Source of the DNA: Deltaproteobacteria bacterium | Lineage (GTDB): Bacteria > Desulfobacterota > Syntrophia > Syntrophales > UBA2210 | DNA length: 64,000 nt | Reading direction: 5' to 3' | Assembly (NCBI GenBank): GCA_019313905.1 | Contig: JAFDAI010000001.1 | Location: forward strand, 20,275-84,274 | Shown here: piece by piece, positions 1-64,000 of the stretch | How positions within the stretch are numbered: the first letter of the stretch is position 1 | Layout: every line of letters begins with the position of its first letter | Notes under the pieces: model-generated | Database searches by the model: none | Seen by the model: the letters and a program-made list of their open reading frames with translations, nothing else | Told to the model about the DNA's origin: nothing | Made by a program: the position numbers and the translations under genes

Positions 1-1191
1 TATTACATCGGTGATGTAATCAGGAATCCGAAAAAGCTTATCGCGAGAACCCCCGAAAAGTTTGAAGAAACGGGGATACGGGTGAGACTTAATACCCGCG
101 TTGAGGGCATTGAGGCCGACAGGGGTGAGGTTCTTCTGGCGGATGGCAAAAGGCTGTCATACGATGTCCTTGTCATGGGGACCGGAGCTGAGGCAGCCCT
201 GCCCGATATACCGGGCACGATGCAGGGGGGAGTCTTTACCCTGAAAAACCTGCGGGATGGCATTAACATCAGGGAATATATAAAGGATAACAGATGCCGC
301 AGGGCGGTGATAGTCGGGGCCGGTTTTATCGCCATGGAGATGAGCGAGGCCCTGAGGAATCTCGGCCTTGAGACCAGTATTGTGTACAGGGGCGAGCTTC
401 CCGTCAGAAAGTGGGACCCGGTATTTTCCGGGGTGGTGCTGGAGGAGCTTACGGAAAACGGGGTATCCTTTATCGCCCATAACTCTCCGGTTGCCGTTGA
501 GAAGGGCTCAGGGGGTCTATGCCTGGTTACCGGCGAGAGGAAAATAGAGACCGACATTATCATATTCGCCCTGGGCGTAAAGCCAAATACCCGGCTGGCG
601 CGTGAAGCGGGTCTTACGACAGGCGAATCCGGCGCCATCGGGGTGGATTCTTCACAGCATACATCACGCGAGGAGATATTTGCCGTGGGTGACTGCTGCG
701 AGTCATATAACCGGGTGAGCAAAAAATGGGCGCATATCCCTCTGGGGGATATGGCAAACAAACAGGGACGGGTAGCCGGTCGTAATATTGCCGGATATCC
801 CATGATATTCCCCGGGGTTGTGGGCGCCCAATCCTTTAAGATGTTTGACCTGGAAGTTGCCATGACCGGCCTTGATGAAAAGGGGGCGGAAAAGAGCGGA
901 TATTCTCCCGCGGGCAACATAATTTGGGGAAGTCCCGTGGCGCGTTCCATGAATAGAGGGCAGAAACTGGGTCTCAAGCTGATCGCGGACAGGGGTTCGG
1001 GAAAGCTGCTGGGCGCGCAGGCGGTGGGACAGAGCGGGGCGGTAAGCCGTATCAACATTCTGTCCGCGTGTCTGTGGTCCGGCATGGGGCTTGACGAGAT
1101 AGGATATATGGATCTCGCCTACAGTCCATCCTTTGGCGGGGCGTGGGATATGATTCATACAGCGGCACAGATTCTGGAGAAAAAATTGTGA
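1..1191 (+). CDS. FAD-dependent pyridine nucleotide-disulfide oxidoreductase (NADH oxidase / CoA-disulfide reductase family), 5' end outside window
   Basis: Frame 1 is open from nt 1 (YYIGDVIRNPKK...) into the listed ORF 82..1191. It carries an NAD Rossmann motif (VIVGAGFIAMEMSEAL), the FAD motif EIFAVGDC and a typical dimerisation-domain tail. Confidence 0.8.
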   Translation, partial: YYIGDVIRNPKKLIARTPEKFEETGIRVRLNTRVEGIEADRGEVLLADGKRLSYDVLVMGTGAEAALPDIPGTMQGGVFTLKNLRDGINIREYIKDNRCRRAVIVGAGFIAMEMSEALRNLGLETSIVYRGELPVRKWDPVFSGVVLEELTENGVSFIAHNSPVAVEKGSGGLCLVTGERKIETDIIIFALGVKPNTRLAREAGLTTGESGAIGVDSSQHTSREEIFAVGDCCESYNRVSKKWAHIPLGDMANKQGRVAGRNIAGYPMIFPGVVGAQSFKMFDLEVAMTGLDEKGAEKSGYSPAGNIIWGSPVARSMNRGQKLGLKLIADRGSGKLLGAQAVGQSGAVSRINILSACLWSGMGLDEIGYMDLAYSPSFGGAWDMIHTAAQILEKKL

Positions 1192-1207
1192 GGCTCCCCG
1201 GGTATAG

Positions 1208-2440
1208 ATGGAGAGAGCAGTGAGTTTTATATCCAAACCGGCGCTTGCCACACCGAAAAACAACAATTCCCGCCTGGCCTGGAGGATCGGAACAGCTACT
1301 TTATGCCGGCTTCTTCTGAACCTTGCCAGGCGTTTCCCCTATCCCTTCGCGCCCGCGCTTGGACGCGGCATGGGGGTTTCACTGGAGGCGGTCACTTCTC
1401 TGATCGCCGTTAATCAGATAACGGGCATCCTGAGTCCCCTGTTCGGACCTGTCGGAGATAAAAGAGGATACAGGCTTATGCTGCTGGCGGGGATGGGGCT
1501 GCTGGCGGGGGGAATGCTGGTTGCCGGTTTTCTGCCATTCTATGGCGTCGTGCTGGTTGCCCTGTTTATGGCAGGTCTCGGCAAGGCCATCTTTGATCCC
1601 GCAATACAGGCATATGTCGGACAACGCGTCCCCTTCCACAAGCGGGGACTGGTAATAGGGATCATGGAAACCGCCTGGGCGGGCAGTTCGTTGATAGGAA
1701 TCCCCGCCGCCGGCTTCATGATAGCGCACCTGGGATGGCGGTCACCGTTCTTCCTGCTGGGGGGACTGGGCCTGGCAGGGATGGTTGCTATCGCGATACT
1801 TATCCCCGGTGGCCGGCGCAAATCAGGAACTGCCGGCAAACAAACCGATTACTGGGCCGCGCTGCGGCAGTTGGGACAGGAAAAGGCCGCACTGAAGATG
1901 CTTGGTTTTGCGTTTTTTATCAGCGCCGCCAACGACAATTTCTTCGTTGTGTACGGAGCATGGCTGGAAAATGCCTTTAAGCTGGACATTGTAACCCTGG
2001 GAATGACGACAATTGTTATCGGTGTCGCTGAATTGTCGGGAGAGGGTCTGACGGCTTTCCTGGCCGACCGTCTGGGCCTGCGACGCTCTGTGATCATCGG
2101 GCTGTTCCTGTCGGGTGTAAGTTATATGGCGCTCCCATTGCTCGGAGATACTTTTTGTATGGCCATGGCGACTTTGTTTGTCGTTTTTATCGCCGTCGAG
2201 TTTTCCATCGTCTCTTTTCTCTCCCTTTGCACCGAGGTCCTGCCCGGCGCCCGTGCAACGATGATGTCCGGCGTCCTGGCGGCGGCCGGTCTGGGACGTG
2301 TGGCGGGAGCGCTGATCGGAGGCCCGGTATGGATGGCCGGGGGTATCTGGGCTGTCGGGTCTGTTTCGGCCTTTATCAGCGTCCTGGCAATGGCTTCTCT
2401 GTTGTGGGGATTAAATGGCTGGCTGCCTGAAAAATCTTGA
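1208..2440 (+). CDS. MFS transporter
   Basis: 410 aa and highly hydrophobic, with about 12 TM segments. MFS motif-A-like GPVGDKRGYR sits after the second hydrophobic segment. Confidence 0.8.
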   Translation: MERAVSFISKPALATPKNNNSRLAWRIGTATLCRLLLNLARRFPYPFAPALGRGMGVSLEAVTSLIAVNQITGILSPLFGPVGDKRGYRLMLLAGMGLLAGGMLVAGFLPFYGVVLVALFMAGLGKAIFDPAIQAYVGQRVPFHKRGLVIGIMETAWAGSSLIGIPAAGFMIAHLGWRSPFFLLGGLGLAGMVAIAILIPGGRRKSGTAGKQTDYWAALRQLGQEKAALKMLGFAFFISAANDNFFVVYGAWLENAFKLDIVTLGMTTIVIGVAELSGEGLTAFLADRLGLRRSVIIGLFLSGVSYMALPLLGDTFCMAMATLFVVFIAVEFSIVSFLSLCTEVLPGARATMMSGVLAAAGLGRVAGALIGGPVWMAGGIWAVGSVSAFISVLAMASLLWGLNGWLPEKS

Positions 2441-2465
2441 CAATGGCATGTAAATATTTTATTTT
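2437..2465 (+). promoter_or_regulatory. Candidate sigma70 promoter for the TAXI-TRAP operon
   Basis: TTGACA (2437-2442), 17-nt spacer, TATTTT (2460-2465). It overlaps the MFS stop codon. Confidence 0.35.
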
Positions 2466-2531
2466 CTAAAGAGTATGCGTTTTATTGAGAAAGAATATCA
2501 GGCAGTAAAACTATTTGAAAGGAGAGGCATT

Positions 2532-3557
2532 ATGTTTAAGAAGAGAAATCTTGTACTGTTTGTTGTGCTGATTGTGGCTTTGTCAATGGCCTTTATCAGC
2601 CCGGCGTTTGCGGCGAAGAAAAGTTTCTTTGCAATTGCCACAGGTGGCACGGGGGGCACTTACTATCCCCTGGGGGGGGTTCTGGCTCAGGCATTGTCCA
2701 ACAAACTCCCCAATGTTATTGTTACCGCCCAGTCGGGTAACGCGTCTGTCGCGAACTGTAACCTCATAAAGACACACCAGATCGAATCGGGGTTCGTGCA
2801 GAATAATGTTGCCTACGCGGCGTATAACGGGGTTGCGCAGTTTGATGGAAAACCCGTCAAAAACCTGAGGGCTATCGCCTCTCTCTACCCTGAGACAATC
2901 CAGATTATTGCCAGAGAGGGGGCAGGTATAAAGGGCGTGAAGGATCTGAAGGGAAAGAAACTGGTCCCTGGTGACAGAGGAAGTGGAACCGAAGTGGATT
3001 GTCAGGCTGTTCTTTCAGGTATCGGTCTTACCTATGATGATTTTGCCAATGTAGACTGGCTCAGCTTTTCCGGCGCCACCCAGAGGCTGAAAGACAGGCA
3101 GGCCGATGTGGCATTCATTACAGCAGGATGGCCCACGGCAGCCGTTACAGAGCTGGCCACAACATCAGATATCACACTTATTCCGCTGGATGATAAAACC
3201 ATAGCAACGATCATCAAGAAACATCCCTTTTACGCGAAGGTCGTTATCCCTGCAGGGACTTACAGGGGAGTGGATGTAGATATTCCCACCATCACCACGA
3301 TGGCTCAGTGGGTAGTTGATGCCGCCGTTCCGGAAGAGATGGTTTACAAGCTCACAAAGGCGCTGTGGGATAAGGGATCTTTTGTCCTGCGTAAAAAGGG
3401 CGGCAAGGCTGCCGCGGCTCCGAGCGGAGCTGAAATTATGGCGAAGGCCCATGCCAAGGGTAGAGATGTTACCATCGACACGGCGCTTGACGGCGTGGCG
3501 ATTCCCCTTCATCCGGGCGCAGCGAAATTTTACAGGGAGAAGGGTCTGATAAAATAG
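2532..3557 (+). CDS. TRAP transporter solute receptor, TAXI family
   Basis: GGAGAGG lies 4 nt upstream of ATG 2532. The protein has a signal peptide (MFKKRNLVLFVVLIVALSMAFISPAFA) and the TAXI signature ATGGTGGTYYPLGG. A DUF1850-like gene and a fused TRAP permease follow. Confidence 0.85.
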   Translation: MFKKRNLVLFVVLIVALSMAFISPAFAAKKSFFAIATGGTGGTYYPLGGVLAQALSNKLPNVIVTAQSGNASVANCNLIKTHQIESGFVQNNVAYAAYNGVAQFDGKPVKNLRAIASLYPETIQIIAREGAGIKGVKDLKGKKLVPGDRGSGTEVDCQAVLSGIGLTYDDFANVDWLSFSGATQRLKDRQADVAFITAGWPTAAVTELATTSDITLIPLDDKTIATIIKKHPFYAKVVIPAGTYRGVDVDIPTITTMAQWVVDAAVPEEMVYKLTKALWDKGSFVLRKKGGKAAAAPSGAEIMAKAHAKGRDVTIDTALDGVAIPLHPGAAKFYREKGLIK

Positions 3558-3615
3558 CAGGAGATTGATCTGTTAAGGAGGCATCCGGGCACCGGTTTTC
3601 CGGTGCCCGGCCTGT

Positions 3616-4116
3616 ATGGATAAGAAAAAAATAATTATTCTCTCTTCTATTGTCGCCCTCTTTTTCTTTTCTCTTATTCCCTGTCATATATTGCGAATAG
3701 AGGCGGCAAGGAAAAATCGAACTGTCTTCATCCAGATAATCCGGCCGGATTACAGATTTTCAACCAGGTATATTCATTCGGTTGAGCTGAGCCCTGTTCG
3801 GGAGTATTTCAAGATAGACAAAAACTTCAGAATCGTGCTTTATGAAACAACCTTCTCTTCCTGTAATACAGGCCTTCCAACCACCCTTTCCGGAGATGAA
3901 AAGTTCTACACTAATGGGGATCACATGCGTATCTCCGACATGCACAGGGTATTGCCGAAACTTGATCTGTGGGTCAATAAAAAATATGACAACACCCTGA
4001 CGCTGGAAAATGGAGAGATACTGAAACTCCCCTCTCTGGCAGGAGATACCCTCCTGAGGATAACAGTTGAAAAGCTGCCTGTTTTCAATCTGTTGTATCT
4101 GAAAGCAAGAATTTGA
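3616..4116 (+). CDS. DUF1850-like small membrane-anchored protein, typical companion of TAXI-TRAP systems
   Basis: 166 aa with an N-terminal TM helix. It sits between the TAXI receptor and the fused permease, and YIHSVELSPV resembles the DUF1850 core. Family assignment is from memory. Confidence 0.65.
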   Translation: MDKKKIIILSSIVALFFFSLIPCHILRIEAARKNRTVFIQIIRPDYRFSTRYIHSVELSPVREYFKIDKNFRIVLYETTFSSCNTGLPTTLSGDEKFYTNGDHMRISDMHRVLPKLDLWVNKKYDNTLTLENGEILKLPSLAGDTLLRITVEKLPVFNLLYLKARI

Positions 4117-4128
4117 GAGGCCTTTTAT

Positions 4129-6855
4129 ATGGAACTACAGGAAACAGTAACCATCTCTGAAAACATAGAAGAAATTGCCAAATACGATCCGGAGTTTCGA
4201 TTCCGCAAGCTCACAGGTATTACACTGAAGCTTGCCTTTTTTATGACGCAGGTTCTTTCGATATTTCATATCTATACGGCCGGCTTCGGCGTTTTTCAAG
4301 AGTGGAGACACAGGGCCTTTCATCTGGCCTTCGTCCTGCCACTTGTGTTTTTCCTTTATACGATAAGAAAAGATAAAACGGAATCCAGGAAACATCTTGT
4401 CTATGATACCATCTATGGCATTATCGGCGCCGCCATTACCGGCGCCATGTTTCGCGAAATCCTGGAACTTTCAGGATACGCCACACTTGTCCTATCGGCA
4501 GCCTCATTCCTGTTTATCATCTATTTCAAGCGCAGGGAGTTTCTGTCGAACAGACTTTTTATCTATATAGACTTCGTTGTGTTTTCCATAATGATAGTGG
4601 TGCTGGCCTACGGCGCGCGTCTCGGTTTTCAGTATATGCACCTTGGGGAAGCATTTGAAAATTCCGGCATATCTCTCTTCTTCTGGAGCGTTTTCCTGTT
4701 CGGTGTATTCTTCAGCATGATATTGCTCTTTGCCCTTCAGTGGGTCAGGGCACTGCTTGCCATGATAAAGAGCGCGAATTTCGGCTATGAACAAGACAAT
4801 ATCCCCTATTTTGATGTATTCCTTGCAATTCTCGCGTCTTTTATCTCTGTTTATATATTTCTGGAATTTAACAGTCTGGTTATACGCGCGGGGCTTCCCC
4901 TCAAGATGGATGTTGTTGTGGGCACCTTTGCCATTTTGCTGGTGCTGGAGGGGGCGCGACGCAGTATAGGGCCTCCCCTTCCTATTATTGCCTTCATTGT
5001 TCTGATAAACTGTTATCTGGGTCCCTATTTTCTTGATATTCCCGGGCTCAGTTTTTTCGCGCACAGAGGATATTCCATTGAGCGGATTATTGAGCACATG
5101 TATCTTGGCACGGAGGGTATATACGGTATTCCGCTCGGGGTTGTCGCCACTTTTGTGTTCCACTTTGTGCTGTTCGGAATCTTTATATCCAAAACAGGTC
5201 TGGGTCAGTTCTTTATGGATTGCGCGATGGCCATTGCCGGGTGGTCTGCCGGCGGTCCCGCCAAGGTTGCCGTTATAAGCAGTGGCTTCATGGGTTCTAT
5301 AAGCGGGAGTTCCATAGCGAATACCGTCACTACCGGGGCGTTTACGATTCCTCTCATGAAACGCGTCGGGTATTCCCCCCGGTTCGCCGGAGCCGTGGAG
5401 GCAGCTTCATCGACGGGTGGGCAACTGATGCCGCCTATTATGGGCGCTGCGGCATTCATCATGGCGGAATTCTTAGGCATACCATACATCAAGATTGCCG
5501 CGTGCGCGGTTGTCCCCGCCATACTTTATTTCTTTGCGGTGGGCACCATGGTGCATCTGGAGGCCAAAAAACAAGGACTTCTGGGGCTCCCTCGTGAGAC
5601 GCTGCCCCGCCTGTGGAAGGTAATAAAGGATGGGTGGCTGCTGCTGACACCCCTCGTCATTATTATATATCTCCTGATCTCGGGGAGCAGCCCGTTTCTG
5701 GCCGCCTTCTGGGGAATCTTTTTTTCCGTTGCCACAGGCCAGGTACACAGGAAGACATATCCTCTGCTGATCACTATCTTTCTGGCGATCCCATCTGTCC
5801 TGGTCAGGGCAAATCCCCTGGAACATCTTTCCCTCTTTTCGATCATATGGTTTGCCCTGCTTGCCGCCGGGGTTGTCTATGCCTTCAAAAAAACAGACAG
5901 GTCTTCCTGGCTTCCGGGTCTGCTGCCTGCCTCTGTTCTTGTGGTGTTGCTTGCATGGGGGCTGGAGCCATCCCTCTGCTCCTTCTGGGCAATAATAACA
6001 GTTATCGCGATAGGAGTCTGCTACAGGGAAAGCAAAATGAAAATACCGGATATAATGGAAACCCTGGAACTGGGAACAAAAAATGCCCTCGCCATCGGGG
6101 CCGCGTGTGCCTGTATAGGCTTTATTGTGGGGGCAACAACCCTTACCGGTCTGGGGCTCAAGTTTGCGGCCGCGGTTATTGAACTTGCCCATGTGATAAC
6201 GTCTATTGTTATGAACCTTGATATACTCCATCTCCTGAGCACAAACTCTGTCGCACTGTTCTTCACCCTCTTACTTACCGCCGTGGCATGTTTTATCCTC
6301 GGCATGGGGATTCCCACGACGGCCCAGTATATTATAGCGTCCATGATAGCCGCTCCGGCGCTTATGCAGTGGGGCATTCACCCTCTGGTATCTCACATGT
6401 TTGTGCTGTTTTATGCCGTTCTCGCGGATGTAACCCCCCCCGTCGCCCTTGCTGCCTACGCGGCGTCGGGAATTTCCGGCGCTAATCCGTTCAAGACGGG
6501 GTTTACCGCCTTCGGTCTGGCTTCCGCAGGGTTTATCGTTCCCTTTGTTATTGTGTCCGCTCCTATAATCCTCTGGCTGCCGCCGCTTCTCGATCCCGAA
6601 GCTTCATTTGACTACCTCAGATTTGCGCATATATTCATAACGCTGCTGATGGGTGTTGTGGCTCTTGGAGCTACCGTTATAGGATATTTCAGGAGTCATT
6701 CAACGCTTTTCGAAAGGGCGCTGACAGGTATCGCGGCATTGTTCCTCCTTTCCCCGGAGGTTTACAGTGATCTTACAGGAATAGTTATATTTGTATTCCT
6801 TTATATAGTCCAAGGCAGGAGAAATAAAAAAATAACTGAAGGAGAAACAAGATGA
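4129..6855 (+). CDS. TRAP transporter fused permease subunit (TAXI type, 4TM/12TM fusion)
   Basis: 908 aa polytopic membrane protein located directly after the TAXI receptor and DUF1850-like gene. Confidence 0.85.
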   Translation: MELQETVTISENIEEIAKYDPEFRFRKLTGITLKLAFFMTQVLSIFHIYTAGFGVFQEWRHRAFHLAFVLPLVFFLYTIRKDKTESRKHLVYDTIYGIIGAAITGAMFREILELSGYATLVLSAASFLFIIYFKRREFLSNRLFIYIDFVVFSIMIVVLAYGARLGFQYMHLGEAFENSGISLFFWSVFLFGVFFSMILLFALQWVRALLAMIKSANFGYEQDNIPYFDVFLAILASFISVYIFLEFNSLVIRAGLPLKMDVVVGTFAILLVLEGARRSIGPPLPIIAFIVLINCYLGPYFLDIPGLSFFAHRGYSIERIIEHMYLGTEGIYGIPLGVVATFVFHFVLFGIFISKTGLGQFFMDCAMAIAGWSAGGPAKVAVISSGFMGSISGSSIANTVTTGAFTIPLMKRVGYSPRFAGAVEAASSTGGQLMPPIMGAAAFIMAEFLGIPYIKIAACAVVPAILYFFAVGTMVHLEAKKQGLLGLPRETLPRLWKVIKDGWLLLTPLVIIIYLLISGSSPFLAAFWGIFFSVATGQVHRKTYPLLITIFLAIPSVLVRANPLEHLSLFSIIWFALLAAGVVYAFKKTDRSSWLPGLLPASVLVVLLAWGLEPSLCSFWAIITVIAIGVCYRESKMKIPDIMETLELGTKNALAIGAACACIGFIVGATTLTGLGLKFAAAVIELAHVITSIVMNLDILHLLSTNSVALFFTLLLTAVACFILGMGIPTTAQYIIASMIAAPALMQWGIHPLVSHMFVLFYAVLADVTPPVALAAYAASGISGANPFKTGFTAFGLASAGFIVPFVIVSAPIILWLPPLLDPEASFDYLRFAHIFITLLMGVVALGATVIGYFRSHSTLFERALTGIAALFLLSPEVYSDLTGIVIFVFLYIVQGRRNKKITEGETR

Positions 6856-7850
6856 GCGGTAAGGCAATACGGGTGGTGCAATATGGATTAGGGCCTATTG
6901 GAAGCGCTACGGCACGCCATATTATGGAACGGGAGGGAATGGAACTGGTCGGCGTGGTGGATATTGACCCGGCAAAAACAGGCAGGGATATCGGTGAGGT
7001 AATCGGCCTTGACAGCCCTATGGGATTCCCCGTGGTTAAAAACCTGTCCCTGGTGCTGGAAAGGACAGGGGCGGATGTGGCGCTTCACACAACAGGATCC
7101 TTCTTTGATCTTTTTGAATCTCAGATTGTGGAGATTCTGGAGGCCGGGCTTGATATTGTCTCAACATCCGAGGAACTTTCGTTCCCCTGGCTGGCCCACC
7201 CGGATGCCGCCGCCAGGATAGACGCCGCTGCCAGGCAGGCAGGTAAAACCGTATTGGGCACAGGCGTCAACCCCGGTTTTCTCATGGATTCTCTACCCCT
7301 TAACCTTACGGCTATCTGTCAGCGGGTGGACCGCATTGACGTGACGCGTCGCATGAATGCCTCATTGCGGCGCGGACCTTTCCAGGCAAAGATAGGTTCA
7401 GGGATGACGGTGGAAGGATTTAAGTCAAAAATGGAAACGGGGCGCATGGGACATGTTGGGCTTCCGGAATCTATGGGAATGGTTTTTCACACATTAGGCA
7501 GAAACATGGTAAAATATGAATCCAGTGTCGAGCCGGTAGTGGCCGATTCGCCGGTAAAGACCGATCATTTTGAGATACAACCCGGCCAGGTGAGAGGCCT
7601 TAAACAGGTAGCCCGTGGTTATACCGGTGAGGGCGAGTTTATAACCCTTACCTTCATAGCCGCCCTGGATGAAAAAGAGGATGGAGATACCATCCTGATT
7701 ACCGGGAAACCGGATCTGGAGGTCAGACTGAAGGGCACCAATGGCGACATCGCGACGGTAGCCATCGCGGTCAATGCCGTGCGCCGTGTATTTGAGGCGC
7801 TGCCCGGGCTGGTCACAATGCGTGACCTGCCCATAGTAACAATCTGGTAG
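6852..7850 (+). CDS. DapB-fold NAD(P)-dependent amine dehydrogenase-like protein (2,4-diaminopentanoate dehydrogenase / native AmDH family)
   Basis: N-terminal Rossmann motif RVVQYGLGPIGSATARHI, about 330 aa. Its ATG overlaps the permease stop (ATGA at 6852-6855). Family assignment is by overall sequence character, not by search. Confidence 0.65.
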   Translation: MSGKAIRVVQYGLGPIGSATARHIMEREGMELVGVVDIDPAKTGRDIGEVIGLDSPMGFPVVKNLSLVLERTGADVALHTTGSFFDLFESQIVEILEAGLDIVSTSEELSFPWLAHPDAAARIDAAARQAGKTVLGTGVNPGFLMDSLPLNLTAICQRVDRIDVTRRMNASLRRGPFQAKIGSGMTVEGFKSKMETGRMGHVGLPESMGMVFHTLGRNMVKYESSVEPVVADSPVKTDHFEIQPGQVRGLKQVARGYTGEGEFITLTFIAALDEKEDGDTILITGKPDLEVRLKGTNGDIATVAIAVNAVRRVFEALPGLVTMRDLPIVTIW

Positions 7851-7877
7851 GTAAAAATATCAGGTGAGGTGGTTCTT

Positions 7878-9692
7878 ATGAAAAGATTAATTGATTTGTC
7901 AAAGGAAGAACTTATCGAAAGGATATGGAAGGCAGAACCCGAACTTAAGGGTATTCTTCGTAATTCCAGACATGTGGAAGAAGCTCGGTATGTGTTTTTC
8001 GATTATCTTGATCGTTTCAGAAGAGATCTGTACAACATGAAGTCCGGCACACCCTTTACGGATCTGAATGTTGTGGAGAAGAGAAACGCCCGGGAATGTA
8101 TCAGGGTGCTTTCAAATACAATGCGGACAGAGAATGAACATCTGACACAGACCTCGCCTCTGGAACTTTTGTATAATCTTGCAAATAATGAGGAAAGAAC
8201 CCTTGAGAAGGTAAGCGCGGGGTTTTTGCTGGAATATGTTGCCCTGCTGGAGGGTATCAGAGGGAAATATGGAAAACATTCCAGATACCACGAGCTCCTG
8301 GAGCAGAAAGAGGGCAGAGCTGCCGCCATTGAACGATCTTCCCAGCTGGATGCTTACGGGAAGATGGTGAGAAGATACTTCAGGCGGTACAAAACAGGGC
8401 TGGATCCTAAACTGGTCCAAAAAAGGACTGCGCTGAAACACAAGATACTGGATCATTTCGGGGCCGGAGAAGAAGACTGGGGAAATTATCTCTGGCACAT
8501 GAAACACATCATCAGGGACACTGAGACACTGTCTGCTCTTGTCAAGCTGGATGATGATGAAATGGAAGGTTTGACACTGGCGACAAAAAATCATATTCCT
8601 TTTGAAATAACGCCTCATTATCTATCGCTTTTTAATGAAGATGGAAGATCTCCTCATGATCGCACCGTTCGCGCGCAGGTTATCCAGAGCTCCCAGTATT
8701 GCATCAACGTCCTCGCAAATCAGGGGGATGGAAGAGACATGGATTTTATGGGAGAGCGTGCTACAAGTCCGATAGATGGAGTCACGCGCAGGTATCCTCA
8801 GATTATTATCATGAAACCGTTCAATTCATGCCCGCAGATATGTGTTTATTGTCAGAGAAACTGGGAGATAAAGGATATTGACGACAACCCCATGATGCCC
8901 AGGGACAAGGTAGAAGAGATGATAAACTGGGCCAGAGAGGATGAAAATCTCTCAGAGATTCTGATAACCGGTGGAGACCCTTTTACACTCAACAACAAGT
9001 ACCTTGACTGGATGATCGGAGAGGTCGCGGCAATAGATCATGTAGACAGGATAAGAATCGGAACCAGAACGCTTGTAACCCTGCCCCAGAGGATAAATGA
9101 CGGTCTGCTTGAGATCCTTGAGAAATACCACGAGTGGGGAAAAAGAGAGATCGCTATCGTTACACATATCGAACACCCCACCGAGATATGTCCGGAAGTC
9201 CTGGACGCCGTGAAAAAGATAAGAAAGCTGGGAATCAATATCTATAACCAGCAGGTCTTTACCTATTATAACAGCAGAAAATTTGAAACGGCCTTCCTGC
9301 GGAAAACGCTCAAGGTTTGCGGTATTGATCCCTACTATACATTCAACTGTCAGGGTAAGGGTGAAACCGTGGATTTCAGGGTTCCCATAGCAAGGATATT
9401 GCAGGAAAATAAAGAAGAGGGAAGGCTCCTGCCCGGTCTTGTCAGGACGGATGAGCCGGTCTTTAATGTGCCGAGGCTGGGGAAATCACACTTGAGGGCG
9501 TGGCAGGACCATGAAGTCATAATGATTTTACCCGATGGCCGGAGGGTATACAGATTCTATTCATGGGAGACAAAGCTTACAACGGCCAAGGACTACCTCT
9601 ACACGGATGTGTCCATTTACGATTACCTCAAAAGGCTCCGGGAAGATGGCGAGAACGTGAACGATTATCTTTCCATGCTGTATTATTTTTAA
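7878..9692 (+). CDS. KamA-family radical SAM / PLP-dependent amino acid 2,3-aminomutase-like enzyme with a long N-terminal extension
   Basis: CPQICVYCQ is the CxxxCxxC cluster motif. ITGGDPF, RIGTRTLVTLPQRIN and VPRLGKS (putative PLP lysine) are KamA-like. GAGGTGG lies 5 nt before ATG 7878; the listed ORF starts at GTG 7869. Confidence 0.85.
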   Translation: MKRLIDLSKEELIERIWKAEPELKGILRNSRHVEEARYVFFDYLDRFRRDLYNMKSGTPFTDLNVVEKRNARECIRVLSNTMRTENEHLTQTSPLELLYNLANNEERTLEKVSAGFLLEYVALLEGIRGKYGKHSRYHELLEQKEGRAAAIERSSQLDAYGKMVRRYFRRYKTGLDPKLVQKRTALKHKILDHFGAGEEDWGNYLWHMKHIIRDTETLSALVKLDDDEMEGLTLATKNHIPFEITPHYLSLFNEDGRSPHDRTVRAQVIQSSQYCINVLANQGDGRDMDFMGERATSPIDGVTRRYPQIIIMKPFNSCPQICVYCQRNWEIKDIDDNPMMPRDKVEEMINWAREDENLSEILITGGDPFTLNNKYLDWMIGEVAAIDHVDRIRIGTRTLVTLPQRINDGLLEILEKYHEWGKREIAIVTHIEHPTEICPEVLDAVKKIRKLGINIYNQQVFTYYNSRKFETAFLRKTLKVCGIDPYYTFNCQGKGETVDFRVPIARILQENKEEGRLLPGLVRTDEPVFNVPRLGKSHLRAWQDHEVIMILPDGRRVYRFYSWETKLTTAKDYLYTDVSIYDYLKRLREDGENVNDYLSMLYYF

Positions 9693-10330
9693 TGTCTTAG
9701 CTGTTGTTTTTTTGAGTTTCCTGTGAACAACAGCGGGAATACGATATCACTGACACAGCAGGGTATCAGGACAGCAACAAACAGGAATATAAAGACGGCA
9801 ACATAAGACAGCCAGTTTAATATATCCCCCGCCGCCATAATTATATGAAAGAGTGAAGCCCAGGTGCTGAGGAGAACATGTCCGGCATGGGGAAACTTTG
9901 TCGACGGCCGGAAATAGGCTATGGCTATTCCCAGTATTGCCAGGGGATTTATCAGCCACCACTTTTCGATGAAGCCGATGTGAAGGCCCCTTTCAGGCAT
10001 ATTGAGCATAATTTCGCCAAGATAGGGTATCAGGGAATCACTTATAGTGGCAATACCTATGGATCCTGCATAACCAATAACCAGCAGAATCCAAATATTA
10101 CATTTGCCTTTGATCTTACCACATTTGTGAAGTTCGTACATGGATGCCGTGACAAGGGCACTGAGAACAACGTGTGCCGGGTGGAGAACATAAAATATAT
10201 TCATAGCAGTTGTGTGGGGTACATGCTGAAAGAGGACCATAATTACTATACCGGTAATTGCACCAAAAAGAGTAAAAGGGGCGTGATTTTTTAATTCTTT
10301 TAATATTTGTCCGGTCATAACTCTCCTCAT
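9689..10330 (-). CDS. Hypothetical polytopic membrane protein, His-rich
   Basis: 213 aa with about 6 hydrophobic segments and repeated His (HVPH, HPAH, HAGH, FH). Its stop overlaps the convergent aminomutase stop by 4 nt. Confidence 0.55.
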   Translation of the reverse strand: MRRVMTGQILKELKNHAPFTLFGAITGIVIMVLFQHVPHTTAMNIFYVLHPAHVVLSALVTASMYELHKCGKIKGKCNIWILLVIGYAGSIGIATISDSLIPYLGEIMLNMPERGLHIGFIEKWWLINPLAILGIAIAYFRPSTKFPHAGHVLLSTWASLFHIIMAAGDILNWLSYVAVFIFLFVAVLIPCCVSDIVFPLLFTGNSKKQQLRH

Positions 10331-10450
10331 CTTTTTTATCCGGAAAGTATACTCTTTGCAAGCTTTACGTCAAGTTAAGTCGTTAATTATCTTAAATAAA
10401 GCGCATATGCAAGCCCTTTATCTAAAAAATAAATCAGGCGCTTTGACCTG

Positions 10451-10479
10451 TTGCGTCCTCGTAATAAGAAGGCTATAAT
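10451..10479 (+). promoter_or_regulatory. Candidate sigma70 promoter for the M16 peptidase gene
   Basis: TTGCGT (10451-10456), 17-nt spacer, TATAAT (10474-10479). Confidence 0.35.
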
Positions 10480-10512
10480 GAAAATTTTAGCAATATCAGG
10501 CAAAATAAAACG

Positions 10513-13455
10513 ATGGGGGAACAAATGACAGAGGCATCTTATGGTTTTGAACTCTTACAGGAACAGTATATTGATGAACTGAAGACACGCGCAAGATTTT
10601 ACAGGCATGTCCAAACGGGCGCCGAGCTTTTATCGATGATAAATGATGACGAGAACAAGGTGTTCGGAATCACCTTTCGGACGCCACCTCGCGATTCAAC
10701 AGGCGTGGCCCACATTCTGGAGCATTCCGTCCTCTGCGGTTCCCGCAGGTATCCGGTGAAGGAACCCTTCGTGGAAATATTAAAGGGCTCTCTGCAGACT
10801 TTCCTGAATGCCTTCACCTATCCGGACAGGACCTGTTATCCCGTGGCAAGTCAGAATGTCCAGGATTTTTACAATTTGATAGATGTCTATCTTGACGCGG
10901 TCTTCTACCCGCGTATCACGCCGGAGATATTTCAGCAGGAGGGGTGGCACTACGAGATGGAGGCGCCGGATGGACCTCTTGTGTACAGGGGCGTGGTTTT
11001 CAATGAAATGAAGGGCGCAAACTCATCTCCGGACAGGCTTCTCGCCGAATATTCACAACAGTCTCTGTTTCCCGATAATACATACGGGCTGGATTCGGGG
11101 GGAGATCCCGCGGTTATCCCCGAGCTGGAATATGAACAGTTCAGGGATTTTCACCGGAGATACTATCATCCTTCCAATGCACGCATTTTCTTTGCCGGTG
11201 ATGATGACCCGGAAGAGAGACTGCGGCTTACAAATGATTATCTGAAAGACTTTCAAAAGATGAAAGTGGATTCAGCGATATTCCTCCAGCCACGATTTGA
11301 CGGTCCCAGACGGGTCGTGCGTTCCTTTGCCGCGGGAGACGATTCATCCAGGAGTATGGTGACGGTAAACTGGCTGTTTAGCGAGACAAAAGATGCCGTC
11401 ACAAATATGGCTCTCCATATTCTGGGATATATCCTTCTTGGCACGCCCGGTTCGCCCCTGCGCAAGGCGCTTATTGAGTCCGGCCTCGGAGAGGATGTTA
11501 CAGGAGGCGGCCTGGAGGGTGAATTGCAGCAACTGTTTTTCTCTGTGGGACTGAAGGGAATTGATGACGGGAAGGCGAATGCTGTGGAGGCACTGATACT
11601 GGAAACTCTGGAAAGGCTGGCGGGGGATGGCATTGAGCCCGACGCGGTGGAAGCAGCCGTTAATACCATAGAATTCGGCCTGCGTGAAAACAACACAGGC
11701 AGTTATCCCCGCGGGCTGGTGCTGATGCTCAGGGCAATGACTACATGGCTGTATGATGGCGACCCTCTTGCATTACTTTCCTTTGAGTCTCTTCTGTCGG
11801 AGGTCAAGTCGCGTATCACTTCGGAGAAATCATTCTTTGCAGATACGATAAGAAAATATTTCCTGGATAATCCGCACCGCACAACTGTTGTTATGGAACC
11901 GGATACGAATCTGAAGAATGAGATGGATGCGGTGGAGAAACAGAGACTCGATGATGTTCGCGGTTCCGCCGGCCCGGAGAGATTGGAAAACACCTTTAAA
12001 AACGCCGAACGGCTCAAAAAAATCCAGGAAGCTCCGGATTCTCCTGACGCCCTTGCAACCATACCCATCCTGAAGCTTGCCGATCTGGAGAAGAAAAACA
12101 GGACAATACCTCTCTCCGTTCTGGATGAAAAGGGTGCAACGGTTTTGTATCACGACATATCCACAAATGGCATCGCATACGTTGAAACAGGTCTGAATCT
12201 GCGCTCATTGCCCCGGAGATATGTCCAGTATATTCCCCTGTTCAGCAGAGCGCTCCTTGAAATGGGTACAAAAAAGGAAGATTATGTTGAGATTTCCCGT
12301 AGAATTGACCGGAAGACAGGGGGAGTGCATCCATCTTTGTTTATATCAGAGGTTAAGAATACAGGCGATGTCGAGGCCAGGCTTTTCGTCTGCGGGAAGG
12401 CGATGCTTCCACAGGTGGGGGACCTTTTCGATATTATCAGGGATCTTCTTATGGATGTCAGACTGGACAACAGGGAGCGTTTCAGGCAGATGGTCCTGGA
12501 GGAAAAAGCCCGGCAGGAACAGCAGCTGATACCCGGCGGACATCAGGCAGTTAACCTGCGCCTGAGGGCACATTTCAGCAAAGCCGGCTGGTTGGCCGAA
12601 CAGTTAAACGGAGTGAGTTATCTCTTCTTTCTGCGTGAACTTGCCGGCAGGATAGATAATGACTGGTCTTCTGTTTATTCTACTCTTGAGGAGATGCGGC
12701 ATGCCCTTGTCAACCGTGAGAATATGTTATTCAATGTCACCGTTGATGAAGCAGGATGGGGAAAGGTAAGGCCCTGTCTTGCCAGCTTTGCAGGCAAAAT
12801 ACCGGCAGGGCCGGTCGGCACAGAGTCTAACATTGCCGGAGATCTTTTGACTGACATGAATATCCCTGGACATGAGGGACTTATCGTTCCCTCTCAGATC
12901 AACTATGTAGGAAAGGGAGCGGATATTTACAGGGCGGGATATACGTATCACGGCTCTATCAAGGTTATTACCCGCTATCTCAGGACTTCCTGGCTGTGGG
13001 ATCGTATCCGGGTGCGGGGGGGGGCCTACGGAGCGTTTTGTAGTTTTGATAAATTTTCCGGTGTATTGACCTTTCTGTCGTACCGCGATCCGAATCTTCT
13101 GAAAACCATCGAGACGTTCGACGAAACAGCCGGATTCCTGCGTAATTGTAATCTGGGCGATGATGAATTGACGAAGGGCATTATCGGCGCCATAGGGGAT
13201 ATGGATGCGTATATGTTTCCCGATGCCAGAGGATATGCCTCAATGGTTCATTATCTGACCGGTAATACCGAGGAAGATATCCAGCGTACGCGAGATGAAA
13301 TTCTGTCTACAACAGCTCAAGATTTCAAAAAGTTTGCGGGTGTGATAGACGAGGTGGCAAAAAACGGATTGGTGAAAATTCTTGGTTCAGAGAACGCTAT
13401 TGCAGAAGCCGCCGGTGGTAAGCTGCCGCCACTGAACATCTTAAAGGTGCTTTAA
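10513..13455 (+). CDS. M16C family metallopeptidase (presequence protease / PreP-like insulinase)
   Basis: 980 aa with the inverted zinc motif HILEHSVLCGS (HxxEH) near the N-terminus. Length and architecture are typical of M16C. ATG 10525 is an alternative start. Confidence 0.9.
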   Translation: MGEQMTEASYGFELLQEQYIDELKTRARFYRHVQTGAELLSMINDDENKVFGITFRTPPRDSTGVAHILEHSVLCGSRRYPVKEPFVEILKGSLQTFLNAFTYPDRTCYPVASQNVQDFYNLIDVYLDAVFYPRITPEIFQQEGWHYEMEAPDGPLVYRGVVFNEMKGANSSPDRLLAEYSQQSLFPDNTYGLDSGGDPAVIPELEYEQFRDFHRRYYHPSNARIFFAGDDDPEERLRLTNDYLKDFQKMKVDSAIFLQPRFDGPRRVVRSFAAGDDSSRSMVTVNWLFSETKDAVTNMALHILGYILLGTPGSPLRKALIESGLGEDVTGGGLEGELQQLFFSVGLKGIDDGKANAVEALILETLERLAGDGIEPDAVEAAVNTIEFGLRENNTGSYPRGLVLMLRAMTTWLYDGDPLALLSFESLLSEVKSRITSEKSFFADTIRKYFLDNPHRTTVVMEPDTNLKNEMDAVEKQRLDDVRGSAGPERLENTFKNAERLKKIQEAPDSPDALATIPILKLADLEKKNRTIPLSVLDEKGATVLYHDISTNGIAYVETGLNLRSLPRRYVQYIPLFSRALLEMGTKKEDYVEISRRIDRKTGGVHPSLFISEVKNTGDVEARLFVCGKAMLPQVGDLFDIIRDLLMDVRLDNRERFRQMVLEEKARQEQQLIPGGHQAVNLRLRAHFSKAGWLAEQLNGVSYLFFLRELAGRIDNDWSSVYSTLEEMRHALVNRENMLFNVTVDEAGWGKVRPCLASFAGKIPAGPVGTESNIAGDLLTDMNIPGHEGLIVPSQINYVGKGADIYRAGYTYHGSIKVITRYLRTSWLWDRIRVRGGAYGAFCSFDKFSGVLTFLSYRDPNLLKTIETFDETAGFLRNCNLGDDELTKGIIGAIGDMDAYMFPDARGYASMVHYLTGNTEEDIQRTRDEILSTTAQDFKKFAGVIDEVAKNGLVKILGSENAIAEAAGGKLPPLNILKVL

Positions 13456-13510
13456 AATATGGGAAACCCGGCCATGCACGATCAGGCGGTGGGTTTTGGT
13501 CATTATTTTA

Positions 13511-13539
13511 TTGACACACAAGATTGTTCATATTATATT
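13511..13539 (+). promoter_or_regulatory. Near-consensus sigma70 promoter-like element
   Basis: TTGACA (13511-13516), 17-nt spacer, TATATT (13534-13539). If used, it gives a leader of about 430 nt before the CoA-transferase genes. Confidence 0.35.
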
Positions 13540-13971
13540 TTCACTTGGTGGTAAGTCTTGGTCAGGTTTCTGTATGAAAGTATCAGGCATTCTGTTCTTT
13601 GAAATTTTGCAGGATCTCCGCATCGGAATCTGTTATGAAACTGAAACTTCTCAGTTCATTCTGAATCTGAATGCGCAGTTGCTGTGCCTGCGCTGCAAGC
13701 GGAATGTCATGTAGAGAAGTAATTTAATGCACTTATTTTATAATTTATTTACATGTAAAAACCTGACCGGAAGTTGCTGATTTTTATTGTTGATGTGTTC
13801 GTAAAAAGTCTTCCCAAGATGTTATTTCGAGTAAGACGAGAAATCTGGCGTGTGTGACATATTATAGATGCAAGGTTTCTCTCTGTGGTTGAAATGACGA
13901 ATTCGCTGATTTTGACTTTTTGCGGGTTTATAGTTGTTGAAAAGAAAATTCTTATCAAAAAAGGAGGAATC

Positions 13972-14793
13972 ATGGCAAAGATAGGAGGCAAAAAGGAACT
14001 GTTAGAGAAGTTTACGCAACCGGAGATGATGTGTTGCGCCTGCGCCAGGCGCGTGCCCGATGAAGCCATCATGGACATTGGTGTGGGCTTGGGTCTGGTA
14101 GCAGCAAATCTGGCCAAGGCGATTTACGCGCCTGACGCCGTCTTCATGTACGAGAGTGGCTCCATAGATGCCGTTGTTGTGGGCGACAGGTTGCCCGAGG
14201 GCATCGATGACTCGGTCATCCAAGCAGATACTCCCTGTATCACCGACCTGCTTCACGTGCTGGGATGGGCCACCATGAGTGGCAAAAGCACCCACACCCT
14301 GCTGGGATTCGCCCAAGTGGACAAATTCGGCAATCTGAATACCACCTGCATGGGCAATTACTATGACCCTGATATCAGATTCCCCGGCAGTGGCGGAGCT
14401 CATGACCTGGGCACCGGTGCTGTTCACCCTATTCTGTTGGGCCCGCAAACCAGGAGATCCCTGGTGGACAAGCTGGACTACAGAACCACGCTGGGCTATG
14501 GGGAGGATGGCCATTTCCGTGAGAAGATGTGGTACCCCGGAAAAGGCCCCCTGGTGATAGTTACCAACCTGGGAGAATATGAGCCCGACCCAGTTACACA
14601 TGAGTTTATCCTCACTGGCGTGATGGCCTACAGCACCGTGGAAGAATGTGTGGAGAATTGCGCCTGGGATTTGAAAGTCTCCCCCGATGTAAAAGAGATT
14701 GCACCTCCAACAGCTGAAGAGACAAGGCAACTCAGGGAAGTGTTGGACAGAGAGGGCAAGAATACCGGCTGGACCAAGCTGGTCAATAAATAA
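13972..14793 (+). CDS. Family I CoA-transferase, subunit B (glutaconate/3-oxoacid CoA-transferase beta-like)
   Basis: AAGGAGG lies 5 nt before ATG 13972. FMYESGS contains the ESG catalytic-glutamate motif of beta subunits. The gene is paired with an A-like subunit. Confidence 0.8.
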   Translation: MAKIGGKKELLEKFTQPEMMCCACARRVPDEAIMDIGVGLGLVAANLAKAIYAPDAVFMYESGSIDAVVVGDRLPEGIDDSVIQADTPCITDLLHVLGWATMSGKSTHTLLGFAQVDKFGNLNTTCMGNYYDPDIRFPGSGGAHDLGTGAVHPILLGPQTRRSLVDKLDYRTTLGYGEDGHFREKMWYPGKGPLVIVTNLGEYEPDPVTHEFILTGVMAYSTVEECVENCAWDLKVSPDVKEIAPPTAEETRQLREVLDREGKNTGWTKLVNK

Positions 14794-14826
14794 ACCAGAT
14801 AACTATAATAAGTTAGGAGGTAGATA

Positions 14827-15897
14827 ATGGCAAAGTTGAAATTAATGCGGGTGGAAGACGCGGTGAAGCGCTTTGTCCACACCAGAACGAGTATTCTCTC
14901 TTCTGGTTTTCCGTTGATGCGAAAGCCCCAGATCTTTTGGAGAGAAATTATAAGGCAGCACATTAATGACAGGATGGACCTTCAAATCATCAGCCCGGGA
15001 ATGGGAGATGAAACTAATGGTTATATGGTAGCTGCCGGACTCGTCGAGAGCTGCGTCACCGTGTTCATCTCTCAGGAGAGACCGGGGACAAATCCCAGCC
15101 TGCGCCGAAGCATTGAGAAGGGTGTCCCGCGCAGAGTAAGGATCGAGGATTACAGTAATCTGTCCATGTGTATGGGTCTGGTAGCCGCTGGCTTAAATGT
15201 ACCGTTTATGCCCTGTCTCTCCGGCCGGTGGGGAGATTTCAGGAAGCCGGGCTTCGGTAGAAGGTTCAATGAAGATGGTACCATTCCTGTTCATCACTAC
15301 CCAAAGGACATTATAATGAAAGACCCCTTCGGCTCGGAGGTTGACACAGCCCTGATCCAAGGAATCTATCCTGATGTTTCCGTCCTCATGGCCCAAGCCG
15401 CTGATCCCTATGGCAATGCTCTGGTGGTCGGCCAGCTGGCTTATGACCAGTGGTCACCATTCGCAGCAAGAAAACATACCATCGTCGTGGCCGACCGCAT
15501 AGTGGACACTGCAGCCTGCAAGCAGTTCCCCAATCTTACACTGGTACCTGGATTCGGGGTCTCCGCTGTGATTCCATGGTATGGTGGTTCCTGGCCCTGT
15601 AATTCAGTAGGGCACTATGGGGAGGATCTTGAGCATATGAGAAAAACGCTGCAGCGGAGCAAGACCCAGGAAGGCGCTGAAGAGTGCATCCGGGATTACT
15701 GTCTGTCCTACAAGGACCATGACGAGTACATGGAGATGATAGGCAAAGACAAGATGAAGGAACTGGAAAATACTGCCACTAAATATCTTGTGGATCCCTT
15801 CCGCGAGTGGTTCATGAGTGACTCCGAGGTGGAGAAACTGATGAAGCAGGCTGAGGCAGAGAGAGCCAAAGCCGAAGCAGAAAGCGAAGCCAAGTAA
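14827..15897 (+). CDS. Family I CoA-transferase, subunit A-like
   Basis: AGGAGG precedes ATG 14827. The 356-aa protein has a GctA/AtoD-like N-terminus (MRVEDAVKRFV...SSGFP). It lies directly downstream of subunit B and carries a Lys/Glu/Ala-rich C-terminal tail. Confidence 0.75.
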   Translation: MAKLKLMRVEDAVKRFVHTRTSILSSGFPLMRKPQIFWREIIRQHINDRMDLQIISPGMGDETNGYMVAAGLVESCVTVFISQERPGTNPSLRRSIEKGVPRRVRIEDYSNLSMCMGLVAAGLNVPFMPCLSGRWGDFRKPGFGRRFNEDGTIPVHHYPKDIIMKDPFGSEVDTALIQGIYPDVSVLMAQAADPYGNALVVGQLAYDQWSPFAARKHTIVVADRIVDTAACKQFPNLTLVPGFGVSAVIPWYGGSWPCNSVGHYGEDLEHMRKTLQRSKTQEGAEECIRDYCLSYKDHDEYMEMIGKDKMKELENTATKYLVDPFREWFMSDSEVEKLMKQAEAERAKAEAESEAK

Positions 15898-15924
15898 ATC
15901 GGCCGTCGCTTAATATCGACACCG

Positions 15925-15958
15925 ACTGGGCGAGGTTATCCTCGCCCAGTTTTATTTT
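15925..15958 (+). terminator. Rho-independent terminator after the CoA-transferase genes
   Basis: ACTGGGCGAGG-ttat-CCTCGCCCAGT stem-loop followed by TTTATTTTAT. Confidence 0.75.
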
Positions 15959-16149
15959 ATTTCTCCTGCGATCTTTTCACACACAGTATTGAAAGAATTC
16001 CTGTTCAGGGGGAAGGGCTCAACAACCATCTCAATGGCCTGAATGTGCTCAGCCCGCGTGATGGATTCCTCCCGGTAACCCGATTGAGTCCCCGTTTCCA
16101 AGAGAACCCGACAAAGATGTCACTCAGGTAATTTTTCCTGAAAATCAGG

Positions 16150-16178
16150 CTTGACAATAACTTTTGTTTATCTTATAG
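16150..16178 (+). promoter_or_regulatory. Near-consensus sigma70 promoter for the fabD-like gene
   Basis: TTGACA (16150-16155), 17-nt spacer, TATAGT (16173-16178). Confidence 0.5.
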
Positions 16179-16329
16179 TTTCTGGAATTTGCGAAAAGTC
16201 TCTATTAATAATCGTATACTTCCACTATTCAAAAGGAAGCCTTTACAAACTTCTCGCACAGGGTCGTATAAGGTGTGAGCGGGGCAATTATAAGTGCAAT
16301 CATAAATATTAAAAACAAGGAGTGAGTTT

Positions 16330-17337
16330 ATGGATAAATCTGTAAAGAAGAAGATCGCGTTTTGTTTTCCCGGCCAGGCAACCCACTACCCGGGTATGGG
16401 AAAGAAAATTGCCCATGCGCACAAAGAAGCCATGGAGTTCTATGAATATGCCAACGATCTCACCGGGGCCCCTATCTCCAAGCTGTGCTTTGAAGGCCCT
16501 GAAGAAGAGTTGGTACTAACGGAGTTTGCTCAGCCCTGTATCCATACTACCAGTCTGGCTATTCTCCAGGTCCTGGAGAAGCAATACGGTCTAAAAGCCG
16601 AAGTCACAGGAGGATACAGCTTGGGGCAGTATAGCGCCCTGGTCTATGCCAAGGCCCTGAAATTTGAACAGTCTGTGAAGGTGGTAAAGTACAGGGGGTT
16701 CTTTATGCAGACTGCCGTACCCGTGGGAACCGGAAAGATGGTCGCCCTGCTTGGCATAAACGCGGAAGATGTGGACCAACTCGTCCTCGACTGTGAACCG
16801 GCAGGTCATATCCAGATCTCAAATTACAGCTGCCCCGGCGAGTGCATCATATCCGGGGATAATGCATCTATGGATCTCGCTCATAAACTGGCGATTGAGA
16901 GGGGCGGCAAGGCTATCTTCATACCTGTCAGCGCCCCTTTTCACACCTCCCTGCTCATTCCGGCGGCGAGGAAGCTCCTTGTAGAACTGGACAAGATAGA
17001 CATAAGAGACCCGCAGATACCATATGTTGATAATGTTCCGGGAGGCTATTTTATACCGGGAAAGGACAGCGTTAAACTATTCCTGATGACACACGTTTAT
17101 AAACCGGTGAGGTGGGAGACGTCCATGTACGCCATGCTGGACCAGGGAGTCAATACCTTTATCGAATTGGGCTCAAGAAATTTCCTGACAAAGGTGAACA
17201 AAAGGTGCTGCATAGCAAAGGGCAAGGAGGACGAAACGCTCTGCCTGAATGTAAGGGACCTGGATGGTATAGAGAACATGCTGCGGGTTATGGACGATCC
17301 GAGTCTTTATAATAAAGACATCAAGGCTCCATACTAA
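16330..17337 (+). CDS. ACP S-malonyltransferase-like acyltransferase (FabD family), orphan
   Basis: FCFPGQATHYPGMG, active-site GYSLGQYSAL (GHSxG-type nucleophile elbow), YRGFFMQ (malonyl-selecting Arg) and VSAPFHTSLL (catalytic His). AAGGAG lies upstream of the ATG. Confidence 0.85.
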   Translation: MDKSVKKKIAFCFPGQATHYPGMGKKIAHAHKEAMEFYEYANDLTGAPISKLCFEGPEEELVLTEFAQPCIHTTSLAILQVLEKQYGLKAEVTGGYSLGQYSALVYAKALKFEQSVKVVKYRGFFMQTAVPVGTGKMVALLGINAEDVDQLVLDCEPAGHIQISNYSCPGECIISGDNASMDLAHKLAIERGGKAIFIPVSAPFHTSLLIPAARKLLVELDKIDIRDPQIPYVDNVPGGYFIPGKDSVKLFLMTHVYKPVRWETSMYAMLDQGVNTFIELGSRNFLTKVNKRCCIAKGKEDETLCLNVRDLDGIENMLRVMDDPSLYNKDIKAPY

Positions 17338-17360
17338 ATAAATCAGCGGCTAATCATTAA

Positions 17361-17397
17361 AAAGGCCCTCGGTCAGATCATTGACCGAGGGCCTTTT
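17361..17397. terminator. Bidirectional rho-independent terminator between the fabD-like gene and crt
   Basis: AAAGGCCCTCGGTCA-gatcat-TGACCGAGGGCCTTT stem-loop, flanked by an A-run on the left and a T-run on the right. Confidence 0.8.
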
Positions 17398-17430
17398 CTA
17401 TACTTTTCAGTACATCTTTTTAGTCATAGA

Positions 17431-18213
17431 CTACTTACCGGAAAAAGCTGGTTTCCTTTTGTCCACAAAAGCTGACATGCCTTCTTTTTTGTCATCGGTT
17501 GCACAGGTAACAGCAAACAGTGTCGCTTCATATTCCTGACCGGAAGCCAGGTCAATATCCAGACCCATATTAACTGCATCCTTGCAAAGCCTTACAGCAT
17601 AGGGACCATTCTTCATTATCTTCTTGGCCATGGCCTTGGCTGTTTCCATCAGCTCCTCGGGAGCCACAACCTTCTGTACCAGGCCGACGCTTAAGGCTTC
17701 CTGAGCATCATAAACACCACCTGTGAAAAGAATCTCCTTGGCTTTACCTTTGCCTATCAGACGCGGTAAACGCTGGGTTCCGCCAAAACCGGGTACTATC
17801 CCCAGGCCCACTTCAGGCTGTCCGAACTTGGCTTTTTCCGAGGCAATCCTGATGTCACAGGTCATGGCCAGTTCACAGCCACCCCCCAGGGCAAACCCGT
17901 TGATGGCAGCTATAACAGGTTTGTTCATTTTCTCAATTTTAAAGAATGTAGCCTGTCCCAGCTGTCCAAAGGTCCGCCCATCGGCAGCGGTGAAATTCAG
18001 CATCTCAACAATATCAGCACCGGCCACAAAGGATCTCTCCGCTCCCGTTATAATGACAACCTTAACGGAATCATCCGCGGCGATCTCATCCACCAATGAC
18101 GAAAGTTCACTCAGGGTTTCCGAATTCAGAGCATTCAGAGCCTTTGGCCTGTTCATGGTCAAAATGCCTATACCGTCCTGATTTTCAAAAAGCAAATTTT
18201 TATATTCTGCCAT
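17431..18213 (-). CDS. crt: Short-chain enoyl-CoA hydratase (crotonase)
   Basis: 260 aa with crotonase-fold motifs FVAGADI and GFALGGGCELAMTCDIRIA. It lies downstream of hbd. Confidence 0.9.
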   Translation of the reverse strand: MAEYKNLLFENQDGIGILTMNRPKALNALNSETLSELSSLVDEIAADDSVKVVIITGAERSFVAGADIVEMLNFTAADGRTFGQLGQATFFKIEKMNKPVIAAINGFALGGGCELAMTCDIRIASEKAKFGQPEVGLGIVPGFGGTQRLPRLIGKGKAKEILFTGGVYDAQEALSVGLVQKVVAPEELMETAKAMAKKIMKNGPYAVRLCKDAVNMGLDIDLASGQEYEATLFAVTCATDDKKEGMSAFVDKRKPAFSGK

Positions 18214-18233
18214 GATATTTACTCCTCCCGTTA

Positions 18234-19097
18234 TTATTTCTTATAATCGTTGTAGAAGCCCCGTCCTGCCTTTTTACCAAGCCAGCCGGCTTCAACATAT
18301 TTCCTCAACAGGGGACAGGGACGATATTTGGTATCGCCGTATTCCTCATAAAGAATCTCCATCACATGCAGGATGGTGTCCAGACCTATAGCGTCACAAA
18401 GGCGGATAGGTCCAATGGGATGATTGAATCCCAGGAGAGCTACACTATCGATAGTTTCAGGCTCAGCTACACCCTCAAATATGGCATAGATGGCTTCGTT
18501 TATCATGGGAATCATAACACGATTACCCACAAATCCGGGGGAATCCGCGACTTTGATGAACGTCTTGTTGGGAAGACTGTTACCCAGATCTTCAATGCTC
18601 TTGGCGGTTTCTTCATCGGTTGCCAGTCCAATGACACCTTCGATCAGTTTCATGATGGGAACAGGGCTGAAGAAATGCATGCCTATCATCTTGTGAGGCC
18701 GACTGGTAACACTCCCCATAGCCGTAACAGGAAGCGTGGATGTGTTGGTAGCAAAAATGGTTCGCTCGGGACACCATTCATCAAGCTTCTTGAAAATAGA
18801 CTTTTTGAGATCCATATCTTCGATAACTGCTTCCATGGCCAGATCCACATCACAGTCTTTGGGACCCCATTCTACCCCTGTAGTGATACGACCCATGACG
18901 GCATCTTTTTCATCCTGCGTCATTTTGCCCTTTTCAACACTTCTGTTCAGATTTTTCTCGATGGTCGCGATACCCTTGTCGACAAACTCCTGCTTAACAT
19001 CAAACATGGCCACCTGGCGGCCGGACATGGCCATAACCTGGGTAATTCCATTCCCCATCTGACCGGCGCCGATCATTAGAACTTTTTTAATTTCCAT
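18234..19097 (-). CDS. hbd: 3-hydroxybutyryl-CoA dehydrogenase
   Basis: N-terminal Rossmann motif VLMIGAGQMGNGI, the HFFSPVP motif, 287 aa. Confidence 0.9.
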   Translation of the reverse strand: MEIKKVLMIGAGQMGNGITQVMAMSGRQVAMFDVKQEFVDKGIATIEKNLNRSVEKGKMTQDEKDAVMGRITTGVEWGPKDCDVDLAMEAVIEDMDLKKSIFKKLDEWCPERTIFATNTSTLPVTAMGSVTSRPHKMIGMHFFSPVPIMKLIEGVIGLATDEETAKSIEDLGNSLPNKTFIKVADSPGFVGNRVMIPMINEAIYAIFEGVAEPETIDSVALLGFNHPIGPIRLCDAIGLDTILHVMEILYEEYGDTKYRPCPLLRKYVEAGWLGKKAGRGFYNDYKK

Positions 19098-19211
19098 TAT
19101 ACAGCACTCCTTTCTAATATATTGTTAACGTGTTCAATCTAAAAATTTTAAGCAAAGACCTAATCTGCGGTATCCACAGACAGATTATCTCCTCTTCTTT
19201 TCATATGCCTG

Positions 19212-19248
19212 GAGAGAACCCTCGCCTGGCTTACACGAGGGTCCTCTC
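19212..19248 (-). other. Intercistronic stem-loop between acd and hbd
   Basis: GAGAGAACCCTCG / CGAGGGTCCTCTC form a 13-bp stem with one mismatch and an 11-nt loop. No T-tract follows on either strand. Confidence 0.4.
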
Positions 19249-19297
19249 GATTCCATAGCACATTACTTGTCGGAAAACGAAACTGCGGTGCGATATT

Positions 19298-20440
19298 CTA
19301 ATCTTTCTGAACATGCCGCCCGAGTGTCATGATCTCCGCTTCCTTCGTCCCCTCGTAGAGTTCGAGGATCTTGGCATCGCGGTACCACTTCTGAACCGGA
19401 TAGTCCTCGAAGTAGCCATAGCTCCCGTGGAGTTCCACGGCGTAGTTGGCGGAGGAAACAGCGGTCTTTCCGCCGAAGTACTTCGCCATCGCCGAGAGCG
19501 TGAAATCAGGATTCCCATTATCAATCAGCCAGCCAGCCTTGTAAACCATGCCTCTGAGGGCTTCAATATTGACCGCCATCTCCGTGAGCTTCATCTGGGA
19601 TATCTGAAAGCTGCCGAGCGGTTTACCAAAGGCCATTCGCTGCTTGACATACTTGACGCTCTCCTCGAGGCAGGCCTCGGAAAGGCCGAGACACTGACCG
19701 GCAATCCAGACGCGGGTCGTGTCAAAGAGATTCATGAGCTGGCGGAAACCATTTCCTTCCGTTCCAACAAGGTTGGCCTGGGGAACGCGCACTTCATCAA
19801 AGGCAACCTCTGACGTATCACTCGACCGGAGTCCCAGTTTTCCTGTCATATGGTTCGTGGTCACTCCCTTCGTGTTAGTCGGGACAATGATCTGGCTGAA
19901 CTGGTCATGCCTCTTCGCATCGGGATCTGTGATGCACTGCACCAGCATAAAGTCGCTGTACGAGGCGTTGGTGATGAATATTTTGTTACCGGTGATCACA
20001 AAATCGTTCCCATCTTTGACGGCCCGCGTTTTATAACCGGCAACGTCCGTACCGGCGTCGGGCTCCGTAAAGGCCCCGGCGCTTATCCACTCGCCCTTAC
20101 ATACTTTCGGGAGATATGTCTTTTTCTGTTCTTCTGAGCCATAATGGAGAATATCCTCACAGCCAAAGCTTGCGGCCCATATGTTGTGACCGATCGCCAT
20201 GTCCACCCTGGAAATCTGTTCGGTGATGAGGGCGTTTCCCAGACTGCCCATCCCTGCTCCGCCGTACTCCTCGGGAATCCACGCGCCGACGAGGCCTACT
20301 TCCGCAGCCTCCGTGACGAGATCCCGCGTGTACTTCTCTTCCCGGTCACACTCCTCCGTCAGGGGGGGGAATTTGTCCTTGGCAAAGCGGTACGTCATGT
20401 CTTGCAACATCTGATGTTCACTAGTTAATTCAAAATCCAT
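19298..20440 (-). CDS. Acyl-CoA dehydrogenase (short-chain/butyryl-CoA dehydrogenase-like)
   Basis: 380 aa, typical ACAD layout (MDFELTSEHQMLQD..., C-terminal YEGTKEAEIMTLGR). GGAGGAAAAAGG lies upstream of the ATG. Confidence 0.9.
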   Translation of the reverse strand: MDFELTSEHQMLQDMTYRFAKDKFPPLTEECDREEKYTRDLVTEAAEVGLVGAWIPEEYGGAGMGSLGNALITEQISRVDMAIGHNIWAASFGCEDILHYGSEEQKKTYLPKVCKGEWISAGAFTEPDAGTDVAGYKTRAVKDGNDFVITGNKIFITNASYSDFMLVQCITDPDAKRHDQFSQIIVPTNTKGVTTNHMTGKLGLRSSDTSEVAFDEVRVPQANLVGTEGNGFRQLMNLFDTTRVWIAGQCLGLSEACLEESVKYVKQRMAFGKPLGSFQISQMKLTEMAVNIEALRGMVYKAGWLIDNGNPDFTLSAMAKYFGGKTAVSSANYAVELHGSYGYFEDYPVQKWYRDAKILELYEGTKEAEIMTLGRHVQKD

Positions 20441-21009
20441 AACCTTTTTCCTCCTTCTTATTATTGGTTCTTAAAAAAATCTCTTGCACCACAGAGCCCC
20501 TGTGTCATTGAAGACACAAGGTCTCTCCCGTTATCTGAACCTCTTCCGGTGCTCAATTTTACTGAGTTTCCCGCTAGGGGTTCCGGGAATCTTACTATAC
20601 TTGTCCAGAACGGTATATTTAAGGAGCTTTCACTCCCCGGTGCACTTCACTATATAAACTTATAATCTTCTCTTCTACTCGGAAAGACCGCCGGCCCTGA
20701 CAAACGGACTTGATAAAATATCTGGCAGCGTTTTACGTTGAGGAGACCTGAGCACAAATCCAAATGAACTACCCCGCCGCAAGCAACTAAACATTAGTTA
20801 GGACAAACTGTTAGTAATCCTGCGGCAAGTAGCAGAAGAAATAACTCTCTGCAAAGCCAGTTGTGGACTCTATTCTATGACGTTAATTAGGTCAAGAAAT
20901 ATTTTTGTCGGGAGCACATAATATGTTCGGTCTATATTCGCTACACTTAAAATCCTATAACAATTAGAACGTATTTTTGTTACGAAAGGGTTTTAATGGT
21001 CCCTTTGCA

Positions 21010-21969
21010 TCAGGCGGAAAAGGTGAGCTTTGTCCCGCTCATGTTAAAGATGAACCGGTCCGGCATCTCTTTTTCCATGTGCATAACAGCTTTTCTACCC
21101 GTACAATGACAGGGAATGATATAGTCGGGGTCAATTTTTTTCATCGCTTCCGTTGTCGCTTCAATGATCGGCTCAAAGAGCGGTCCGGCAAGATGAAACC
21201 CACCCATAACAACGTGTATCTTCTCTATCCCCGTCACCCTTCTGGCATGATTTACGGTGTTAATGATACCCGAATGGGAACACCCCGAAAGGACAATAAG
21301 TCCCTTCCCTTTCACATTCATGGCAATGGCGGTATCATCCTCAATGGGATCCCATTCTTCTTTTCCGTCTTGCTTCCGGTAGGCAATGGGAAAGCCCCTT
21401 TCAAAGTCCGTTGTGCGTTCTATCTCTCCCAAAAACAGAACACGACTGTCAAGAAGAGGGTATGGCCTGGTTGTTTCAATTATTTCGATTTCCTCTTTTT
21501 CCAGTTCCTCCCTGATCAACCTCGGAAAAAACATCTTAAAACGGGGGAAGGGTTTGAGATATCGTGGGTAAGAAAATGCACGGGGATGAAGAACAAGTTG
21601 AATTCCACGCTTGCCGATCATACGGGTCAACTCGGCAATTCCCCCAAAATGATCGCTGTGGCCGTGCGAGAGAGCCATGATCTCTACTTCTTCCATAGAA
21701 ACTCCGAGGGCTCTCGCATTATAGGCCGCCCCGTTTGGGGAAAAACCAAAGTCGAAGAGCATGGTCCTTGTTGAATTCCCCGCCGTGGTCCTCACAATGA
21801 CCGAGAAGCCGTGCTCGGCCTGGATGGAGTTCTTGATCTCGCCGTCCAGCATCGGTGTGGCCCGTTTGACTATATTGCTGTTGTCCTGTGAGGTGACGTC
21901 GATATAATTATCCTGAAGGCTTAGAATTTCTACCCTGTCAACCTCCGTGACATTGATTTGACTCGTCAT
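21010..21969 (-). CDS. MBL-fold metallo-hydrolase (COG1237-like)
   Basis: HGHSDHFGG metal-binding motif, 319 aa. Confidence 0.8.
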   Translation of the reverse strand: MTSQINVTEVDRVEILSLQDNYIDVTSQDNSNIVKRATPMLDGEIKNSIQAEHGFSVIVRTTAGNSTRTMLFDFGFSPNGAAYNARALGVSMEEVEIMALSHGHSDHFGGIAELTRMIGKRGIQLVLHPRAFSYPRYLKPFPRFKMFFPRLIREELEKEEIEIIETTRPYPLLDSRVLFLGEIERTTDFERGFPIAYRKQDGKEEWDPIEDDTAIAMNVKGKGLIVLSGCSHSGIINTVNHARRVTGIEKIHVVMGGFHLAGPLFEPIIEATTEAMKKIDPDYIIPCHCTGRKAVMHMEKEMPDRFIFNMSGTKLTFSA

Positions 21970-22280
21970 CGATTCGTTCCTTTCTTACGCCTTTGTCTTT
22001 GTTCAGACTGTATATTCCCGGTGTACTAACAGAATATCACTCCGCATGTCCAGTGGAATTTACTCCCTCTTCAGTGTAATATGTCGCACAAGGAATCCCG
22101 CAGACTGACGCGGAGATTGTGGAAAAGCGCCATTTCCGGATGGGAACTAAATAGATTGAAAAAGCAGGATGGGTAGTGTATATGTCGCATAAGGTGCATG
22201 GGGTTAAATATTATTGACTCTGTGCATTGTTGTTTTATGGCAGACAATCATTTCAACAGATGCAAATCGGAGAAAGAACT

Positions 22281-22754
22281 ATGAACAAATTTCCTATAAC
22301 AATAGCAGGATTTGAAAGATTAAAAAAAGAGCTGACCCGCCTGAAAAAGGTTGAAGTGCCGGCAAATATAAGAGACATCGAAGAAGCCAGAGCCCATGGT
22401 GATATCTCGGAAAACGCCGAATACGCCGCGGCAAAAGAAAGACAGTCATTTATCCAGGGAAAGATCCAGGAGATAGAAAATAATCTTGCCATGTCAAGCA
22501 TTGTCGATCTGAAGAATCTGACTGATGAGATGGTCGTCTTTGGAACAACTGTTACGATAGAGGATACCGATACGGGAGAAGTAACACGCTATCAGCTTGT
22601 AGGACCATTTGAATCCGACATGAGCAGAAATCAGATATCCGTTACTTCCCCAATAGGCAAGGCACTTCTCAGAAAAGAAGTGGGGGATGAAGTTAAGGCC
22701 AACACCCCGGGAGGTATCAGAGAATTTGAAATTGTGGATATAGTCATAGAATGA
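22281..22754 (+). CDS. greA: Transcription elongation factor GreA
   Basis: MNKFPITIAGFERLKKEL...AHGDISENAEYAAAKERQ. GGAGAAAG lies upstream of ATG 22281; the listed ORF starts further upstream. Confidence 0.9.
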   Translation: MNKFPITIAGFERLKKELTRLKKVEVPANIRDIEEARAHGDISENAEYAAAKERQSFIQGKIQEIENNLAMSSIVDLKNLTDEMVVFGTTVTIEDTDTGEVTRYQLVGPFESDMSRNQISVTSPIGKALLRKEVGDEVKANTPGGIREFEIVDIVIE

Positions 22755-22873
22755 GACGCCCGGCCACAAACCCATGGGAGGCTGTCCGAAAACAAGAACA
22801 AAATTTCTTTAAAAATCTTTATCACCAATGGAAATTTTCAAAATCCCTGGAGAAAGTACAAGACATTATCTGC

Positions 22874-24352
22874 TTATTTCACTTTCCATGTGGTGGAGGT
22901 GGATGTGTCTTTAATGATAATCCCCCTGGCAGCCAAAAGATCTCTCAATTCATCGGCGCGGCCCCAATCTCTGGACTCTCTTGCCTTTTTCCTCTCATCA
23001 ATTAACCGCTCTACTTCTTTCACATCCAGACCCGATTTTCCGGTTTCTCTCTTTCTGTCCTTTTCGAAATATTCATCGGGGTCTTCCAGCAACAATCCCA
23101 GCACCTTGCCTGCGCTTTTCATATGTCTTTTTGCCTCACTAAGGACAAAAAGTGATTCCCCGGTGGGCGCAAAATCCTTTGAGGTATAACCGTTTATAAT
23201 ACGTACACTGTCAAACATGTATCCTATTGCCCTGGCGGTGTTGAAATCATCATCCATGGCCTCTTTGAATCTGTCGGGAAGCATACTCACCTTCTTGAAC
23301 ACTTCTTCGTCTTCTCCGGAGAGATCTTTTTCGGAAGTGTCGGAGAAATCAACCCCATCATCAAGCGCATCCTTTATGTTCTTCAGCATGGCATAAAATC
23401 TCTCCATGCCCATTCTTGCCTCGGCGATGGAGGCATCAGAAAAATCTATGTAGCTTTTATAGTGACTCTGAAGGATAAAGAATCTTACCACTTCCGGATG
23501 GTAGGCGGTCAACACCTCTTTTATGGTAAGGGTGTTTCCGAGAGATTTTGACATCTTTTCATCGTTTACCTTTATGAAACCATTGTGTATCCAATAGTTT
23601 GCAAAGGGTTTCCCCGTAGCGCCCTCCGATTGAGCTATCTCGTTCTCGTGGTGTGGAAATATCAGGTCTTCACCACCACCATGAATATCAAAAGTGTCTC
23701 CCAGAAATCTCTGGCTCATTGCGGAACATTCTATATGCCATCCCGGCCTGCCCCTGCCCCATGGACTGTTCCACCAGGGCTCTCCCTCTTTGCTGGATTT
23801 CCATAGCACAAAATCAAAGGGGTTTTTCTTTTTTTTGTCCACATCAATCCTGGCGCCGGCCAGCATGTCGTCCAGCCCCCTGCCCGACAATTTGCCGTAT
23901 CCTTTAAACTTTTCCACGGAATAATACACATCGCCGTCGACAACGTAGGCAATGCCCTTTTCTATAAGGGTGTCTATAAGACGGATCATCCCCTTTATGT
24001 TTTCAGTCGCCTTGGGTGTTATTGTAGGTCTGACCACTCCAAGACGGTCCATGTCCTCATTATGTTCCTTTATATATCTCTCCGATATATCGTATATATC
24101 AGAACCCTCCGCGTTTGCTTTCCCGATAATCTTGTCATCAACATCGGTGAAATTCTTTACATATGTTACATCATAACCTGCATACTTCAGGTATCTGTAA
24201 ATAACATCAAAAACCAATGCCGATCTGGCATGTCCGATATGGCACACGTCATATGCAGTAATTCCACAGACATAGATGCCTGCTTTTCCTTCCTTGACAG
24301 GAACGAACTTCTCTTTTTTCTTTGTCAGGGTATTATAAAATCTTAGACTCAT
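22874..24352 (-). CDS. cysS: Cysteine--tRNA ligase
   Basis: Class I signatures CHIGHARS (HIGH) and KMSKSLGN (KMSKS), 492 aa. Confidence 0.95.
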   Translation of the reverse strand: MSLRFYNTLTKKKEKFVPVKEGKAGIYVCGITAYDVCHIGHARSALVFDVIYRYLKYAGYDVTYVKNFTDVDDKIIGKANAEGSDIYDISERYIKEHNEDMDRLGVVRPTITPKATENIKGMIRLIDTLIEKGIAYVVDGDVYYSVEKFKGYGKLSGRGLDDMLAGARIDVDKKKKNPFDFVLWKSSKEGEPWWNSPWGRGRPGWHIECSAMSQRFLGDTFDIHGGGEDLIFPHHENEIAQSEGATGKPFANYWIHNGFIKVNDEKMSKSLGNTLTIKEVLTAYHPEVVRFFILQSHYKSYIDFSDASIAEARMGMERFYAMLKNIKDALDDGVDFSDTSEKDLSGEDEEVFKKVSMLPDRFKEAMDDDFNTARAIGYMFDSVRIINGYTSKDFAPTGESLFVLSEAKRHMKSAGKVLGLLLEDPDEYFEKDRKRETGKSGLDVKEVERLIDERKKARESRDWGRADELRDLLAARGIIIKDTSTSTTWKVK

Positions 24353-24406
24353 ATATAACCTCTCGATTCATCGGGTAGTCCACTCTCCGGTGCCTGCGCA
24401 GATCCC

Positions 24407-25444
24407 TTAAGGAAACAGGGATATATGATTCAGGCCGGCGTCCTCCGGAAGGCCACACATGAGATTCATGTTTTGCACCGCCTGACCGGAAGCGCCCTTT
24501 ACCAGATTGTCTATGGCTGACACGACGATCACCCTTCCCGTACGTCCGTCAACAGCGATTCCTATATCACAGTTGTTGGAACCCCTGACCGAAGAAATAT
24601 TCGGTAAAGTACCCGGTTTGCATATTCTTACAAACTTCTCATCACCGTAGAATTTCTCATAGATATCCAGAAGCTCAGTTTCGGACATATCACTATGAAG
24701 ATCCGCATATATTGTATTGAGAATTCCCCTGTCTACCGGCGCAAGATGGGGGGCAAAGGAAACTTTTATGGCCGTATCTGCAATGCGCCCAAGCTCCTGC
24801 TCTATCTCCGGGGTGTGACGATGTGATGCTATCTTATATGCCCGGAATCCCTCATTCACTTCACAGAAAAGCGAACCGAGTTGCAGTTCACGTCCGGACC
24901 CGCTTACACCTGATTTTGAATCCGCTATAATGGATGAAGTATCAATACACCCCTCGCTTAACAGAGGCGCAAGTCCCAGGATAATCCCGGTAGGATAACA
25001 ACCGGGATTGGCAACAAAATTCGCTCCCTTCAGATCATCTCTGTACAACTCGGGAAGTCCATAGACGGCCTTGCACACCAGATCGGGAGAGGTGTGCCCC
25101 GTGTACCACTCCTCATATACCGATACATCTCTCAAACGAAAATCGGCGCTGAGGTCTATGACCTTTATGCCAGCTGCAACAAATTCCGGAGCCACTTTCA
25201 TAGCCTCTCCGTGCGGGAGCGCCAGGAATACAACCTCACAGGAGGATATAAGGTTTTTCGGAAACGAATCCGCAAATTCCAGGTCTGTAATGCCGGCAAA
25301 TGCCGGGTACACTTCGGAAACCGGAATATCCCTGAATTTCCTCGAAGTGAGGGCAACAACATCTGTATCGGGATGACCAACTAAAAGCCTTAAAAGTTCC
25401 TGACCGGTATAGCCGCTCGCTCCGTATATACCTACCTTCAACAT
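24407..25444 (-). CDS. argC: N-acetyl-gamma-glutamyl-phosphate reductase
   Basis: MLKVGIYGASGYTGQELLRLL N-terminus and the active-site region NPGCYPT. GGAGG lies 7 nt before ATG 25444. Confidence 0.92.
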   Translation of the reverse strand: MLKVGIYGASGYTGQELLRLLVGHPDTDVVALTSRKFRDIPVSEVYPAFAGITDLEFADSFPKNLISSCEVVFLALPHGEAMKVAPEFVAAGIKVIDLSADFRLRDVSVYEEWYTGHTSPDLVCKAVYGLPELYRDDLKGANFVANPGCYPTGIILGLAPLLSEGCIDTSSIIADSKSGVSGSGRELQLGSLFCEVNEGFRAYKIASHRHTPEIEQELGRIADTAIKVSFAPHLAPVDRGILNTIYADLHSDMSETELLDIYEKFYGDEKFVRICKPGTLPNISSVRGSNNCDIGIAVDGRTGRVIVVSAIDNLVKGASGQAVQNMNLMCGLPEDAGLNHISLFP

Positions 25445-25456
25445 AAAAACACCTCC

Positions 25457-25487
25457 AAATAAAAAGAGGGGGCCAATGGCCCCCTCT
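25457..25487 (-). terminator. Rho-independent terminator downstream of rplM-rpsI, abutting the argC SD
   Basis: Minus strand: AGAGGGGGCC-att-GGCCCCCTCT followed by TTTTTATTT, then GGAGG and the argC ATG. Confidence 0.65.
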
Positions 25488-25645
25488 TCTCGAGACCTTT
25501 GCAAAACATCCTCTTTCGCCCAATTTCGGCGTCAGGCTCAAATTTTAATCCCCAAAATACTCAATGTATTCCTGCGGTTAAAATTTCTGCCTTCCTTGAA
25601 CTTGAACGAAACTGAACATTTTGCAAAAGTCCCGCCTCACTGCTC

Positions 25646-26038
25646 TTATCTCTTGGAATACTGGAATCTCTTCCTAGCGCCAGGCTGACCGTATTTCTTT
25701 CTCTCTTTTACACGGGCATCTCTTGTAAGAAAGCCTGCTTTCTTTAGAACAGATTTCAATTCCTCATCATATCCCACAAGAGCCTTGGATATGCCATGCC
25801 TGATAGCACCCGCCTGACCGGAAACTCCCCCACCGTTGACATTGATATAGAAATCGAACTTATCCTTTTTGTCGGCCATGTCGAGAGGCTGCAGTATCAG
25901 TCTTTTTAATATATCACGTGTAAAATAATCATCAAAATTCCTTTTGTTGACTACAAAGGCACCGCTTCCTTCTTTCATCCATACCCTCGCTATTGAGGAT
26001 TTTCTCTTACCTGTAGCATAATAACTTTTTACTGACAT
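25646..26038 (-). CDS. rpsI: 30S ribosomal protein S9
   Basis: Starts [14 protein letters not shown] and ends ...RKRFQYSKR. Paired with rplM. Confidence 0.95.
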
Positions 26039-26054
26039 GTTTCTCTCTCCTGAT

Positions 26055-26483
26055 CTACACTTCCAGCAGCTTGACCATCTGGGCCTTGTGTGGATGCCTG
26101 TCGCCCCTGTACACTTTAAGCTTCTTCAGCATCTGTCTTCCCAGACTGTTCTTCGGAAGCATCCCCCTGACAGCACCTGTCAAAAGATCTTCCGGTTTTT
26201 CCTCCAGCATCTTGCCCGCTGTCGCCGATTTTAAACCTCCCGGATAACCGGTGTGGTGGTAATAGATCTTGTCGGTAAGCTTTTTACCCGTAAGGGCGAT
26301 CTTATCCGCGTTTACCACGACTATAAAGTCCCCTGTATCAATATGGGGCGTATAGACTGGTTTATGTTTTCCTCTCAAACGTTTCGCAATCTCGGCGGCA
26401 AGCCTGCCCAGCGCTTTACCATCCGCGTCAACAAGATACCAATCCCTTGCAACGTCTTCCTTCCTGGCACTGTATGTTTTCAT
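26055..26483 (-). CDS. rplM: 50S ribosomal protein L13
   Basis: [29 protein letters not shown] is a typical L13 N-terminus. Confidence 0.95.
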
Positions 26484-26521
26484 AAAAATCCACCCGTATC
26501 TCTAAAAACTCAAGGAAAGCG

Positions 26522-26550
26522 AGAATATGTAATTAAGGCGCATTTGTCAA
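26522..26550 (-). promoter_or_regulatory. Candidate sigma70 promoter for rplM-rpsI
   Basis: Minus strand: TTGACA (26550-26545), 17-nt spacer, TATTCT (26527-26522). Confidence 0.4.
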
Positions 26551-26574
26551 GTAAAAATCCAAAAAACTTTTGAT

Positions 26575-28764
26575 TTACCATCCCGGCAACTCACCCGCCA
26601 ATCCACCAACTTTCCCAAGACCATAAAGGGAGAAAATCAGCATGAACCTTCTGTCGTCAGGCGAATCGGAATAGCTAAGCTCTGCGCTCCAGCATTGTTT
26701 ATGATAATTTACAGCGTAAGTGGCTTCAAGGGTTTTATTGCCGAGCTGATCTTTCCTCAAAATATACATCAAATCAATGGCCTTCGTTGCTCTCCCCCTC
26801 AGAGAAAGATTTATCTCTTCCACTGAATCCTGTGTATATCTGTATTCAGCGGTTAGAGAATCAGCGCGCCAGTCACTTATATCAAAACGGGAATTTATCT
26901 CTTTCCACTCACCGGAATTGACATCGAACTTTGCGTCGGCATCAAGGGAGAAATACTGAAAAGGAGCAAATTCAAGCTCTGCATCTATATCACCGAACGG
27001 TCTCCTCGCCTTTGAAGATCCATCAGGATTTCTTCTCGCTTCCCTGATATTGTAAGTCTGGCTCAGTTTCAGCTTGAGAAACTCCCTGTAGGTAACTGCT
27101 CCATCCCCGTTCTTCAGCCTGGCAATAAGGATGTTGGTGAGCGAACAGGTCAAACTGTTTGTTTCCTCTACCTCACTTAGAAAATCGGGGATGTCATCTT
27201 GATCTACATTGGGAATATAGGTGTATTCTAATTCCGGCCTGATGCCATGGCGTATCTTGTCTACAATCTGACCTCCCACATCAAACACCCTGTGCGCTTC
27301 GCTGGAAAGAGTCGCACCTATGTTGTACATTTCACGGCTTCCATTTTTATCCTCCTCGCCTGCGGCATCACCGCTATATAAACTCCTCCATTTTGTTTCT
27401 CTCAGCCCCAGAGAGGGTGTAAATTCCAGATAATCATCAAGTCTCAGAGGCAATGAAAACACCGGATATGCATCAAGGAGATGCCCCCTGTATCCTGTAG
27501 TTCTGTAATAATAACCATAAGATGATTCCAGTTCAAAATCGAGGGGAGAATCAAGGACAGGCTGCTTCATACCGGTAAATGTAATCTGCGGATATCTTTG
27601 CAGTGTTTCATCATTGGAACAGCTCTGGAAATTATCTGTATATTCCATAAGGGCGGTCGCATTAAACAGGCTCCAGTTCTTTACAAGACGAACCGTTGAA
27701 TTCAGAGAGGCCAGGGATCCATCGCCATCGAACGAAACTTCGTTGAATTTTTGTGTGTCACTCCCCTCATAATTCGCCATATAATAATTATATGAATCGA
27801 AATCCCTGAAATACCACCTGTCTGACACCCTCTTTATGTCTGTCTTCAGGTAAAGACCGGACTTGAATGTTGTCTCGTGATCCAGATAATATGACCACCG
27901 TTTATGACTTTCTTTCCAGTCCCTGCGTAGAAAATCATATTCTCCGAAATCTGATACCTCAATGCTATCATTGAGATAATCGCCATATAACGTGCCATAC
28001 GAATCTTTACCTATAATATATCTGAGTTCCACCCCCTCCTGGAATCCTCTTTTGTCCATATATCGTTGATAAAAGGTTGCGTCGGCATTTTCTGAAATAG
28101 CCCAGTAAAACGGGATCCCGAGATCCCATCCCAGTTTGTCGCGTGAATAGGCGATGCGGGGAAACAGCAATCCTGTCTGTCTCGTAGTTTTAGCAGGAAA
28201 TATAAGATAGGGCATGTAGAGGAGGGGAATGCCTTTCACCTGAAATGTCCCCTGTTTAACTGTCCCATATCCGTCGATGGTAACCTCCAATTCCTTGCCG
28301 GTAAACATCCAGTCAGGATTTTTGCCATCGCACGTTGTTGCCTGCCCATCCTTCAGAAAATATGTCGCGCCACCTCTTTTTTCGATTGTTTCTCCTCTGA
28401 GATAGAGGTGATTCCTGTCAAAAAACACCTTTCCATCGGATATGATTCCGGTCTCGTCGGCAATATTAAACCGCGCCCTTTCCCCTTCGAGTACATCTTT
28501 ACCGCTCTTGATGAATACATGCCCCTCGGCCGTTACATCATTTGTCATTCTGTTCAGTATGACATCATCAGCCTTAATGTGTCCGCCATCAAATGTAATA
28601 ATGACATTGCCACTGGCCCGATATGTTTCGGTATCGCTCTCATATGTCAGACTATCCGCTTCTATATCCACTCGCTCCGGCAGATCCCGTTCGGAAGCAA
28701 AGGAAAAATCCCCGTATAGAAGTAAAGACATTAACATGAAAAACAGTATGCACCCTTTTTTCAC
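26575..28764 (-). CDS. lptD: LPS-assembly outer-membrane protein LptD (OstA family)
   Basis: About 730 aa beta-rich protein with a signal peptide and an OstA-like N-terminal domain. GGAGAG lies 6 nt before GTG 28764. The listed ORF extends to 28842, which would overlap folC. Confidence 0.8.
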   Translation of the reverse strand: MKKGCILFFMLMSLLLYGDFSFASERDLPERVDIEADSLTYESDTETYRASGNVIITFDGGHIKADDVILNRMTNDVTAEGHVFIKSGKDVLEGERARFNIADETGIISDGKVFFDRNHLYLRGETIEKRGGATYFLKDGQATTCDGKNPDWMFTGKELEVTIDGYGTVKQGTFQVKGIPLLYMPYLIFPAKTTRQTGLLFPRIAYSRDKLGWDLGIPFYWAISENADATFYQRYMDKRGFQEGVELRYIIGKDSYGTLYGDYLNDSIEVSDFGEYDFLRRDWKESHKRWSYYLDHETTFKSGLYLKTDIKRVSDRWYFRDFDSYNYYMANYEGSDTQKFNEVSFDGDGSLASLNSTVRLVKNWSLFNATALMEYTDNFQSCSNDETLQRYPQITFTGMKQPVLDSPLDFELESSYGYYYRTTGYRGHLLDAYPVFSLPLRLDDYLEFTPSLGLRETKWRSLYSGDAAGEEDKNGSREMYNIGATLSSEAHRVFDVGGQIVDKIRHGIRPELEYTYIPNVDQDDIPDFLSEVEETNSLTCSLTNILIARLKNGDGAVTYREFLKLKLSQTYNIREARRNPDGSSKARRPFGDIDAELEFAPFQYFSLDADAKFDVNSGEWKEINSRFDISDWRADSLTAEYRYTQDSVEEINLSLRGRATKAIDLMYILRKDQLGNKTLEATYAVNYHKQCWSAELSYSDSPDDRRFMLIFSLYGLGKVGGLAGELPGW

Positions 28765-28813
28765 GAGACGCTCTCCAGACAAGATTTCCAACGCAAACAG
28801 GCTGTATTTATTA

Positions 28814-30088
28814 TCACAAAAGCCTGTCTTTCGTAAGATCAAAACTCATATGTTCTTTTATCTCTCCCACAAGATACAGTGATCCGGTAATACACACAAG
28901 GTCGTCCACGCCAGCCAGGAAGCGGGCCCTGGCAAGGGCCTCTGCCGAATCGGCTATAGCCTCAACATGATCATGATACAGTGAAGTAACCGATAATAAA
29001 TCCTCTATACGCGCGGCCCTTTCTTCTTTCGGCCTTGTGAGTATAATTCTGTCCGCCAGAGGCATTAACCTTTTCAACATCCCCGCGTAATCCTTGTCAC
29101 GAAGCACGCCAAACACCACTATCAATCTCCTGTAAGAAAAATCTGCCGGCAGAGAGTTACACAGGGATGAGATGCCTGCCGGATTGTGGGCGCCATCTAC
29201 AACAATCCCGGGGTTACGGGAAACAAGTTCCAGCCTTCCTTCCCACTTAACATCCCTCAGCCCTTCGACCACGGAGTTGTCATTTATGTCCATGCCCTTT
29301 GCTGTCAGAATGTCAACAACCGCAAGGGCCAAAGCAGCATTTTCAATCTGGTGCCCACCAGCGAGAGAACTCCTGAGGCCCCTGTAGCTTTTATTAATTC
29401 CATAGTAGGAAAAACTTCCCTTTCCAAACCTCCTGACCCTTATATCCCTGCCTGTTTTATAGAATGCGGATCCCCTCTGACTACAAATCTTTTCAAGTGT
29501 ATCAATAACTTTGCGTCCTTTAGCAGCCGTTACGCATATCCCATTCTCCTTTATGATTCCCCCTTTCTCACGGGCAATTGACTCCAGATCATTACCCAGA
29601 TATTTCTGATGTTCCAGAGAAATATTGGTTATTACGGAGACCTCCGGGAACATGAGATTTGTAGCGTCGAGCCTTCCTCCCATACCCACCTCAACAACCG
29701 CGATATCTACCTCGCACCTAGAAAAATACAGAAATGCCAGGGCAGTGGTAAACTCAAAATAGGTAACGTCCTCTTTGATCTCTCCCTTTACTTTATCTAC
29801 GAGGGCGCAAAGCTCATCCTCCGGAATCATGCAACTATTTATCCTTATCCGTTCTCTGAAATCGCACATGTGCGGAGAAGTATAGAGACCAACTTTCATG
29901 CCCTCCTTCATTAATATAGAAGAAAGAATCGCCGCCGTGGACCCTTTGCCGTTGGTCCCACCTATCAGGACCGTTTTATATTTGGTCTGGGGATTGTCAA
30001 GGCGGGTGAGAAGTCTGGAGATGGGCCCAATACCCAAATTTATTCCCCTTTGTTTTAACCCTTCCAGGTACGAGAGAGAATCCTGCAT
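28814..30088 (-). CDS. folC: Bifunctional folylpolyglutamate synthase / dihydrofolate synthase
   Basis: Mur-ligase P-loop GGTNGKGST, 424 aa, FolC-like layout. Confidence 0.88.
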   Translation of the reverse strand: MQDSLSYLEGLKQRGINLGIGPISRLLTRLDNPQTKYKTVLIGGTNGKGSTAAILSSILMKEGMKVGLYTSPHMCDFRERIRINSCMIPEDELCALVDKVKGEIKEDVTYFEFTTALAFLYFSRCEVDIAVVEVGMGGRLDATNLMFPEVSVITNISLEHQKYLGNDLESIAREKGGIIKENGICVTAAKGRKVIDTLEKICSQRGSAFYKTGRDIRVRRFGKGSFSYYGINKSYRGLRSSLAGGHQIENAALALAVVDILTAKGMDINDNSVVEGLRDVKWEGRLELVSRNPGIVVDGAHNPAGISSLCNSLPADFSYRRLIVVFGVLRDKDYAGMLKRLMPLADRIILTRPKEERAARIEDLLSVTSLYHDHVEAIADSAEALARARFLAGVDDLVCITGSLYLVGEIKEHMSFDLTKDRLL

Positions 30089-30100
30089 ACACGCACTCCA

Positions 30101-30141
30101 AACAAAAAGGCCATGGGATCTATATTACAACCCATGGCCCT
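30101..30141 (-). terminator. Rho-independent terminator after the small EF-Tu-domain-II-like gene
   Basis: Minus strand: GGCCATGGG-13 nt loop-CCCATGGCC followed by TTTTTGTTTGG. Confidence 0.6.
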
Positions 30142-30219
30142 TAAAGCTTTCTATCGCCTATCGCACAGATCATCCCCAGGGACAATCCATGCCTGATCGA
30201 AGAAAAACAGTTAACAGCA

Positions 30220-30480
30220 TTACTCAGGAACGATCCTGAACATTTCATCCCCGGGGCGAACACGGTCAGAAACCTTAATGCCTATGTAATCGCCCGCTGT
30301 TGCCTTTTCTATCTGTTTATTGTCGATTTCCATTGAATCAATCTTGTCTTCGAAATCCGTGGTATGACCGACAAATCTAACCATATCACCTGCCAGTAAT
30401 TCTCCCGACGTAATCTTAACCGCTGCAACACTGGGCTTCGCAAAAAACTTCATTACCTCACCAACTCTCTCTTCTCCCAT
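30220..30480 (-). CDS. Small beta-barrel protein resembling EF-Tu domain II (translation elongation factor-like protein)
   Basis: 86 aa. GELLAGDMVRFVG...ATAGDYIGIKVSDRVRPGDEMF resembles the GTP_EFTU_D2 barrel. AAGGAGG lies upstream of the ATG. Confidence 0.65.
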   Translation of the reverse strand: MGEERVGEVMKFFAKPSVAAVKITSGELLAGDMVRFVGHTTDFEDKIDSMEIDNKQIEKATAGDYIGIKVSDRVRPGDEMFRIVPE

Positions 30481-30547
30481 AACCCACAGCCTCCTTGTCG
30501 TCGTTCAAAACTGTATGAAAAGACCTCTATCAGAAATAACAAAGTTA

Positions 30548-30575
30548 ATTATAGCCTCTCTCGCGGAAAAATCAA
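30548..30575 (-). promoter_or_regulatory. Candidate sigma70 promoter for the EF-Tu-domain-II-like gene
   Basis: Minus strand: TTGATT (30575-30570), 16-nt spacer, TATAAT (30553-30548). Confidence 0.45.
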
Positions 30576-30580
30576 GGAAT

Positions 30581-30609
30581 AAAAAAAGGGGCAGGATTCC
30601 CTGCCCCTT
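30581..30609 (-). terminator. Rho-independent terminator of the alpha operon (after rplQ)
   Basis: Minus strand: AAGGGGCAGG-gaat-CCTGCCCCTT followed by TTTTTTT. Confidence 0.8.
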
Positions 30610-30629
30610 AAAACCAACTTATGCTGCCG

Positions 30630-31028
30630 TTATTTAACGGCTTTTTTCTTTTTTGTACTTTTCTTCTTCTCTTCCGCCGGCATTAATTCTATCATGGAAA
30701 GAAGAGCATCATCACCCTCTCTGTTACCCACCTTGACCACCCTTGTATATCCACCAGCCCTTTCAGTGTAACGGGATGATAACTCCTCAAACACTTTTTC
30801 CGTAACCCGGCTGTTCCTTATAAAAGACAGTGCTTGTCTCCTCGCATGAAGAGTTCCCCTTTTGCCCAGGGTTATCATCTTATCGGCAACACCTCTCAAT
30901 TCCTTGGCCTTCGCATCGGTTGTGATGATCTTCTCATGTTCCAGAAGAGAGGTCACCAGATTCCTCATCATGGCCCTTCTGTGACTTGATGTCCTGCCAA
31001 GCCTCCTTCCGGCTTTCCTGTGGCGCAT
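30630..31028 (-). CDS. rplQ: 50S ribosomal protein L17
   Basis: [24 protein letters not shown]. Follows rpoA. Confidence 0.95.
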
Positions 31029-31049
31029 TATATATTACCCCTCTAAATA

Positions 31050-32051
31050 TTATTCTTCCATACCCTCATCATCCTCCCCGGGAAGATGAAAATCCACTTT
31101 GCTGCCGAGGCTGAGTCCCATCTCGACAAGCATATCCTTGATCTCATTCAAAGACTTCTTTCCGAAGTTCTTTGTCTTGAGCATTTCCATTTCTGTCTTC
31201 TGCACGAGCTCTCCTATATACTGGATACCGGCATTCTTCAGGCAATTGGCCGACCTCACTGAAAGCTCCAGATCTTCGACACTCTTAAACAGGTTCTCGT
31301 TGACCTGATCTTCTTCTACAGGTTCTTTCGGTTCTTCCACTTTTTCCTGCTCATCAAAATTGATAAACACACTCACCTGTTCCTTTAAGACCTTGGCTGC
31401 ATAGGCAACGGCGTCCTCGGGCAGGATACTGCCATCCGTCCAGACTTCAAAAACCAGCTTATCGTAGTCAGTTATCTGACCAATTCGCGCGTTGGAAACC
31501 GTATATGCAACCCTCTTAATGGGGGAGAATATGGCATCAATATTGATTGTTCCCTCAGGCTGCCAGGCATCTGTCTCTCGTTTGGCAGGGGCATATCCCT
31601 TCCCCATATCCGCTACAAGCTCGACCTTGAATCCCGTCCTATCCGAAAGAGTCGCTATGTGGTGATCTGGATTTAGGATCTCGACCGTTTCATCTGTGAC
31701 AATATCTCCCGCTTTAACGGCTCCTTCACGGGAAACATCTATATGAAGTGTTCTGGGACCATCTTCGTGTAATTTCAGCCGGACCCCCTTCATATTCAAT
31801 ATGATATCCGTAACATCTTCCTTGACACCGGAAATAGTGGAAAATTCATGAAGAACTCCGTCAAATTTCACAGAGGTAATGGCTGCACCATAAATGGAAG
31901 AAAGAAGTACTCTCCTCAGGGCATTACCCAGCGTGATACCAAATCCCTTTTCCAAGGGTTGGCATGTAAATTCACTATAAAACGATGTATGGGTTTTATC
32001 ATCGACTTCTATTCGTTTTGGTTTTATAAGGCTGCGCCAGTTTCTCTCCAT
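31050..32051 (-). CDS. rpoA: DNA-directed RNA polymerase subunit alpha
   Basis: 333 aa with N-terminal-domain motif ...[17 protein letters not shown] and C-terminal-domain motif [12 protein letters not shown]. Confidence 0.97.
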
Positions 32052-32077
32052 ATTGTTAGTCCCTCATATAAAACTTT

Positions 32078-32710
32078 TTACTTAGAGTAAAACTCAACCA
32101 CCAGCTGTTCCTGAATAGGCATAGTCAGTTCTTCCCGGGTGGGCAGTGCTTTTATAACACCGGCAAAATTATCTTTATCCAGATCCAGCCACTCAGGCAC
32201 ACCACGCCTGGCAACGGTTTCTATGGAATCAAGTATAGTGGTAACCTTCCTGCTTTTTTCCTTAACCTGTATTTTGTCACCAATCTCAACCAGATATGAA
32301 GGTATATTTACCTTTTTATCATTCACCAGAAAATGATTGTGTTTTACAAGCTGTCTCGCCTCGCCCCTAGAACTCGCAAAACCAAGCCTGTACACCATAT
32401 TGTCCAGTCTTCTCTCCAGCAGGAGCAGCAGATTTGTACCCGTTACACCTTTTTGCCTCTCAGCTTTTTCGAAATAGCCCTTAAATGATTTTTCCAAAAG
32501 GCCGAAGGACCTCTTTAACTTTTGCTTTTCCCTTAACTGGGTACCGTAATCTGATGCCTTTCGCCTGAATTTAACCTGTCCATGTTCTCCAGGCACATAA
32601 CTCCTTCGTTCAAAGGAACACTTGTCGCCATAGCATCTGTCCCCCTTAAGAAACAGTTTCATGCCCTCCGTCCGGCATAATCTGCATAAAGATCCTCTAT
32701 ATCTTGCCAA
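32078..32710 (-). CDS. rpsD: 30S ribosomal protein S4 (Cys4 zinc-finger form)
   Basis: [31 protein letters not shown]. Confidence 0.96.
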
Positions 32711-32765
32711 AACACTCCTCCACTAATATATAATTCGATCAAAATGATTCATCATTACGGAGAGG

Positions 32766-33158
32766 TTAAACTCTCCTTCTCTTAGGCGGACGACAACCGT
32801 TATGGGGAATCGGCGTCACATCTTTGATAATACTTATGTTCAAACCCGCTGTCTGCAACGCTCTGAGTGCCGATTCTCTTCCCGACCCGGGTCCCTTTAG
32901 ATACACCTGCACGCTTCTCAGCCCATGCACCTTTGCTTTTTTAACGGCGTCCGTAGCGGTCAGCTGAGCGGCAAAGGGAGTGCTTTTTCTGGAACCCTTG
33001 AACCCCTGCCCGCCACCGGAAGACCAGGCAATAACATTGCCACTCAAATCCGTAATGGTAACTATAGTATTATTAAAAGTTGACTGAATATGAGCAATCC
33101 CTTCAGAGATATTCTTTTTTTCTTTTTTCCTTACACTTCTCTTTTTTGGTCGAGCCAT
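32766..33158 (-). CDS. rpsK: 30S ribosomal protein S11
   Basis: [27 protein letters not shown] lies 4 nt before ATG 33158; the listed ORF starts at 33173. Confidence 0.95.
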
Positions 33159-33200
33159 CTTTCCTCCAGACATAAAGCCTGCCTAATGACAGATCTTATA

Positions 33201-33572
33201 TTATTTCTTTCTCTTTCCCCCCACAGATCTTTTCGGGCCTTTTCTCGTTCTTGCATTGGTAGATGTTCTCTGGCCCCTCACAGGAAGACCCCTTCTGTGC
33301 CTTAAGCCTCTGTAGGTTCCTATATCCATAAGACGTTTTATAGACATGGCAATATCTCTCTTGAGGTCCCCCTCAATCTTATAACTCTTATCTATAATAT
33401 CCCTTATGGCAGTCACCTGCTCGTCGAGCAGATTATTTGTCTTCGTATCAAGATCAATCCCGGCCTCTTCAAGAATCTGCCTAGACCTGGATTTCCCAAT
33501 ACCGTATATATACGTTAGGGCTATTTCCATTCTTTTGTTCTTAGGTAAATCGACTCCTGCGATTCTTGCCAC
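33201..33572 (-). CDS. rpsM: 30S ribosomal protein S13
   Basis: (GTG)[31 protein letters not shown] lies 7 nt upstream. Confidence 0.95.
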
Positions 33573-33584
33573 CTTGCAACCTCC

Positions 33585-33626
33585 CGCTGTTTATCCCTGG
33601 CGCTGTTTATCCCTGGCGCTGTTTAT
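33585..33626. repeat. Tandem 16-nt direct repeat (2 full copies plus 10 nt) spanning the rpmJ 3' end
   Basis: CGCTGTTTATCCCTGG at 33585-33600 and 33601-33616, then CGCTGTTTAT at 33617-33626. Confidence 0.85.
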
Positions 33627-33720
33627 GTTTAGGGTTTTCACATATTACCCTTACAACACCACGTCTCTTTATAATCTTACACTTATCGCACATCTTCTTA
33701 ACAGACGCTCTCACCTTCAC
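33607..33720 (-). CDS. rpmJ: 50S ribosomal protein L36 (zinc-binding form)
   Basis: Not in the ORF track because it is under 60 aa. Manual translation: (GTG)[36 protein letters not shown]. Lies between infA and rpsM. Confidence 0.93.
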
Positions 33721-33743
33721 TGCTCTCACACTCCATTTCCGTC

Positions 33744-33962
33744 TTATTTCGACCGATATGTAATTCTACCCCGGGTCAGATCATAGGGCGATAATTCTAT
33801 CGTGACTTTGTCTCCCGGCAATATCTTGATAAAATGCATTCTCATCTTACCTGAGATATGGGCCAGAACACGGTGACCATTCTCGAGTTCAACACGAAAC
33901 ATCGCATTAGGCAATGGTTCCAACACAGTACCTTCAACAATTATAGCTTCTTCTTTAGCCAT
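33744..33962 (-). CDS. infA: Translation initiation factor IF-1
   Basis: [41 protein letters not shown]. Confidence 0.96.
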
Positions 33963-33988
33963 TGATCCCTACTCCGTCAGCATCCTGC

Positions 33989-34738
33989 TTATGTCCTGCT
34001 GCTTAATATCACAGGCCCGTTTTCAGTGATGGCTATTGTATGTTCAAAGTGGGCCGACAGGCTGCCATCGTTCGTTTCTACTGTCCATCCGTCAGGTTTT
34101 ACTTTTACCGCGTATGACCCCTCATTCACCATGGGTTCTATGGCTATCACCATGCCGGCTTCCAGCTTTACCCCCCTGCCACCCATTCCAAAATTTGGGA
34201 CCGGAGGATCTTCGTGAAGGTTTTTTCCTATCCCGTGACCGACATAATCCCTTACCACCGAAAAGCCGGCTTCCTCTACACAGCTTTGTACCGCAAAGGA
34301 TATATCGCCTAATCTGTTGCCCTCTCTTGCCTTCTCTATCCCCCTGTACAGAGACTCTTCCGTTACCTTCATCAGTCTGGCAGCTGACATGGAAATTCCG
34401 CTCACAGCAACGGTGATAGCAGAATCTCCATAATAATTATTATAACAGACACCGTAATCGAGACTTACTATATCACCCTCTTCCAAAGGCCTGTCCGAAG
34501 GGAAACCGTGTACCACTTCCGAATTTACAGACGCACAGAGCGCGAAGGGAAATCCTCCGTATCCCTTGAAAGCAGGTTTTGCCCCCCTCTTTTGCGTTAT
34601 AGTCTCGGCGTATTCATTCAGCTCCAATGTTGTTACGCCTGGTTTTACCCTCTTCTCTAAACCAGTTAATACCTCAGCTACAATAGAGTTGCTTTCCCCC
34701 ATCTTTTTTATCTCTTCGGGAGATTTCAGGATGATCAT
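33989..34738 (-). CDS. map: Type I methionine aminopeptidase
   Basis: 249 aa with metal-ligand context VHGFP...DYGV...GHGIG...IEPM. Confidence 0.95.
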   Translation of the reverse strand: MIILKSPEEIKKMGESNSIVAEVLTGLEKRVKPGVTTLELNEYAETITQKRGAKPAFKGYGGFPFALCASVNSEVVHGFPSDRPLEEGDIVSLDYGVCYNNYYGDSAITVAVSGISMSAARLMKVTEESLYRGIEKAREGNRLGDISFAVQSCVEEAGFSVVRDYVGHGIGKNLHEDPPVPNFGMGGRGVKLEAGMVIAIEPMVNEGSYAVKVKPDGWTVETNDGSLSAHFEHTIAITENGPVILSSRT

Positions 34739-34769
34739 CCGGCTTATTGCCTCACGAGGGAAATACTCA

Positions 34770-36077
34770 TTAACGCCTTCTACCCATCCTGCCCTTTTTC
34801 ATAAATCCTTCGTACTGCCTGGTAAGCATGTGGGTTTCTATCTGACCGGCGGTGTCAAGGGCAACCCCGACAACTATAAGAAGTGCCGTACCTCCAAAAT
34901 AAAAAGGAACATTAAACTTACTTATAAGGATGCTTGGAAGAACACAAACAGCGGACACATATATGGCGCCACTGAAGGTAAGTTTCGTCAGGACACTGTC
35001 TATATACTCGGCGGTTTTTTTACCGGGTCGTATACCCGGCACATAGCCGCCATGTTTTTTCATATTGTCGGCAACATCCACCGGATTGAATGTAACGGCT
35101 GTATAAAAATAACAGAAGAATATTATAAGTGCGACGTAAAGCAACTCGTATACCAGCCTGCCAGGCATCAGGAACCCCGCCATTATTTTCATCCACGGAT
35201 GAGGGATAAAATTGGCAATAGTAGCGGGAAACATGATGATGGATGAGGCGAAAATCGGTGGAATAACACCCGCTGTATTAACCTTCAGAGGCAGATGCGT
35301 TGTCTGGCCGCCATACATCTTTCTCCCGACAACCCTTTTCGCGTACTGCACAGGGATCCTCCTCTGCGCACTCTCGACAAATACGATCACACCGACAACA
35401 CCAACCATCATTATTGCCAGGAGCACAACAAAGAATATTCCCATCTCACCTGTAGATAACAGGCGGAAAGTATTCACAACGCCAGCGGGCCCTCTGCATA
35501 CTATACCGGCAAAGATAATCAGGGATATTCCGTTACCTATCCCTTTCTCCGTAATCGTTTCTCCCAGCCACATGATAAACGACGTACCTGCCGTCAGGGT
35601 AATGACCGTCATCAGGCGAAAAGCCCACCCTGGTGTGATAACAACCGACAAACCCGAAGGCCCAGCCATGTTTTCTAAACCGACCGCTATCCCGAACCCC
35701 TGTATGATGCTCAGAAGAACTGTGCCATATCTCGTATATTGGGTTATCTTTCTTCTACCCGCCTCTCCCTCTTTAGACAATTTTTCAAGGTGAGGAACGG
35801 CAACGGTGAGCAACTGGAGGATAATGGATGCACTGATATAGGGCATAATTCCCAAGGCAAATACGGAGAGTCTGCTCAGCGCGCCTCCCGCAAACATGTC
35901 AAAGAGCCCGAGAAGGGAGTTTTGCGCCTGCGCAAAGAAGGCGGCAAGGGCCTGCGTGTCTATACCGGGCGTGGGCACATGCGCACCTATCCTGTAAACG
36001 GCAAGGAGAAAGAAAGTAAACAGTATCTTCTTCTGCAGTTCCGGAATCTTTGTTATGTTCTTAAAGCCGCCTATCAT
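34770..36077 (-). CDS. secY: Preprotein translocase subunit SecY
   Basis: [21 protein letters not shown]. The ATG overlaps the rplO stop by 1 nt (TAATG). The listed ORF begins 54 nt further upstream. Confidence 0.95.
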   Translation of the reverse strand: MIGGFKNITKIPELQKKILFTFFLLAVYRIGAHVPTPGIDTQALAAFFAQAQNSLLGLFDMFAGGALSRLSVFALGIMPYISASIILQLLTVAVPHLEKLSKEGEAGRRKITQYTRYGTVLLSIIQGFGIAVGLENMAGPSGLSVVITPGWAFRLMTVITLTAGTSFIMWLGETITEKGIGNGISLIIFAGIVCRGPAGVVNTFRLLSTGEMGIFFVVLLAIMMVGVVGVIVFVESAQRRIPVQYAKRVVGRKMYGGQTTHLPLKVNTAGVIPPIFASSIIMFPATIANFIPHPWMKIMAGFLMPGRLVYELLYVALIIFFCYFYTAVTFNPVDVADNMKKHGGYVPGIRPGKKTAEYIDSVLTKLTFSGAIYVSAVCVLPSILISKFNVPFYFGGTALLIVVGVALDTAGQIETHMLTRQYEGFMKKGRMGRRR

Positions 36078-36517
36078 TAAACAACCTCTATCGTACCGCC
36101 TGAAGCCTCTATCTTTTCCCTGGCACCGCAACTTATACTATTGACTCTCAATGTTAATGGGTAGTCTATACTTCCATTGCCAAGCACTTTGATTCCATCA
36201 CCACTGTCTTTAACAATGCCGCTCGTTACCAGGGCATCCGCGTCGACGACCGAATCCTTCGGGAATGCGTTTAACTGGCCGATATTAACAATAACAATAT
36301 CTTTCCGGAACCTGTTGTAAAACCCTCTTTTCGGCAACCTTCTCGTAAGGGGCATCTGTCCACCTTCGAATCCGGGCCTGACACCTCCACCCGAACGAGA
36401 GTTCTGCCCCTTATGGCCCCTGCAGGATGTTCCTCCATGGCCTGAACCATCGCCACGTCCCACCCTTTTTTTCGTCTTAGTGGACCCTTCTGCAGGCCTC
36501 AATTCGTTCAGCTTCAT
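36077..36517 (-). CDS. rplO: 50S ribosomal protein L15
   Basis: [22 protein letters not shown]. Confidence 0.95.
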
Positions 36518-36705
36518 ATATCCATCTCACATTCTTCCGCAGAAACCAGGTGTGAAATCTTGTTGATCATGCCTCTAATTTCCGGAGTGTCCTTCAGATA
36601 AACTGTTTTATTCAACTTCTCAAGTCCCATCCCACGGAGTACTTTTCTCTGTTTCTCAGGTCTTCCTATAAGACTCTTGACAAGTTTGATCTTAAGTTGT
36701 TTCAA
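36514..36705 (-). CDS. rpmD: 50S ribosomal protein L30
   Basis: [25 protein letters not shown]. Overlaps rplO by 4 nt. Confidence 0.93.
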
Positions 36706-36731
36706 AACCCATACCTCAACATAACATCTTT

Positions 36732-37232
36732 TTAGATTTCAGCGATATCTTTTCCCCGCAGCGCGGCTATCTCTGCAGGATTTCTCAAGTTCCTAAGCCC
36801 CTTCATCGTTGCCTTAACAAGATTATGGGGATTGTGCGAACCTAAACATTTGGTTAATATATTCTGAACCCCTGCTACCTCAAGGATAGCCCTGACAGCA
36901 CCCCCGGCTATAAGACCCGTACCTTTGGAAGCAGGCTTCAAAAGAACTCTCCCTGCTCCGTAATGCCCTATTACCTCATGGGGTATGGTTCCATCCGCAA
37001 TGGATACTTTAACAATGCTCCTTTTGGCCATCTCCATACCCTTCCTGATAGCCTCAGGAACCTCATGGGCCTTTCCCAGCCCTACGCCTACAGAACCATT
37101 CCCGTCACCGACCGCCACCACGGCACTGAATCTAAATCTTCTGCCGCCCTTTACCACTTTGGCAGTCCTTTTGATCTTTATAACCTTGTCAAGCAGTTCG
37201 CTTTCTTCCATATCTTCCTTATCCAGATCCAA
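36732..37232 (-). CDS. rpsE: 30S ribosomal protein S5
   Basis: [34 protein letters not shown]. Confidence 0.96.
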
Positions 37233-37236
37233 AGAT

Positions 37237-37605
37237 TTATAATTTTACGCCCATTTCCCTTACACCTTCAGCAAGGGACTTCACCCTTCCATGATAAAGG
37301 AATCTGCCCCTGTCAAAGACGGCCTCTTTTATGTTTTTTGATAACAAGTCCTTCGCCAACAATTTTCCGACTTCCCTGGCCGTTTCAGTTTTTTTGAGAC
37401 CTTCCGGATTCCCTTTAAGCTCTTTATTCAACGCCGATGCCTGAGCCAGCGTTTCCCCTGTATCATCGGCGATCGCCTGAACATATATATATCTGGAACT
37501 ACGAAAGACCGAAAGACGCGGCCGCACCTGTGTGCCATATATCTTGATCCTAACTCTTCTTGCGCGCCTCTCCCTTATCTTTTCCAATTTCTTTATCGAT
37601 GCCAC
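37237..37605 (-). CDS. rplR: 50S ribosomal protein L18
   Basis: [37 protein letters not shown] lies 5 nt before GTG 37605; the listed ORF extends to 37641. Confidence 0.92.
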
Positions 37606-37657
37606 AGCAACTCCCCTACAATAGTTTTGAACGCCTCGCAAAAACTCAAGGCCCGAT

Positions 37658-38197
37658 TTATGTCCCGGCAGACTTCCCTACTTTCTTTCTAACATATTCG
37701 CCTGCGTATCTGATCCCCTTGCCCTTATAAGGCTCGGGCTTCTTTAGATCTCTTATCTCTGATGCAACCCTGCCGACAAGCTCCTTATCTATACCGGAAA
37801 CCACAACGTTAACCTGCTTGTCAACTTTCACCGTTATTCCTTCCAGTATCTTATATTTCACTGGATCAGAGTAACCGATGAGCAAAACAAGCGTATCGCC
37901 TTTTACCTCTCCACGGTATCCGACGCCGACTATCTCCAGAGACTTCTCAAATCCCTTGTTCACACCCGTTACCATATTGGCAACCAGTGTTCTTACAAGA
38001 CCATGCAGCGATTTTCCCTTTCTATCATCAGACCCTGTACTTACAAGGATCACATTCCCCTCTAAAATGACTTCAACTCCCTCAGGGATTCTTCTGGAAA
38101 GGGTCCCTTTGGGGCCCTCTACTATTACCAGAGAACCGTCCCTTCTGACTTTTACACCATCAGGAATCTCTATCGGTTTCTTGCCAATTCTCGACAT
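37658..38197 (-). CDS. rplF: 50S ribosomal protein L6
   Basis: MSRIGKKPIEIPDGVKV. Confidence 0.96.
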   Translation of the reverse strand: MSRIGKKPIEIPDGVKVRRDGSLVIVEGPKGTLSRRIPEGVEVILEGNVILVSTGSDDRKGKSLHGLVRTLVANMVTGVNKGFEKSLEIVGVGYRGEVKGDTLVLLIGYSDPVKYKILEGITVKVDKQVNVVVSGIDKELVGRVASEIRDLKKPEPYKGKGIRYAGEYVRKKVGKSAGT

Positions 38198-38235
38198 GAA
38201 TAAATCTCCCGCCTCATCTTATCAGCCAACTCTTT

Positions 38236-38640
38236 TCACCACACATTGCAGAGGATTTCACCGCCCACGTTCAGCGTCTGCGCCTGTTTATCAGTCATGA
38301 TTCCCTTGGAGGTCGAAAGGATAGCCACCCCATATCCGTTCAAAACCCTGGGAATATCCTGGCTGCCGGAATATACTCTCCTGCCTGGCTTGCTCACCCT
38401 CTTTATACCCGTTATCACGTTATCCTTTGCGCCTGAATATCTTAAATGTATCCGCAACATACCATATGGCTTCTTGTCACCTTTTCTGACATCAAATCCG
38501 TTTATATATCCCGCGTCTTTTAACACCTTCGCAAGGCTCAAATTCACTCTCGACAGCAACACGTCCACATTCTTAAATTTCATGCGATTCGCGTTTCTGA
38601 TTCTTGTCAGCATATCGGCAACGGGATCGGTCATCCCCAT
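38236..38640 (-). CDS. rpsH: 30S ribosomal protein S8
   Basis: TDPVADMLTRIRNA. AAGGAG lies upstream. Confidence 0.96.
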   Translation of the reverse strand: MGMTDPVADMLTRIRNANRMKFKNVDVLLSRVNLSLAKVLKDAGYINGFDVRKGDKKPYGMLRIHLRYSGAKDNVITGIKRVSKPGRRVYSGSQDIPRVLNGYGVAILSTSKGIMTDKQAQTLNVGGEILCNVW

Positions 38641-38652
38641 TTTGCTTCTCCT

Positions 38653-38838
38653 TTACCAGCTTGATTTTATAACACCCGGGATCTCTCCATTGAGTGAACG
38701 TTTTCTCAGACATATCCTGCACATATCAAATTTCCTGTAATAAGCGCGAGGTCTTCCGCATAACGGACACCGATTATACTCCATGACGGGAAATTTCTTT
38801 TTCGCCTTGGCTTTTGCTATCAAGGATTTTTTTGCCAC
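38653..38838 (-). CDS. rpsN: 30S ribosomal protein S14, type Z (zinc-binding, 61 aa)
   Basis: (GTG)[15 protein letters not shown]...[29 protein letters not shown] lies 6 nt before GTG 38838; the listed ATG 38844 has no spacer. Confidence 0.92.
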
Positions 38839-38850
38839 ACCCATTCTCCC

Positions 38851-39390
38851 CTAATTACGAAATGGAACTCCCATTAACTTCAAAAGTTGCCTTGCCTCGT
38901 CGTCTGTTTCAGCCGTCGTGACAATAGTTATATTCAACCCTTTAACCTTTTCGATCTTGTCATAATCGATCTCGGGGAAGATATAATGTTCGTTAATCCC
39001 CATGGAAAAATTCCCCCTGCCATCGAATGATCTAGGAGAAACCCCCCTGAAGTCTCTGACCCTGGGGATGGCAACACTGACAAGCCTGTCAAAAAACTCG
39101 TACATTTTCTCCTGTCTCAAGGTCACCATACATCCTATTGACATACCTTTACGCAGTTTAAAAGTGGCAATCGATTTGCGCGCTTTGGTAACAACAGGCA
39201 TCTGACCCGCAATCATGGCAAGTTCGGAGACGGCATTATCAAGTATCTTGATATTCTGTATCGCCTCACCCAGGCCCATATTAACCACAATCTTTTCAAG
39301 CCTGGGAACCTGCATAGGGTTTTTATATCCAAGCTCCTTGATCAATGCGGGCATTACTTCTTCTTTATAATATTTCTTTAATCTGGCCAT
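38851..39390 (-). CDS. rplE: 50S ribosomal protein L5
   Basis: [43 protein letters not shown]. Confidence 0.96.
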
Positions 39391-39423
39391 TTGTCATCCA
39401 CGCTCGTTAATCCTACACCATTT

Positions 39424-39627
39424 TCAATTATTACTTTCAAATATCAGATTATCTATTTCACGGAACAGTGCTGCCGCTTCTTTCCATTCGGCACTCCCTC
39501 TCGAGTTGTCCACATGACTTCCGCTTTCGCACCCCTTTGCATCTCTTTCAAGGATCCGTTCTACCATTTTTTGGCGTTCGGCAAAAAGTGCTTTCTTGTC
39601 TATAGTTTCTTTTGCTTTCTCATCCAT
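39424..39627 (-). CDS. Hypothetical 67-aa charged protein encoded between rplX and rplE
   Basis: ATG 39627 is preceded by AAAGGGGA with a 6-nt spacer. Same strand as the spc operon, Lys/Glu-rich. I recognise no family. Confidence 0.45.
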   Translation of the reverse strand: MDEKAKETIDKKALFAERQKMVERILERDAKGCESGSHVDNSRGSAEWKEAAALFREIDNLIFESNN

Positions 39628-39727
39628 TTTCCGTCCCCTTTCTCTGCCTTTCTGAAATTCAGTCCCACCTTTTCTTGATCCTTCGCTCTTTTAATTCCGA
39701 TTACTTAGGCTCCTAATCTCTACCTCT

Positions 39728-40039
39728 CTATTCATCCAACAACTCTTGGCATTTTTTACAGATACGCACCTTCTTGCCATCCTCCAGCACCTTGTGCCCT
39801 ATCCTTATACCGGTATCACATTTGTTACACACAAGCATGACATTGGACACATGGAGCGGGGCTTCTTTTTCCAATATTCCACCCTTGCCGGTTGCATCGG
39901 GTTTCTGGTGTTTTTTTATCAGGTTCACCTTTTCGATTACAATACGGTTTTTGTCTCTGATCACAGTGAGCACTTTGCCGGTTTTCCCCTTCTCTCTGCC
40001 GGCTATTATCTTTACTGTATCATCTTTCTTTATATGCAT
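39728..40039 (-). CDS. rplX: 50S ribosomal protein L24 (with C-terminal CxxC...CxxC)
   Basis: MHIKKDDTVKIIAGREKGKTGKV (KOW motif). The C-terminus is CNKC-x19-CKKC. The listed ORF extends to ATG 40060; 40048 is another possible start. Confidence 0.93.
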   Translation of the reverse strand: MHIKKDDTVKIIAGREKGKTGKVLTVIRDKNRIVIEKVNLIKKHQKPDATGKGGILEKEAPLHVSNVMLVCNKCDTGIRIGHKVLEDGKKVRICKKCQELLDE

Positions 40040-40170
40040 TCGCTGCATCTCCAATACCATGAAACCCTTGCAAAAGGTCTCCCTTTGAGGGAATATTCCC
40101 TAAAGTTCTCTTGAATTTTATTCAAAAATTAAACAGGTTGCGAAGTCCATCTGCGGTGGATTCCAATCTC

Positions 40171-40539
40171 TTATATCACTTCCGGGGCAAGAGAGACTAT
40201 TTTCATAAACTGTTTTGCCCGAAGTTCCCTGGCAACCGGTCCGAATATTCTTGTGCCGAGAGGTTCAAACTGATCATTTATCAGGACAGCAGAATTCTCG
40301 TCAAACTTGAGATACGAACCATCGCTCCGGCCGATTTCCTTTCTCGTTCTCACGACAACAGCCTTCAGCACGTCTCCCTTCTTCACCTTCGAGTTGGGAA
40401 TCGCCTCCTTTACCGAAACCACGATAACATCTCCAACGCGCGCGTATCTCCTTTTCGAACCACCAAGAACTTTTATACAATAAACCTTTTTAGCTCCAGA
40501 ATTGTCCGCTACCCTTAAAAAGGTTTGCATCTGTATCAT
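40171..40539 (-). CDS. rplN: 50S ribosomal protein L14
   Basis: [28 protein letters not shown]. Confidence 0.96.
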
Positions 40540-40566
40540 AACAAAAACCCCGCCGCTATATTCCTG

Positions 40567-40824
40567 TTATTTCGCCTTTTCCAATATCTCACACACCCTC
40601 CACCGCTTTTCTTTGCTGAAAGGGCGTGACTCGACAATCAATACTTTATCGCCCATGCCACAGCTGTTTTCCCTGTCATGGGCCTTGTATTTTACGTGTC
40701 TTTTTATATATTTGTGAAATCTGGGATGCTTAACCAGCCGTTCCGTCAGGACGACGACTGTCTTGTCCATTTTGTCACTTACTACCATCCCCTGTATGCT
40801 TCTCTTGTTGCCACTGTTGTTCAT
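40567..40824 (-). CDS. rpsQ: 30S ribosomal protein S17
   Basis: [39 protein letters not shown]. Confidence 0.95.
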
Positions 40825-40825
40825 A

Positions 40826-41020
40826 TTATCTCGGGTCTCCCCTTTCCCTGAGAACGGTTTTTACACGAGCCACATCCCTCTTCACACTCTTTATTACAGA
40901 GGGAGACTCCAGCTGTCCGGTTGCAAACCTGACGCGAAGCCTGAAGAGCTCTTCAATGAAACTCTTTTCCCTTTCTTTTAACTCATCAACGCTGAGGTCT
41001 CTAGCTTCTTTAATTTTCAT
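40826..41020 (-). CDS. rpmC: 50S ribosomal protein L29
   Basis: [29 protein letters not shown]. The listed ORF extends upstream into rplP. Confidence 0.92.
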
Positions 41021-41432
41021 CAAATATCTCCCTGGAAAGAAATCTGGTCGCAACAGGAAGTTTGTGCGATGCCAACCTCAATGCCTCGCGGGCAACATCT
41101 TGCGGAATTCCCTCCATTTCATAGAGAACCATGCCCTTTTTGACTATGGCAACCCACTCTTCAGGAGATCCTTTCCCCTTTCCCATGCGAGTTTCTGCCG
41201 GTTTTTTTGTTACCGACTTATGGGGAAAGATACGTATCCATATCTTACCGCCACGCCTGACATGACGGGTTATCGCAATACGAGCCGATTCGATCTGCCG
41301 TGCCGTGACCCGGCCACTCTCCATTGCCTGGAGCCCATATTCACCGAAGTCCACTTTGGCGCCCTTGTGGGCCCGGCCTTTTACGCGGCCCTTCTGCAAC
41401 TTCCTGTATTTTACTCTTTTCGGTGCTAACAT
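41010..41432 (-). CDS. rplP: 50S ribosomal protein L16
   Basis: [21 protein letters not shown]. Confidence 0.96.
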
Positions 41433-41439
41433 AATAATC

Positions 41440-42096
41440 CTATCCCTGGGGGCTCAGACTGCCTTTCTTGTCCGGTAAAACCTCGCCATTAAATATCAAG
41501 ACCTTGACGCCTATGATTCCATAGGTTGTACGGGCCTCGGCAAAACCATAATCGATATCCGCCCGCAATGTATGGAGTGGAACTCTGCCCTCTCTATACC
41601 ATTCTTTCCTGGCCATTTCCGCGCCGCCCAATCTCCCCGCGCAGGCCACTCTGATACCCTTGACACCAAACTTCATGGCCGTGGTAACACCCCTCTTCAT
41701 AGCCCGTCTGAAACTTACCCTTCTTACAAGTTGTAAGGCGATATTCTCGGCTACAAGCTGAGCATCTGTCTCCGGCTTGCGTACCTCCAGTATATTTATG
41801 ATGATATCCCCCGTCATGACTCCTTCGAGGTCTTTCTTTACCTTCTCTATTTCCGTCCCTTTTCTCCCGATGATGATGCCGGGACGCGCCGTATAGATGT
41901 TAATCTTGGCCTTGTCGGAAGCTCTTTCAATCTCTATCCTGGATATACCTGCATGGAAAAACTTGTCCTTTATATGTTTTCTGACCCGTATATCTTCATG
42001 GAGCAGCTCACTGTAGTTTCGCTGCGCGAACCACTTTGAGCTCCAGGTCTTATTAATACCCAGCCTGAACCCGATGGGATTTACTTTTTGTCCCAA
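41440..42096 (-). CDS. rpsC: 30S ribosomal protein S3
   Basis: [24 protein letters not shown]. Confidence 0.97.
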
Positions 42097-42115
42097 ACCT
42101 TCACCTCCTTACAGA

Positions 42116-42448
42116 TTACCCTTCACCAAGCACGACCGTTATATGACTTGTTCTTTTCTTTATGGGGGTCGCTCTTCCCTGTGCCCTTGCTCTCCATCTC
42201 TTCAGCGTAGGGCCCTGATCCACAAATATCTCTCTTACGTAAAGTACATTCTCATCCATGTTGGGATTCTGTACCGCATTAGCCATCGCGGATTTCAAAA
42301 CCTTCTGGACAATGCGTGCGGCCTTTTTATGTGTAAATCCGAGCGTCGTATCCGCTTCCTCGGCCTTCTTCCCTCTTATCAGATCAACCACCAATCTTGC
42401 TTTCTGCGGTGATATCCGAACATATTTAGCAACTGCTTTAGTTTCCAT
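42116..42448 (-). CDS. rplV: 50S ribosomal protein L22
   Basis: [21 protein letters not shown]. Confidence 0.95.
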
Positions 42449-42478
42449 CTATCGCAAAACTCCACATACTGATCCTGT

Positions 42479-42763
42479 CTATCTTGTTTTCAGCCTTGTT
42501 TTTCTGTCTCCCGCATGACTGTAAAAGGTTCTCGTTGGCGCAAATTCACCCAGCTTATGCCCAACCATTTCTTCAGTCACATATACAGGGATGAACTTCT
42601 TCCCATTATGTATCGCAAATGTATGGCCTACAAGCTCGGGGGCAACCATGGAACGACGGGACCATGTTTTTATCACCGCCCTGCTCCCTGCAGCCTCCGC
42701 CGACCGCACCTTCTTAAGAAGCTTCTCGTTAATATAAGGACCTTTTTTTATTGAACGCGACAC
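42479..42763 (-). CDS. rpsS: 30S ribosomal protein S19
   Basis: [19 protein letters not shown]...[27 protein letters not shown]. Confidence 0.96.
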
Positions 42764-42766
42764 GCT

Positions 42767-43588
42767 CTACCCTCTTTTCTTCACGATATATTTATCAGAA
42801 TTCCTGTTCTTCCTCGTCTTGTAACCCTTGGTGGGAACTCCCCACGGTGTGCAGGGATGCCTGCCGCCGGACGACTTGCCCTCACCGCCGCCCATTGGAT
42901 GGTCAACAGGGTTCATAACCACTCCCCGAACCTTGGGCCTCTTACCCAGCCATCTTGTCCGGCCCGCCTTTCCGATGCTCAAGTTCTCGTGCTCAATGTT
43001 ACCGATTTGCCCTATTGTGGCCTTGCACCCCATCAGAATTTTTCGGACTTCCCCCGAAGGCAACCGAACCTGGGCATAAGAACCCTCTTTTGCCATAAGC
43101 TGGCCATAGGAGCCGGCACTACGAATCAACTGCCCGCCTTTACCCACTTTAAGCTCAAGATTATGGATCAGAGAACCCAGAGGTATATTTCTCAGAGGGA
43201 TAGTGTTGCCTGTCTTTATATCCTCTTTCTCGCCGCTGATAACAGTATCACCCACTTCAATACCCAGCGGAGCAAGTATATATCTTTTTTCCCCATCCAC
43301 GTAATGGAGAAGCGCTATCCTCGAGGATCGATTCGGGTCATACTCAATAGCCGCTACTTTGGCAGGAATATCCATTTTATCGCGCCTGAAGTCTATAACC
43401 CTGAACTTTCTCTTATGACCGCCGCCGATATGCCTGCTTGTCATCCGCCCCAGATTATTCCGCCCGCCGGTCTTCTTCAGCGGTCTTACAAGACTCTTTT
43501 CAGGCTCAGACTTTGTTATTTCCTCAAAGGTGAACCCGGTCTGAAATCTTCTGCCCGGCGATGTTGGTTTATATGTTTTCAGTGCCAT
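42767..43588 (-). CDS. rplB: 50S ribosomal protein L2
   Basis: [14 protein letters not shown]...GGGHKRKFR...[12 protein letters not shown]. Confidence 0.97.
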
Positions 43589-43611
43589 ATCTTTTTCAAA
43601 ACCCCTTTTTC

Positions 43612-43899
43612 CTATACTCCCTCATAAACCTCGATCGAACCGCCGGGAGCGAGGGTGATTACGGCCTTTTTCCAGTTACGCCTTCTGCCGGTAATTCTCC
43701 CCAGTCTTTTCTTTTTGCCGGTCATATTCATGGTGTGAACATTCACCACCTGAACCTTGAATATCTTTTCCACGGCATTACGTATTTCTATCTTGGTTGC
43801 TCTTCGATCCACCTCGAAAAGATGTTTATTCTCTTCATCCCTGGCAATGGTGCTTTTCTCTGTAACAAGCGGTTTTCTTATGACGGAATATATATCCAT
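43612..43899 (-). CDS. rplW: 50S ribosomal protein L23
   Basis: [14 protein letters not shown]. Position between rplD and rplB. Confidence 0.94.
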
Positions 43900-44531
43900 T
43901 ATGACAACAACGCCCCTTCTATCTTTTTCACAGAGGGTTCCAGGAGAACAAGATTGTCATACTTGAGCAGATCATACACATTGATGCCCTCTGATCGCAT
44001 CATCTTTATATCCTTGATATTTCTAGAAGATTTCTCCAGGATGGCATTCTTCTCATCCAGCACAAAAAGGGTCTTGTCAAGCTCAAGCCTGTCAAGAATC
44101 TCCTTGAATTTCTTCGTCTTTATTTCATCCATGGGGAAGTCCCTGAGAATTATCACCTTGTCCTCTTTAACCTTCATACTCAGAGCGGATCTCAACGCGG
44201 CTCTTCTTACCTTTTTCGGAACCTTGTAAGAATAATCTCTGGGCTTGGGACCAAATACAATCCCGCCACCTCTCCACAGGGGAGATCGGTTCGTGCCGGC
44301 CCTTGCTCTTCCTGTCCCCTTCTGGCGCCACGGTTTCCTGCCGCCACCGCGCACATCACTTCTGCCCTTTGTGGAAGCACTGCCCTGTCTTCTGCACGCA
44401 AGCTGCATCTTGACAACTTCATAAAGTATATGCTCATTAACTTCGGCGCCAAAGACACGATCACTGAGTTCCAGCTCGGCTATTTTAGTTTTCTCTATAT
44501 CATATACATTCAAAACCGGCATTTTTACCAC
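43899..44531 (-). CDS. rplD: 50S ribosomal protein L4
   Basis: KGRSDVRGGGRKPWRQKGTGRARAG. Confidence 0.95.
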   Translation of the reverse strand: MVKMPVLNVYDIEKTKIAELELSDRVFGAEVNEHILYEVVKMQLACRRQGSASTKGRSDVRGGGRKPWRQKGTGRARAGTNRSPLWRGGGIVFGPKPRDYSYKVPKKVRRAALRSALSMKVKEDKVIILRDFPMDEIKTKKFKEILDRLELDKTLFVLDEKNAILEKSSRNIKDIKMMRSEGINVYDLLKYDNLVLLEPSVKKIEGALLS

Positions 44532-44540
44532 TCAATATCC

Positions 44541-45170
44541 TTATATTTTAATAGCGTCCTTAATCAGAACGATACCGTTCTTGCTGCTGGCAACGGACCC
44601 TTTCACCAGAATAAGGTTTTCCTCCGGCTTTATACCCACCACCATCAGGTTCTGCACGGTCTGCCTGCGATTGCCCATATGTCCGGGCATTCTTTTTCCC
44701 TTGAAAACCCGGGACGGCCATGCGCTGGCCCCTATGGATCCGGGCGCCCTGTGAAACATTGAACCATGGGAAGCCTTTCCACCACGAAATCCGTATCTCT
44801 TCACTACACCGGCGAAACCCTTTCCTCTGGTCGTTCCAACTACATCTATATAGTCACCTACTTTAAAAATATCTGCTTTCAGCTCCGAGCCCACCTCATA
44901 ATCATTGGAGGATTCCAGCTTGAACTCCCTGAGAACCCTGAAATATCCCTTATCAGCTTTTTTGAAATGCCCCTTGAGGGGTTTATTGACCCTCTTTTCC
45001 TTTGCCCGGTCAAACCCGAGTTGCAGGGCATCATACCCGTCTACTTCACCGGTCTTCTTCTGTACGACAACACAGGGTCCAGCCTCAATAGCAGTCACAG
45101 GAATAACAGAACCGTCATCCCAGAATATCTGTGTCATACCCAATTTTTTGCCTATCAGTCCCTTTTTCAT
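44541..45170 (-). CDS. rplC: 50S ribosomal protein L3
   Basis: [16 protein letters not shown]...[17 protein letters not shown]. Confidence 0.96.
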
Positions 45171-45257
45171 GACATCTACGACTTCCCATATACTTTTTCG
45201 GCAAAAAATGAGGAGATGAAGTCTAAAAGATCATCTCCTCACTATCATCCGCTAAGC

Positions 45258-45566
45258 CTATAACTTTATTTCCACATCAACACCGGCTGAAAGGTCAAGT
45301 TTCATTAGCGTGTCAACCGTCGCCTGCGTCGGCTCAATAATATCTATAAGTCTCTTATGCGTCCTGATTTCAAATTGCTCTCTGGACTTCTTATCAACAT
45401 TGGGTGACCTGTTTACACAATACTTATTTATCACAGTTGGAAGAGGAATTGGACCCGCAACACGCGCGCCCGTTCTCTTCGCAGTCTCCACAATGTCCTG
45501 CGCCGACCTGTCAAGCAACTTATAATCATAAGCCTTGAGACGAATTCGTATCTTTTGATTTTCCAT
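45258..45566 (-). CDS. rpsJ: 30S ribosomal protein S10
   Basis: [16 protein letters not shown]...GPIPLPT. Confidence 0.96.
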
Positions 45567-45590
45567 CTAATCCTTTACCAGATCCGTTCT

Positions 45591-46784
45591 CTATTCTATA
45601 ATCTCGCTGACGACACCGGCTCCAACAGTCCTGCCACCCTCACGGATAGCGAATCTCAACTGATCCTCCATGGCGATGGGGGTTATCAGCTCAGCCACTA
45701 TTTCCACATTATCACCGGGCATTACCATTTCAACCCCTTCCGGAAGAGTGGCAACTCCCGTCACATCCGTTGTCCTGAAATAGAACTGCGGACGATAACC
45801 GTTGAAGAAGGGTGTATGTCTTCCGCCCTCCTCTTTCGTAAGGACATAGACCTGCGCCTTGAATTTGGTATGAGGGGTAATTGAACCGGGCTTTGCGACA
45901 ACCTGTCCTCTTTCAACATCTTCCCGTTTTATGCCTCTCAAAAGGAGACCAACATCGTCACCGGCTCTCCCCTCATCGAGGGTCTTGCGGAACATCTCCA
46001 CACCGGTACATACTGTTTTAGAGGTGGGCCTGATTCCCACTATTTCAACTTCCTCACCTGTCTTGACAACTCCCCTGTCAACCCGGCCGGTAACAACTGT
46101 TCCACGCCCGGAAATGGTAAATACATCGCCGACAGGCATAAGAAAGGGTCTATCAAGATCTCTAACAGGTTCCGGGATATAAGTATCAACGGCATCCAGC
46201 AGTTCCCAAATGCTTTTAGCATCTTCGGAATTCGGATCATCGCTCTCCAAGGCCTTCAAGGCCGATCCCCTTATAATCGGAATATCATCACCCGGGAAAT
46301 TATAATCCGTCAGGAGTTCTCTCAACTCAAGCTCAACAAGGTCGAGAAGTTCCGGATCATCTACCAGATCAACCTTATTCATGTAAACAATAACATATGG
46401 TACCTGAACCTGCCTGGCCAGGAGTATGTGTTCTCTCGTCTGTGGCATAGGACCATCTGAGGCCGCCACTACCAGTATGGTGCCATCCATATGAGCGGCA
46501 CCCGATATCATATTCTTTATGTAGTCAGCGTGTCCCGGACAATCGACATGGGCATAATGTCTCTTTTCGGTCTCATACTCAACATGCGCGATATTTATGG
46601 TAACACCCCTTTCCTTCTCCTCAGGGGCATTGTCAATTGAATCAAAGGGCATATATTCGGCAAAGCCCTTAGTGGCCAAGTGTTTTGTTATAGCCGCGGT
46701 CAATGTAGTTTTGCCGTGATCCACATGTCCAATGGTTCCGATATTCAGATGCGGTTTAGTCCTTTCAAATTTTTTCTTTGCCAT
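45591..46784 (-). CDS. tuf: Elongation factor Tu
   Basis: [39 protein letters not shown] lies 8 nt before ATG 46784. Confidence 0.98.
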
Positions 46785-46922
46785 AACCATTACCTCCTTT
46801 AATTAAAAATGGTTAATTGATTCCCCTGTTTTAATAACTTTCCTGTCTACTCCCTAATATATCTCGTTTCAACTCACCCGCAACATCAGAACTACACGGA
46901 ATCCCGACCCGAAGATTGAATC

Positions 46923-47393
46923 CTAAAACCTGTAGTGAGCAAATGCCTTGTTCGCCTCAGCCATCTTGTGAGTGTCTTCTCTCTTCTTAACAGACGCTCC
47001 CCTGCCTGCGGCTGCGTCCATGAACTCGACTGCCAATTTCTCCATCATGCTTTTACCGGTACGTGAGTGGGCATTCCCTATCAACCATCTGATCGCAAGG
47101 GCTATCCTCCTGTCCGGCAATACCTCTGTAGGCACCTGATATGTGGCGCCACCTATCCGCTTTGATTTTACCTCAAGGACAGGCCTTACGTTATCCATAG
47201 CCTTCTCGAAAACCTCAAGGGGTGATCCCTTTACTTTATTTTCTATAATGTCAAAGGCACCGTATAGCATAGACTCGGCAACGCTTTTCTTTCCCTTTTT
47301 CAGCAGATTATTAATAAACCTAGCCACCAGAACACTGTCGTACTTCGGATCAGCCAGTATTTTTCTTTTTGTTACTTCTCTTCTCCTCGACAT
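46923..47393 (-). CDS. rpsG: 30S ribosomal protein S7
   Basis: [18 protein letters not shown] and a C-terminal ...AFAHYRF. Confidence 0.96.
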
Positions 47394-47407
47394 ATAACTA
47401 TTCCTGT

Positions 47408-47779
47408 CTACTTAGGTTTTTTGGAGCCGTATTTCGACCTGCCCTGTTTTCTGTCTTGAACTCCTACGGCATCAAGAGAACCCCTTACTACATGATATCT
47501 GACTCCGGGGAGATCTTTAACTCTGCCACCCCTTACAAGAACAACAGAATGCTCCTGAAGATTATGTCCTATGCCCGGTATATATGAGGTAACCTCGTAA
47601 CCGCTGGTAAGGCGAACCCTGGCCACCTTTCTCAGGGCTGAATTCGGCTTCTTGGGTGTAGTGGTATACACCCTGACACAAACCCCTCTTCTCTGGGGGC
47701 AACTGGCAAGAGCCGGAGCCGAAGTTTTCTTCTTTAATTTTGATCTGCCCTTGCGTATTAATTGGTTTATCGTAGGCAT
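47408..47779 (-). CDS. rpsL: 30S ribosomal protein S12
   Basis: [12 protein letters not shown]...[16 protein letters not shown]. Confidence 0.97.
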
Positions 47780-47845
47780 TATCCCTCCACAAATCCTTCC
47801 CGCTACATCTTCAGAAACTGACGTACAGCAAAGTAGCGGTTTGTA

Positions 47846-50800
47846 TCAATTCACAACTTGACTGTCAAGGTTTTTCTCAATATTTTCTTCATTTATTTGC
47901 TGATCTTCAGAAACCGGAATTTCGTCCTCAACGTCTATTCCCAGCTTCTTATACATGGGAAGTCCCGTGCCGGCAGGAATCAGCCTGCCCATAATCACAT
48001 TTTCCTTAAGACCCCTCAGGTAATCCACCTTTCCGGACAGAGCAGCTTCTGTAAGCACACGGGTTGTTTCCTGGAAAGATGCCGCGGATATGAAGCTGTC
48101 GGTATGAAGCGATGCCTTTGTAATGCCAAGAAGCACAGGCACGCCTGTAGCCGGCTTCCCCTCCTCTTGGACTGCCTTCTCGTTCTCCTCTTCAAACCTG
48201 TTCTTATCCACCTGTTCATTCACGAGGAAAGAGGTGTCACCGGAATCTGTCACTCTTACCTTCTTGAGCATCTGCCGCACTATAATCTCTATGTGTTTGT
48301 CATTGATCTTGACTCCCTGCAATCTGTAAACTTCCTGCACCTCGTCGACCATATAACTCGCCAGTGCTTTCTCGCCCTTTATGCTGAGCATGTCATGAGG
48401 ATTACTCAATCCATCCATCAGGGCCTGACCCGCTACGACTATGTCACCCTCCTGGACACTGATATGTTTCCCCTTGGCAATCAAATATTCCTTCGGGTCT
48501 CCCACGTCAGGCGTTATGATTATCTTTCTCTTTCCCTTGGCATCGTCACCGTAAGAAATTTCCCCGTCTATCTCGGCTATCACGGCATACTCCTTAGGTT
48601 TTCTGGCCTCAAAGAGCTCTGCAACACGCGGGAGACCCCCCGTAATATCCTTCGTTTTTGTGGTTTCTCTGGGGATCCTGGCGATAATATCGCCTGCCTT
48701 TATCTCATCACCTTCTGAAACACCAATGTTTGCTCCCACAGGCAGCAGGTGCCGCGCGATTTTATGCGTTCCAGGAACTCTGGCTGTTTTTCCATTCCTG
48801 TCTTTTATCGAAACCCTGGGGCGCAGATCGGCAGATCTGTATTCTACAATCACCTTCCTTGAAAGACCGGTAACCTCGTCAACCTGCTCCTGCATTGTTT
48901 TCCCTTCAACAATATCTCCAAATTTTATGGTCCCATCAATTTCGGAAAGTATTGGAATCGCATAGGGATCCCATTGGGCAACCAGGGTGCCCGCCTTTAT
49001 ATCATGTCCTTCAACAACCTTTAAATGGGCACCATAGGGAACAGGATATTTACCACGATTCCTTCCCTCTTCATCCAGAACATGAATCTCCCCATTCCTG
49101 CTCATAACAACGGTTTCATTATCCTTGCTCACCGCCACATTGAGATCAACAAACTTAAGCACTCCATCATGTCTCGCTTCCAGAGTGGAGTGTTCTTCAA
49201 ACTTCGCCGTACCACCGATGTGGAATGTTCTCATGGTCAACTGCGTTCCAGGTTCACCTATGGATTGTGCCGCAATAATCCCAACAGCTTCACCTATATT
49301 TACCAGATGCCCGTGCGCCAGGTCTCTTCCGTAACACAGCGCGCAGATTCCATGTTTCGACTTGCAGGCCAGGGCGGATCTTATGAGCACTCTTTCCAGT
49401 CCTGCCTTGTCAATTCTGTCAGCAATAGTCTCATCAATTTCCTGATTGGCCTCTGCCAGAATTTCTCCGGTAAAGGGATCTTCTATATCTTCCAGGGCAA
49501 CCCTTCCAAGAATGCGCTCACCCACCGTTTCGATCATTTCTCCACCCTCAACCAGGGCTGAAACGTAAATTCCATCAAGCGTTCCGCAATCCTTCTCCAT
49601 AACAATAGAATCCTGTGCCACATCAACAAGTCTTCTCGTGAGATACCCGGAGTTTGCCGTTTTCAAAGCTGTATCGGCAAGGCCTTTCCTGGCACCATGA
49701 GTGGAGATAAAATACTGTAGAACAGAAAGACCCTCCCTGAAATTGGCGGTAATGGGTGTTTCTATAATCTCCCCTGACGGTTTTGCCATCAGGCCTCTCA
49801 TGCCGGCAAGCTGCCTCGTCTGAGCCGCACTGCCACGTGCACCGGAATCGGCCATCATATAAATTGAATTGAAGCTCTCAATCTGCTTCTTCATCCCGTC
49901 GGGGGCATTTATTTCCTCGGTACCGATACCCCTCAGCATGTCATCGGCAACCTTCTCAGTAGCATGGGCCCAAATATCGATAACCTTATTGTAACGTTCA
50001 CCATCGGTTATCAGGCCGTCCATATACTGTTTCTGTATTTCCAGGACATCTTGCTGCGCCCTGTCAACAATATCACCCTTGCTGTCGGGAATGGCAAGAT
50101 CGCCTATAGCAATCGACAGACCGGAAATCGTGGCATATTTATAGCCAAGGTCCTTCAATCGGTCCGCCAGTATAACCGTCGTTTTTGCCCCGGAATGCCT
50201 GTAACTGTAGTCGATCAGATTGGCTATCTCCTTTTTGTTCATCACCTTATTAATAAGATCAAAGGAGATCCCGTCGGGAATAATCTCATAGAGTAGTATC
50301 CGGCCCACAGTCGTGTCAACCATCATACCGTTCATCCTAACCTTTATCGTGGCATGGAGATCAACAGCTTCCGCATCATACGCGCTTCTCACCTCACCGG
50401 GATCGGAAAAGATCATCCCTTCCCCTTTTGCATACTCCTCTGACCTGGTCATGTAATATATGCCAAGGACCATATCCTGACTGGGAACGATTATAGGCTT
50501 GCCATTGGCCGGAGAGAGTATGTTATTGGTAGACATCATGAGGCATCTTGCCTCCACCTGTGCCTCTATCGACAAAGGCACATGCACTGCCATCTGATCC
50601 CCATCAAAATCCGCATTGAATGCTGCGCAAACGAGGGGATGAAGCTGCAGAGCCTTCCCTTCAATGAGAACGGGTTCAAACGCCTGGATGCCGAGCCTGT
50701 GCAAAGTTGGAGCCCTGTTAAGCAACACGGGATACTCACGCACAACTTCATCCAGGGCATCCCATACTTCCGAGCTCTCCTTCTCGACCATTTTTTTCGC

Positions 50801-51991
50801 ACTTTTTACAGTCGTCACATATCCCTTTTCCTCAAGCCTGTTATAGATAAAGGGCTTAAATAATTCCAGCGCCATCTTTTTGGGAAGCCCGCACTGATGT
50901 AACCTCAGGTCCGGTCCCACTGTAATCACAGACCTTCCGGAATAATCAACCCTCTTTCCGAGCAGATTCTGCCTGAATCTTCCCTGCTTCCCTTTGAGCA
51001 TGTCCGACAGAGACTTTAAAGGTCTTTTGTTGGAACCTGTAACCGCGCGACCACGTCTGCCGTTATCAAACAGACAATCAACGGCTTCCTGGAGCATCCT
51101 TTTTTCATTCCTTATAATAATCTCCGGGGCATTCAGCTCCAACAGGCGTTTCAATCGATTGTTCCTGTTTATGACCCTCCTGTACAAATCATTCAGGTCG
51201 GATGTGGCAAAACGGCCGCCATCCAGCGGAACCAGTGGTCTCAGGTCAGGTGGAATTACGGGAATCACTGTGAGGGTCATCCATTCAGGCCTGTTTCCCG
51301 ATCTCTTCAATGCCTCGACAACCTTCAACCTTTTTGTGAGTTTTGTCTTTTTGGTGACTGAGGTGGCTTCCTTGAGCTCGGTCCGGAGCTCACCGTCCAG
51401 TTCTTCCAGATTGACCTCCTCCAGAAGTTTTCTGATAGCTTCCGCACCGATACCTGCCTCAAAAGCATCCTCGCCATATTCATCCAGCACTTCCAGATAT
51501 TGATCTTCCGAAAGGAGTTCTTTCTTTTTCAGAGTGGTATCCTTCGGATCAAGAACTATCCACGACTCAAAATACAAAACCCGTTCCAATTCCTTCAGCG
51601 TAAGATCCAGGACATTTCCTATTCTACTGGGCAGGCTCTTGAGAAACCAGATATGCGCCACAGGTGCGGCCAGAACTATATGTCCCATCCTCTCCCTGCG
51701 AACTTTTGACTGGATGACTTCAACTCCGCATTTCTCGCACACCATACCGCGGTGCTTCATTCTCTTATAGCGACCGCAGAGACACTCGTAGTCCTTGACC
51801 GGCCCGAATATCTTTGCACAGAACAGTCCGTCTCTTTCAGGCTTGAATGTCCTGTAATTTATAGTCTCAGGCTTTTTAACTTCTCCCCGAGACCACGAGA
51901 TTATATCTTCCGGCGAGGCCAGCGATATTTTGATGGCATTAAATCTTACAGGATCCTTAGGCTTCTCGAAAAAACCATAGATATCTTCCAC
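47846..51991 (-). CDS. rpoC: DNA-directed RNA polymerase subunit beta'
   Basis: 1381 aa with the zinc motif [20 protein letters not shown] and the catalytic NADFDGD. Confidence 0.98.
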
Positions 51992-52035
51992 TGGATAAAA
52001 CTCCCTTTGTTTTAAAAATGTTCTACAATCAACTT

Positions 52036-55000
52036 TTACTCATCTTCTACTAATTCAACATCAATAGCCAGACCCTGTAATTCTTTGACAAGCACATTAA
52101 AGGACTCCGGCAATCCGGGCTCCAGGGTATGTTCGCCCTTTACTATAGCTTCGTACATTCTCGTTCTTCCCGCCACATCGTCCGACTTGACAGTAAGAAA
52201 CTCCTGCAACGCATAGGCAGCTCCATAGGCTTCAATTGCCCATACCTCCATTTCACCCAGCCTCTGGCCACCAAATTGCGCCTTTCCTCCAAGCGGTTGC
52301 TGTGTAACCAGAGAATACGGCCCTATGGATCTCGCATGGATCTTATCATCGACAAGATGGTGGAGTTTCAACATATAGATCATTCCCACCGTTATATTCT
52401 TGTCAAAAGGTTCTCCCGTGCGACCGTCGTAGAGCCTCGTCTGCCCTGTTTCCGGCAGCCCCACAGATCTCAGCATATCCTTTATTTCATCTTCACTAGC
52501 CCCATCGAAAACCGGGGTGGCCAGAGACACTCCTCTTTTCAATCTGCGAACAAATCTCCTGACTTCATCGCCAGTAGCTCCATCCACAAAATCATCAAAT
52601 TCAGGAGAGGAATATATTCCCTTCAGCTCTTTCTTTACCACATCCATGCCAACTCTTTCCGCAAGGTCCTGAATCTTATCGCCCAGGCTCTTCGCCGCCC
52701 ACCCGAGGTGTGTCTCGAGAATCTGGCCTACATTCATACGCGAAGGCACACCAAGGGGATTTAAGACGATATCAACAGGGGTTCCATCTTCAAAGAAAGG
52801 CATATCAGCCTCCGGAAGTATTCTTGACAACACGCCCTTATTGCCATGTCTGCCCGCCATCTTGTCACCGACGGAGAGTTTCCTCTTTATGGCAATATAC
52901 ACCTTTACCAGTTTGATCACACCGGGTGGTAATTCATCGCCCGTTTTCATCCTTTCTATCTTCTCCGCAAAAAACGTTTCGACATCTTCTACCCTTTGCG
53001 CAAGACCCGCCGATATGGCCCTTATTTTCTCTTCAACCTTGTAATCATCCAACGTTATATCTTTCCAGAATCTGAACGGAATAAGCTCAAGTACGTCTTC
53101 GGTAATTGTTTCCGATTTCTTCAAAAAGGCCTTCCTCCCATTTGGATTAGCCAGTCTCGAAGCGGAAATTTTTCCTATGAGTAATTCGGAAATTTTTTTC
53201 TTTACACTATCGGTAATAATCCTGATTTCATCATCTCTGTCTTTGAAGAGATTGTTAATTTCTTCGTCTTCTATCGACTGAGATCTGCTGTCTTTCTCAG
53301 CACCCTTGCGGGTAAATATCTTGGCATCTATAACAATTCCTTCTACGCCGGGCGGAACTCTCAGAGATGTATCTCTGACATCGCCCGCTTTTTCTCCGAA
53401 TATGGCACGGAGAAGTTTTTCCTCCGGTGATAACTGGGTTTCACCCTTGGGCGTAACCTTTCCCACAAGAATATCGCCCGCCTTTACCGAAACACCCATC
53501 CTGACAATACCGCTTTCATCCAGATTTCTCAGAGCATCTTCTCCCATGTTGGGGATATCTCTTGTAATCTCTTCCTTGCCCAGCTTTGTGTCTCTGGCTA
53601 CTGTTTCAAATTCTTCTATATGCACGGATGTATAGATGTCATCCTTTACAACCCTTTCACTGATCAATATGGAATCTTCGTAATTGTATCCACCCCACGG
53701 CATGAAGGCCACCATAATATTCCTGCCCAGTGCCAGTTCACCGTTATCGGTAGCCGGACCATCAGCTATAATGTCTCCCTTTTTTACACTGCTGCCCTTG
53801 TCTACAATAGGTTTATGGTTAGAGCAGGTATTCTGGTTCGAACGTTGATACTTTATGAGACTATATATATCAACGCCAATATCGGACTCATCTCCGTCTT
53901 TGACGTCGCGCTTGATAACAATTCTCGCTGCATCAACATCTTCCACGGTACCTGATTCCCTTGCCACAATGACAGCACCTGAATCCCTGGCGACAACTGC
54001 CCCCATACCGGTCCCCACAAGGGGGGCCTCCGGTTTCAACAGCGGGACGGCCTGACGTTGCATATTAGAGCCCATCAGTGCCCGGTTGGCATCATCATGT
54101 TCCAGAAACGGGATAAGCCCGGTAGCAACCGAAACAAGCTGACTGGGAGACACATCCATCAGGTTTATCTCCTGCGGATTTACGGTTACGTAGTTTCCGC
54201 TCTTTCTCGCAGTGATGAGATCTTCAATAAACCTGCTCTCTGAATCAACAGGCACGTTCGCTTGAGTTATAATGTAATCTTCTTCCTCTGTCGCGGTAAG
54301 ATACCGGATTTCGTCAAAAACCCTTCCATCTCTCACAACTCTGTAAGGCGTCTCTATAAAACCGAAGTCGTTTACCCGGGCATAGGCACTGAGAGATACA
54401 ATCAGCCCGATATTGGGGCCTTCCGGCGTTTCAACAGGACACACACGCCCGTAGTGGGTGTTGTGCACATCTCTTACCTCAAAACCCGCCCTCTCGCGGG
54501 TAAGGCCTCCAGGACCAAGAGCCGATAACCTTCTCTTGTGCGTAATCTCAGAAAGAGGATTGGTCTGATCCATAAACTGAGAAAGCTGGCTGCTCCCGAA
54601 AAACTCATTAACTACGGCGGTAACAGGCTTGGCATTTATAAGATCGTGCGGCATCATGGTTTCTATGTCAAGGAGGCTCATCTTTTCCTTGATGGCGCGC
54701 TCCATCCTCACCAGCCCAATCCTGTACTGATTTTCTATAAGCTCTCCAACAGATCTTATCCTTCTGTTTCCAAGGTGATCTATATCATCAACGCTGTATT
54801 CACCCACACCATTCTTCAGATTGATGAGATATTTCACAGCCTTCATGGCATCCTCCCTGCGGAGGACCGTCACATCTGAAGGTACATCCATACGAAGTTT
54901 ATAATTCATCTTCACACGCCCGACATCAGACAGGTCATAGCTGTTGTGATCGAAAAAGAGACTGTTGAAAAATTTGCGGGCAGTTTCAAGTGAAGGGGGA

Positions 55001-56124
55001 TTGCTTGGCCTTAATCTTCTGTATATGTCTACGATGGCCTCTTCTTCTGTCTCAATTTTATCCATGAGCAGGGTGTTCCTGATAGAGGAATTCAGCCCTT
55101 CCTCATCAAGTTGAATGAATCTGACTTCAGTAATGTTCCTTTCGCGCAACGACTCCACACCATCTTCGTTCAATTCATCATTGCACTTCAGAAGGACTTC
55201 GCCGGTCTCGGGATCCACCACGTCTGAAGCAAGAACTTTACCCACAAGGTAATTCTCGCTTAGATCCATCATCTCCATCCCGGCATCCGCCATTTTTTTC
55301 AGGAAAGCCTTTGAAATCTTCCTTCCCTTCTTCAGGATTACCTCACCGGTCTGACTGTCCTTAATATCTTCAGGTATCCTTTCGCCGATAAGACTGTCAT
55401 CTACCACCAGAGACACGCGACGGTCGCTATTCAGAATGACTTCTTCAATATCGTAGAAGTACTCTATCAATTCCTCAACAGAATATCCCATGGCTTTAAG
55501 AAGCACCGTGACCGGCATCTTCCTTCTCCTGTCCACTCTTGCGTAGAGGAGATCTTTCGGATCAAACTCAAGATCGAGCCAGGAACCCCTTATGGGGATA
55601 ACCCTCGCTGAATATATAAGTTTCCCACTCGCATGGGTTTTTCCCTTGTCGTGATCAAAAAATATGCCCGGCGACCGATGCAGCTGACTTACGATAACCC
55701 TTTCGGTACCATTGACATTAAAAGTGCCTTTATCGGTCATCAACGGAATTTCACCGAAGTATATTTCCTGCTCCTTTATATCTCTTATGAACTTTTGTTC
55801 GCTGCCCCGACCATTGTCGAACACAATAAGCCTGACCACCACTTTCAGAGGGGCATTATAGGTCATGCCCTTTTGCGTGCATTCCCTGACGTCATATCTG
55901 GGATCTCCTATCTTATAGCTGACAAACTCCAGAGAGCATTTCCCGCCAAAATCCATGATGGGAAAGACACTCTTAAATGCTCCCTGGAGACCGAAGCTCC
56001 CCCTGTCTTTAAGTTTCACATCGGCCTGGAGAAATTTTTCATAAGACTTTTTCTGAATTTCTATAAGATCAGGCATCTCAATTGTTTTCTTTATGCGGCC
56101 AAAACTTTTTCTATAAGTACCCAT
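52036..56124 (-). CDS. rpoB: DNA-directed RNA polymerase subunit beta
   Basis: 1362 aa with conserved [18 protein letters not shown] and ...[15 protein letters not shown]. Directly upstream of rpoC. Confidence 0.98.
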
Positions 56125-56160
56125 AGTAATCCTTATGATGATTTACCCTTCATAAAATAG

Positions 56161-56213
56161 AGAAGCCAGAATAGAAAAAAATCTCTTTAATTTCTTTCTG
56201 ATCTCTGGCTTCT
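56161..56213 (-). promoter_or_regulatory. Long imperfect stem-loop in the rplL-rpoB spacer (attenuator or processing-site candidate)
   Basis: AGAAGCCAGA (56161-56170) pairs with TCTGGCTTCT (56204-56213). An inner AGAAAGAAAT/ATTTTTTTCT pairing extends the stem. Confidence 0.45.
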
Positions 56214-56264
56214 GGACCCATAATCTTGAATCCCTTTTTAACTTTTAGTAACTATTTAGGATTT

Positions 56265-56654
56265 TTATTTAATTTCTACACTTGCGCCTACTGCTTCCAG
56301 CTTGGCCTTTATCTCTTCAGCTTCGTCCTTTGATACGCCCTCTTTAACCGCTTTGGGGGCACCTTCAACCAGGTCCTTGGCTTCCTTAAGGCCCAGCCCC
56401 GTTACAGCCCTGGCGACTTTGATGACCTGGATCTTCTGATCGCCAAACCCCGTGAGTATGACATCAAAATCAGTTTTTTCCTCTGCCGGAGCTACTGCGG
56501 CCGGTCCAGCTGCTACAGCGGCAGCCACCGGGGCCGCTGCGGAAACACCAAACTTTTCTTCCAGTTCCTTAACCATTTCCGACAGCTCAAGAACTGTCAT
56601 ATTTTCGATAAAACTTATAACTTCTTCTTTCGTGATTTTTTTTGCTGTTGCCAT
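56265..56654 (-). CDS. rplL: 50S ribosomal protein L7/L12
   Basis: Ala-rich hinge ([19 protein letters not shown]) and a C-terminal ...[23 protein letters not shown]. Confidence 0.96.
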
Positions 56655-56680
56655 TTTTTGCTACTTCCTTTCCTGTATGT

Positions 56681-57202
56681 TTAATTTTCTTCTTTCTTCA
56701 TTCGATGTGCCTCAAGTACATGCACAAGTCCTCTGGGAACCCCGTCCAAAACCGTGACAAACTGGGTCTGTACCCCAACCAGGACAGAGAGGAATTTTCC
56801 AAGAAGGATATCCCTGCTCGGTAACTCGGCCAAGGTGCTTATCTGCTCCCTGCTCAAAAGCCTGCCATCCAGCACGCCCGCTTTGATGTCAAGCCGGTCA
56901 TTCTTTTTGGCAAATTCAACAAGTATTCTGGTCGGCTCAACCACATCTCCAAAGTTCATCATGAGAGCTCTGGGGCCCTTGAGATGATCATCCAGCAGTG
57001 AAAACTCGGTATCCTTCAGGGCGATACTCAAGAGGTTGTTTTTTACCACCTTAAACTCGCTGTCCGCCTTCCGCAACTCATTCCTCAGGTCGGTAATATC
57101 CTTGACCGTGATGCCGCTGTAGTCCGCAAGAATAGCCAGCTTCACATCCTTAAGCTTTTTATGAAGCTCGGTGACAACCTGTTCCTTAGCACTTCTATTC
57201 AA
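56681..57202 (-). CDS. rplJ: 50S ribosomal protein L10
   Basis: (TTG)NRSAKEQVVTELHKKL. AAAGGAGG lies 7 nt before TTG 57202; the listed ORF starts at GTG 57223, inside the SD. Confidence 0.9.
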   Translation of the reverse strand: MNRSAKEQVVTELHKKLKDVKLAILADYSGITVKDITDLRNELRKADSEFKVVKNNLLSIALKDTEFSLLDDHLKGPRALMMNFGDVVEPTRILVEFAKKNDRLDIKAGVLDGRLLSREQISTLAELPSRDILLGKFLSVLVGVQTQFVTVLDGVPRGLVHVLEAHRMKKEEN

Positions 57203-57388
57203 TACATGGCCTCCTTTCAACACTTGAATTCCAAAACATCCTGCCGCCCGAAGACGATCAAGACTATCTGAAAGTCAGACCGCTATACAGGAAAAATACT
57301 ACTTAAACTCCTCCATAGTCTCGGCAGGCCGACCCGGTGCTCGATTAAACATCCTGTACCTGCTGTCTCTGACTTCTTGTCTGTTTCT
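57203..57388 (-). promoter_or_regulatory. Possible L10 (rplJ) leader / autoregulatory mRNA region
   Basis: 186-nt untranslated spacer between rplA and rplJ, at the position of the known L10-L12 autoregulatory leader. I did not resolve a structure by eye. Confidence 0.3.
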
Positions 57389-58099
57389 TTACCCAGCTTT
57401 TAAGGTATTCCTGATATCCAATGGATCTATTTTAACTCCTGGGCCCATGGTAGTGGAAAGAGAAATGGCTTTCAGATATGTCCCTTTACTGGATGCAGGC
57501 TTCAGCTTCATTATGGATTCTACCAATGCAAGGATATTTTCTATCAACTTATTTGCTCCGAATGAGACCTTCCCCACAGGACTGTGAACAATTCCCGCTT
57601 TTTCAACCCTGAACTCAACCTTACCCGCTTTAAGTTCTTCGACCGCGTTCTTTACGTCAAACGTTACAGTTCCAACCTTGGGATTGGGCATCAAACCACG
57701 CGGGCCCAGAATCTTACCCAGCTTTCCAACACTGCCCATCATATCCGGGGTAGCAACAACCCTGTCAAACTCCAGCCACCCGCCCTTAATCTTTTCAACG
57801 AGGTCGTCCGAACCGGCAAGGTCCGCTCCGGCGTCAAGAGCCTCTCTTTCTTTGTCCCCTTTTGCGAAAACCAGCACTCTCACAGACTTGCCGAGTCCAT
57901 TAGGAAGCACCACACTCCCCCTTATCATCTGATCCGCGTGCTTGGGATTTACACCCAGTTTAATGGCAACATCAGCCGTCTCATCAAACTTTGTCCTTGC
58001 AGTTGATACCGCAAGCTCCACGGCTTCCTCCAACGAATAGCGCTGCCCGGACTCTACCTTTTCTCTTTTTTCCAAGTATCCCTTACCTCTGTTAGACAT
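57389..58099 (-). CDS. rplA: 50S ribosomal protein L1
   Basis: 236 aa with ...[34 protein letters not shown]. Confidence 0.96.
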
Positions 58100-58122
58100 C
58101 TCTATAAAACCCCGAAGTAAAT

Positions 58123-58548
58123 TTATTTGGCAATCTCAATACCCATGGACCTTGTAGTCCCTTCTACAATAGCCATAGCTCCATTAATATCTACGGCATT
58201 CAAATCCTCATACTTTATTTCAGCGATTTCCCTTAATTGCTTGGGGGTTACCGTCCCCACCTTTTCTCTTTTGGGATCTCCCGCGCCCTTTGCAATCTTT
58301 GCTGCCTGTTTTAACAAAACTGATGTTGGCGGCGTTTTGGTGATAAAGGTAAATGATTTATCGGCATACACGGTTATAACAACCGGTATTATCATGCCTT
58401 CCTGATTCTGCGTAAGGGCATTATAGGCCTTGCAGAATTCCATTATATTAACCCCGTGCTGGCCCAGGGCGGGACCGATTGGCGGCGACGGCGTGGCTTT
58501 GCCGGCCTGAATCTGAAGCTTGATACTTGCTATAACCTTCTTAGCCAT
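58123..58548 (-). CDS. rplK: 50S ribosomal protein L11
   Basis: [40 protein letters not shown]. Confidence 0.97.
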
Positions 58549-58598
58549 TAGACTCCCCTTTACTGACTTCCATTTTCAAAAATTTTCTTGCTGCCTCT

Positions 58599-59129
58599 CT
58601 AATTTTGGACAACCTGTATAAAATCCAGTTCCACAGGTGTGGATCTGCCAAAGATACTCACGATAACTCTTAATTTACCCTTTTCCGGCTTGACTTCATC
58701 AACAACCCCATCAAAATTCGTAAAGGGACCATCCACAATTCTCACATGATCTCCAAGTCCAAACTCGAACTTTGGCTTGGGCTTCAATGTACCCTCATCT
58801 ATCTTGGTTTTCAGTAACTGGACAGATTCATCAGATATAGGCGACGGTCTGTCCCTCATCCCTATAAAACCAGTAACCTTGGGCGTGTCCTTCACTATAT
58901 GCCATGTGTCATCGTTCAATTCCATATTTACAAGTATGTAGCCGGGGAAAAATTTTCTCTTCGAAGTTTTTCTCTCCCCCTTTTTGAGTTCGACCACATC
59001 CTCCTCCGGTATCAGTATGTCGGCAAAATAATCCTGCATACCAGAGGTGGTCACCCTCTCCTCCAGAGAGCTCTTTACCCTGTTTTCAAAACCTGAGTAT
59101 GTATGAACGACATACCAACTGAAAGCCAT
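58599..59129 (-). CDS. nusG: Transcription termination/antitermination factor NusG
   Basis: WYVVHTYSGFENRVK and a C-terminal KOW domain (GDHVRIVDGPFTNFDGVV). Confidence 0.96.
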   Translation of the reverse strand: MAFSWYVVHTYSGFENRVKSSLEERVTTSGMQDYFADILIPEEDVVELKKGERKTSKRKFFPGYILVNMELNDDTWHIVKDTPKVTGFIGMRDRPSPISDESVQLLKTKIDEGTLKPKPKFEFGLGDHVRIVDGPFTNFDGVVDEVKPEKGKLRVIVSIFGRSTPVELDFIQVVQN

Positions 59130-59133
59130 ATCT

Positions 59134-59337
59134 TTAACCCAAAACCAACCTTATTATTTTGGTAAGACCGAGATCCACTACACCGAGAAACAGGGATACG
59201 ATAATAACCACAACTATCACGACAGAAGTCGAGGCAAGCGCCTCCTTCGGGGTTGGCCATGTCACCTTCTTCAGCTCAACCTTCGCTTCCCTCAAGAAGC
59301 GTTTCATCTTGCTTATCATCAACTTGATCTTTTCCAT
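59134..59337 (-). CDS. secE: Preprotein translocase subunit SecE
   Basis: MEKIKLMISKMKRFLREAKVELKKVTWPTPKE plus a single TM helix. The listed ORF extension (to 59394) runs into tRNA-Trp and is rejected. The exact start is uncertain because the SD is weak. Confidence 0.85.
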   Translation of the reverse strand: MEKIKLMISKMKRFLREAKVELKKVTWPTPKEALASTSVVIVVVIIVSLFLGVVDLGLTKIIRLVLG

Positions 59338-59361
59338 TAGACAAACCCGACAAAAACATAA

Positions 59362-59438
59362 TGGCAGGCCAGGAGGGATTCGAACCCCCAACACCCGGAT
59401 TTGGAGTCCGGTGCTCTAGCCATTAGAGCTACTGGCCT
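59362..59438 (-). tRNA. tRNA-Trp (anticodon CCA)
   Basis: Manual fold: acceptor stem AGGCCAG/CTGGCCT, anticodon arm CCGGA-CTCCAAA-TCCGG, T-loop GGTTCGAATCC, encoded 3' CCA. Confidence 0.9.
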
Positions 59439-59571
59439 GTCCCAAACGATATATTCCTATTTTGAGATTCCGGCAGTCCACAAAGAAACATTCCCGAATT
59501 CCCACGCCCCCCAATACCAACACTACCGAAAAACCCTATCACCCAGCATATCATAAACACAAACAGATCTT

Positions 59572-59721
59572 TTATTTCGTCTCTTTATGTATTGTATGAC
59601 ACCGGCAGAATTTGCAATATTTCTTCATCTCAAGACGATTTTTCGTAATTCGCTTGTTCTTCGTCGTAGTGTAATTTCTCTGTTTGCACTCACCACATGC
59701 AAGAATAACAATATCTCTCAT
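59572..59721 (-). CDS. rpmG: 50S ribosomal protein L33 (Cys4 zinc form)
   Basis: Not in the ORF track (49 aa). Manual translation: [49 protein letters not shown]. Confidence 0.92.
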
Positions 59722-59746
59722 CTCAATAAGCCTGCTTTCACCAAAA

Positions 59747-59822
59747 TGGAGCCCACGACCAGGATTGAACTGGTGACCTCATCCTTACCAAGGATGTGCT
59801 CTACCGACTGAGCTACGTGGGC
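59747..59822 (-). tRNA. tRNA-Thr (anticodon GGT)
   Basis: Acceptor stem GCCCACG/CGTGGGC, anticodon arm CATCC-TTGGTAA-GGATG, T-loop AGTTCAATCCT, encoded CCA. Confidence 0.9.
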
Positions 59823-59864
59823 CAACAAAAACTCCTCTTCCACACCCTGATAAATCAAAAAAAA

Positions 59865-59940
59865 TGGAGCGGGAAACGGGATTCGAACCCGCGACCCTCA
59901 GCTTGGAAGGCTGACGCTCTAGCCACTGAGCTACTCCCGC
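59865..59940 (-). tRNA. tRNA-Gly (anticodon TCC)
   Basis: Acceptor stem GCGGGAG/TTCCCGC, anticodon arm TCAGC-CTTCCAA-GCTGA, T-loop GGTTCGAATCC, encoded CCA. Confidence 0.9.
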
Positions 59941-59968
59941 CACCTGTAAACTAAATTTCACAAAAATA

Positions 59969-60053
59969 TGGTGGAGGGGGGAGGATTTGAACCTCCGTAG
60001 GCTTCGCCGGCAGATTTACAGTCTGCTCCCTTTGACCACTCGGGAACCCCTCC
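59969..60053 (-). tRNA. tRNA-Tyr (anticodon GTA), long variable arm
   Basis: Acceptor stem GGAGGGG/CCCCTCC, anticodon arm GCAGA-CTGTAAA-TCTGC, class II variable arm, encoded CCA. Confidence 0.9.
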
Positions 60054-60071
60054 ACACCAATCATCAGTACC

Positions 60072-60147
60072 TGGAGCTGGCGATGGGACTCGAACCCGCG
60101 ACCTGCTGATTACAAATCAGCTGCTCTACCAATTGAGCTACGCCAGC
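60072..60147 (-). tRNA. tRNA-Thr (anticodon TGT)
   Basis: Acceptor stem GCTGGCG/CGCCAGC, anticodon arm GCTGA-TTTGTAA-TCAGC, T-loop GGTTCGAGTCC, encoded CCA. Confidence 0.9.
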
Positions 60148-60154
60148 AAGCTAA

Positions 60155-60182
60155 CTTATACATATTACAAAGCTTTTCCCAA
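60155..60182 (-). promoter_or_regulatory. Candidate promoter of the tRNA-rpmG-secE-nusG cluster
   Basis: Minus strand: TTGGGA (60182-60177), 16-nt spacer, TATAAG (60160-60155), 7 nt before the tRNA-Thr 5' end. A second TTGACA lies at 60254-60249. Confidence 0.35.
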
Positions 60183-60301
60183 CTCAAGCTAATCGCGTAT
60201 TTATCTCCTTGAACGGAAAAGGCGAAGGTTAAATCCAAAAGATGAATTTGTCAAGAGTTTTTTATCAAAAATCGTGATTTGAGCGATAAAATCATCAATA
60301 T

Positions 60302-60844
60302 TTAATCTTCACCAAAAACACTTGCGGAAAAAATAAATATTTTTGCGTCCTCATCCTTCCATGCATCCTGCGACAGGCCAGCCTTACCGCAGGTTTCCCT
60401 CAAAAATGTGGCCCTGTCCCAGCTATATTCCGTGGCAACCTGCGGCAGCAACAATCCAGAATGAAAACCCTTTACAATGTAGATTCCATGACGCCCTACT
60501 TCAATCTCACTGATATCCTCTACCTGCCTCAAGGGTGTCAGTACCGATATCTCTATATCCAGATCCTCGATCTCATCTTCCTTCACGGGATGAAACCGTG
60601 GATCTCTGAAAGCTGCCGCCTGCGCCATTTCTTCAACAGTTTTATACAGGGATTTTCTCCCCTCGATAAACCCTATACATCCTCTCAACCGGCCCTGTTT
60701 TTTGAGTGTAACAAAGGCACCCATTTTTTTTTCCAGGGTTTTTGACCCTGTTTCAAAACGAGGGACCTCTCCTCCGGCAAACCCGGCTTCGACACTCTTC
60801 CTCGCTATCCTAAGCAGCAGATCCTCGTCCTGTTTTGTCAGCAT
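60302..60844 (-). CDS. AMMECR1-domain protein (AmmeMemoRadiSam system protein A-like)
   Basis: 180 aa with GAFVTLKKQGRLRGCIG and ...DPRF...EIEVGRHGI, the AMMECR1 hallmarks. Confidence 0.85.
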   Translation of the reverse strand: MLTKQDEDLLLRIARKSVEAGFAGGEVPRFETGSKTLEKKMGAFVTLKKQGRLRGCIGFIEGRKSLYKTVEEMAQAAAFRDPRFHPVKEDEIEDLDIEISVLTPLRQVEDISEIEVGRHGIYIVKGFHSGLLLPQVATEYSWDRATFLRETCGKAGLSQDAWKDEDAKIFIFSASVFGED

Positions 60845-61805
60845 CCCCAGTGCCTTTCCGTCTTTTCATACTGTTTTCCGCATTTTCATAAAAGACAACG
60901 GCGGCGTATCCCACGACCCCGCTCCTATCTCCGGTGATATCACCGGAATTCATATACTCCAGCACCCTGACCCTGTCGGCCCCTGCTGCTCTGGCTGCCA
61001 TTATCGTCACGATCACAGCCCCGGCGCCACACGCCTCGCACCTGCCGCTTTCAAGTCCCAGCAGCAATCCCCCTATATCCATCTTTTCAATATAGCCGAG
61101 CGCTGCCAGATCCATCCCGACTGCCTTATCGTAATCATGGTAATGAGAAAAATCTGAACTGGCGACAACCAGTATTCTTTTATCTCCAACTGCTCTTATA
61201 ATCGCGTCGGTCAATCCCCTGCAGGTATCCATGTCTTGTGTCCCCATCAGTATGGGAACAAACGGAATATTCCCGAGAACCGTCTGCAGGAAGGGAATCT
61301 GTATCTCAATGGAATTTTCCGGTGAATGGTCATCCGGAACAAGTGATACCATGCCATTGCTGCAGGACGCTATCTCCCCGGCCAGAGATGTATCAACAGG
61401 CATAACACCCAACGGAGTCTCGTACCCCTCTCCATTATATATGGAAGCCCCTTTGAAATATGCCCTGTGACTTGGGCCTATTACAATCACTGCGTCAAAC
61501 TTACTTCCCTGCACTGTCTTGTAAGCACAGGCGGCAACCTGTCCCGAATATACGTACCCGGCATGAGGAGCAACAAGTCCTGCCACCTTTCCATCAATCT
61601 TTCCCCCATGCATACCGGCGAGGTATCTTTCGATATCAGACCTCAGTTGCGCCGGATCTCCCGGATACCACGTACCTGCAATAACCGGTTCCCTTATATT
61701 GTCCACTTCTCCCCCTTTCCCCTTTGCAAAAATAGAAAAGTTAAGGAAAACAACAAGGATTATACAAGATATTGTTTTGACAGGTTTATTTATTATCCCT
61801 GACAA
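60810..61805 (-). CDS. Memo-like protein (AmmeMemoRadiSam system protein B-like)
   Basis: REPVIAGTWYPGDPAQL, APHAGYVYSG and GPSH are Memo/MEMO1 family motifs. The N-terminal 27 aa look like a Sec signal peptide. GTG 61706, preceded by AAGGGG, is an alternative start that would remove it. Confidence 0.8.
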   Translation of the reverse strand: MSGIINKPVKTISCIILVVFLNFSIFAKGKGGEVDNIREPVIAGTWYPGDPAQLRSDIERYLAGMHGGKIDGKVAGLVAPHAGYVYSGQVAACAYKTVQGSKFDAVIVIGPSHRAYFKGASIYNGEGYETPLGVMPVDTSLAGEIASCSNGMVSLVPDDHSPENSIEIQIPFLQTVLGNIPFVPILMGTQDMDTCRGLTDAIIRAVGDKRILVVASSDFSHYHDYDKAVGMDLAALGYIEKMDIGGLLLGLESGRCEACGAGAVIVTIMAARAAGADRVRVLEYMNSGDITGDRSGVVGYAAVVFYENAENSMKRRKGTGDADKTGRGSAA

Positions 61806-61890
61806 TCATTTTCAAGCGCGAATATTTTATAAATGATTACCTCTGCTGTCAAGCCCAACTTGCGGCAACGGGAATAAAACACAAAAAATA

Positions 61891-61919
61891 TTGACTAACG
61901 TTCTGTGTCCATATAAAAT
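61891..61919 (+). promoter_or_regulatory. Candidate sigma70 promoter for gap-tpiA-secG
   Basis: TTGACT (61891-61896), 17-nt spacer, TAAAAT (61914-61919). Confidence 0.45.
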
Positions 61920-61972
61920 TCGCTCGGCCGGTTGGAAGAGAGCGGGTCCAAAAAAGTGATTGGAGGTTCATC

Positions 61973-62980
61973 ATGTGTGTCAAGGTCGCTATAAACGGTT
62001 TTGGAAGGATAGGCAGATTTCTCGTAAGGGCCTGCCTCGAAAGAGACGGCATTGAGATTGTCGCCATCAACACGAGAGCGAACACACAAACCCTTCTGCA
62101 TCTTCTGAAGTATGATTCCGTTCACGGTAAGATCAAAGCGGATGTTGCGGCAGATGGAGATTTTCTCATCGTTGGGGGCAAAAAGATAAAAGTGACAAAC
62201 GTAACCGGCGACATGGCAGCCCTTCCATGGAAGGCACTGGATATTGATATAGTCATGGAAGCTACAGGGAAAATCCGGACAAAGGAAGAAGCGGGCGGGC
62301 ACATCAGGGCCGGCGCGAAAAAAGTCATCCTTGCGGCACCCGGAAAGGGTATTGACGGCACATTTGTCATGGGCGTAAACGAAGAGACATACAATCCGGA
62401 AAAGCATGACGTCATATCCAACGCATCCTGCACGACCAACTGTCTCGCCCCTGTTGCCATGGTAATACAGGACAGCTTTTCCATTGTAAAAGGCCTCATG
62501 ACAACCATTCATTCATACACGATGGACCAGAGACTCCTCGACGGATCACACAAGGACCTGAGACGAGGCAGGGCCGCCGCCATGTCCATAGTTCCGACAT
62601 CCACGGGAGCGGCAAAGGCGGTAACCGAGGTAATTCCCTCCCTTCAAGGAAAACTCGACGGCCTGGCACTGAGGGTTCCGACACCGAATGTTTCCCTCGT
62701 AGACCTGACGGTAGAGGTGGAAAAAGCGGTGACTGCGGACGAGATAAACTCCGCCCTGAAATCCGCATCTGAGGGAGAACTCAAGGGAATTATGGCATTC
62801 TGCGAAGAAGAGCTGGTCTCCGTAGACTTTACCAGCGATTCCCATTCATCCATAGTTGACGCGCCCCTGACAAAGGTTATCGGCAAAAACCTTGTCAAGG
62901 TCTTTTCCTGGTATGATAATGAAAGCGGTTACGCATGCAGGATGAGAGACCTTGCCATCTATATCGGGAAGAAGTTATAG
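61973..62980 (+). CDS. gap: Type I glyceraldehyde-3-phosphate dehydrogenase
   Basis: VKVAINGFGRIGR and active site SNASCTTNCLAP. GGAGG lies 6 nt before the ATG. Confidence 0.97.
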   Translation: MCVKVAINGFGRIGRFLVRACLERDGIEIVAINTRANTQTLLHLLKYDSVHGKIKADVAADGDFLIVGGKKIKVTNVTGDMAALPWKALDIDIVMEATGKIRTKEEAGGHIRAGAKKVILAAPGKGIDGTFVMGVNEETYNPEKHDVISNASCTTNCLAPVAMVIQDSFSIVKGLMTTIHSYTMDQRLLDGSHKDLRRGRAAAMSIVPTSTGAAKAVTEVIPSLQGKLDGLALRVPTPNVSLVDLTVEVEKAVTADEINSALKSASEGELKGIMAFCEEELVSVDFTSDSHSSIVDAPLTKVIGKNLVKVFSWYDNESGYACRMRDLAIYIGKKL

Positions 62981-63002
62981 CCAAATCCGAAGGACAGGCA
63001 AT

Positions 63003-63761
63003 ATGATAAGACCCATTATAGCCGCAAACTGGAAGATGCACAAAACCATCCCCGAGGCGGTCTCATTCGCGAAACAGTTGAAAGAAGAATTTCCCGAACC
63101 CGGCAATGTGGACATAGTTATAGCGCCCCCTTTTACAGCATTGAGTTCTGTCATGGAAGTCCTGAAGGATTCCCCCATTCACATATCCGCTCAGAATATG
63201 CACTGGGGGGAAAAGGGCGCCTGCACAGGGGAAATTTCGGCCACCATGCTCGTTGACGCGGGTTGCGGATTCGTGATAATAGGCCATTCGGAACGGCGAA
63301 CCTTGTTCGGTGAGACCGGCGGGATGCTGAATAAAAAAATACACGCGGCCCTGAAATCGGGACTGACACCTATATTCTGCATGGGAGAAACCCTGGAAGA
63401 ACGAGAATCGGGGGCAACCTTCAGGATTATTCGAAAACAGATAAAAGAGGGATTGAATAATATAACTTCTGATGATATAAGGCGGGTTGCTCTCGCGTAT
63501 GAACCCATCTGGGCAATTGGTACGGGGAAAACGGCAACTCCCCTCCAGGCACAGGAAGCACACAGATTTATCAGGGAAACGATAGCTACCGATCTTGAGT
63601 ATGCGCATGCCTCGGAAACAGTAATCATTTACGGGGGCAGCGTTAATCCTGAGAACACGGGCAGTCTGATGGACCAGCCCGATATAAACGGAGCGCTTGT
63701 CGGAGGGGCAAGCCTGGATTTCGGGCCATTCGCGGACATCATAAAGATTTCAGAGAGATAA
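63003..63761 (+). CDS. tpiA: Triosephosphate isomerase
   Basis: [36 protein letters not shown]. The listed ORF starts 51 nt further upstream, inside gap. Confidence 0.96.
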
Positions 63762-63776
63762 GGAGACCAACAAAAA

Positions 63777-64000
63777 TTGCATGCAGCCATAGTGAGTTTT
63801 CACATCATAATATGTATAGCGATGATTTTAACCGTACTTTTACAAACCGGTAAGGGAGCGGACATGGGGGCGGCGTTCGGCGGCTCCAGCCAGACAGTCT
63901 TCGGAAGCAGCGGCCCGGGAACATTCCTCGGGAAGATGACCACTTTTATAGCAATATTCTTTATGCTGACATCCCTGTGGCTTGCCTACTCCTCGACGCA
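63777..64000 (+). CDS. secG: Preprotein translocase subunit SecG, 3' end outside window
   Basis: Manual translation from TTG 63777: (L)HAAIVSFHIIICIAMILTVLLQTGKGADMGAAFGGSSQTVFGSSGPGTFLGKMTT... It has the LLQxGKGADMG signature at the same offset as in E. coli SecG. The ORF stays open to the window end. Confidence 0.85.
   Translation, partial: MHAAIVSFHIIICIAMILTVLLQTGKGADMGAAFGGSSQTVFGSSGPGTFLGKMTTFIAIFFMLTSLWLAYSST

What the first reader, a model, noticed from the sequence alone, without database searches (positions are those of the whole stretch)
2437..9692. TAXI-TRAP importer in one operon with a DapB-fold amine dehydrogenase and an atypical KamA-family aminomutase: candidate undescribed beta-amino-acid route
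Seen in the sequence: five co-directional genes with minimal spacers (TAXI receptor, DUF1850-like, fused permease, dehydrogenase, aminomutase). The permease stop overlaps the dehydrogenase start (ATGA at 6852-6855), and the aminomutase ATG lies 27 nt after the dehydrogenase stop.

Established knowledge: KamA-family enzymes (radical SAM plus PLP) shift an alpha-amino group to the beta carbon. The DapB-fold family that includes 2,4-diaminopentanoate dehydrogenase and native amine dehydrogenases oxidatively deaminates non-alpha amines to ketones. Characterised TAXI-TRAP systems import carboxylates and amino acids such as glutamate.

Inference: import of an amino acid, then an alpha-to-beta shift, then oxidative deamination to a beta-keto acid. 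None of the partners of the known lysine pathway (kamDE, kdd, kce, kal) or ornithine pathway (oraSE, ortAB) is present in the window, so this is not a textbook pathway. For glutamate, the product would be 3-oxoglutarate and then acetoacetate, which could feed the CoA-transferase and acd-hbd-crt genes 4-10 kb downstream.
Basis: partly seen in the sequence, partly recalled or inferred. Interest (0 to 1): 0.7.

Follow-up and report, generated by a model that had tools for sequence, protein, structure and literature searches.

The report
Amino-acid importer, aminomutase, amine dehydrogenase operon
A small group of uncultured Syntrophales bacteria keeps an amino-acid importer, a radical-SAM aminomutase and an amine dehydrogenase of unknown substrate in one operon, which probably breaks down glutamate through beta-glutamate, a route nobody has described, but the evidence is only gene context.

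Summary
The permease and dehydrogenase overlap in ATGA, and 27 nt separate the dehydrogenase from the aminomutase.

The family calls hold:
- The transporter is a TAXI-TRAP system.
- The dehydrogenase is neither DapB nor true 2,4-diaminopentanoate dehydrogenase. Its active-site signature is that of native amine dehydrogenase group G1, whose substrate is published as unknown.
- The aminomutase is KamA-family, not EpmB and not lysine 2,3-aminomutase. It belongs to a very large family of about 604 aa with an N-terminal extension. That family carries the Lys/Asn substrate signature of glutamate 2,3-aminomutase, but this clade has Gln in place of the Lys.

The operon is conserved only in close relatives (aminomutase at least 76% identical). 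The other 75 of 80 genome loci lack the dehydrogenase and the transporter. Dehydrogenases 76-78% identical sit in other contexts. The suggested link to the downstream CoA-transferase and acd-hbd-crt genes is not conserved.

My best reading, at about 0.35 confidence, is glutamate import, a shift to beta-glutamate, then NAD(P)-linked deamination to 3-oxoglutarate. This is a new variant of the aminomutase-plus-amine-dehydrogenase logic.

The parts
2437..2465 (+). Sigma-70-like promoter candidate (TTGACA, 17 nt, TATTTT) between the MFS gene stop and the TAXI gene
   Evidence: This is only a consensus match, and the number of such matches in the region is not above shuffled sequence. Its position fits an operon start.
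2532..3557 (+). TAXI-family TRAP solute-binding protein, 341-aa precursor with signal peptide; the ORF is open from 2475
   Evidence: TIGR02122 scores 338.7 bits against a cut-off of 84, and PF16868 also matches. The ribosome-binding site AGGAGAGG lies at 2520-2527. The nearest solved structures are the glutamate binders 1US4/1US5 and 8S4J. The equivalents of VcGluP Y45, Q93, S75 and E125 are conserved; Y200 is Ile here.
3616..4116 (+). DUF1850 protein, a small membrane-anchored protein encoded between the TAXI receptor and permease genes here and in the relatives' operons
   Evidence: PF08905 scores 60.9 bits against a cut-off of 27. It is conserved in the same position in L001, L003, L004 and L090.
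4129..6855 (+). Fused TRAP permease (DctQ-DctM type), 908 aa, about 290 aa longer than the family model
   Evidence: TIGR02123 scores 689 bits against a cut-off of 321, and PF06808 also matches. Its stop overlaps the dehydrogenase start.
6852..7850 (+). [quoted passage not shown]
   Evidence: PF19328 scores 122 bits. The Ord equivalog NF040740 scores 272 against a cut-off of 400, and dapB scores 24 against 122. The nearest structures are 7XDU and AmDH4 6G1H/6G1M. My hand-mapped pocket signature S-S-E-G-V-N-F-L-R-M-N-R-F-I-H-V-G-F-A-G-T matches a listed G1 member at 19 of 21 positions, with Arg at P12 where Ord has Phe.
7878..9692 (+). KamA-family radical-SAM/PLP aminomutase of the long (about 604 aa) type, with a helical N-terminal extension of about 185 aa and Gln492 at the position of LAM Asp293
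   Evidence: TIGR00238 scores 318 against a cut-off of 199. The best equivalog is glutamate 2,3-aminomutase at 236 against 650, then LAM at 192 and EpmB at 128. The cluster motif is C318/C322/C325. R327 matches LAM R134. K536 matches the PLP lysine and N530 matches LAM D330. The family alignment is A1. The AlphaFold model shows an all-helical N-terminal domain.

Best explanation
This is a catabolic operon for an imported acidic amino acid, most likely L-glutamate.

Proposed steps:
1. The TAXI-TRAP system takes up the amino acid.
2. The long-type KamA aminomutase (radical SAM plus PLP) moves the 2-amino group to C3, giving beta-glutamate.
3. The G1-type DapB-fold amine dehydrogenase oxidatively deaminates beta-glutamate with NAD(P)+ to 3-oxoglutarate.
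4. 3-Oxoglutarate is a beta-keto acid that loses CO2 readily, giving acetoacetate. Acetoacetate enters the organism's abundant acetoacetyl-CoA and butyryl-CoA metabolism.

Shown here: the gene order and tight coupling, the family memberships, conservation of the operon in one Syntrophales clade, and the residue patterns.

Inferred: the substrate, the direction of the mutase, the dehydrogenase's substrate, and every step after it.
For: 1. The five genes form one unit, with a 4-nt overlap and 12-58 nt gaps.
2. The unit is conserved with the same spacing on independent contigs down to 76-79% aminomutase identity: L001, L003, L004 and L090/L091. Contig lengths shared between aminomutase and dehydrogenase hits also suggest four more pairs on one contig each: P0002/P0126, P0005/P0134, P0009/P0150 and P0015/P0144 (inference).
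3. In an alignment with a bona fide glutamate 2,3-aminomutase (P0307, 693 vs 650) and a bona fide LAM (P0378, 638 vs 525), LAM D293/D330 correspond to K/N in the glutamate enzyme. They also correspond to K/N in 134 of 180 long-family sequences. N530 and the carboxylate arginine R327 are kept in the window protein. Of the specific models, glutamate 2,3-aminomutase scores best.
4. The TAXI receptor is closest to the two structurally characterised glutamate-binding TAXI proteins. It keeps the residues that dominate glutamate affinity in VcGluP, namely Y45 and Q93, and also S75 and E125 (PMC11574862).
5. The dehydrogenase has the G1 signature. The authors who defined G1 infer a substrate like 2,4-diaminopentanoate, with the usual carboxylate and a further negative or proton-accepting group held by Arg P12. 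They report that no substrate and no consistent gene context are known. Beta-glutamate is not among the compounds named as tested in the parts I read (PMC11164908).
6. A second, unrelated arrangement also joins a Gln-type aminomutase to an amino-acid importer and a catabolic enzyme: GntR, then aminomutase, then enoyl-CoA hydratase 13 nt later, then a LIV-type ABC system (L104). This fits a catabolic role for this subclade.
Against: 1. The trio is confined to a narrow clade. 75 of 80 genome loci with the aminomutase have no dehydrogenase or TRAP gene within 10 kb.
2. Sister-clade aminomutases are standalone or sit in a gcvTHP-lipA operon.
3. Dehydrogenases 76-78% identical occur without any KamA gene. 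They lie beside Opp or LIV ABC systems, GSA-aminomutase-like aminotransferases, a racemase or hydantoinases. The dehydrogenase's substrate therefore does not require this mutase.
4. The window clade has Gln492 (Met in the sister clade) where the glutamate enzyme has the Lys thought to hold the gamma-carboxylate. The substrate may have changed.
5. No biochemical data exist for any member at these identities.
6. The identity of this family with the Methanococcus beta-glutamate-forming enzyme could not be checked.
7. Co-transcription alone does not prove a shared pathway.
Confidence: 0.35

Rival explanations
1. This is beta-glutamate scavenging. The TAXI-TRAP system imports beta-glutamate, an osmolyte released by methanogen partners. 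The aminomutase runs in reverse, from beta-glutamate to L-glutamate. The dehydrogenase then deaminates either L-glutamate to 2-oxoglutarate or beta-glutamate directly.
For: - Aminomutase reactions are freely reversible (established knowledge).
- Syntrophales live with methanogens. Methanogen genomes carry the same long-type aminomutase (Methanocella, Methanolinea, Methanoperedens).
- L-glutamate itself fits the published G1 pocket inference, being 2,4-diaminopentanoate with a carboxylate in place of the methyl (my inference).
- Overall similarity of the TAXI receptor cannot distinguish alpha-glutamate from beta-glutamate.
Against: - There is no evidence that this receptor binds beta-glutamate.
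- The receptor residues that contact the alpha-amino and alpha-carboxyl groups in VcGluP are conserved, which favours an alpha-amino acid.
- A DapB-fold glutamate dehydrogenase has not been described.
Confidence: 0.2
2. The adjacency has no shared pathway. The aminomutase is the ordinary standalone beta-glutamate (osmolyte) synthase of its family and happens to lie behind a transporter-dehydrogenase pair that degrades some other amine-bearing acid.
For: - The aminomutase is a lone gene with no conserved neighbour in most lineages, including DPANN archaea, Bacteroidales and Fibrobacterota. A clostridial-type glutamate 2,3-aminomutase is also alone.
- The dehydrogenase recurs beside other transporters without any KamA gene.
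- In the complete chromosome of the closest relative (L001), no second aminomutase locus appeared among the 80 best genome hits. This copy must then also serve whatever general role the family has.
Against: - The 27-nt spacer and ribosome-binding site are conserved over 76-90% identity.
- The Lys-to-Gln change is specific to this subclade.
- A second Gln-type aminomutase is linked to a different importer and a catabolic enzyme.
- Co-expressing an osmolyte synthase with a glutamate importer would make sense, but the dehydrogenase in between would then be unexplained.
Confidence: 0.2
3. The logic is the same (import, alpha-to-beta shift, oxidative deamination) but the substrate differs, for example L-glutamine or another amino acid without a charged side chain. 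The Lys492-to-Gln change would mark the switch in specificity.
For: - Position 492 is one of only two columns that separate the Gln-type clade from 134 Lys-type sequences on an otherwise very conserved background.
- It aligns with the side-chain-binding Asp293 of LAM and the Lys of glutamate 2,3-aminomutase.
- VcGluP also binds glutamine, with lower affinity.
Against: - K494, two residues away, is invariant and could still hold a carboxylate.
- The dehydrogenase keeps both pocket arginines, which fits a dicarboxylate better than an amide.
- Met occupies the same position in standalone sister genes, so the change predates or is independent of the operon.
Confidence: 0.15
4. The KamA-like protein modifies a protein or another macromolecule, in the way EpmB acts in EF-P lysylation, and is not a metabolic enzyme.
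For: - The long N-terminal helical domain has no known family.
- The gene is present in reduced DPANN genomes.
Against: - The EpmB model scores 128 against a cut-off of 369.
- No epmA or efp gene was recognised among the neighbours scanned.
- The residue pattern matches the free-amino-acid enzymes: the carboxylate Arg, the PLP Lys and the K/N signature.
Confidence: 0.04

Closest known systems
Lysine fermentation (KamA lysine 2,3-aminomutase, KamDE, Kdd 3,5-diaminohexanoate dehydrogenase, Kce, Kal)
   Same: The chemical logic is the same. A radical-SAM/PLP 2,3-aminomutase of the KamA family prepares the amino acid, and an NAD(P)-dependent dehydrogenase then turns a non-alpha amine into a ketone, giving a cleavable beta-keto acid.
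   Different: The aminomutase fails the LAM model (192 vs 525) and lacks both lysine-binding aspartates. None of the window genes scanned is kamDE, kdd, kce or kal. The dehydrogenase is DapB-fold, which from my own knowledge is not the Kdd family. A transporter is built into the operon.
Ornithine fermentation (OraSE, Ord 2,4-diaminopentanoate dehydrogenase, OrtAB)
   Same: The dehydrogenase is a homologue of Ord (PF19328; NF040740 at 272 bits). It shares the catalytic Glu (P3), Arg P9 and His P15.
   Different: It scores below the Ord cut-off of 400. It has Arg instead of Phe at P12 and Phe instead of His at P18, so it falls in group G1, not G2. None of the window genes scanned is oraSE or ortAB. 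The partner mutase is radical-SAM, not B12-dependent.
Glutamate 2,3-aminomutase: the Clostridioides difficile type (TIGR04368; Ruzicka and Frey 2007) and the N-terminally extended Methanococcus maripaludis MmarC7_1783 (Tunckanat et al. 2022, Biochemistry 61:1077; cited, abstract recalled from memory)
   Same: Of the specific models it is the best-scoring one. The family shares the Lys/Asn replacement of LAM Asp293/Asp330. An N-terminal extension of similar size is reported for the archaeal enzyme. Both types are standalone genes in most genomes.
   Different: The window protein scores 236 against a cut-off of 650. It lacks the LAM_C domain. It has Gln, not Lys, at the first signature position. 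It sits in a transporter-dehydrogenase operon, which suggests catabolism rather than osmolyte synthesis. Direct relatedness to MmarC7_1783 was not testable here.
Native amine dehydrogenases, group G1 (Mayol et al. 2019; Elisee et al. 2024, PMC11164908)
   Same: The pocket signature matches a listed G1 member at 19 of 21 positions. The family and fold are the same.
   Different: G1 has no known substrate and, as published, no consistent gene context. Here a G1 member sits in a conserved operon with an aminomutase and an importer, which yields a concrete candidate substrate.
Glutamate-specific TAXI-TRAP VcGluPQM (Vibrio cholerae) and TtGluBP (Thermus thermophilus)
   Same: The TAXI family is the same. 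These are the closest solved structures. The key ligand residues Y45, Q93, S75 and E125 are conserved.
   Different: Y200 is Ile and S40 is Gly. The permease carries a long extra N-terminal region. No binding data exist for this receptor.

Membership tests
KamA family radical-SAM aminomutases (TIGR00238) | Score above the curated family cut-off | tested here: met
   318.3 bits against a cut-off of 199.2.
KamA family radical-SAM aminomutases (TIGR00238) | CxxxCxxC cluster motif, GGD/E SAM motif, PLP-binding lysine and carboxylate-binding arginine | tested here: met
   C318-P-Q-I-C322-V-Y-C325 and R327 (LAM R134) are present. TGGDP is invariant. K536 aligns with LAM K337.
Glutamate 2,3-aminomutase, clostridial type (TIGR04368) | Score above the equivalog cut-off | tested here: not met
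   236.2 bits against a cut-off of 650. It is still the highest-scoring specific model.
Glutamate 2,3-aminomutase, clostridial type (TIGR04368) | Lys and Asn in place of LAM Asp293 and Asp330 (criterion recalled from Ruzicka and Frey 2007; checked here on a bona fide equivalog) | tested here: inconclusive
   Asn is met (N530). Lys is not met in the window protein (Q492), but it is met in 134 of 180 family members. K494 is invariant.
N-terminally extended glutamate 2,3-aminomutase (MmarC7_1783 type) | N-terminal extension of roughly 160 aa on a KamA core | tested here: met
   LAM residue 13 aligns with residue 197 of the window protein. The extension is conserved across bacteria and archaea and is helical in the model.
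N-terminally extended glutamate 2,3-aminomutase (MmarC7_1783 type) | Sequence relatedness to the characterised Methanococcus protein, and formation of beta-glutamate | not testable with these tools
   The paper is not held. The reference sequence could not be obtained, and a search from a divergent family member returned no Methanococcus entry.
Lysine 2,3-aminomutase (TIGR03820) | Equivalog score, and Asp293/Asp330 for the epsilon-amino group | tested here: not met
   192 bits against a cut-off of 525. The two positions are Q492 and N530.
EpmB (EF-P beta-lysylation; TIGR03821) | Equivalog score | tested here: not met
   128 bits against a cut-off of 369.
2,4-Diaminopentanoate dehydrogenase Ord (NF040740; group G2) | Equivalog score, Phe at P12 and His at P18, and ornithine-pathway neighbours | tested here: not met
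   271.6 bits against a cut-off of 400. P12 is Arg173 and P18 is Phe268. No oraSE or ortAB gene is nearby.
Native amine dehydrogenase group G1 | Catalytic Glu at P3, Arg at P9, Arg at P12 and the rest of the G1 P1-P21 signature | tested here: met
   E107, R166 and R173 are present. 19 of 21 positions are identical to the G1 member A0A523WAC6 listed in Supplementary Data 5 of PMC11164908. I mapped the positions by hand from HMMER alignments to AmDH4. The P9-P14 stretch has an ambiguous indel.
DapB (4-hydroxy-tetrahydrodipicolinate reductase; TIGR00036) | Equivalog score | tested here: not met
   24 bits against a cut-off of 122. Only the N-terminal Rossmann part matches.
TAXI-TRAP transporter | TAXI receptor plus fused DctQM permease, both above their cut-offs | tested here: met
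   TIGR02122 scores 338.7 against 84. TIGR02123 scores 689 against 321. DUF1850 scores 60.9 against 27.
Glutamate-specific TAXI receptors (VcGluP, TtGluBP) | The ligand-binding residues that dominate affinity (Y45, Q93) and the amino- and carboxyl-group ligands (E125, S75) | tested here: met
   All four are conserved in the phmmer alignment to 8S4J. Y200 is Ile. Actual ligand binding is not testable here.

The most novel reading that the evidence does not exclude
The operon encodes a previously undescribed short route of glutamate (or beta-glutamate) catabolism: glutamate to beta-glutamate to 3-oxoglutarate to acetoacetate.

In this reading, a group-G1 native amine dehydrogenase is the first beta-glutamate dehydrogenase. 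The Gln492 subclade of the long KamA family consists of catabolic aminomutases that diverged from the Lys-type family, whose members mostly stand alone and may make beta-glutamate as an osmolyte.
Probability: 0.3. Interest if true: 0.75.

Novelty: new variant of a known kind. Interest (0 to 1): 0.55.

Why it matters
- **Beta-glutamate has no known breakdown route.** It is a known osmolyte of methanogens, and one paper reports it raised in stool in Parkinson's disease. That paper notes that KEGG lists a single reaction for it (PMC12502400). I found no catabolic route for it in the searchable literature.
- **It would name a substrate for an orphan enzyme group.** Group G1 of the native amine dehydrogenases has 1,427 modelled members and no known substrate after substantial screening (PMC11164908). 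This operon gives a concrete, cheap candidate to test: beta-glutamate and 3-oxoglutarate.
- **It would add a new branch to anaerobic amino-acid fermentation.** If confirmed, this would be a further glutamate fermentation route, with two dedicated enzymes, in syntrophic bacteria of anaerobic digesters and sediments.
- **It points to one specificity position.** The single Lys/Gln/Met position in an otherwise almost invariant aminomutase family is a clean handle for specificity studies.

Tried and rejected
1. I tried to tie the aminomutase to the characterised Methanococcus enzyme. The paper is not held. Literature searches for locus tags found nothing. Cluster look-ups of divergent representatives gave no useful names. 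The last homology search, from the low-GC representative P0253, returned no Methanococcus entry. The link stays unverified.
2. I rejected the link to the downstream CoA-transferase, FabD-like, crt, hbd and acd genes. They lie beyond a convergent gene and an M16 peptidase, partly on the other strand. They are syntenic only in the 88% relative L001, not in L003 or L090.
3. I looked for a riboswitch or leader RNA. Rfam gave no match in 1-14000 at E up to 0.1.
4. I looked for a beta-glutamate cluster around a clostridial-type glutamate 2,3-aminomutase. That gene stands alone.
5. I rejected EpmB, LAM, arginine 2,3-aminomutase, DapB and Ord as identities, because all fall below their cut-offs.
6. 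The AlphaFold model of the aminomutase had only moderate confidence (mean pLDDT 67.7, and low in 487-547, where the signature residues lie). I did not use it for pocket inference or a fold search.
7. Promoter and terminator scans were no better than shuffled sequence.

Full report
**Observation**

The + strand between 2437 and 9692 carries five ORFs in one direction:
- a TAXI receptor, with the ORF open from 2475. The likely start is ATG 2532, behind AGGAGAGG at 2520-2527 and before a signal peptide;
- a DUF1850 protein at 3616-4116;
- a 908-aa fused TRAP permease at 4129-6855;
- a 332-aa dehydrogenase at 6852-7850;
- a 604-aa aminomutase at 7878-9692.

The other gaps are 58 and 12 nt. The aminomutase stop overlaps the stop of a convergent gene, so the unit ends there. 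A TTGACA-17-TATTTT match lies at 2437-2465, but such matches are not enriched over shuffled sequence. Rfam finds nothing in 1-14000.

**Family identities**

- *Transporter.* The receptor (TIGR02122, 339 vs 84), the permease (TIGR02123, 689 vs 321) and DUF1850 all pass their cut-offs.
- *Dehydrogenase.* It has the DAP_DH_C domain. It fails the Ord equivalog (272 vs 400) and is far from DapB (24 vs 122).
- *Aminomutase.* It passes the KamA family model (318 vs 199). It fails every specific model: glutamate 2,3-aminomutase 236 vs 650, LAM 192 vs 525, arginine 2,3-aminomutase 152 vs 600, EpmB 128 vs 369.

**The aminomutase family**

The protein is not a one-off.
- Full-length homologues of about 604 aa number in the thousands of 90% clusters.
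- At least 565 hits were found among GTDB species genomes.
- They come from Syntrophales, Methanocella, Methanolinea, Methanoperedens, DPANN archaea, Bacteroidales, Fibrobacterota, Marinimicrobia and many others.
- Conservation is striking: mean column identity is 68% across 13 bacterial and archaeal sequences, N-terminal extension included.

Against LAM (PDB 2A5H), the CxxxCxxC motif (C318, C322, C325) and the carboxylate arginine (R327, matching R134) are in place, and LAM residue 13 aligns with residue 197. The extension is therefore about 185 aa. AlphaFold predicts it as all-helical. Pfam detects no LAM_C domain.

I aligned the family with a bona fide glutamate 2,3-aminomutase (P0307, 693 vs 650) and a bona fide LAM (P0378, 638 vs 525). 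LAM's lysine-binding Asp293 and Asp330 are Lys and Asn in the glutamate enzyme. They are Lys and Asn in the long family too ('TKGK' and 'VFNVP..GK'). K536 aligns with the PLP lysine.

From my own memory of the abstract, Tunckanat et al. (Biochemistry 2022, 61:1077; cited) showed that a Methanococcus maripaludis KamA-like protein with an N-terminal extension of about 160 aa makes beta-glutamate. This family is very probably that one. I could not obtain the paper or the sequence, so this remains unverified.

**A clade-specific residue**

Among 180 family sequences, the position aligned with LAM Asp293 is Lys in 134, Met in 25, Gln in 20 and Leu in 1. The window protein and all operon-linked relatives have Gln. 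Only two alignment columns separate the Gln-type from the Lys-type sequences: 492 (Lys to Gln) and 358 (Ile to Leu). K494 is invariant. This may mark a change in how the side chain is held, or a change of substrate.

**The dehydrogenase**

Its nearest structures are 7XDU and AmDH4 (6G1H, 6G1M). I used the P1-P21 pocket positions of AmDH4 given in Supplementary Data 5 of Elisee et al. 2024 (PMC11164908). The window protein reads S-S-E-G-V-N-F-L-R-M-N-R-F-I-H-V-G-F-A-G-T.
- That is identical at 19 of 21 positions to a listed G1 member.
- It has the G1 hallmark Arg at P12, where G2/Ord has Phe.
- It has Phe at P18, where G2/Ord has His.

[quoted passage not shown] They also state that its ketone substrates are still not known, and that no consensual gene context exists. 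Beta-glutamate and 3-oxoglutarate are not among the tested compounds named in the parts I read. I did the mapping by hand from HMMER alignments, and the P9-P14 stretch contains an ambiguous indel.

**The receptor**

The closest solved structures are the two glutamate-binding TAXI proteins, TtGluBP (1US4/1US5) and VcGluP (8S4J). Mutagenesis showed Y45 and Q93 to dominate glutamate affinity in VcGluP (PMC11574862). Both are conserved in the window receptor. So are S75 and E125, which contact the alpha-carboxyl and amino groups. Y200 is Ile. This favours glutamate or a close analogue, but those residues are also common among TAXI proteins in general.

**Conservation of the gene neighbourhood**

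- *From the aminomutase side.* Of 80 genome loci with 10-kb flanks, L001, L003 and L004 carry the full operon. L002 is a 2.6-kb contig that holds only the end of the dehydrogenase gene and the aminomutase gene. The aminomutases in these four are 79-90% identical to the window's. The remaining 75 show no dehydrogenase or TRAP gene, discounting L006, whose contig starts inside the aminomutase.
- *More operon copies.* Metagenome contigs add L090 and L091. Matching contig lengths suggest four more aminomutase-dehydrogenase pairs, down to 76% identity (inference).
- *Other aminomutase contexts.* About a dozen Syntrophales loci (63-67% identity, Lys-type) place the gene between gcvT-gcvH-gcvPA-gcvPB and lipA. 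Met-type genes at 71-75% are standalone between a TPR gene and rodZ-tatA-ssb. Elsewhere there is no conserved neighbour.
- *From the dehydrogenase side.* Homologues 76-78% identical lie beside an Opp ABC system and an amidohydrolase, beside a glutamate-1-semialdehyde-aminomutase-like aminotransferase with a LIV ABC system and sometimes an alanine racemase, beside hydantoinases, or beside an ABC-2 exporter. The source names some of them as Anaerolineae.

One further observation points the other way. A Gln-type aminomutase at 69% identity (L104) lies in a different catabolic-looking unit: a GntR regulator, the aminomutase, an enoyl-CoA hydratase 13 nt later, and a LIV-type amino-acid ABC system.

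**Wider context in the window**

The CoA-transferase pair, the FabD-like gene, and crt, hbd and acd at 13.9-20.4 kb are real. They are separated from the operon by a convergent gene and an M16 peptidase. They are syntenic only in L001, and are absent after M16 in L003 and L090. I give this link no weight. The rest of the window is housekeeping: LptD, a Mur-ligase-like gene, RpoA, SecY, EF-Tu, RpoC, GAPDH, TIM, and small unscanned ORFs that I take to be ribosomal-protein genes from size and position.

**Interpretation**

Three independent residue-level observations point to a glutamate-like dicarboxylic amino acid: the receptor, the mutase family signature, and the two-arginine pocket of the dehydrogenase. 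The operon is tight and conserved within its clade.

Against it stand the narrow distribution, the independent lives of both enzymes elsewhere, the Gln492 change, and the total absence of biochemistry. I put it at 0.35.

The main rivals are:
- beta-glutamate scavenging with the mutase running in reverse (0.2);
- mere adjacency of a general beta-glutamate synthase to an unrelated transporter-dehydrogenase pair (0.2);
- the same logic on another substrate (0.15).

**Novelty**

The parts belong to known families, and the logic mirrors lysine and ornithine fermentation. The specific combination has not been described in anything I could search: a long-type KamA enzyme, a G1 amine dehydrogenase and a TAXI-TRAP system. 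Nor has any beta-glutamate catabolic route. KEGG is reported to hold a single beta-glutamate reaction. I rate it a new variant of a known kind, with interest 0.55. It is a cheap and specific hypothesis that could give the orphan G1 group a substrate.

Noticed in passing
L069:5576-12723, also L010, L013, L014 and about 10 further Syntrophales loci: In a Lys-type subclade (63-67% identical to the window aminomutase), the long KamA gene sits inside a glycine-cleavage operon: gcvT-gcvH-gcvPA-gcvPB-aminomutase-lipA. I have no explanation for this pairing.
   Followed up: partly
L084:6594-8996, L087:6428-10185, L096:6488-8999: G1 dehydrogenases 76-78% identical to the window's (some homologues at this level are named Anaerolineae by their source) are preceded by a class-III aminotransferase whose best match is glutamate-1-semialdehyde 2,1-aminomutase (240-259 bits, below the cut-off). 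They lie next to a LIV-type ABC system, and in L087 are followed by an alanine racemase. The dehydrogenase thus pairs with an aminomutase-like enzyme of a second, unrelated fold.
   Followed up: partly
L104:6865-16260: A Gln-type long aminomutase at 69% identity lies in a unit of GntR/FCD regulator, aminomutase, enoyl-CoA hydratase (13-nt gap) and a five-gene LIV-type amino-acid ABC transporter. An ADP-forming acyl-CoA synthetase-like gene lies upstream on the other strand. This hints at a CoA-dependent beta-amino-acid route.
   Followed up: partly
L005:7356-9937: A deoxyhypusine-synthase-like gene (PF01916) and a 369-aa protein with no family lie directly upstream of a Met-type aminomutase.
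   Followed up: no
window 9689-10330 (- strand): A 213-aa multi-pass membrane protein has no Pfam or NCBIfam match. It converges on the aminomutase gene, and the two stop codons overlap. It is conserved in this position in L001, L003 and L090. In those relatives an extra gene of about 255 aa lies between it and the aminomutase.
   Followed up: partly
window 82-2440: A Pyr_redox_2 flavoprotein gene lies upstream of the operon in all relatives. An MFS transporter gene is inserted between it and the TAXI gene only in the window and in L001.
   Followed up: partly
window 4129-6855: The fused TRAP permease is 908 aa, against a 615-position family model. It has an extra N-terminal membrane region of about 185 aa and matches the model in three stretches.
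   Followed up: no
window about 14000-18000: Cumulative GC skew peaks near 14-16 kb, and gene orientation switches from + to - at about 17.4 kb. From there to about 61 kb nearly all genes, including the ribosomal-protein and rpoBC blocks, are on the - strand.
   Followed up: no
L090/L091 and L100/L101: The same two metagenome samples (ENA ERZ27252234, JGI 3300030616) hold both an operon-type Gln aminomutase contig and a standalone Met-type contig. The two types therefore co-exist in one community, or possibly in one genome.
   Followed up: no
window 13885-15897: Two adjacent CoA-transferase-like genes match PF01144 only weakly (51 and 36 bits) and match no NCBIfam model. They may be a divergent two-subunit CoA-transferase.
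   Followed up: no

Follow-up and report, generated by a model that had tools for sequence, protein, structure and literature searches.

Our analysis shows that the spc operon in the analyzed stretch of Deltaproteobacteria DNA (64,000 nucleotides; here, the window) carries, between the genes for the ribosomal proteins uL24 (rplX) and uL5 (rplE), an insert of about 322 nt with a 67-codon open reading frame (ORF), and we put the probability that this ORF is protein-coding and under selection at about 0.85 to 0.9. Few gene arrangements are as rigid as those of ribosomal-protein operons, and the gain of lineage-specific ribosomal proteins is poorly understood. The locus offers a clean, datable short insert with a selected ORF, an empty ancestral site that is kept in sister species, and a second, independent acquisition of this orphan family by what was likely the transfer of the cassette alone.

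The genes of the S10-spc row are encoded on the minus strand of the window. The rplX gene (39728..40039, minus strand; 103 aa), which is upstream of the insert, matches the Pfam families ribosomal_L24 (3.2e-28) and KOW (2.7e-09). Its stop codon occupies 39728-39730. Relatives do not conserve the in-frame codons that precede the ATG at 40039 (MHIKK), and this ATG is therefore the true start. The rplE gene (38851..39390, minus strand; 179 aa; Pfam Ribosomal_L5 and Ribosomal_L5_C) is downstream of the insert. The first-pass annotation had described a separation of 337 nt between the two genes and, within it, a same-strand ORF of 67 codons preceded by a Shine-Dalgarno sequence, and both observations are confirmed. 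The gap (39391-39727) consists of a leader of 100 nt with 77% purine from the rplX stop to the small ORF (39628..39727, minus strand), the ORF itself (39424..39627, minus strand; 67 aa), whose translation is the peptide given in the first-pass annotation, and a tail of 33 nt from its stop to the rplE start (39391..39423, minus strand). The Shine-Dalgarno sequence, AAAGGGGA, is located in the leader at 39634-39641, 6 nt before the ATG. An alignment of insert-bearing and insert-free junctions shows that the last 12 nt or so of the tail are the ancestral spacer with the Shine-Dalgarno site of rplE. The insert proper (39403..39724, minus strand) corresponds to 322 alignment columns that are gapped in insert-free loci, with boundaries accurate to within a few nucleotides; it is bordered by the rplX stop on one side and by the former ribosome-binding site of rplE on the other. 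The other spacers in the gene row of the window measure 3-87 nt, except that between rplN and rplX (see below).

Two side observations concern the neighboring genes. The cysteines C71, C74, C94, and C97 in the C-terminal part of uL24 are invariant across the 18-19 aligned relatives, and rplX gives weak zinc-ribbon-type matches in Pfam; the uL24 of the window is probably a zinc-binding form. Furthermore, a crude greedy ORF tiling yielded no normal rplO between rpmD and secY and instead an over-long secY frame (36271-36456 and 34770-36131, minus strand), which is probably an artifact of the greedy tiling.

By its length the ORF barely stands out: among 5000 dinucleotide-preserving shuffles of the 337-nt gap, 4.1% yield an ORF of 67 or more codons on the same strand. 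It is therefore the comparison with relatives that carries the case for a gene. Seven distinct insert sequences, those of five genomes and of the contigs L040 and L045, were compared at the DNA level. The ORF is open in all seven (with GTG as the start codon in G011), and the GG core of the Shine-Dalgarno sequence is invariant in all of them, while the leader in which it is embedded carries indels. Codons 1-62 contain no indels at all; between 0 and 12 positions of the leader are gapped in any one pair, and G011 shows an indel of 37 nt in the tail.

The substitution pattern is that of a coding sequence in this one frame. The dN/dS ratio of the ORF is 0.18-0.39 in 20 of the 21 pairs, the exception being the closest, nearly identical pair (L011 and L045), which differs by 1 synonymous and 4 nonsynonymous changes. 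Since these values are several-fold above those of the neighboring genes (0.06-0.26 for L24 and 0.03-0.11 for L5), the constraint on the ORF is moderate. Over seven pairs combined, the ORF frame has a pN/pS of 0.36 and no stop codon in the seven sequences; the other two sense frames have values of 1.29 and 1.22 and contain 3-8 stop codons each. Variable columns are distributed over the three codon positions as 18, 16, and 33 (chi-square P of 0.021), and the synonymous excess in the two deepest pairs is significant (Fisher P of 3.1e-05 and 1.2e-04). At the protein level, 25 columns are invariant across 13 sequences, mostly at residues 32-48 and 55-61, and both termini vary. The first-pass annotation had singled out a frame that is unconserved or disrupted in relatives sharing the spacer as the outcome that would tell against its proposal; in the comparison made here, the ORF is conserved, never disrupted, and under in-frame purifying selection in every relative that has the spacer.

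Two further candidate frames were rejected. (i) An antisense ORF of 95 codons (39391-39678, plus strand) has a pN/pS of 0.96 and a stop codon in G011, and it owes its existence to the purine richness of the sense strand. (ii) An N-terminal extension of the small protein, represented by the 81-aa sequence P0004 with an upstream GTG, is in frame only by way of a 1-nt indel in L040 and is not conserved.

The insert is sparsely distributed. L24 was found in 40 of 41 related genomes, and the L24-L5 junction was inspected in 30 loci. The ORF is present at the junction in G000, G009, G010, G011, and G013, with a spacer of 336-373 nt, and in the remaining 25 loci the L24 and L5 matches are at most 24 nt apart. 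Within the genus, the insert-free spacer is typically 15 nt long and carries the Shine-Dalgarno site of rplE. A profile search identified the small protein in 5 of 14 genomes of one Syntrophaceae genus, at 71-94% amino acid identity. No copy was found in the other nine, eight of which have the short ancestral spacer; the junction of the ninth (G007, 80% complete) was not recovered. Because it was not found in 9 of 14 genomes, the small gene is dispensable within the genus. A lineage-specific ribosomal protein of the bL38, bS22, or bTHX kind would be expected throughout the lineage that carries it; the small protein is present in 5 of the 14 genus genomes.

When the profile search was extended to the whole order, six of 301 genomes were found to be carriers. 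The sixth, G133, is binned in another family of the order, but its contig is the 5.4-kb record L040 (identical to L057, G133:C1:100-3300; 100% identity). Because L040 groups inside the genus on the tree of the flanking DNA, G133 is probably mis-binned and therefore provides no evidence of a wider distribution. Additional metagenomic carriers comprise 12 protein clusters at 79-100% identity and the loci L040 and L043-L045. Six further genomes with weak matches (E values of 0.047-0.8) were judged to be noise. Three Acidobacteriota loci (L042, L046, and L047) share an 8-residue word, which is part of an open frame of at least 553 aa extending beyond the end of the locus, and were judged to match by chance. 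Carriers and noncarriers co-occur, because contigs from run X7, which have 85% likeness to the window and thus derive from relatives and not from this genome, show both forms: one contig runs through the ORF, and another joins 39395 to 39732 with 14 letters in between, which are those of an insert-free spacer.

For inference of the history of the insert, a tree of the flanking DNA was built from 2836 columns, from which both insert regions had been removed. In this tree, G000, G009, G010, G011, and L040 form one clade (100/100), whereas G013 is the sister of the insert-free G006 (100/100) and is nested among insert-free species. The approximately unbiased (AU) test rejects a single clade of all insert-bearers (P of 4e-41, at a cost of 135 log-likelihood units), a group that was defined once the pattern had already emerged in an initial protein tree. 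Over about 3 kb of flanking DNA, G013 and G006 are 92-100% identical per 100-nt window, mostly at least 96%, and the two lowest values adjoin the insert. Yet G013 carries the insert and G006 an ancestral-type spacer, and on either side the G013 flank keeps its likeness to G006 up to about 15 nt from the insert.

The insert of G013 is closer to that of G000 (identity of 0.933) than the flanks of the two genomes are to each other (0.868 and 0.886), which argues for a lateral transfer of the cassette alone into G013. In most other pairs the insert is less similar than the flanks, e.g., 0.810 versus 0.910 and 0.941 for G000 and G010. We regard a single origin plus one lateral transfer as likely. 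The insert would have arisen once, in the ancestor of G000, G009, G010, G011, and L040, and the cassette alone would later have entered the G013 lineage, most likely via recombination among co-occurring relatives. The alternative, ancestral presence followed by several losses, each of which restored the ancestral spacer exactly, is less parsimonious. In a tree of the insert only, all three inner branches are unresolved, so that the pairwise identities are the only guide to the donor lineage. All genomes used here are metagenome assembled, and a chimeric assembly of the conserved operon is a possibility to be kept in mind; a second record, L043, has the G013 arrangement at 99.9% identity and may not be independent of G013.

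A second insert exists in the same operon. The rplN-rplX spacer (40040-40170, minus strand) is 131 nt long in the window, whereas relatives without the insert have about 36 nt. The additional sequence of roughly 70-95 nt is present in G000, G009, G010, G011, and L040 and is absent from G013 and the insert-free species; G013 thus lacks the second insert common to the five-member clade. The region contains two short palindromes and a sigma-70-like match, TTCGCA-18-TAAAAT, at 40144..40115. Its fold has a z score of -1.86 (11 of 200 shuffles are as good), and covariation is seen in only 1 of 22 pairs. An internal promoter or a small RNA element in front of rplX is a possible identity.

The small protein is hydrophilic (GRAVY of -0.7 to -1.1) and acidic to neutral (pI of 4.9-6.6), and the ribosomal proteins L24, L5, and L14 have pI values of 9.6-10.1. 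AlphaFold2, run with the alignment of 13 sequences, predicts a two-helix hairpin with helices at residues 11-33 and 46-63 (mean pLDDT of 79.6 and pTM of 0.59). The most constrained part is the predicted connecting loop (about residues 32-48), in which the residues of the pattern G-x-E-x-G-S ... D-N-S-R-G-S-x-E-W are invariant in the 13 sequences. A complex prediction of the small protein with L24 and L5, based on alignments, gave a score of 0.00 against a mark of 0.32, with the partner poorly folded in at least one run, and so speaks neither for nor against binding.

The first-pass annotation had recognized no family for this protein, and our searches bear it out. A profile search of 1.84 billion representative proteins returned only its own cluster and two long proteins, P0013 (2963 aa, 11 stretches) and P0014 (1126 aa, 2 stretches), which are highly repetitive and were treated as spurious. 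Pfam assigned no family to the window protein (best E value among the 13 members, 0.096), the best NCBIfam model had an E value of 0.04 (12 bits, compared with a cutoff of 250), the best PHROGs match was not significant (E value of 0.026), and PADLOC did not match the small protein. On the structural side, a PDB profile search reached an E value of 0.67 at best, Foldseek found no PDB match at an E value of 0.001 or lower, a VIA-align comparison with 48,161 chains reached a Z of 6.6 at best, in a flat ranking made up of generic hairpins, and the ESM Atlas offered no usable feature match, its structure rows being unrelated helical pieces. Two specific candidates were also rejected: a Spo0E-like helical-hairpin phosphatase, whose model is absent from the Pfam matches of all 13 members at E values up to 10, and a paralog of uL29, for which hhalign gave a probability of 0.2% over 6 aligned columns.

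A direct repeat of 43 nt with 72% identity (39451-39493 and 39541-39583) lies within the ORF, in frame and exactly 30 codons apart, and encodes matching parts of helix 1 and helix 2. Its offset of 90 nt gives the best 60-nt self-match within 1500 nt on either side, and the internal repeat beats mononucleotide shuffles in four of five species (P of 0.008 or lower), the exception being G010. The repeat hints that the hairpin may have arisen via internal duplication. An origin of the insert by local duplication was rejected, as no other offset within 1500 nt on either side stands out, and apparent repeats at an offset of 226 nt are not supported.

The proposal that the ORF is co-transcribed with the ribosomal genes holds as plausible, because no terminator-like site exists on the operon strand in 38800-40200. 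Three promoter-like matches, each with 9 of 12 positions, occur on the same strand of this region, in AT-rich sequence. The insert is single-copy in its own genome, where the next best match is 24 nt long (E value of 0.2), and its GC content is 0.42-0.43 versus 0.43-0.47 in the neighboring genes. The GC3 value of the ORF is 0.353 versus 0.44-0.58 in the surrounding ribosomal genes, and the purine content of the insert is 67-77%. Hallmarks of a MITE or an IS element were not found, in that there are no terminal inverted repeats (one 12-nt inverted repeat is internal) and no duplication at the junctions, and no relatives of the insert were found on phage, plasmid, or viral contigs. The insert does not have the features of a moron-like autonomous cassette, as it has no terminator of its own and a composition like that of the flanks.

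What the small protein does can be addressed by a leading guess, to which we give somewhat less than an even chance: its function is tied to the ribosome or to translation. It is the operon position that suggests the terms used in the first-pass annotation, according to which the product would be ribosome associated and stoichiometrically tied to ribosomal proteins; its acidic-to-neutral pI and its absence from most of the genus are points against such a link. In the mechanism that we propose, the small gene would be read from the spc operon transcript via its own Shine-Dalgarno site, at a level set by the operon. The product would be a soluble, mildly acidic two-helix hairpin, which may present its invariant loop to a protein partner in the translation apparatus. 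Candidates for this partner would be basic ribosomal proteins or assembly intermediates that originate from the same transcript, and the small protein would then be an accessory or chaperone-like factor and not a core rRNA-binding ribosomal protein. A more far-reaching form of this proposal, which we consider unlikely, is that a ribosomal accessory protein has been caught at birth: a hairpin that may have been built by internal duplication of a single helix-coding unit and was recruited into the spc operon, whose loop binds a freshly made basic ribosomal protein or a pre-50S particle and whose cassette is beneficial enough to have been passed between co-occurring species via recombination and maintained intact.

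In the main rival explanation, the small gene is real and selected and yet unrelated to the ribosome, a hitchhiking cargo gene that benefits from the strong and constitutive expression of the spc transcript; adk, map, and secY have such a position in many bacteria. This explanation is tenable, if doubtful. The protein is acidic and hydrophilic and thus unlike rRNA-binding proteins, the gene is dispensable within the genus, its GC3 is below that of the ribosomal genes, and the cassette appears to move alone between species; in addition, gene insertions account for 77 of the 115 rearrangement events in the operon cluster that are traced in Brandis 2021 (PMC8046335). However, because the insert has no promoter-plus-terminator unit of its own and a GC content equal to that of its flanks, the dosage of the small gene is locked to that of the ribosomal proteins, an arrangement that would be strange and expensive for a small factor unrelated to them, and no partner gene travels with the insert.

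The remaining explanations deny the peptide a role. According to one of them, which we hold to be quite improbable, translation as such matters (ribosomes are kept on the spacer and handed over to rplE), or the spacer is an autoregulatory operator RNA. The S8 protein of Escherichia coli is described as binding a structure in the mRNA that overlaps with the rplE start and as controlling L5 and downstream genes (PMC3616713; PMC2704228), and the 33-nt tail is well conserved among insert-bearers (p-distance of 0-0.24). The synonymous divergence of the ORF is below that of L24 in 19 of 21 pairs and below that of L5 in 14 of 21, which could reflect constraint at the nucleotide level but is largely explained by the late transfer into G013. 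The first-pass annotation had itself offered a regulatory RNA with a fortuitous ORF as an alternative, for which Rfam, folding, and covariation analyses lend no support. Rfam has no match at an E value of 1 or lower in 36000-44000; the spacer folds at -54.8 kcal/mol versus -60.3 ± 4.2 kcal/mol for shuffles (z of +1.32; 91 of 100 shuffles fold at least as well); and its consensus fold has a covariation term of -0.03, with compensatory changes in 2 of 45 pairs. An S8-type operator was sought in the tail plus the first 50 nt of rplE, where 9 weak pairs (-3.27 kcal/mol) and no compensatory changes were found among sequences whose close similarity weakens this negative result. Furthermore, the frame-specific amino acid constraint and the invariant loop would be unexpected if only the act of translation mattered. 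The same one-frame purifying selection makes it very improbable that the insert is nonfunctional or selfish, i.e., filler that arose de novo or what is left of a mobile element, retained only because its removal is neutral or difficult. An origin of this kind would fit the weakly significant ORF length, the patchy distribution within the genus, the in-frame 43-nt repeat, which hints at a recent origin by duplication, and the purine richness, which keeps the antisense 95-codon frame open as well. That antisense frame, however, evolves with a pN/pS near 1 and is interrupted in G011, and the insert has neither terminal inverted repeats nor second copies nor relatives on phage, plasmid, or viral contigs.

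If the small protein is linked to the ribosome, the locus would represent an early stage of the recruitment of a ribosomal protein, and if it was indeed caught at birth, a direct view of how ribosomes acquire new lineage-specific proteins. If it is not linked to the ribosome, cargo genes would be tolerated and exchanged even in the core of the spc operon in bacteria outside the candidate phyla radiation (CPR). Since every carrier is an uncultured bacterium of sediments or seeps, the practical value is limited. Both additional genes in ribosomal operons and small ribosomal proteins specific to a lineage are known already; what is new is the protein family, its location inside the transcription unit of a bacterium that does not belong to the CPR, and the evidence of cassette-only movement. 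In the openly accessible literature that was searched, the S8 operator is the only feature described at the rplX-rplE junction, and no inserted gene is described there.

Among known systems, the protein bL38 of the Bacteroidia bears on the proposed link to the ribosome. The bL38 gene of Flavobacterium johnsoniae is described as lying downstream of those for bL28 and bL33 within a ribosomal-protein operon, and bL38 as binding and stabilizing uL6 and as being conserved across the whole class and critical for growth (PMC11851116); bS22 of mycobacteria is described as a comparable lineage-specific small ribosomal protein (PMC10081302). Like bL38, the small protein is lineage confined and encoded inside a ribosomal-protein operon. 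Unlike bL38, with which it shares no sequence similarity and no informative likeness in structure, it has an acidic-to-neutral pI and occurs in 5 of the 14 species of one genus. By analogy, an accessory role in the manner of bL38 may be guessed at. The ribosomal protein uL29, which is encoded about 1.2 kb upstream in the cluster, resembles the small protein in size (64 versus 67 aa) and in its alpha-hairpin fold class but has the opposite charge and no profile homology to it. The weak Foldseek rows (E values of about 5-9) include ribosome chains of about 57-66 residues, which we take to be uL29.

With the S8 operator, the insert shares its place, as the same rplX-rplE junction of the same operon is the site of a special function in both cases. 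The S8 operator is presented in PMC3616713 as a short structured RNA confined to the Gammaproteobacteria, whereas the insert consists of 322 extra nucleotides that are unstructured, have no Rfam match, and code for a selected peptide. As to the mode of acquisition, the exchange of rpsN in Streptococcus pneumoniae, in which a single gene of the spc operon is reported to have been replaced while its neighbors were unchanged (PMC8046335), is comparable to the likely cassette-only transfer into G013.
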